A stretch of 20,000 nt of DNA. It comes from an uncultured virus (IMG/VR IMGVR_UViG_3300035498_001541). Its lineage: Duplodnaviria; Heunggongvirae; Uroviricota; Caudoviricetes. Shown in pieces: positions 1-20,000 of this stretch (the stretch's first letter is position 1; the number at the start of each line of letters is the position of its first letter). The position numbers and the translations under genes are program-made. The stretch lies in IMG/VR virus record IMGVR_UViG_3300035498_001541; one strand, given 5' to 3'. The notes under the pieces are model-generated. The model saw only the letters and a program-made list of their open reading frames with translations. It did not search any database and was not told the origin of the DNA.

Positions 1-6
1 TCCTTA

Positions 7-828
7 TCAAAAGCATTTCATTGCCTCATTCTTCTTAGGATTGGTGAAAACCATCCTGTATCCACTATTTACATCCTCTACCTTCACAGTGTCAACATAA
101 TCAAGAAAATCCCAACTAGCCAATAGACTCTCAAACTTCTCGTAAACACTATTCATTGAAAAGAAAGGTTTAGAATACCCAAGCACCACATGAGTTCTAT
201 CAGACGCATACCTAGCATTCACCCAGATAGGTACAATTGTACCTATCTCGCTATTAAAACGGAAACTGAAATCCTTGGAATAAACACTTACTACAACTCT
301 TTCTGCATCTGCAGCAAAAACAGACTTAAAACCAGTTCCTCTCTTATTCTCATACAACTTGTTGCTAACGAAAAATGAGCTGATTGCCCAAACATCTCTC
401 CGGGTAAAACCAGCTTCATCATAAACAAACTCAATTGATGAATTTTCGTCATCAATCAACACATCAACTTCTTGTGTTCCGTCAAACTTTCCTTCATTTA
501 CTAAAGCTTCCTGGTGCCTGCAGTCATCCGCATTTTTCAGTATCTCTTTAACGAACTGCAATCTATCATCAGCAAACTGCATATCTATCTTGTTCTCAAA
601 GAACTTCGCATTTCTCTCAATAGCTGAATCGTATGCTCTAATTCTGAGCAATGCTACTAAGTTCACAAACTGCTCATTAGTCAACATTCCCTTGGTAAAC
701 AGGATTTCAAAATTCCTATCACCCTCAGTAAGCCTTTGGTACAAATCTCTAACTTCGTCATCGTTAGACAAAACCTCGTTACTCAAAAACTCCTCATAAT
801 CAGCTAAAGTACTGCCTCTAAACTCCAT
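7..828 (-). CDS. Sacsin/Nov-like GHKL ATPase-domain protein (short, stand-alone)
   Basis: EILKNADD (cf. ELxQNAxD), YDEAGFTRRDVWAI and GTGFKSVF match the GHKL/sacsin N-terminal motifs. The ATG at 828 has a GAGGAGG RBS about 7 nt upstream; the track start at 834 is a TTG. Ends in MKCF. Confidence 0.75.
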   Translation of the reverse strand: MEFRGSTLADYEEFLSNEVLSNDDEVRDLYQRLTEGDRNFEILFTKGMLTNEQFVNLVALLRIRAYDSAIERNAKFFENKIDMQFADDRLQFVKEILKNADDCRHQEALVNEGKFDGTQEVDVLIDDENSSIEFVYDEAGFTRRDVWAISSFFVSNKLYENKRGTGFKSVFAADAERVVVSVYSKDFSFRFNSEIGTIVPIWVNARYASDRTHVVLGYSKPFFSMNSVYEKFESLLASWDFLDYVDTVKVEDVNSGYRMVFTNPKKNEAMKCF

Positions 829-1120
829 TGCCAATCCTCCTCAAACGCTTAGCTTCTTGTAGAAAATCTTCCAAATCAAGTCGTATTCTTTGATTCTCAA
901 TATCCGGAATAATTAAATCTAAAAACTCGATATCTTCATCTTTCAAATAGCCAGCTTGTAAAATCTTTTCTACCTTATCCCTCGTAAGCTGTATATCTAA
1001 ATCATATTCTGCAAAATTACCACAGTCTGCATAGTCAAGCAGATATCTTCGATAGAACCTCTCTAATGCATCCATACCTAAACGTTGCCACTTGGCTAAA
1101 GCAACACCTTCGAATTCCAT
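818..1120 (-). CDS. Hypothetical protein, 100 aa
   Basis: Starts 2 nt after the upstream stop and overlaps the start of the next gene. No recognisable motif. Confidence 0.75.
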   Translation of the reverse strand: MEFEGVALAKWQRLGMDALERFYRRYLLDYADCGNFAEYDLDIQLTRDKVEKILQAGYLKDEDIEFLDLIIPDIENQRIRLDLEDFLQEAKRLRRIGNGV

Positions 1121-1122
1121 GC

Positions 1123-1587
1123 CTAACCCTCCTTCATTACCTCTGTAATCACAGCATCAATCCCGGCAATACAATCAAAGTCGCAATGCCTTGTTGCAAG
1201 CTCCTCAACATAGTCCAATCTATTAGGATTTAGACCCTTTGTAGCTACAATAATATCAAACTTGTCGTACTTCTCTAAACCAAAACCTTTCAGCCACCCA
1301 TCAATTCCTTCTCTGCTCTCTGGAGGAATTCTTGTATTCAAACACGCAGGAAACTCAAAACTTGCTCTCGCATCGTTCTCGTAAAAACCACCACGCAGAA
1401 CCAATGCCCTATTCTCCTGCTCTGGATTTTTCCAAGTACACCACCACTTTGTAGTCCCATCCCCAACTTTCATTTCGTATTGTGTAACATAGTATTCAAC
1501 CCCATCGGTAACACTATCACAAACGGCAAGACTTCTGGCCTCAACCAAACTCCCTGTATTCAATAAATACTCAAGCTTCTTGTTCAT
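1123..1587 (-). CDS. Putative HipA-N-terminal-like partner of the kinase (possible antitoxin)
   Basis: ATG at 1587 follows GAGGT. The segment TRIPPESREGIDGWLKGFGLEKYDKFDIIVATKG resembles the RxPxxxRxxIxxxLxxxGLxxYDxxxxL segment of HipA-N/HIRAN-associated proteins. It lies immediately downstream of the kinase gene. Confidence 0.55.
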   Translation of the reverse strand: MNKKLEYLLNTGSLVEARSLAVCDSVTDGVEYYVTQYEMKVGDGTTKWWCTWKNPEQENRALVLRGGFYENDARASFEFPACLNTRIPPESREGIDGWLKGFGLEKYDKFDIIVATKGLNPNRLDYVEELATRHCDFDCIAGIDAVITEVMKEG

Positions 1588-1594
1588 AGCTACC

Positions 1595-2320
1595 TCACTG
1601 TCTAAACCATTCAGCCCTTTCGCTGACAAACCTTTTCAGCAACTCCACCCTCTGCTCTGACAAACCGACTGTCTCAAGAATACTAGTATCCAAACCATCC
1701 ATTCTTTCACAGAAATCTTGAAACTGCTTTGGCATCATTTCTCTCAAGTCATTCACCAATTTACAATGTGTAATCTTTCTGCCAAACCTAAGTACTGGTC
1801 TTGACTTCGTCCATACCAAAGCACTAAATCTCAGTCTATCCTTCAAAAAACATTCAATCTTTTCTTCCTCGACATAGCAGCACAAAGAGCTTCCATTATC
1901 AAACAATGGATAGAAACCTCTCTCCTCGTTAAACAGAACATTGCCTAGATGCCTGTCTGAGTTTCCAATCAGAGCATCAAAGAGCAATATCTGAACAAAC
2001 TCATCGCAGAATCTCTCCTTAATCATCTCGGAATTCTCAAATTCTAAGAAACTTTTCAGTTCCCCATCCCAGACTTTCTTGCTAAGAATTGCATCCCTGT
2101 CCATCACGATATCCACACACGGAATCTCCAACTGGTCACACAATGCCTTTGCTAAAAACTCTGAGTAGCTCTCGTATGTACACTCACCAGTAGGAAACAT
2201 CCTGCTCTTCTTGTACAAAAACAGTGAACCATCAGCATCCTCCACCCAAATCTTTGGTCTTGCACCATCAGCTACACTAGATACAACAGAATACTTTGCT
2301 AAAACAATTCCTTGGTTCAT
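1595..2320 (-). CDS. HipA/CtkA-family protein kinase
   Basis: Motifs GARPKIW, LFLYK, SEFLA, LLFDALIGNSDRHLGN (catalytic) and PLFDNGSSL (Mg-binding). ATG at 2320 follows AGGAG. Confidence 0.85.
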   Translation of the reverse strand: MNQGIVLAKYSVVSSVADGARPKIWVEDADGSLFLYKKSRMFPTGECTYESYSEFLAKALCDQLEIPCVDIVMDRDAILSKKVWDGELKSFLEFENSEMIKERFCDEFVQILLFDALIGNSDRHLGNVLFNEERGFYPLFDNGSSLCCYVEEEKIECFLKDRLRFSALVWTKSRPVLRFGRKITHCKLVNDLREMMPKQFQDFCERMDGLDTSILETVGLSEQRVELLKRFVSERAEWFRQ

Positions 2321-2337
2321 TCTGCACTCCTCTACCA
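2318..2337 (-). repeat. Gene-junction repeat J1, copy a (TGG TAG AGGAGTGCAGA ATG)
   Basis: 19/20 identical to 3263-3282. Confidence 0.85.
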
Positions 2338-2823
2338 AACCATCATATCGCCAGTACACCCTACAAGCTCTTCGTATAGCTCTGCAGGATTCTCTGAACT
2401 CTTTATCTCTTTGAAAACACTTACATCATTCTCTCTAACTATCTCAAAAGTGCTGTGCTGTAAGTCCTTAATTGAAGCCCTGTTCACAATAACAAAAGAG
2501 TTCCCTGACTTCTTCACAAAATCAAGAAACTCACTGCTGAAAACAAAATCATTATTTTCTTCGATAAAGACTACTGTATCATGCAAGCCTAAAAGCTCAT
2601 CTTTCCAATCATGCCCAACTTCTTTTCGCAAGTATACAAAGTAATCAGCATCAGTCTCGACTGAATACCCAGACCTTCTACCAACTCGCAGAAATTCATA
2701 CAGCATTCTAAGCAGTACAGTCTTACCGGTTGCACTATCACCTTTTAGCATTACAACCGGTTGCTCAACACTAAACTCAAATACAATCCTCTTACTCCTT
2801 ACTCTAAAATGTTTGCCTTTCAT
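2332..2823 (-). CDS. Small P-loop protein, DUF4869 partner (paralogue 3)
   Basis: Walker A GDSATGKT, Walker B VVFIEE, final strand VIVNR. ATG at 2823 follows GGAGG and overlaps the end of DUF4869. Confidence 0.8.
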   Translation of the reverse strand: MKGKHFRVRSKRIVFEFSVEQPVVMLKGDSATGKTVLLRMLYEFLRVGRRSGYSVETDADYFVYLRKEVGHDWKDELLGLHDTVVFIEENNDFVFSSEFLDFVKKSGNSFVIVNRASIKDLQHSTFEIVRENDVSVFKEIKSSENPAELYEELVGCTGDMMVW

Positions 2824-3265
2824 CAAGAACACCCTCCACAAAAAGTAGCTCATCAACAAACTCTTTTGGGCTATGTACAATCTTTCCTGTATTCATTATC
2901 TCAATTGTAAACTTACCTTCAAAATTCAGAAGATGCTGCAGATACACAGTCAAATCTTTTCTCTTTGCAATCTCTAAAATCCACTTTGCACAGTTATCAC
3001 CGCAATTGGATGCGTTGTAAATAAAGGAATCATCTTTCAACACCAGAATCAAAACCTTTACTCCTCCGGATAGCTCTCTTGGTGTAATTGCTCCCAAAAC
3101 TGGACTCTCTATTACACGAGCACTCCTTACCTCTGACCTATCCACATCTTTAATCATCTGCTTTACTAAACTATCTTCTATCCACTCGTCCTCGAATACA
3201 TTATCAAAATAGCTCTGTGCATCTTCTAAATAATCAATGCCATCCCAATACCAAATCTTTAGCAT
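2804..3265 (-). CDS. DUF4869-family protein (paralogue 4)
   Basis: Family pattern YFDN..EDEW..D..VKQMIKDVD..SPVLGAI...LSGGVK.LI...CGDNC...TVY..H. Confidence 0.8.
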   Translation of the reverse strand: MLKIWYWDGIDYLEDAQSYFDNVFEDEWIEDSLVKQMIKDVDRSEVRSARVIESPVLGAITPRELSGGVKVLILVLKDDSFIYNASNCGDNCAKWILEIAKRKDLTVYLQHLLNFEGKFTIEIMNTGKIVHSPKEFVDELLFVEGVLDERQTF

Positions 3266-3282
3266 ACTGCACTCCTCTACCA
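3263..3282 (-). repeat. Gene-junction repeat J1, copy b (TGG TAG AGGAGTGCAGT ATG)
   Basis: 19/20 identical to 2318-2337. Confidence 0.85.
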
Positions 3283-3699
3283 GTCTTCAGAATACTGCTT
3301 CAATGTATGAAACCCGTTATCATTTACCATCTCAAACACATCATGCTCTTCACGTATCACACCATCTTTCCTACTCATAATCAGAAAGTAATTGTCTGAC
3401 TCATTAAGTAAACTCCTGTATCCCTTAAGCCTAAGAAGATAGCTATCATCATCAATCACAAATACATAATCAGAATCCTTTAACACAGCCTCGTAAGCCT
3501 TTAATGATGTACGTAGTGGCATTACTCGCAGCTTCTCGTACCCCAAGCACTCAATAAGCTCTGGCTCCATCTCGTATGCTGCTACCCTGTTACAAAATGT
3601 TGTTTTTCCTGTACCAGACTTTCCCACCAGCACAGTGTATTTACTTGTAAGTATAAAATCAAACTCAACTTTCTTGTCTCTCAAATGAATTTCAATCAC
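3277..3699 (-). CDS. Small P-loop protein, DUF4869 partner (paralogue 2)
   Basis: GKSGTGKT, VFVIDD, SDNYFLIMSR. GTG start overlaps the upstream TGA. Confidence 0.8.
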   Translation of the reverse strand: MIEIHLRDKKVEFDFILTSKYTVLVGKSGTGKTTFCNRVAAYEMEPELIECLGYEKLRVMPLRTSLKAYEAVLKDSDYVFVIDDDSYLLRLKGYRSLLNESDNYFLIMSRKDGVIREEHDVFEMVNDNGFHTLKQYSEDW

Positions 3700-4145
3700 T
3701 TTTTATTCCTCCGTTTAAAATTATCTAGCATTAGTCTTGTCCATTCATTTACATTGTGAATCTCCCTGTCATCATCCAAGCATACTGCATCAAAGTTCTT
3801 GAAGAAATGCAAATGATGCTCCACATAAACAGTACAGTCACGCATCTTTCCTATCTCTGCTAAAAACTCTGTACAATTATCCCCAAAGAATGCAGAGCCT
3901 ATCACAACATCCTCCTTCAACAACAGTATCAATGCCTTAGCACCTGCTGAAATTTGAGTAATTGGGATACTGCCCAACACTGGACTCATTGCAAGTTCTG
4001 GTCCGAGAATCTCTGTGTTGTCAACACCTTTCACTATCTCTTTAACAAAGGGATCATCAAACCACTCATCCTCTCTGTTATGGGCAAAGTAAGCATTTAC
4101 GCTATGAAGTATTTTGTCTGGTTCTTTAAAAGTCACATATAACAT
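3696..4145 (-). CDS. DUF4869-family protein (paralogue 3)
   Basis: ATG at 4145 follows AGGAGG. About 72% identical (106/148 by hand count) to the copy at 9789-10235. Confidence 0.8.
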   Translation of the reverse strand: MLYVTFKEPDKILHSVNAYFAHNREDEWFDDPFVKEIVKGVDNTEILGPELAMSPVLGSIPITQISAGAKALILLLKEDVVIGSAFFGDNCTEFLAEIGKMRDCTVYVEHHLHFFKNFDAVCLDDDREIHNVNEWTRLMLDNFKRRNKK

Positions 4146-4201
4146 AGTCTTTCCTCCTAAAATGCTAAACAACGTAGAGAACTCTTAATCCTCTACGCCA
4201 A
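4146..4201 (-). repeat. Intergenic repeat J2, copy a (hairpin + T-tract + RBS)
   Basis: Matches 8882-8934 with 3 substitutions and one 3-nt indel. Confidence 0.9.
4167..4197 (-). terminator. Intrinsic-terminator-like hairpin
   Basis: Minus strand CGTAGAGGA-TTAAGAG-TTCTCTACG (one G.U pair) followed by TTGTTT. Confidence 0.65.
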
Positions 4202-4224
4202 GTATAATCTTCATTCATTAAAAC

Positions 4225-4407
4225 CTAAATCGTTCTGATAGGGCTAGGCTCATAACACGCGTAAGCACCATCTGCGCATAATTGTCCACACTTTACGCAG
4301 TCACCCTTCCTAAGCTCTCGTGTCCCAATGCTCCGCTTTTCGCAAAAAGGACACACATCTTTAAGAAAGTAATGCCTCTTCTCGCACTTGTTAATAACAT
4401 AAGTCAT
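4225..4407 (-). CDS. Small Cys-rich protein, possible zinc ribbon (60 aa)
   Basis: ATG at 4407 follows GAGGTG. Contains CPFC and CVKC plus further Cys residues. Confidence 0.65.
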   Translation of the reverse strand: MTYVINKCEKRHYFLKDVCPFCEKRSIGTRELRKGDCVKCGQLCADGAYACYEPSPIRTI

Positions 4408-4420
4408 AGCATGCACCTCA

Positions 4421-4630
4421 CTATCTTGCAATCCTCTCAAAGCCGTATTTAGCAAAATGAGCTACTGCTTTCTTGAAAAACTCTGGAGCATTAGAACAAC
4501 CATCCCCTACTTCACCCAAGCTACTACACGCCTCTGCCCACTTCTGGTCAGCATCGTCAGCATCGTCAATCTGAAATAGGAAATTCTTAATAGAAAAATC
4601 ATACTTCAATCGAATAGAATAACTTTCCAT
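4421..4630 (-). CDS. Hypothetical protein, 69 aa
   Basis: ATG at 4630 follows AAGGAG, 2 nt after the dipeptidase stop. Confidence 0.7.
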   Translation of the reverse strand: MESYSIRLKYDFSIKNFLFQIDDADDADQKWAEACSSLGEVGDGCSNAPEFFKKAVAHFAKYGFERIAR

Positions 4631-4632
4631 CT

Positions 4633-5343
4633 CTATCTCCTTTCCCTGCATTTATCTATAGTTAAAACCTTCTTGGTAAACACTCCCCTGTAAATAGCAG
4701 GCTCACCGCTATAGTACGCCCAAAATCTATCTCCGTAATCGAAGTGCCACCACTCAGAAGGAAGATTTGTAAACCCAGCCTTAGTCATAGCACTGTATAG
4801 CAATCTCCGATTATCTCTGACCAGCTTATTCTCTCCATTCTCAAAATAGGCAGTGTATGTCCTGTCTGAAAACGCATCAAACTTTGTGCCCATCTCAAGC
4901 TCCCTGCCATCAGAGTCAACAATCGTTACATCTACTGCACCACCAGTTGTGTGAACAGGCGGAACATCCCTATCCTCAATTGGTTCAGATACAAACTTCT
5001 TAATTACACTCTGCTTCTGGTCATCAGTGCAATCCTCAAGACCAAACTCTTTTATCACATCATCAGAGTACCTGTAAAACAACTCCTCTTGAAGCGCAAA
5101 CGGCCTCCATGCATCCCATACCTTAAGCCTAAAACCATTGGGTAAATACTGAGCTGCCTTCACCAACCTATCATACACCTCTCTACGTACAAAGCACTGG
5201 CTCTCGGAATTCTTCATCCCCAACACCGGGTACCTCATCTCGACAGCAAACACATCGCCACTCACCACCTCAACAAAAGGCGAATCAATAAACCTTGCAT
5301 CCTCGACTCTTGCAGGCTCTTCTCTGCTAGGAATAAATTCCAT
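4633..5343 (-). CDS. D-alanyl-D-alanine dipeptidase, peptidase M15 (VanX/DdpX-like)
   Basis: LKVWDAWRP, HTTGGAVD, MGTKFD and EWWHF: zinc ligands and catalytic Glu are present. Confidence 0.9.
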   Translation of the reverse strand: MEFIPSREEPARVEDARFIDSPFVEVVSGDVFAVEMRYPVLGMKNSESQCFVRREVYDRLVKAAQYLPNGFRLKVWDAWRPFALQEELFYRYSDDVIKEFGLEDCTDDQKQSVIKKFVSEPIEDRDVPPVHTTGGAVDVTIVDSDGRELEMGTKFDAFSDRTYTAYFENGENKLVRDNRRLLYSAMTKAGFTNLPSEWWHFDYGDRFWAYYSGEPAIYRGVFTKKVLTIDKCRERR

Positions 5344-6530
5344 TACAATTTCGCCCCCTTAGCTCCACCAAGGCTTGCTGAGTCCAGAATATTTGTATCA
5401 AAGGTAAATGTTAAACTATCTTCCGTCCGTTTTCTCTTCAAAGCTAACTGAATCACCCTATCAAGCAACTCTTTATAGCTTACGCCAAGAGGCTCCCACA
5501 AATAGAAAGCTAAAGAACCGGGAATAGTGTTTATCTCATTGAAATACAACTTGCCATCTGACCTATCAATCATAAAGTCTATACGAGCAACACCGTTACA
5601 CCCTAAAGCCTTGAAAGCTTTTACTGCCAGCTCTCTTATTTCTTCTCTCTGCTCTAATGACAGTTCGGCCGGTATCTTCCTAGACAGACTAGCCATACCC
5701 TTTGTGTTTCCTCCCTTTGCACCACCAACGTATTTGTCCTCATAACTCAGAATATCATCTGTATGAAAAGGCTCTTCACACTCAGATGCTGTGGCTTCAA
5801 TCTCGTTACCAAGCACTGAACAGTTGATTTCTTTCAAGTCAGAAATTGCCTTCTCGACAAGAACCTTTGTAGCATACTTAAAGGCATCATCAATTGCATT
5901 CACCAGCTCAATCCTTGTCTTTGCAACATTAATACCTACGCTTGAGCCAAGGTTCACCGGCTTAATTATCACAGGATACCCAAATTGCTGTTCAACAGAA
6001 TCAGCTAACGCATCCACATCCTCGTAGTCACCGAGCGTAAACACACTGGCATCTAAAACAGGTACACCAGCCTCTTTCAGCACCTGCTTCATCACATATT
6101 TATCCATACCTATTGCAGATGCAGTTACATCACACCCAACAATAGGCACCCCCATCACCTTTAGAAATCCCTGCAATGCCCCATCCTCAAGATTAGTTCC
6201 ATGCACAATAGGAAAAGCTAAATCCACATCCAAAGCCATATTCTTTCCTATCTTCTTCATGGGATACTGTACCAACTGGACACTGCCACCATCATTCACC
6301 ATTATCACTCTCATGGACTTACTCAAAAGAGCATCCACATCCTTGTAAGACTCAATCTTTCCGACCCCACTGCCGACATACATCTCGTTTGACTTTGTCA
6401 AGTATACAGGAATAACCTCATACTTATCAGTATCCAAATTCATAATAGCTTGAATACCAGAGATAACAGAAACCTCATGCTCCACACTCTTTCCGCCAAA
6501 CAATACAGCTATTTTAGTTTTCACTTTCAT
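5343..6530 (-). CDS. ddl: D-alanine--D-alanine ligase
   Basis: GGKSVEHEVS, HGTNLEDG, MDK, KPVNLGSSVG, YEDKY, ARIDF, NEINTIPG. Confidence 0.93.
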   Translation of the reverse strand: MKVKTKIAVLFGGKSVEHEVSVISGIQAIMNLDTDKYEVIPVYLTKSNEMYVGSGVGKIESYKDVDALLSKSMRVIMVNDGGSVQLVQYPMKKIGKNMALDVDLAFPIVHGTNLEDGALQGFLKVMGVPIVGCDVTASAIGMDKYVMKQVLKEAGVPVLDASVFTLGDYEDVDALADSVEQQFGYPVIIKPVNLGSSVGINVAKTRIELVNAIDDAFKYATKVLVEKAISDLKEINCSVLGNEIEATASECEEPFHTDDILSYEDKYVGGAKGGNTKGMASLSRKIPAELSLEQREEIRELAVKAFKALGCNGVARIDFMIDRSDGKLYFNEINTIPGSLAFYLWEPLGVSYKELLDRVIQLALKRKRTEDSLTFTFDTNILDSASLGGAKGAKL

Positions 6531-6535
6531 TCCTC

Positions 6536-8098
6536 CTAATAGTTATCTGGCAAATCGTTCTCAAGCAGAATATACTTGTGACCTTGCCCTTTTATAGAAT
6601 AGGCGTATGAAATTGCTTCATCCAACCTATCAAAGACTAAACATCTTTTACCGGAAAATCCTTTGCTTAATACACCATTCCTAATAGGCTCTGTGCGATT
6701 CTTCCCAACCAATAGAACATAATCGCAACAGTCTGCAGCGTATTCCCCAAACCTGTAATTAAATTCCTCTTCACTCTCGCCCAGCTCAACCATTCCTGGC
6801 GTAATCAATATCCTGATACCATCAAACATTGCTAAAGTCTCAACCGCTGCTTTAGAGCCAACAGGGTTAGAGTTATAAGCATCGTCAATAATCGTTACTG
6901 AACCATGCTCTCTCATCTGCATACGATGCTCAACTGGCTGAAGCTTTCTAACCGGAATCCGCAGCTCTCTCAATGTCATACCAAGTGTATGAGCTACTGA
7001 AATAGCACCAACTACATTAATCACATTATGAGCACCTATCAGTTTTGTCTGGTATCTTTCACTCTCTCCGTCAGGCGTTACTACAGTAAACTCAGTCCCG
7101 TATTGAGAAACCTTAACATCCTTTGCACAGTATCCGTATCCCTCTTTTTCGGAATAATAGAACACTTCATTCCTATACTTCTTTGCTCTCTCCTGCACAT
7201 AGTCATTATCTCCATTTAAAAATAACCTTCCATCGGAAGGTAAGGCATCTGCAAGTTCAAACTTAGTTTTCTGAATATTCTCCATACTGTGAAATGTTTC
7301 TAAATGTTGTGGCCCAATTGATGTAATAATACCTAAATCCGGATGTGCAATATCACACACTTCTTTTATCTCTCCAACTCGTCTTGCACCCATTTCACAC
7401 AAGAAAATCTCATGCGTTGGTTTCAAGTATTTCCTAACCGTAATCGTAATGCCTAATGGCGTGTTGAAATTCCCCGGAGTAGCCAAAACATTAAACTTGC
7501 TCTGCAATAATGTCTGGAGATAAAACTTCATACTCGTCTTACCATAGCTACCGGTAATGCCTATTACCTTTAGATTCTCAGCCTTCTTCAGTTTCTTCTT
7601 TGCATCGTTCACATAGTAATTTCTGATGCAAGCCTCAATTGGTGCGTTAATTACATTCACAACTAAGTCCAAGAATACCTGTGCCGAAACCAGCACCACA
7701 AAGATACCAGCTAAACCATCCTTACCAACTATGGCAAAACCTGCTCCTACCACAGCACAGCTCACCACTACTATAGTGGCAATCATCCTACACACTCTAG
7801 CAGTAAACACAAGTTTCTTCTTATTATGTAGTCTCCGCATTGCCCTGTATACAAGAATAATAAGCAGCAGAGTTCCGCAAACTACCACATCTAACACAAA
7901 CACTGGAAATAGCATTCTAACCACACCCAGCAACATCCCAAATCCAAGAAGCCATTGCTGTCTCAAATTCTTTCTTATCCATCTGACATGCTCATCATTC
8001 TTGTAACCATTAAGCTGAAACATATGCACATTGTGTCGCATTGTAAGAAAGAAAGCATATACCGACAGTACACCCACAACAAAAGTTCTAATCCACAT
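6536..8098 (-). CDS. murF: MurF-type ligase with hydrophobic N-terminal membrane segments
   Basis: GITGSYGKTS, NFNTPLG, EMGA, HLETF, IIDDAYNSNP, GMVELG. The first ~150 aa are hydrophobic. Confidence 0.88.
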   Translation of the reverse strand: MWIRTFVVGVLSVYAFFLTMRHNVHMFQLNGYKNDEHVRWIRKNLRQQWLLGFGMLLGVVRMLFPVFVLDVVVCGTLLLIILVYRAMRRLHNKKKLVFTARVCRMIATIVVVSCAVVGAGFAIVGKDGLAGIFVVLVSAQVFLDLVVNVINAPIEACIRNYYVNDAKKKLKKAENLKVIGITGSYGKTSMKFYLQTLLQSKFNVLATPGNFNTPLGITITVRKYLKPTHEIFLCEMGARRVGEIKEVCDIAHPDLGIITSIGPQHLETFHSMENIQKTKFELADALPSDGRLFLNGDNDYVQERAKKYRNEVFYYSEKEGYGYCAKDVKVSQYGTEFTVVTPDGESERYQTKLIGAHNVINVVGAISVAHTLGMTLRELRIPVRKLQPVEHRMQMREHGSVTIIDDAYNSNPVGSKAAVETLAMFDGIRILITPGMVELGESEEEFNYRFGEYAADCCDYVLLVGKNRTEPIRNGVLSKGFSGKRCLVFDRLDEAISYAYSIKGQGHKYILLENDLPDNY

Positions 8099-8882
8099 GA
8101 TTGTTCTCCAATTCTAAAAATGTCCTCATAATACTTCTAAAGATAGCCGGCTTCTCTAAGAAAGAGAAATGCCCAGCACCTTCCAAAACAGCAAGCCCTG
8201 CATTTGGTATCATCTTCTCCATTAGCCTTGCGTCACCTATTGGTGTTGCTGTGTCTAAATCTCCCCAAACCAAAAGAGTCTCCTGCTTAATACCCGGCAG
8301 TAAATCTGTCAAATCCTCATTGATGGCTAAAACCATGCACTGCCTCATCATAGGTGTTGCATTCCTGTAGTCAGCTGAACCCTGCCTACTCCTCCAATCA
8401 TCAATAAGCTCTGGAAAGAGAAAGTAGACAACCTTTAGATTCAAAAACTTCTGCAGTACCTTGTACTTCTTCACTTTAAACTTCTGCACGAAAGTCAGCT
8501 CAGGCTTCACACCTGCACTATCTATCAAAACAATCTTTTCAATCTCAAAAGGATTATCCTGCCTATTTGCAAGCTTTATAATTACCCTGCCACCGTAAGA
8601 GTGCCCTATCAATACAGCCCTCTCCACACCCAGCTCCTTCAAGAAAGCACAAACAAAATCACCGTATGCATCTACATTCCATGCCTCCTCCGGTTCGTCG
8701 CTCTCTCCAAATCCAGGAAAGTCCACCTGAATTACTCTGTACTGGTCATTAATCGTATCTGCAACTAAATCATACAGTTTCAAGCTGGTTCCCCAGCCCT
8801 GCAAGATTACTGCAACATTATTGCCTTCTCCTGTCACCCTATAGTGTACGTTGCACCCATCAATCTCAACATTCATTGTCAA
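8088..8882 (-). CDS. Alpha/beta-fold hydrolase
   Basis: LQGWG, DFPGFG, GHSYGG nucleophile elbow, WGDLD, GHF. Start is TTG 8882 or ATG 8876, after AGGAGG. Confidence 0.9.
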   Translation of the reverse strand: MTMNVEIDGCNVHYRVTGEGNNVAVILQGWGTSLKLYDLVADTINDQYRVIQVDFPGFGESDEPEEAWNVDAYGDFVCAFLKELGVERAVLIGHSYGGRVIIKLANRQDNPFEIEKIVLIDSAGVKPELTFVQKFKVKKYKVLQKFLNLKVVYFLFPELIDDWRSRQGSADYRNATPMMRQCMVLAINEDLTDLLPGIKQETLLVWGDLDTATPIGDARLMEKMIPNAGLAVLEGAGHFSFLEKPAIFRSIMRTFLELENNHVD

Positions 8883-8934
8883 GTCTCTCCTCCTAAACTA
8901 AAAAACGTAGAGAACTCTTAATTCTCTACGCCAA
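8882..8934 (-). repeat. Intergenic repeat J2, copy b (hairpin + T-tract + RBS)
   Basis: Matches 4146-4201. Confidence 0.9.
8899..8930 (-). terminator. Intrinsic-terminator-like hairpin
   Basis: Minus strand CGTAGAGAA-TTAAGAG-TTCTCTACG (perfect 9-bp stem) followed by a T run. Confidence 0.7.
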
Positions 8935-8961
8935 CATTTCAACGTTATTCAATTAAAAGAA

Positions 8962-9627
8962 TCATCTAGGGCAAATCTGTTCGAGTAAACTTTCCCCCTC
9001 AACGAACTCATATGGGTTATAAAAATAAAATATGACATCTCTAAACACTATGTCAAGATCATAGCAGCAATCAAACAGCACATACTCGTCCCAAGTTTCA
9101 AAAGGAACCTTAATATTGCATACTCTAAGAACTTCAGCCCTTCGTCGAGCGCAGTGAACACTCTCCTTCAAAAACTCCGTGTTAAGCAACTCCTTTAAAT
9201 TATCCCGCCCAGCCTCCGAAAGTATCTCATTACGTATATACATATCATCAATAATATATTTCAACTTTGGACGTAATTCTTTCTGGTGGAAAGCTCTTCC
9301 AACAGCACCAACAGCTTTAGAATAGAAAGCGTCTTTGACAAAGCTACTTAAAGCCCAGTCATTATGAAGATTGATAAACTCACGTATACATACAGCATTA
9401 AATAAATCTGCGTCTTCCACTTCCGATGTTGCATAAAACGGGAAATCCTGATTACGCAGATAGTCAATCACTTCTTCCCTACTTATTGGGGCTTCTTTGT
9501 TAGGACGAAAAGAAATTGTACGTCTAACATCTTTTACATCACTAATTGTCCTTATTATTCCTTTGTGCTGCATTAGATATCCAACTACTTCCTGATGAAT
9601 CTTTGTAACATGATATGTCTTCCTCAT
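8962..9627 (-). CDS. Hypothetical protein, 221 aa, atypical codon usage
   Basis: ATG at 9627 follows GGAGGA. No recognised motif. At least six CGT Arg codons. Confidence 0.75.
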   Translation of the reverse strand: MRKTYHVTKIHQEVVGYLMQHKGIIRTISDVKDVRRTISFRPNKEAPISREEVIDYLRNQDFPFYATSEVEDADLFNAVCIREFINLHNDWALSSFVKDAFYSKAVGAVGRAFHQKELRPKLKYIIDDMYIRNEILSEAGRDNLKELLNTEFLKESVHCARRRAEVLRVCNIKVPFETWDEYVLFDCCYDLDIVFRDVIFYFYNPYEFVEGESLLEQICPR

Positions 9628-9665
9628 AAAATCCTCCAATCTGCATTGCACTAAGGCAATACCTC

Positions 9666-9696
9666 GTTGCTAAGTTTACTATTTATTTATAGCAAC
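9666..9696. promoter_or_regulatory. 7-bp inverted repeat GTTGCTA-N17-TAGCAAC, possible operator
   Basis: Lies in the AT-rich gap upstream of the orphan ORF and overlaps a TG-N-TATAAA extended -10-like element on the minus strand. Confidence 0.35.
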
Positions 9697-9788
9697 AATG
9701 AAAGTGTTTATGGGCTATCAACCATGCGTTATTTTGGAACAGATCTAAAAAGATTCAACTTTTTGGTTTTTTAAGTGAACTTCTATCA

Positions 9789-10235
9789 TCATGCAGACCT
9801 CCGCACAAAATAGTCCAGCAATAGTTCCTCCCAGTCATCAACACTATGAATCTCCCTACCGTCATCTAAACAAACTGCATCAAAATCCTCAAAGAAATGT
9901 AGAAAGTGACATACATAGACTGTACAATCGCGTTTCTTCCCTATCTCAGCTAAGTATTTTGTGCAATTATCACCATACTGAGAAGATTTCATCACACGAT
10001 CCATCTCCAGTGTAACAATCAATGCTTTTGCTCCACCAGAAATTTTAGTAATAGGTATTGCTCCTAAAATGGGGCTCATTGCAATTTCTGGACCAAGAAT
10101 CTCTGTGTTATCTACACCCTTCACCATTTCTTTTACAAACGGATCATCAAACCACTCATCTTCTCTATTAAAGTCAAAGAACGCATTGATACTATTAATC
10201 GATTTTTCCGGTTCTTTAAAAGTTACATACAACAT
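9789..10235 (-). CDS. DUF4869-family protein (paralogue 2, no downstream P-loop partner)
   Basis: ATG at 10235 follows GGAGGTG. Motifs ISGGAKALI, GDNC, TVYVCH. Confidence 0.8.
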   Translation of the reverse strand: MLYVTFKEPEKSINSINAFFDFNREDEWFDDPFVKEMVKGVDNTEILGPEIAMSPILGAIPITKISGGAKALIVTLEMDRVMKSSQYGDNCTKYLAEIGKKRDCTVYVCHFLHFFEDFDAVCLDDGREIHSVDDWEELLLDYFVRRSA

Positions 10236-10258
10236 ACAAACACCTCCAACTAAAAACA
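10233..10258 (-). repeat. Gene-junction repeat J3, copy a (TGT TTT TAG TTGGAGGTGTTTGT ATG)
   Basis: 25/26 identical to 11382-11407. Confidence 0.9.
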
Positions 10259-10660
10259 ATCCATTTCTCCTGAGAATCCTCTAAGCTCATGCTTCCTGCC
10301 ATTTGAAACCATCTCGACTTCCACAGTCTGTGTCAAGCCTCTAATACCAAACCTGCTAACAATCACGAAATAATTATCCGAACTATTTAGCAACTCTGCA
10401 CAATCATCCCTAAACAGAATTGGATTGCACTCATCCATAAAAAGAATCATACCTTTTGTAGCAAGATCCCTCTCCGACTCAACAACCTTTAAGTCCTTAT
10501 CAGCTAAGCAGTCAACAGCTTCTGGATTACTATTAGAGTCTCTAACTAAATCAATCAGTGTAGTCTTCCCTTTACCGGAATCACCTCTAATAATCAGAAA
10601 CTTCTGCCTAAACTCAAAGTCGTACTCAACAAAATTATTTCTCAAACTCACACGAGGCAT
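10250..10660 (-). CDS. Small P-loop protein, DUF4869 partner (paralogue 1)
   Basis: GDSGKGKT, ILFMDE, SDNYFVIVSR. TAATG overlap with the upstream gene. Ends in MDCF. Confidence 0.8.
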   Translation of the reverse strand: MPRVSLRNNFVEYDFEFRQKFLIIRGDSGKGKTTLIDLVRDSNSNPEAVDCLADKDLKVVESERDLATKGMILFMDECNPILFRDDCAELLNSSDNYFVIVSRFGIRGLTQTVEVEMVSNGRKHELRGFSGEMDCF

Positions 10661-11103
10661 TAGTCAAAATACCCCCTATCTTCTAAATAACAATCCATAA
10701 AATCCCCATCACTTTTGATTTCCTTACCTGTGTCAATACACACTCCATCAAAATCCTGATTAAATCTCATTGGGTGCTCATAGAAAAGCGTTACGTCTTT
10801 CATCTTGCTTATCTTAACAATCCAGTCTGAGCAGTTATCACCACAAGCAGTTCCCCAAATAATCTTATCAGTCTTTAACATCAAAATCAAAGCCTTTACA
10901 CCACCAGAAATTTTAGTGATTGGTATTGCACCTAAAACGGGACTTATCACTACACCACCATCAACCAACTCAGAACTATCTACATCCTTTATCATCTGTT
11001 TTACTAGTGGGTCTTTCAACCATTCTGTATCGTATCGATTGTTAAAGTAAACATCAACGTCCCTGTTAAAGTCCTTTGGCTCTCTAAAAGTTACATACAG
11101 CAT
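10660..11103 (-). CDS. DUF4869-family protein (paralogue 1)
   Basis: VKQMIKDVD, SPVLGAIP, ISGGVKALI, CGDNC, TLFYEH. Confidence 0.8.
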   Translation of the reverse strand: MLYVTFREPKDFNRDVDVYFNNRYDTEWLKDPLVKQMIKDVDSSELVDGGVVISPVLGAIPITKISGGVKALILMLKTDKIIWGTACGDNCSDWIVKISKMKDVTLFYEHPMRFNQDFDGVCIDTGKEIKSDGDFMDCYLEDRGYFD

Positions 11104-11114
11104 ACCCTATCTCC

Positions 11115-11384
11115 TTAGAATCCTATAATGCAGAAACCATTATCTAAATCCTGCTTGGTGCAGTCATCTGAAACATACTTAATGGTCACAGATGTTTCTC
11201 TCCCTGTGTACTCATCACCATCACACTCACGAAGCCTAACTGTATCTCCAACTCTATACCCACAATCGTTCTTCTGAATCTTAAACATTCTTTCTCCACC
11301 AAGAACTGCTTCAAAATATTCATGCAAGATTTTTAGCTCATGAACCATTACTGATTTACAGCTTCCTTTTCTTGCAACACTCAT
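11115..11384 (-). CDS. ASCH/PUA-like DUF3850-family protein
   Basis: HELKI..YFEAV..G...F....ND..Y.VGD...LRE......YTGR....I.YV pattern. Confidence 0.8.
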   Translation of the reverse strand: MSVARKGSCKSVMVHELKILHEYFEAVLGGERMFKIQKNDCGYRVGDTVRLRECDGDEYTGRETSVTIKYVSDDCTKQDLDNGFCIIGF

Positions 11385-11407
11385 ACAAACACCTCCAATT
11401 AAAAACA
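11382..11407 (-). repeat. Gene-junction repeat J3, copy b (TGT TTT TAA TTGGAGGTGTTTGT ATG)
   Basis: 25/26 identical to 10233-10258. A partial third copy (GGAGGTGTTTTGTATG) lies at 12752-12767. Confidence 0.9.
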
Positions 11408-12754
11408 GCTCATTGTACCCATCAGTCTCTTAAACACTTTAGCAAAAGTCCTAAAGTCTCTGGTCACGCTATCAATATCGGAATAGCAAACCTCTTTACT
11501 ATTTACGACCTCTGCCTTTTCCTTACCATTGTATATAACAAACCTACCATAAACATCATTATCTGGCATTGAGTCTTCAACAACATCACTTACTAAAGAT
11601 GCTCCATCAGGCAGCCTAGTCTGATCACTCAGCTTACACTCGAAAAGGCATGTTGCTCTACTCCGACCTTCATCAACTACAATAAAGTCCAATTCAAAAT
11701 CTCTGCCAGCTTTTCTACCTTTTGAATAATACAACTTCTCATCCTTAGTAATCACCTGCTTAAGGGCAACTACGCATGAGCACTCGAACAGATACCCCAT
11801 CATAGAATCCGGTAAATCATCCCTACCCCAAATCGCTCTTACAAGCTGATATGACATAGACTGGTTTACAACGTAAACTCGAAACTGATTTCTCACCCTG
11901 TAATTTGCCACTCTAATCACAATTCCTGCTTTCTCCATAACCTCAGAAATTGTACTAAAAGAATGCATGTCAATCACTACACTGCTATCGACACCAACCT
12001 CTTCTAAAAACTCTTCTTCGCTAACTCTGTCTAAGTTTCCTGCAGCACTCGGCACTGATTCAATCACAGAATCGCAAATCGCCTTATAAAAAATCGTGTA
12101 GACTACAGCCTTCACAATCTTCTCATCAATCTCATTGCCAACGTAGGCAGACACATTGTCAATAATAGCAGTCTTTACGTATTCTCTCAAACTGCTAAAA
12201 CTGTCAATCACATAATCCTCAAAAACACCGCCGGTTCTCAAAAACTCAAGGCAACTCTCTTTCGTCTTTTCCTTTCTAAAGAGTCGTCTGTATTCACTGT
12301 ATGAAAAATAATTAGTCTGCACTACAATCACACGATGTATCAGCCGACCATAGTTCAAATACTCAAGCACTATAGACTCTGTACCCGACACAATCACTCT
12401 TTTTCCATTCTCAACTAAAGTGTAAAGGTATGCATCTAAATTTTCCCGACCTCTAATCCATGGGTATTCATCAATAACAATGACATCTTCTGTTGCATCA
12501 CGAAGAACTTCCAGATAATCCTCATAGTCCTCTGTCTCTCCTGCTTGTGCAGTAAGGTACAACACACTTTCCGCAACCCCCTGTAGAATCCCAACAGTCT
12601 TCCCTGTTCCTCTCAATCCACTAACAACAAGAACTTTCATGCTCTTGCCGGCAACATACGTACTAATACTTTCTACGAAGTCACGTTTCTCCCAATCGCT
12701 CTCGACTAAACTACCTTTTAGTCTTCTAAATTCTTCTCCTCTAGCAACTAGCAT
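11399..12754 (-). CDS. AAA_14-type ATPase with C-terminal DUF4143/PD-(D/E)xK-like domain
   Basis: GLRGTGKT, VIVIDEY, VIVSGT, FSYSEY, FLRTGG; C-terminal ELDFIV...LFECK. ATG at 12754 follows GGAGGTG. Ends in MSCF. Confidence 0.8.
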   Translation of the reverse strand: MLVARGEEFRRLKGSLVESDWEKRDFVESISTYVAGKSMKVLVVSGLRGTGKTVGILQGVAESVLYLTAQAGETEDYEDYLEVLRDATEDVIVIDEYPWIRGRENLDAYLYTLVENGKRVIVSGTESIVLEYLNYGRLIHRVIVVQTNYFSYSEYRRLFRKEKTKESCLEFLRTGGVFEDYVIDSFSSLREYVKTAIIDNVSAYVGNEIDEKIVKAVVYTIFYKAICDSVIESVPSAAGNLDRVSEEEFLEEVGVDSSVVIDMHSFSTISEVMEKAGIVIRVANYRVRNQFRVYVVNQSMSYQLVRAIWGRDDLPDSMMGYLFECSCVVALKQVITKDEKLYYSKGRKAGRDFELDFIVVDEGRSRATCLFECKLSDQTRLPDGASLVSDVVEDSMPDNDVYGRFVIYNGKEKAEVVNSKEVCYSDIDSVTRDFRTFAKVFKRLMGTMSCF

Positions 12755-12773
12755 ACAAAACACCTCCGTCACC

Positions 12774-12802
12774 ATTCTAGCACATCAACTGTGCCATTAC
12801 AA
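12774..12802 (-). promoter_or_regulatory. SigA/sigma70-type promoter candidate for the accessory operon
   Basis: Minus strand TTGTAA-17 nt-TAGAAT with an extended -10 TG, directly after a terminator and just before the AAA gene RBS. Confidence 0.65.
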
Positions 12803-12803
12803 T

Positions 12804-12835
12804 AAAACAACATGGGGAGCTGTTAACTCCCCACG
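12804..12835 (-). terminator. Intrinsic terminator of the giant gene
   Basis: CGTGGGGAG-TTAACAG-CTCCCCATG followed by TTGTTTT, 6 nt after the stop codon. Confidence 0.8.
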
Positions 12836-12841
12836 CCTTAA

Positions 12842-15800
12842 TTAGTGCGTTCCAGCACTATCGTAATCATCAGAAGCTGACTTTCCTAAATCGTACATTA
12901 TAAAATCCCCTTGTTTAAACTCAAAGGTCTGTCCTTTAGAATCAGTCTTCTTGTCGACTCTCTGCTCCAAATTCCACATATTGCAGTTGCCACTCACATA
13001 CTGACTTGCGTCGTAAGCTAAATACTTCTTAACCTCTCCGCTCTCATCGTCAGCAGCATTACCAACACTAGAGTATGCTTCAATCTGGAAATTCACAATC
13101 AAGTATCCGTCATCCTCGCACCAGTAATCCTCAGTAAAGTCAACACCAGATTTCAAATCTTCTGTCAACTTGCTCTCGTCACTCGTCTTAATTGCGTGAA
13201 CCTCATCCGGCAAGTAAAACTCTCCATACCACTGCTGATGTGCTTTGGTCAGAGTTCCTGTTCCAACCTCACTGCTAGAGGGGGCTGTAACACTCGTACC
13301 ATCGTTCATTGTCAACAAAGGTACACTGTTTCTACTTCCGACGAAAATCCTGCTAAAGTTGCTCAGAGTAATATCTGAATACGTCCATGAGTTCACAACC
13401 TTGGTTGCAAAAGAGTCCGTATCCGTGTACCCACACAACTTAGCTGTTGTTGCAATTACACTTGGAAGAATACCGTATTCTTTATCACTGATACACGTCT
13501 GATGAATATTAAGATTATCTTCATCGCTACCGACTTTCACCAGTTTCTTAGTGGTTCCGTTAATCTGCTCTTTGTAATACAAATTAACATCTACAGCATC
13601 CTGCACCCCTTTTCCTTTCGGAACATACTGGAATGTAGGTGTTATCTTCACATAGTCGCTGGAGCTAGTCAAACTACCGATAGTGTTCACTAAATACCTA
13701 ATCTTGTAGCCCGTCTTCAGTGGTCCGTAAATCACTTCATCCGTACTACTATTGCCAAGCTCATCTCCGTACACAACTGGATACGTGTCATCGTCATCCG
13801 CTCTGTTCGTCCTCGTGCTTGAGCTATAGGTTCCACTGTTAATAGTGTACAGTGACCTATTGTATCCGGTAGTTCTAAACACTTTCTCTAAAGTTGGGTA
13901 ATCTGAAATATCAGTGATACTCAAATCAAACAACTTACCGGAAAGGTTCGTGTAAACTGTGCTAGTTGCTGCATAGTAGTCCCTAATGCAGTTAGCAGCT
14001 GCTGCTCTGTACTTCTCGTCATCCTTCGGAAGAAGAGTGCTACCTTCGCTACCAGTATTAAGCACATTCAAAGCCTGCACAGTTACATCTACATTATGTG
14101 TCCCTTCTTTTGCCCAATTAGCTACATAGAACACTGTGTTCTCGAGATCCGTCACACTAAACTCTTTGCCCTTCTTGTGGAATGTCATTGTACCGTCTTT
14201 CTTCTTCTCGTATACCGGGAAGTCACACCGTACTAAATACCCACAATTCTCTTTCACATATTTCTCTGTGTCGATACTTGCGTATACAGGGAAATATCCT
14301 GTGTAGCTGGCAGTCAGCTTAAATGCATCTCCTAAAGTCAAGTCAAGGATACCATCTGTCCCTTTCTCAACTTTCTGGAGATAATTATCTGAACCGACTT
14401 TCGTCATCTTCACACTGAGAGCCACCGGAGTGTGTAACGTAATCTTGTTTACATTATCTGTTGAAACGTCAAAACTATTAGCTGCAATACCATCGGCAGC
14501 CTTTGTATTGCTACCAACAGCTACAGTAGATTTGTACGTCATCTCTAATCTGCTATCTGGACTAGGCCCATCCATGGTGTCACCTGTGTTCAGCTTGTTA
14601 CGGCTGATTTTAATACCACTAGTCTGATACGTTCCATCAACACAAGATTCGGCTGACGGAATCTTAAAGGTTCCCAAGTCGTACCCATTCACAGTCACAT
14701 AATCACCCTGGTTAATCTTGCTCGGCATATACTGTGAAGTGCTTGCAACCGTAGCCATATCACCTGTCATCATAGTGTATGTTCTTGATGCTTTATCGTA
14801 CCTCTGCTCAATTGCAGTGGAGCTCTCGCTCTCCTCAATATCCGGGTCTTGTGCCCAACTTGGCAATGTGAATGTTACTGTATCACTCCTTGCCCAGAAA
14901 TTACTCGTAGTTGCAATACTATCCATCACTGCACTCAAAGCTGAAGCCATTGTTGAAGTATCAGCAGCGGGAACATTAAAGTACGTAACCTTGTCCTCGT
15001 CATTAAATGTCGCATCTGCCACATCAATATTAGGTGCAGCAATCACATTGTCTAAAGCACTGGTATCACCATCATCACCATACCAATGGCAACCTCCTGG
15101 GTCAACACCACTATTGTACGTCACAGTACTACCTACAATTGTCCCATCTTTGCAAGCCGACGCATTCTTACCTAGGCTTACGTAATACTCCTTACCATCA
15201 TAAGTTCGCGTATCCGCATCCTCCGTCGTCTTACCACTCGAGCTTGGGAATGCGTAGTTATACATCTTACCCGTATCGGAATCCCAAACCTTTAAGTAAT
15301 CCAACGTGTAGTATACCATTCTCACTGAAGGACTAAGTACAGTCTTGTGAACATTCAAACCTAAGGTCCTTCCGTCATCAGACGCGACTATCTTAGCCAA
15401 CTGTGCAACTGTCACATCATACCTTACATTCACCGTATGCTTTGTCACACTTCCCGCCGTCAAGTAAGACGTCGACCAAGCATCTAGACCTAGGAGATTC
15501 GCGACATACTGACCGCTGATTATCTGCCCATCCGGTAGCGTGATATTACCATCGCCTCCGCTATCGGCTGTGTCGTTTCCAACAATATTGGAATCCTCAC
15601 CTTTCACCTGTGGGTCTGCTGTTGCAGTAATCTTGCCCTGAAGTCCAAAGTCATCTCCATTCACAGAAGTTGTTGTCTTTCCGGATGGATTTGCTGTGGC
15701 AGTTGCCTTTGGAATATCATCCCAAGTGTAAGGCGTTGTTGTCACTTCCGGGTATGATGTTGTCTTAGTGGTAATCTGTGCGTAATAGTAATACGTGATT

Positions 15801-18800
15801 ACGACGCTGTCTTTGGTGCGGTTTTGACCTACATTTTTGACTGTTGTGTAGTAGTTGTCATTTACGATTTTGCAATTATCATCATTGGCGTCATTACATG
15901 TTTGTCCTGCGGCAAGCTTGCTTCTGTTTGCAACAGTCAAGTTTACACCATCACTGCCTAATACATCCCACCGATACCGACAGGTGAAATAGTTAATTCT
16001 ACTGTCAACAGCATTGGTTGTGCTATCGTACGGAGAGATATATTGTGCTCCAATATAATTATGTGTTACTATCTGATTTACAGCTATATTTGTAGAACTA
16101 TTGGTCTGGTCTGCTGTCAAACCTGCCGTATAGAGCTGTCCTGAGTTACCGGAAAGCCCGGAATTATAGTAACCTCTGTTGGCTTTTCTTCCACCAATGT
16201 TTGTAACACTTTCTGTATAACAAATCGCTTTTGCTCTGGACAACGGACTATCGTATGCAAGTACACCGGAAACATAATGGGCATCCCGCATATCACTAGA
16301 ACCGGTTGAACCCTTAGAATACTTCTCTGTGTTGTATTTGCCATTCTCCTCTGTGCCGCTTGTCCACTCCTCTGTTGTCAAACCGGCTAAAAGTACATAG
16401 TCTTCATTGTCGCTCAAACCTAACTTTGCGTTTGGAACCATCTTTGCCAAATCTGAGTAAACCTTGTACTCGAAAGTCTGTTTCTCTGTGGAGTTATCGA
16501 CATCCTCATCCTGATACGTGTAGTCAAGCCATTGTACATTATCGGTACTAACATCTTTTAATGCTGCTGTGCCGATACCAATTTTCAGATTGACAGTAAT
16601 ATGCGGCTCTGGCTCATCTACTTTGTAAATTGAAGTGGCGAGGGCAACTTTCTTAATCTTCGTAGTGGCAAATGTTGTTGTGTCCCCACTCTTGATTGTC
16701 CCACCATTGCTACTCGGAAGTTTCTTCTTCTTGTTCTGCTGTTTCTTTGTCCAAGAGTCTTTCTTCTCGTCAGAGTAGCCCTGCCAATTACTTGCTTTTG
16801 CATCCGCAACGTAGCTGTCTGTCTTTTTTACCTTCCACATATACTTGAGAAATTCGTCGCTCATTTCGCTTGTTTTCTCATAGCAAATTCTGTGATTTTG
16901 TACTTTTACAGTGTTGCCGTTGTCGTCTTTCTTAACATCACTAAAAGCATTGTCGTCGACGAAAGCCTTGTAGATTTTTTCGGCAGTAGTGCTTTCACTT
17001 ACATCACCTAACTGGAAGTACTCACCCATATTATTCTTCTCATCATTGACTTTATTACTCTTGTTGTCAACAGACTTGATACTATCTCCGTAAATTTTAT
17101 AAGCTAAAGTCTGGAAATCAACTGCATAGTACTGTACATACCAATTTGTATTGTCATTTGCGTGTGATGTTCCATCTAAATCTTTGAAACTCGTATCATC
17201 AGTATTGAACGTGATTGGATCACTATCGTCATCCTTAAGCACAACCTTAGAAAAACCACAATCCTCCAAAATCGTGAGGTTCTCATCACTGGTCATTTGC
17301 TTACTGTATTTTCTCGTTGTTGTACCATTTTTTGTCTCAGTAGCTACAATAGCTGCTTTAACAACTTCAACAGTAATATCACTTTTGGTAACATTATCGG
17401 TGTCATTTTTATATTTGTCACCTTTACCATTTTTATCATTATCATTAGTTGCGTTGTCTTGGTCAACAAGGTACTGTTTTACCTGGCTCTTCTGAATTAC
17501 ATACGCAGGAACTCTCGCAAAGTATGATTTCTTATCACGTGCCCTAAATACGTATGAACTGTCCGGCTGGCTTACTGTCAAACCTTTATTGCAATCCCCG
17601 CAACCACTATCTGTACCACCGTAATTCGTACTGCCACTTTTTGTACTACTTACCTGCACATGTCCTAACTTTCTTCCGCTGGTGTCTTTTTGATTCAGCT
17701 CATGCACATAGGAGTAACTGAACTCGCCATCTACCTTGTGCTGGAAGTACATCGCAGAAGTGTATATTGTCTTTGGCTGGTAATAGTTCAGAGTAACGTT
17801 TAATTTGGTCTTCACATAGTCATTGCTGGATGAATCCATCAGAGGCACTACCACCTTATGCTTTAGCAATAGGTCTGCACCACTATCACCCGTATTACTC
17901 TCAAACTGAATACCACGAGAATCATTATTGCCATTCCATACAGTAGCATCTCCCTCAAGCTTAGAAATACTTCCAGTACCGCTATTAGCATCGTTTCCAC
18001 TCGAATTATACAAATGGATAGACGTTTGCCCTGTAAACTTCGGGTTTCCTCCAGTAATCTCATACTGGACATCGTGTAGCGGGTATGCGTACTTACTCTT
18101 TTTCACATTTGTTTTGTTGAAGTCTTTAAGACGAGACTCGGCTACTGACCATGCTGTCTGCTTTTCTGAATTCAGAGTGTATACTAGTGTTCGCTTTGTG
18201 CTTGTTGTCGTGCTGACTATCTCATAGCCACCTGCACCTTCGTTTGCACTGTCGTTCCACTCCCAAACATTCTGTGTGATATTTACTACATCATCGGTGC
18301 TGCCGACTTCTTGGTAAATCAAGTAGATATCTTCATCTAAACCATGCTTCTTGTGGTAGAGACTTTCCATATATGCCACCGCCTTGGTGTAGGAAAGATT
18401 ACCACTACTATTTGCCTTTGCCTTTGCACCTTTCGCATCATTCGTCTTTGTCCTTGCTGTTCCGTCGGAATTCGTATTGCTTTCCGTCTCTAAAACTTTC
18501 CCTTTGTCATCCGTTGCCCTAAACAAACCAATGCTGTTTTCGTTAGCATTTGCAGCCGCAAATTTTCGAACCTGTGCCGCTTTCATTACATCTCCAGCAA
18601 AGGTATCTTTCTCTTTTCCAGTACCATTTGGTTTACTGTATTTTGTGATTGTCTCGCTTTTGGGATTTAACACAATCTGCGGACTGGAATCGTAGTCATT
18701 CAGTACATAGAAGTGCTCCTCCTTATCCCCTGCTACAACCTTGATTCCTTTAAGATAATACCCCTTGCCAGTGATAGCATCTGGACTCAATTTGTCCAGT

Positions 18801-19705
18801 GTAAAGGCTTCGTTGGATTTGAGAGTCTTAGCACTATCTTCTGCAGTTTGCTTTGATGTACCGGGTAGGTTCGACAATCTCTTAATCGAATCCGTATCAT
18901 ATCCATCGCCTGTCTCCCAAACCTTGTAATGTACTTTTACAGTACTCTGGGTTTCACCTTTAATATGAACCTTGTAATTGTAATGAGATACATACTCTGT
19001 GTAGCTGCAGCATCCCCATCCCGGAGTGGCATCCATCCATGCCCGCATACTGTAGTTAAAGGTAGCTGTTCCACTCATATAATGTTTTGGAGAATCTCCG
19101 TCGTACGTTCTTGTTACAGGCTGAATATAGCAGACCTCGTCGTAGCTGTCTTCATTCCAAACGGATTTAATCCAATCTGTCATATCAACAACATAGAAAT
19201 CAAGAGCATAGTTTGAAACCTCATCACCCAGAGACTTTAAGAAAGAATCCTCCCCCTGCGTCTTCGTTGCCTCCAGTCTGTCAGCCTTTTTACCACCAGA
19301 ACAATTGTAAGTACTTGGATTTTTGTCACTACCAATGGTACCCTCCGTCACCATAAAGTACTCCGTAGACCAATGCCATGAATTTACTCTCTGTTTGTTG
19401 TCATCAATCCAGAAGTAATATTTGTAAATTCCGGTATTCTTGCCATTCACCTTTACCGTAGCTGACAAATCAATCGGGTCACTTTTCCCTTTTACATAGA
19501 GATTAGACTTTTTCTCCCGAAACTTCGCTTTGTACTTTGCATAGGAACCGCTCTCTACCTTATTAGTGATAAAGGTACTCACATCACCCCACGACCAAGC
19601 CTTAAAAGTATCAGCTGTAGTGGATGCATCTACGTCTTTTGGTGGTCCAAACCCGATGACTAAAAACATCATCACCAAAATCGATAGAAAAGTTACTTTT
19701 TTCAT
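12842..19705 (-). CDS. Giant secreted/surface protein (2287 aa) with DUF5704-type C-terminal region ending GTH
   Basis: Signal peptide MKKVTFLSILVMMFLVIGFG...VDA. Rich in Thr/Ser/Asp/Tyr. C-terminal blocks ITDISDYP..VFR, LKTGY, QQWYGEFYLP, GYLIVNF and GD...YD....SDDY...GTH are recalled from DUF5704-containing Firmicutes proteins. Confidence 0.7.
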   Translation of the reverse strand: MKKVTFLSILVMMFLVIGFGPPKDVDASTTADTFKAWSWGDVSTFITNKVESGSYAKYKAKFREKKSNLYVKGKSDPIDLSATVKVNGKNTGIYKYYFWIDDNKQRVNSWHWSTEYFMVTEGTIGSDKNPSTYNCSGGKKADRLEATKTQGEDSFLKSLGDEVSNYALDFYVVDMTDWIKSVWNEDSYDEVCYIQPVTRTYDGDSPKHYMSGTATFNYSMRAWMDATPGWGCCSYTEYVSHYNYKVHIKGETQSTVKVHYKVWETGDGYDTDSIKRLSNLPGTSKQTAEDSAKTLKSNEAFTLDKLSPDAITGKGYYLKGIKVVAGDKEEHFYVLNDYDSSPQIVLNPKSETITKYSKPNGTGKEKDTFAGDVMKAAQVRKFAAANANENSIGLFRATDDKGKVLETESNTNSDGTARTKTNDAKGAKAKANSSGNLSYTKAVAYMESLYHKKHGLDEDIYLIYQEVGSTDDVVNITQNVWEWNDSANEGAGGYEIVSTTTSTKRTLVYTLNSEKQTAWSVAESRLKDFNKTNVKKSKYAYPLHDVQYEITGGNPKFTGQTSIHLYNSSGNDANSGTGSISKLEGDATVWNGNNDSRGIQFESNTGDSGADLLLKHKVVVPLMDSSSNDYVKTKLNVTLNYYQPKTIYTSAMYFQHKVDGEFSYSYVHELNQKDTSGRKLGHVQVSSTKSGSTNYGGTDSGCGDCNKGLTVSQPDSSYVFRARDKKSYFARVPAYVIQKSQVKQYLVDQDNATNDNDKNGKGDKYKNDTDNVTKSDITVEVVKAAIVATETKNGTTTRKYSKQMTSDENLTILEDCGFSKVVLKDDDSDPITFNTDDTSFKDLDGTSHANDNTNWYVQYYAVDFQTLAYKIYGDSIKSVDNKSNKVNDEKNNMGEYFQLGDVSESTTAEKIYKAFVDDNAFSDVKKDDNGNTVKVQNHRICYEKTSEMSDEFLKYMWKVKKTDSYVADAKASNWQGYSDEKKDSWTKKQQNKKKKLPSSNGGTIKSGDTTTFATTKIKKVALATSIYKVDEPEPHITVNLKIGIGTAALKDVSTDNVQWLDYTYQDEDVDNSTEKQTFEYKVYSDLAKMVPNAKLGLSDNEDYVLLAGLTTEEWTSGTEENGKYNTEKYSKGSTGSSDMRDAHYVSGVLAYDSPLSRAKAICYTESVTNIGGRKANRGYYNSGLSGNSGQLYTAGLTADQTNSSTNIAVNQIVTHNYIGAQYISPYDSTTNAVDSRINYFTCRYRWDVLGSDGVNLTVANRSKLAAGQTCNDANDDNCKIVNDNYYTTVKNVGQNRTKDSVVITYYYYAQITTKTTSYPEVTTTPYTWDDIPKATATANPSGKTTTSVNGDDFGLQGKITATADPQVKGEDSNIVGNDTADSGGDGNITLPDGQIISGQYVANLLGLDAWSTSYLTAGSVTKHTVNVRYDVTVAQLAKIVASDDGRTLGLNVHKTVLSPSVRMVYYTLDYLKVWDSDTGKMYNYAFPSSSGKTTEDADTRTYDGKEYYVSLGKNASACKDGTIVGSTVTYNSGVDPGGCHWYGDDGDTSALDNVIAAPNIDVADATFNDEDKVTYFNVPAADTSTMASALSAVMDSIATTSNFWARSDTVTFTLPSWAQDPDIEESESSTAIEQRYDKASRTYTMMTGDMATVASTSQYMPSKINQGDYVTVNGYDLGTFKIPSAESCVDGTYQTSGIKISRNKLNTGDTMDGPSPDSRLEMTYKSTVAVGSNTKAADGIAANSFDVSTDNVNKITLHTPVALSVKMTKVGSDNYLQKVEKGTDGILDLTLGDAFKLTASYTGYFPVYASIDTEKYVKENCGYLVRCDFPVYEKKKDGTMTFHKKGKEFSVTDLENTVFYVANWAKEGTHNVDVTVQALNVLNTGSEGSTLLPKDDEKYRAAAANCIRDYYAATSTVYTNLSGKLFDLSITDISDYPTLEKVFRTTGYNRSLYTINSGTYSSSTRTNRADDDDTYPVVYGDELGNSSTDEVIYGPLKTGYKIRYLVNTIGSLTSSSDYVKITPTFQYVPKGKGVQDAVDVNLYYKEQINGTTKKLVKVGSDEDNLNIHQTCISDKEYGILPSVIATTAKLCGYTDTDSFATKVVNSWTYSDITLSNFSRIFVGSRNSVPLLTMNDGTSVTAPSSSEVGTGTLTKAHQQWYGEFYLPDEVHAIKTSDESKLTEDLKSGVDFTEDYWCEDDGYLIVNFQIEAYSSVGNAADDESGEVKKYLAYDASQYVSGNCNMWNLEQRVDKKTDSKGQTFEFKQGDFIMYDLGKSASDDYDSAGTH

Positions 19706-19738
19706 AAAACATCGTCTCCCTTCTTAAAAAGAAAATTG

Positions 19739-19767
19739 CGTAATACTCCTACGTATCAAGTATTACG
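19739..19767 (-). other. Hairpin, perfect 9-bp stem (CGTAATACT / AGTATTACG)
   Basis: Inverted repeat with an 11-nt loop just upstream of the giant gene RBS. Confidence 0.7.
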
Positions 19768-19799
19768 AAAAAATAACACAGCCTTCTCAACTGTGTTAT
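19768..19799 (-). terminator. Terminator-like hairpin (ATAACACAG / CTGTGTTAT + T run)
   Basis: Perfect 9-bp stem followed by TTTTT on the minus strand. Confidence 0.55.
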
Positions 19800-19831
19800 C
19801 CAAAGGGAAACTCTCCCCACCTATAAACGCC

Positions 19832-19859
19832 AAAAGAGGAACGGTCAAAACCGTCCCTC
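19832..19859 (-). terminator. Terminator of the upstream partial ORF
   Basis: GAGGGACGGT-TTTG-ACCGTTCCTC followed by TTTT, 8 nt after the TAA. Confidence 0.75.
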
Positions 19860-19867
19860 AATCAAAT

Positions 19868-20000
19868 TTATCCATTATCCCATTTCTCGAATGTCCAGTC
19901 ATTTTTATTTAAGCTTGTGTGACTACTTCTCCATCTCTTCTCATTTCTTACATAGTAGTTAGCCTCAGAACCAGCAGCATGAACATCGTCCCATCCCTCT
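19868..20000 (-). CDS. 3' end of an upstream CDS (partial)
   Basis: Open frame ...EGWDDVHAAGSEANYYVRNEKRWRSSHTSLNKNDWTFEKWDNG* runs off the window edge and is followed by a terminator. Confidence 0.65.
   Translation of the reverse strand, partial: EGWDDVHAAGSEANYYVRNEKRWRSSHTSLNKNDWTFEKWDNG

Follow-up and report, generated by a model that had tools for sequence, protein, structure and literature searches.

Three different direct repeats, each present as two copies at gene junctions, flank three gene modules within a 9-kb stretch of the DNA studied here (the window, a 20-kb stretch analysed over its whole length), and we consider the chances about even that this array arose by serial insertions into gene junctions, each of which would have duplicated 20–56 nt of its target. 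The 9-kb stretch is a defence-island-like array of co-directional genes, and the host is a Lachnospiraceae-like Firmicute; every long ORF of the window, from position 7 to 19705, lies on the minus strand, and phage hallmark genes were not found in the window DNA. The two copies of each repeat have the same orientation and flank whole genes in all three pairs (Table 1), and we infer that the insertions themselves produced the repeats.

Table 1. Junction repeats and genes of the array, with positions in the 20-kb window.
Feature	Position	Strand	Description
J1a	2318..2337	-	W codon and stop of P_d, RBS, ATG of the HipA-like kinase gene
J1b	3263..3282	-	W codon and stop of P_a, RBS, ATG of D_d
J2a	4146..4201	-	13-pair hairpin, T-rich tract, AGGAGG RBS; ends at the D_a ATG
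J2b	8882..8934	-	Hairpin of J2a (called terminator-like) and RBS; ends 5 nt before the probable hydrolase ATG (8876)
J3a	10233..10265 (core 10233-10258)	-	Last codons and stop of P_c, RBS, D_b ATG
J3b	11382..11414 (core 11382-11407)	-	Last codons and stop of the AAA_14/DUF4143 ATPase gene, RBS, DUF3850 ATG
HipA-like kinase gene	1595..2323	-	PADLOC candidate PDC-M03A; downstream of J1a
P_d, P-loop gene, 163 aa	2332..2823	-	Collinear with residues 1-163 of a 330-aa orthologue; ends inside J1a
D_d, DUF4869 gene	2804..3265	-	Module inside J1; 71-72% identity to orthologues in three other genomes
P_a, short P-loop gene, 140 aa	3277..3699	-	Its tail is the start of J1b
D_a, DUF4869 gene	3696..4145	-	72% identity to D_b
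Six-ORF module inside J2	4225..8876	-	Lies between J2a and J2b
Hydrolase (alpha/beta), J2 module	8088-8876	-	
MurF-like ligase, J2 module	6536-8098	-	
Ddl, J2 module	5343-6530	-	
M15 dipeptidase, J2 module	4633-5343	-	
Two small ORFs, J2 module	4421-4651 and 4225-4455	-	
orf229/221	8962..9627	-	Upstream of J2b; without family match
14-codon P-loop gene remnant	9745..9789	-	Follows D_b; homologue of the P_a 5' end
D_b, DUF4869 gene	9789..10235	-	
P_c, short P-loop gene, 136 aa	10250..10660	-	Final gene of the J3 module
D_c, DUF4869 gene	10660..11103	-	J3 module
DUF3850 (ASCH-like) gene	11115..11384	-	Leading gene of the J3 module
AAA_14/DUF4143 ATPase gene	11399..12775	-	Upstream of J3b

Repeats at the gene junctions

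All three pairs had been reported in a preliminary description of this DNA and were recovered at the positions in Table 1, each core occurring exactly twice in the 20 kb. The J1 copies are identical at 19/20 positions, the J2 copies differ, as had been claimed, by three substitutions and one indel, of 3 nt (89% identity over 56 columns), and the J3 copies agree at 25/26 positions, a match that can be extended to 29/33. For the 16-nt core of J1 the two occurrences compare with 0.27 expected, and there are no others at three or fewer mismatches; for the 29-nt core of J2 and the 26-nt pattern of J3, which also have only two occurrences in 20 kb, the expected number of matches is 0. Chance was further gauged by scoring the longest exact direct repeat in each of 200 dinucleotide shuffles; the longest in any shuffle was 17 nt, and an exact repeat of at least 16 nt was present in 21/200. 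As a bare 16-mer J1 lacks significance, and it is convincing only through its position, because both copies begin with the W codon and stop that end a small P-loop gene and continue through an RBS to the next ATG. The exact run of 19 within the 53–56 nt of J2 exceeds every shuffle, the 17-nt exact core of J3 only equals the shuffle maximum, and J2 and J3 are far beyond chance.

J2 alone has a hairpin; the folding of J1 and J3 is within the range of shuffled sequences (z-scores −1.05 to +1.12). None of the three falls on a promoter-like site, a comparison of the sequences upstream of the 21 window ORFs gave no further junction like them, the three patterns were present in 0/67 Lachnospiraceae genomes, and the J2 core had 0 matches in two contig collections. 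The nearest relatives found have about 68% nucleotide or 72% amino acid identity.

The gene content first described for the modules also held, namely a DUF4869 and a P-loop gene between the J1 copies, six ORFs (alpha/beta hydrolase, Mur ligase, Ddl, M15 dipeptidase and two small ORFs) between those of J2, and DUF3850 (ASCH-like), DUF4869 and P-loop genes between those of J3; likewise the downstream genes are unrelated within each pair, and the genes upstream of the J3 copies belong to different families (small P-loop vs. AAA_14/DUF4143). The further claim that identity stops at the start codon holds for J1, J3 and J2a and probably fails for J2b. The ATG at 8876 is the most likely start of the hydrolase, given the N-termini of five relatives (beginning MN(I/V)..(V/I)DG or similar), so that J2b would end 5 nt before the start codon.

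Ancestry of the bracketed genes

The four DUF4869 genes of the window are of mixed ancestry. In the DUF4869 tree, D_d joins orthologues from three other genomes (G041, G317 and G063) at 100/98 support, D_a and D_b form the only sister pair among the four, and monophyly of all four was found in 0% of 200 bootstrap trees. A tandem paralogue array made by local duplication was considered and rejected, since the window members are not each other's closest relatives in this tree. D_a and D_b are old segmental duplicates (406 nt at 74%) whose similarity reaches the first codons of the P-loop gene. Homology between D_d and its three orthologues sets in at the ATG, upstream of which their DNA is unrelated and lacks J1. 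The hydrolase–Mur–Ddl trio was found without any other window gene in 5/5 other loci examined.

The junction repeats are 89–96% identical, whereas the P-loop paralogues share 27–33% of residues and the DUF4869 paralogues 34–45%, with the exception of D_a/D_b at 72%. Because of this disparity (at most 45% of residues outside that exception), the J repeats are, judged by sequence divergence, far younger than the paralogues that flank them and not relics of old DUF4869/P-loop duplications; the tails of P_a and P_d are also at non-homologous positions.

Residues 1–161 of P_d align with residues 1–163 of a 330-aa orthologue, and P_d ends two codons later inside J1a; by this alignment P_d is the front half of a protein of about 330 aa, its cut lying no more than a codon from J1a. 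Of six partner genes at other loci, four are 324–349 aa long, and short P-loop forms of 158, 120 and 109 aa occur elsewhere. In two of the inserts the last gene is a P-loop gene truncated near the same domain boundary; given the short forms just mentioned, P_c may not have been cut by the insertion. The mixed DUF4869 ancestry, the relative youth of the repeats, the P_d half-gene at J1a and the trio that stands alone elsewhere support the cassette-like accretion proposed in the preliminary description.

Possible origins of the array

An independent, analogous insertion scar with an empty site lies outside the window, in the genome G159 (Lachnospiraceae; locus L018) and a relative, G423. In G159 a ToxN gene (Pfam, 7e-39) and a 3x38-nt tandem repeat lie between two 57-nt copies that are identical at 50/57 positions, the copied sequence being the 3' end of a DUF4869 gene (its final 11 codons and stop) and 20 nt more; G423 has a single copy, flanked on the left as the first G159 copy is and on the right as the second is, and lacks the insert. 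The 57-nt target is absent at the locus of a ToxN homologue elsewhere (best 30/57). G423 also has a DUF4869 gene tail remnant of some 80–95 nt upstream of the next gene and without a second copy, and such tail remnants can, as here, arise also by deletion without duplication.

Under serial insertion with target duplication, at least three separate insertions into gene junctions would have built the array in the window. The copied target would have been the last codons, stop and RBS at J1 and J3, and the hairpin and RBS at J2, and the resulting form would be target-insert-target, in which the resident upstream gene retains its end, the resident RBS drives translation of the first incoming gene and the displaced gene retains the second copy. 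An incomplete incoming last gene (P_d, perhaps P_c) would be closed by the copied tail and stop, and repeats this long would permit clean loss of each module. The joining was probably illegitimate or guided by microhomology and not the work of a dedicated recombinase; candidate routes are template switching and the integration of a circle through short homology. All three inserts start 0–5 nt from a start codon and are without an RBS of their own, and these starts are tidier than random breakpoints predict, which points to RBS/ATG microhomology or to strong selection. J3 may have been copied in either direction, because the C-termini of AAA_14 homologues are variable and 0/11 of those examined end like the one in the window.

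It seems rather unlikely to us that homology-driven exchange made the array instead, with short conserved linkers on both resident and incoming DNA as the crossover points. Such exchange fits J2 best, which is a structured linker of 13 pairs whose J2b copy is called terminator-like. At locus L033, with 9 copies in 20 kb, comparable hairpin-plus-RBS linkers lie between modules, one of which is a DUF4869/P-loop pair; at locus L038 a four-gene module is flanked by a 45-nt intergenic hairpin repeat; and insert starts at or next to a start codon are what RBS–ATG microhomology joints would give. Because hairpin-plus-RBS linkers can be multi-copy, as at L033, J2 may by analogy represent two members of a dispersed linker family and not an insertion scar. 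The repeat is, however, a different one at each of the three sites, with no more than two copies of each in the 20 kb, no structure was seen in J1 or J3, and homology of 20–33 nt is at or below the known requirement of RecA-type recombination. The preliminary description had modules enter or leave by recombination at these junctions; that the junctions pre-exist as crossover sites on the incoming DNA gains no support, J1 being absent upstream of the three D_d orthologues and the J patterns from all 67 Lachnospiraceae genomes. The missing 57-nt target at the ToxN homologue locus and the lack of J2 core matches in the contig collections likewise count against exchange between shared linkers.

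The repeats could also be the leftovers of larger segmental duplications in which later deletions or replacements spared only the junctions. An old duplicate is indeed present (D_a vs. D_b), the 14-codon P-loop remnant stems from a deletion or replacement, and the G423 tail remnant has no second copy; but at least two events per pair would be needed, with breakpoints on either side that coincide with the ends of the repeats, the repeat copies are much more alike than the 74% of the sole demonstrable duplicate, and the genes flanking each pair are unrelated or only 27% identical, so we hold this origin to be unlikely. That the repeats reflect chance or generic preferred RBS contexts of the organism is very improbable and largely refuted for J2 and J3, whose patterns have no expected matches. 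J1 alone could be chance, given the shuffles with repeats of at least 16 nt, and a GGAG-type RBS is present in all three junctions; nevertheless the other ~15 window junctions have different RBS contexts, and in both J1 copies the match begins at the same place in paralogous genes, the W codon and stop. Least credible of all is misjoining of a metagenomic contig at short shared words: the source is apparently an uncultured assembly, and the window proteins are recorded on 2–3 contigs (the longest 132,703 nt), but misjoining makes no tandem target-insert-target form with intact reading frames, and more than one contig yielded the same proteins.

A bolder version of the insertion reading, which we think improbable, is that RBS-register junction duplication is a regular capture route of Lachnospiraceae defence islands and not a by-product of sloppy recombination. 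Modules without promoter or RBS would be joined at RBS–ATG microhomology, expressed at once from signals of the resident DNA and lost cleanly, with the DUF4869/P-loop(-nuclease-like) pairs perhaps supplying the DNA breaks; if they do, the clustering of scars around these pairs in genomes unrelated to one another (the window, G159 and L038) would be explained.

Known systems and biological meaning

Insertion with long target duplication of restriction-modification genes was reportedly described by Nobusato et al. (2000, Gene 259:99). The claim of a new gene-capture mode in the preliminary description was too strong, since Furuta, Abe and Kobayashi (2010, NAR 38:2428; PMC2853133) already give 'insertion with long target duplication' for such genes; the interpretation in the preliminary description is, as a whole, partly supported. 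Their paper describes unique 46-bp repeats overlapping 15 bp of the upstream gene's 3' end, and site-specific direct repeats that span start/stop sites and flank inserted genes without a recombinase, and it sets a dispersed-repeat class apart as chance insertion between repeats. The window is like the cases presented there in its direct repeats of tens of bases, locally unique per site, around defence-type genes, in that repeats often take in the upstream gene's 3' end or start/stop sites, and in that no recombinase gene is needed nearby and partial genes can be inserted (PMC2853133). Against the operational cut-off given there for a screen (repeat >30 bp; PMC2853133), J2 at 53–56 nt lies above, the J3 core has 26 nt (33 nt at 29/33) and J1, at 20 nt, lies below. 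As long target duplication expects, a linked mobility gene is absent from the window, 0/21 ORFs in the 20 kb matching an integrase or transposase family in Pfam. The window differs in its cargo, which consists of DUF4869/P-loop pairs, DUF3850 and a hydrolase/MurF-like/Ddl/M15 block and not of restriction-modification genes, in having three serial events within 9 kb, and in repeats whose right end is in register with RBS and start, the incoming genes lacking an RBS of their own; moreover its host is a Lachnospiraceae-like Firmicute, and an empty site is known from the analogous G159/G423 case only.

Integrons hold promoterless gene cassettes in one orientation, bounded by attC repeats, inserted by the IntI integrase and expressed from resident signals. 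The window shares the one-orientation promoterless array, the resident expression signals and the repeat-bounded units, but no Phage_integrase match was found among its 21 ORFs, its repeats are not imperfect palindromes of conserved structure (with no fold in J1 and J3), and its module boundary is RBS plus start, whereas attC lies downstream of the gene. The repeat differs by site, unlike attC arrays and as first described, with three sequences of two copies each. PeSL promoter-terminator motifs, associated with modular shuffling in T4-type phages (PMC2839356, PMC4122927), are described as short intergenic stem-loop regulatory motifs at module boundaries, proposed for gene gain and loss, and J2 and the L033 linkers are alike in this; homology-driven exchange at linkers, as considered above, would resemble such a system. 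PeSL is, however, presented there as one motif family at many phage-genome sites, whereas the window has its three sequences in pairs, without structure in J1 and J3 and without phage hallmark genes or a promoter-like site at the junctions.

If serial insertion with target duplication is correct, tightly packed Firmicute operons would gain and cleanly lose defence-type and cell-wall modules without an integrase or transposase, and the added modules would be expressed immediately, the RBS of the landing site being copied. What has been known mainly for the restriction-modification genes that competent Proteobacteria carry would then extend to other cargo, namely a toxin-antitoxin system (with the empty site in G159/G423), DUF4869/P-loop pairs and a Ddl/MurF-like/dipeptidase block, and paired junction copies would offer a simple signature with which to date and delimit recent gene gains in metagenome-assembled genomes.

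Repeated junctions in the gene array

All long ORFs of the window lie on the minus strand and are read, with families from Pfam, PADLOC and NCBIfam, in the order: a 2287-aa ORF without family matches (the giant gene), an AAA_14/DUF4143 ATPase, junction copy J3b, a DUF3850 (ASCH-like) gene, the DUF4869 gene D_c, the small P-loop gene P_c, J3a, the DUF4869 gene D_b, a P-loop gene remnant of 14 codons, orf229, J2b, an alpha/beta hydrolase, a MurF-like ligase, Ddl, an M15 D-Ala-D-Ala dipeptidase, two small ORFs, J2a, the DUF4869/P-loop pair D_a and P_a, J1b, the corresponding pair D_d and P_d, J1a and a HipA-like kinase (PADLOC candidate PDC-M03A). The 21 window ORFs include no match to an integrase or transposase family. 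The giant gene has no match in Pfam, PHROG, PADLOC or NCBIfam and is followed by a strong terminator-like hairpin, and orf229 has none in Pfam, PHROG or NCBIfam (best Atlas score 0.78).

Locations of the features discussed
Feature	Locus	Position
ORF with sacsin-type/TmtA matches	window	7-834
HipA-like kinase gene	window	1595-2323
J1a; J1b	window	2318-2337; 3263-3282
D_d	window	2804-3265
J2a; J2b	window	4146-4201; 8882-8934
Module inside J2	window	4225-8876
orf229	window	8962-9627
J3a core; J3b core	window	10233-10258; 11382-11407
Hairpin downstream of giant gene	window	12837-12809
Giant gene	window	12842-19705
46-nt copies	L018	8279-8324; 10276-10321
ToxN region	L018 (G159:C4)	8737-9832
38-nt tandem repeat	L018	9030-9148
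ToxN gene	L018	9159-9734
Empty-site region with single 57-nt copy	L046 (G423:C51)	790-945
P-loop gene deletion joint	L046	1457-1464
HipA-like kinase gene	L021	3430-4281
HipA-like kinase genes	L022	3661-4602; 7449-8390
Linker array	L033	3483-16024
45-nt hairpin repeat	L038	4293-4337; 7224-7268
Long P-loop partner	L018	10331-11305
Long P-loop partner	L019	8177-9157
Long P-loop partner	L020	8505-9497
Long P-loop partner	L002	9063-10112

The three repeat pairs claimed in the preliminary description are present as it described them: the J1 copies match at 19/20 positions, the J2 copies, 53-56 nt long, are set apart by three substitutions and a 3-nt indel, and the J3 copies match at 25/26 positions (29/33 when extended). 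With ≤3 mismatches allowed, the window contains two occurrences of each core and no more (expected 0.27 for J1 and 0 for J2 and J3). Since exact direct repeats of at least 16 nt arise in 21 of 200 shuffles (longest 17 nt), J1 alone is within chance, and its weight lies in its position, each copy starting with the W codon and stop that close a small P-loop gene. That identity ends at the start codon in every pair needs amendment at J2b; comparison with five relatives places the hydrolase start most likely at 8876, so that J2b ends 5 nt before it. J2 holds a 13-pair hairpin that was called terminator-like in J2b, while J2a has the same stem with a poorer T tract; folding of J1 and J3 found no structure.

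The possibility that these are generic RBS contexts was also addressed, and none of the remaining window junctions resembles J1-J3. A megablast search with the full window found no match among plasmids and phages, and a DUF4869 protein scan found three loci in genome contigs (identity ≤49%) and none in viral contigs; with the alignment as query it found nine loci in metagenome contigs (identity ≤43%). The exact J2 core has no match in the metagenome or viral contigs. The J1, J2 and J3 patterns are each absent from 67 Lachnospiraceae genomes and the DNA upstream of the start codon in three D_d orthologues is unrelated, and therefore the junction sequences belong to the locus and not to the modules.

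Ancestry and setting of the modules

The junction repeats are 89-96% identical, while the P-loop paralogues share 27-33% of residues and the DUF4869 paralogues 34-45%, except for D_a and D_b (72%; 74% over 406 nt of DNA), and the tails of P_a and P_d occupy non-homologous positions in the family alignment. Judged by these comparisons, the repeats are not relics of old DUF4869/P-loop duplications. Among 18 DUF4869 proteins in a maximum-likelihood tree with 200 bootstrap trees, D_d clusters with orthologues of three other genomes (support 100/98), D_a and D_b are sisters (100/97), and a protein of another MAG parts them from D_c (94/95). The window's four genes are monophyletic in 0% of the bootstrap trees; thus the array was built from different lineages plus one local duplication.

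The partner gene that follows DUF4869 in other genomes usually encodes about 325 aa (324-349 aa in four of six examined, the other two being shorter). This protein has a Walker A/B ATPase at its N-terminus, and its C-terminal half is conserved and matches no Pfam family even at E up to 1. All three P-loop copies of the window are without this half. P_d (163 aa) matches a 330-aa orthologue collinearly over that protein's first 163 residues, at 53% identity, and its stop lies two codons past the end of homology, inside J1a. P_a (140 aa) and P_c (136 aa) are also short, as are forms of 158, 120 and 109 aa outside the window, and in the alignments truncation at a repeat is demonstrated only for P_d. 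The search for P_c homologues found only two besides itself, both short; the C-termini of AAA_14 homologues are variable, and the tail common to the ATPase and P_c was matched in 0 of 11.

The hydrolase/MurF-like/Ddl trio inside J2 has a patchy distribution, occurring at 63-68% nucleotide identity in a minority of 401 Lachnospiraceae genomes; in the DNA search of these genomes the best identity (66-68%) is confined to the Ddl-Mur-hydrolase interval. At all five loci examined elsewhere the trio stands without any other window gene, and upstream of the hydrolase gene in five relatives the DNA is unrelated, with no likeness to J2. The MurF-like protein (520 aa) falls below the murF cut-off, and Ddl has 395 aa; the trio's ligase is placed in the D-Ala-D-Ala ligase subfamily, above the cut-off of that subfamily and under every Van-type cut-off (NCBIfam). 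The window's trio has the additional M15 dipeptidase and two small ORFs, one of zinc-ribbon type. Donor and recipient assignment from GC content was ruled out, the difference of the J2 insert (41.9% versus 36.6-38.4% in the DUF4869 parts and ~42% in the giant gene) being too small.

Of 401 sampled Lachnospiraceae genomes, 86 have DUF4869, most of them in one copy. Its surroundings are of defence type: it lies inside a type I restriction-modification operon (L037), adjoins an integrase, AAA_21/AAA_15 ATPases and ToxN (L018), and stands beside Macro/HTH and ORF6N genes (L038). In the window, the weak matches of one ORF to a sacsin-type ATP-binding domain (NCBIfam) and to TmtA (PADLOC) are a further sign of a defence-island setting. 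HipA-like kinase genes lie near DUF4869/P-loop pairs at three loci, including the window, and the two may be functionally linked. The structure model of D_d (pLDDT 93.2) gave scores that are weak and in the common range (Foldseek best E 0.04, VIA best Z 5.8), and, at these weak scores, ABC/SMC/Rad50-type ATPase heads make up most of the match lists, with PtuA, AriA and LmuB-type defence ATPases among them. An ISGG/LSGG-like motif is present in the family. As a lead from the modelling, DUF4869 may be a P-loop-less ABC-type head partner.

A ToxN insertion and its empty site

In the Lachnospiraceae genome G159 a ToxN gene (Pfam 7e-39) parts two DUF4869 genes. On either side of the insert stands a copy of a 57-nt sequence, the two agreeing at 50/57 positions; it is made up of the final 11 codons of the first DUF4869 gene, the stop codon and a further 20 nt. 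Genome G423 has one 57-nt copy without ToxN, whose left flank is that of the first G159 copy (DUF4869 coding sequence) and whose right flank is that of the second (the spacer before the next DUF4869 gene). The arrangement in G159 is a scar of target-insert-target form, placed at the stop junction of a DUF4869 gene. There is no trace of the 57-nt sequence at the ToxN homologue locus of another genome (best 30/57). Three 38-nt tandem repeats precede ToxN; Rfam returned no family for the window or L018, so this repeat is not confirmed as ToxI.

Further variants of this locus are rearrangement hot spots whose surviving breakpoints lie at gene boundaries. In G159, a DUF4869 tail with stop and GGAGG recurs as a 46-nt copy (91%) ahead of another DUF4869 gene, fused behind the first 12 codons of a Fic-like ORF. 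The whole 3.2-kb DUF4869/ToxN/P-loop block is missing from G428 (L045, G428:C40), in G420 (L044, G420:C8) homology to the D2-P pair breaks off 14 nt before the ATG, and in G423 a deletion left a DUF4869 tail remnant. The G423 P-loop partner has a 222-nt internal deletion relative to G159, and the two BLAST segments share 8 nt where they meet, suggestive of microhomology.

Origin of the repeat pairs

Among the features described for 'insertion with long target duplication' (Furuta, Abe and Kobayashi 2010, PMC2853133) are repeats of tens of bases, unique to each site, that overlap the 3' end of the upstream gene and often span start or stop sites, and the insertion of even partial genes without a mobility gene. 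The J1-J3 pattern matches these features, and on that ground we give an even chance to three such events, in which J1, J2 and J3 would each have arisen by a separate insertion that duplicated its target junction. The start of every insert lies 0-5 nt from a start codon, and none brings a ribosome-binding site of its own; this tidy register, which target duplication alone does not explain, suggests either that joints formed in RBS-ATG microhomology or that selection for expression was strong.

For J2, the main competing explanation is membership of a dispersed family of hairpin-plus-RBS linkers. Metagenome contig L033 carries nine linker copies in 20 kb, flanking a DUF4869/P-loop pair among other modules; they are a multi-copy terminator-plus-RBS family, each formed by a GC-rich palindromic hairpin, to which a second hairpin and an AAGGAG motif are often added, between successive genes or gene pairs. 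A 45-nt intergenic hairpin repeat (89%) surrounds a four-gene module in L038 (Macro/HTH, a P-loop-like gene, DUF4869 and a 150-aa ORF). If linkers of this kind recombined, the process would be comparable to that of the PeSL motifs in T4-type phages (PMC2839356, PMC4122927). A second alternative, that J1-J3 are remnants of larger duplications followed by deletions, draws on the fact that the locus demonstrably suffers both, but it needs more steps and the high repeat identity fits it poorly.

Cassette-like accretion, as proposed in the preliminary description, is supported indirectly by the mixed DUF4869 ancestry, the trio standing alone elsewhere and the cut of P_d at J1a; the accompanying proposal of a new capture mode is not borne out, since insertion with long target duplication, the closest phenomenon known, fits. 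On this reading, the interest of the locus would lie in new cargo and a new host group for a little-studied mechanism, in three events in series, and in the ToxN case, documented in full, from elsewhere in the family.
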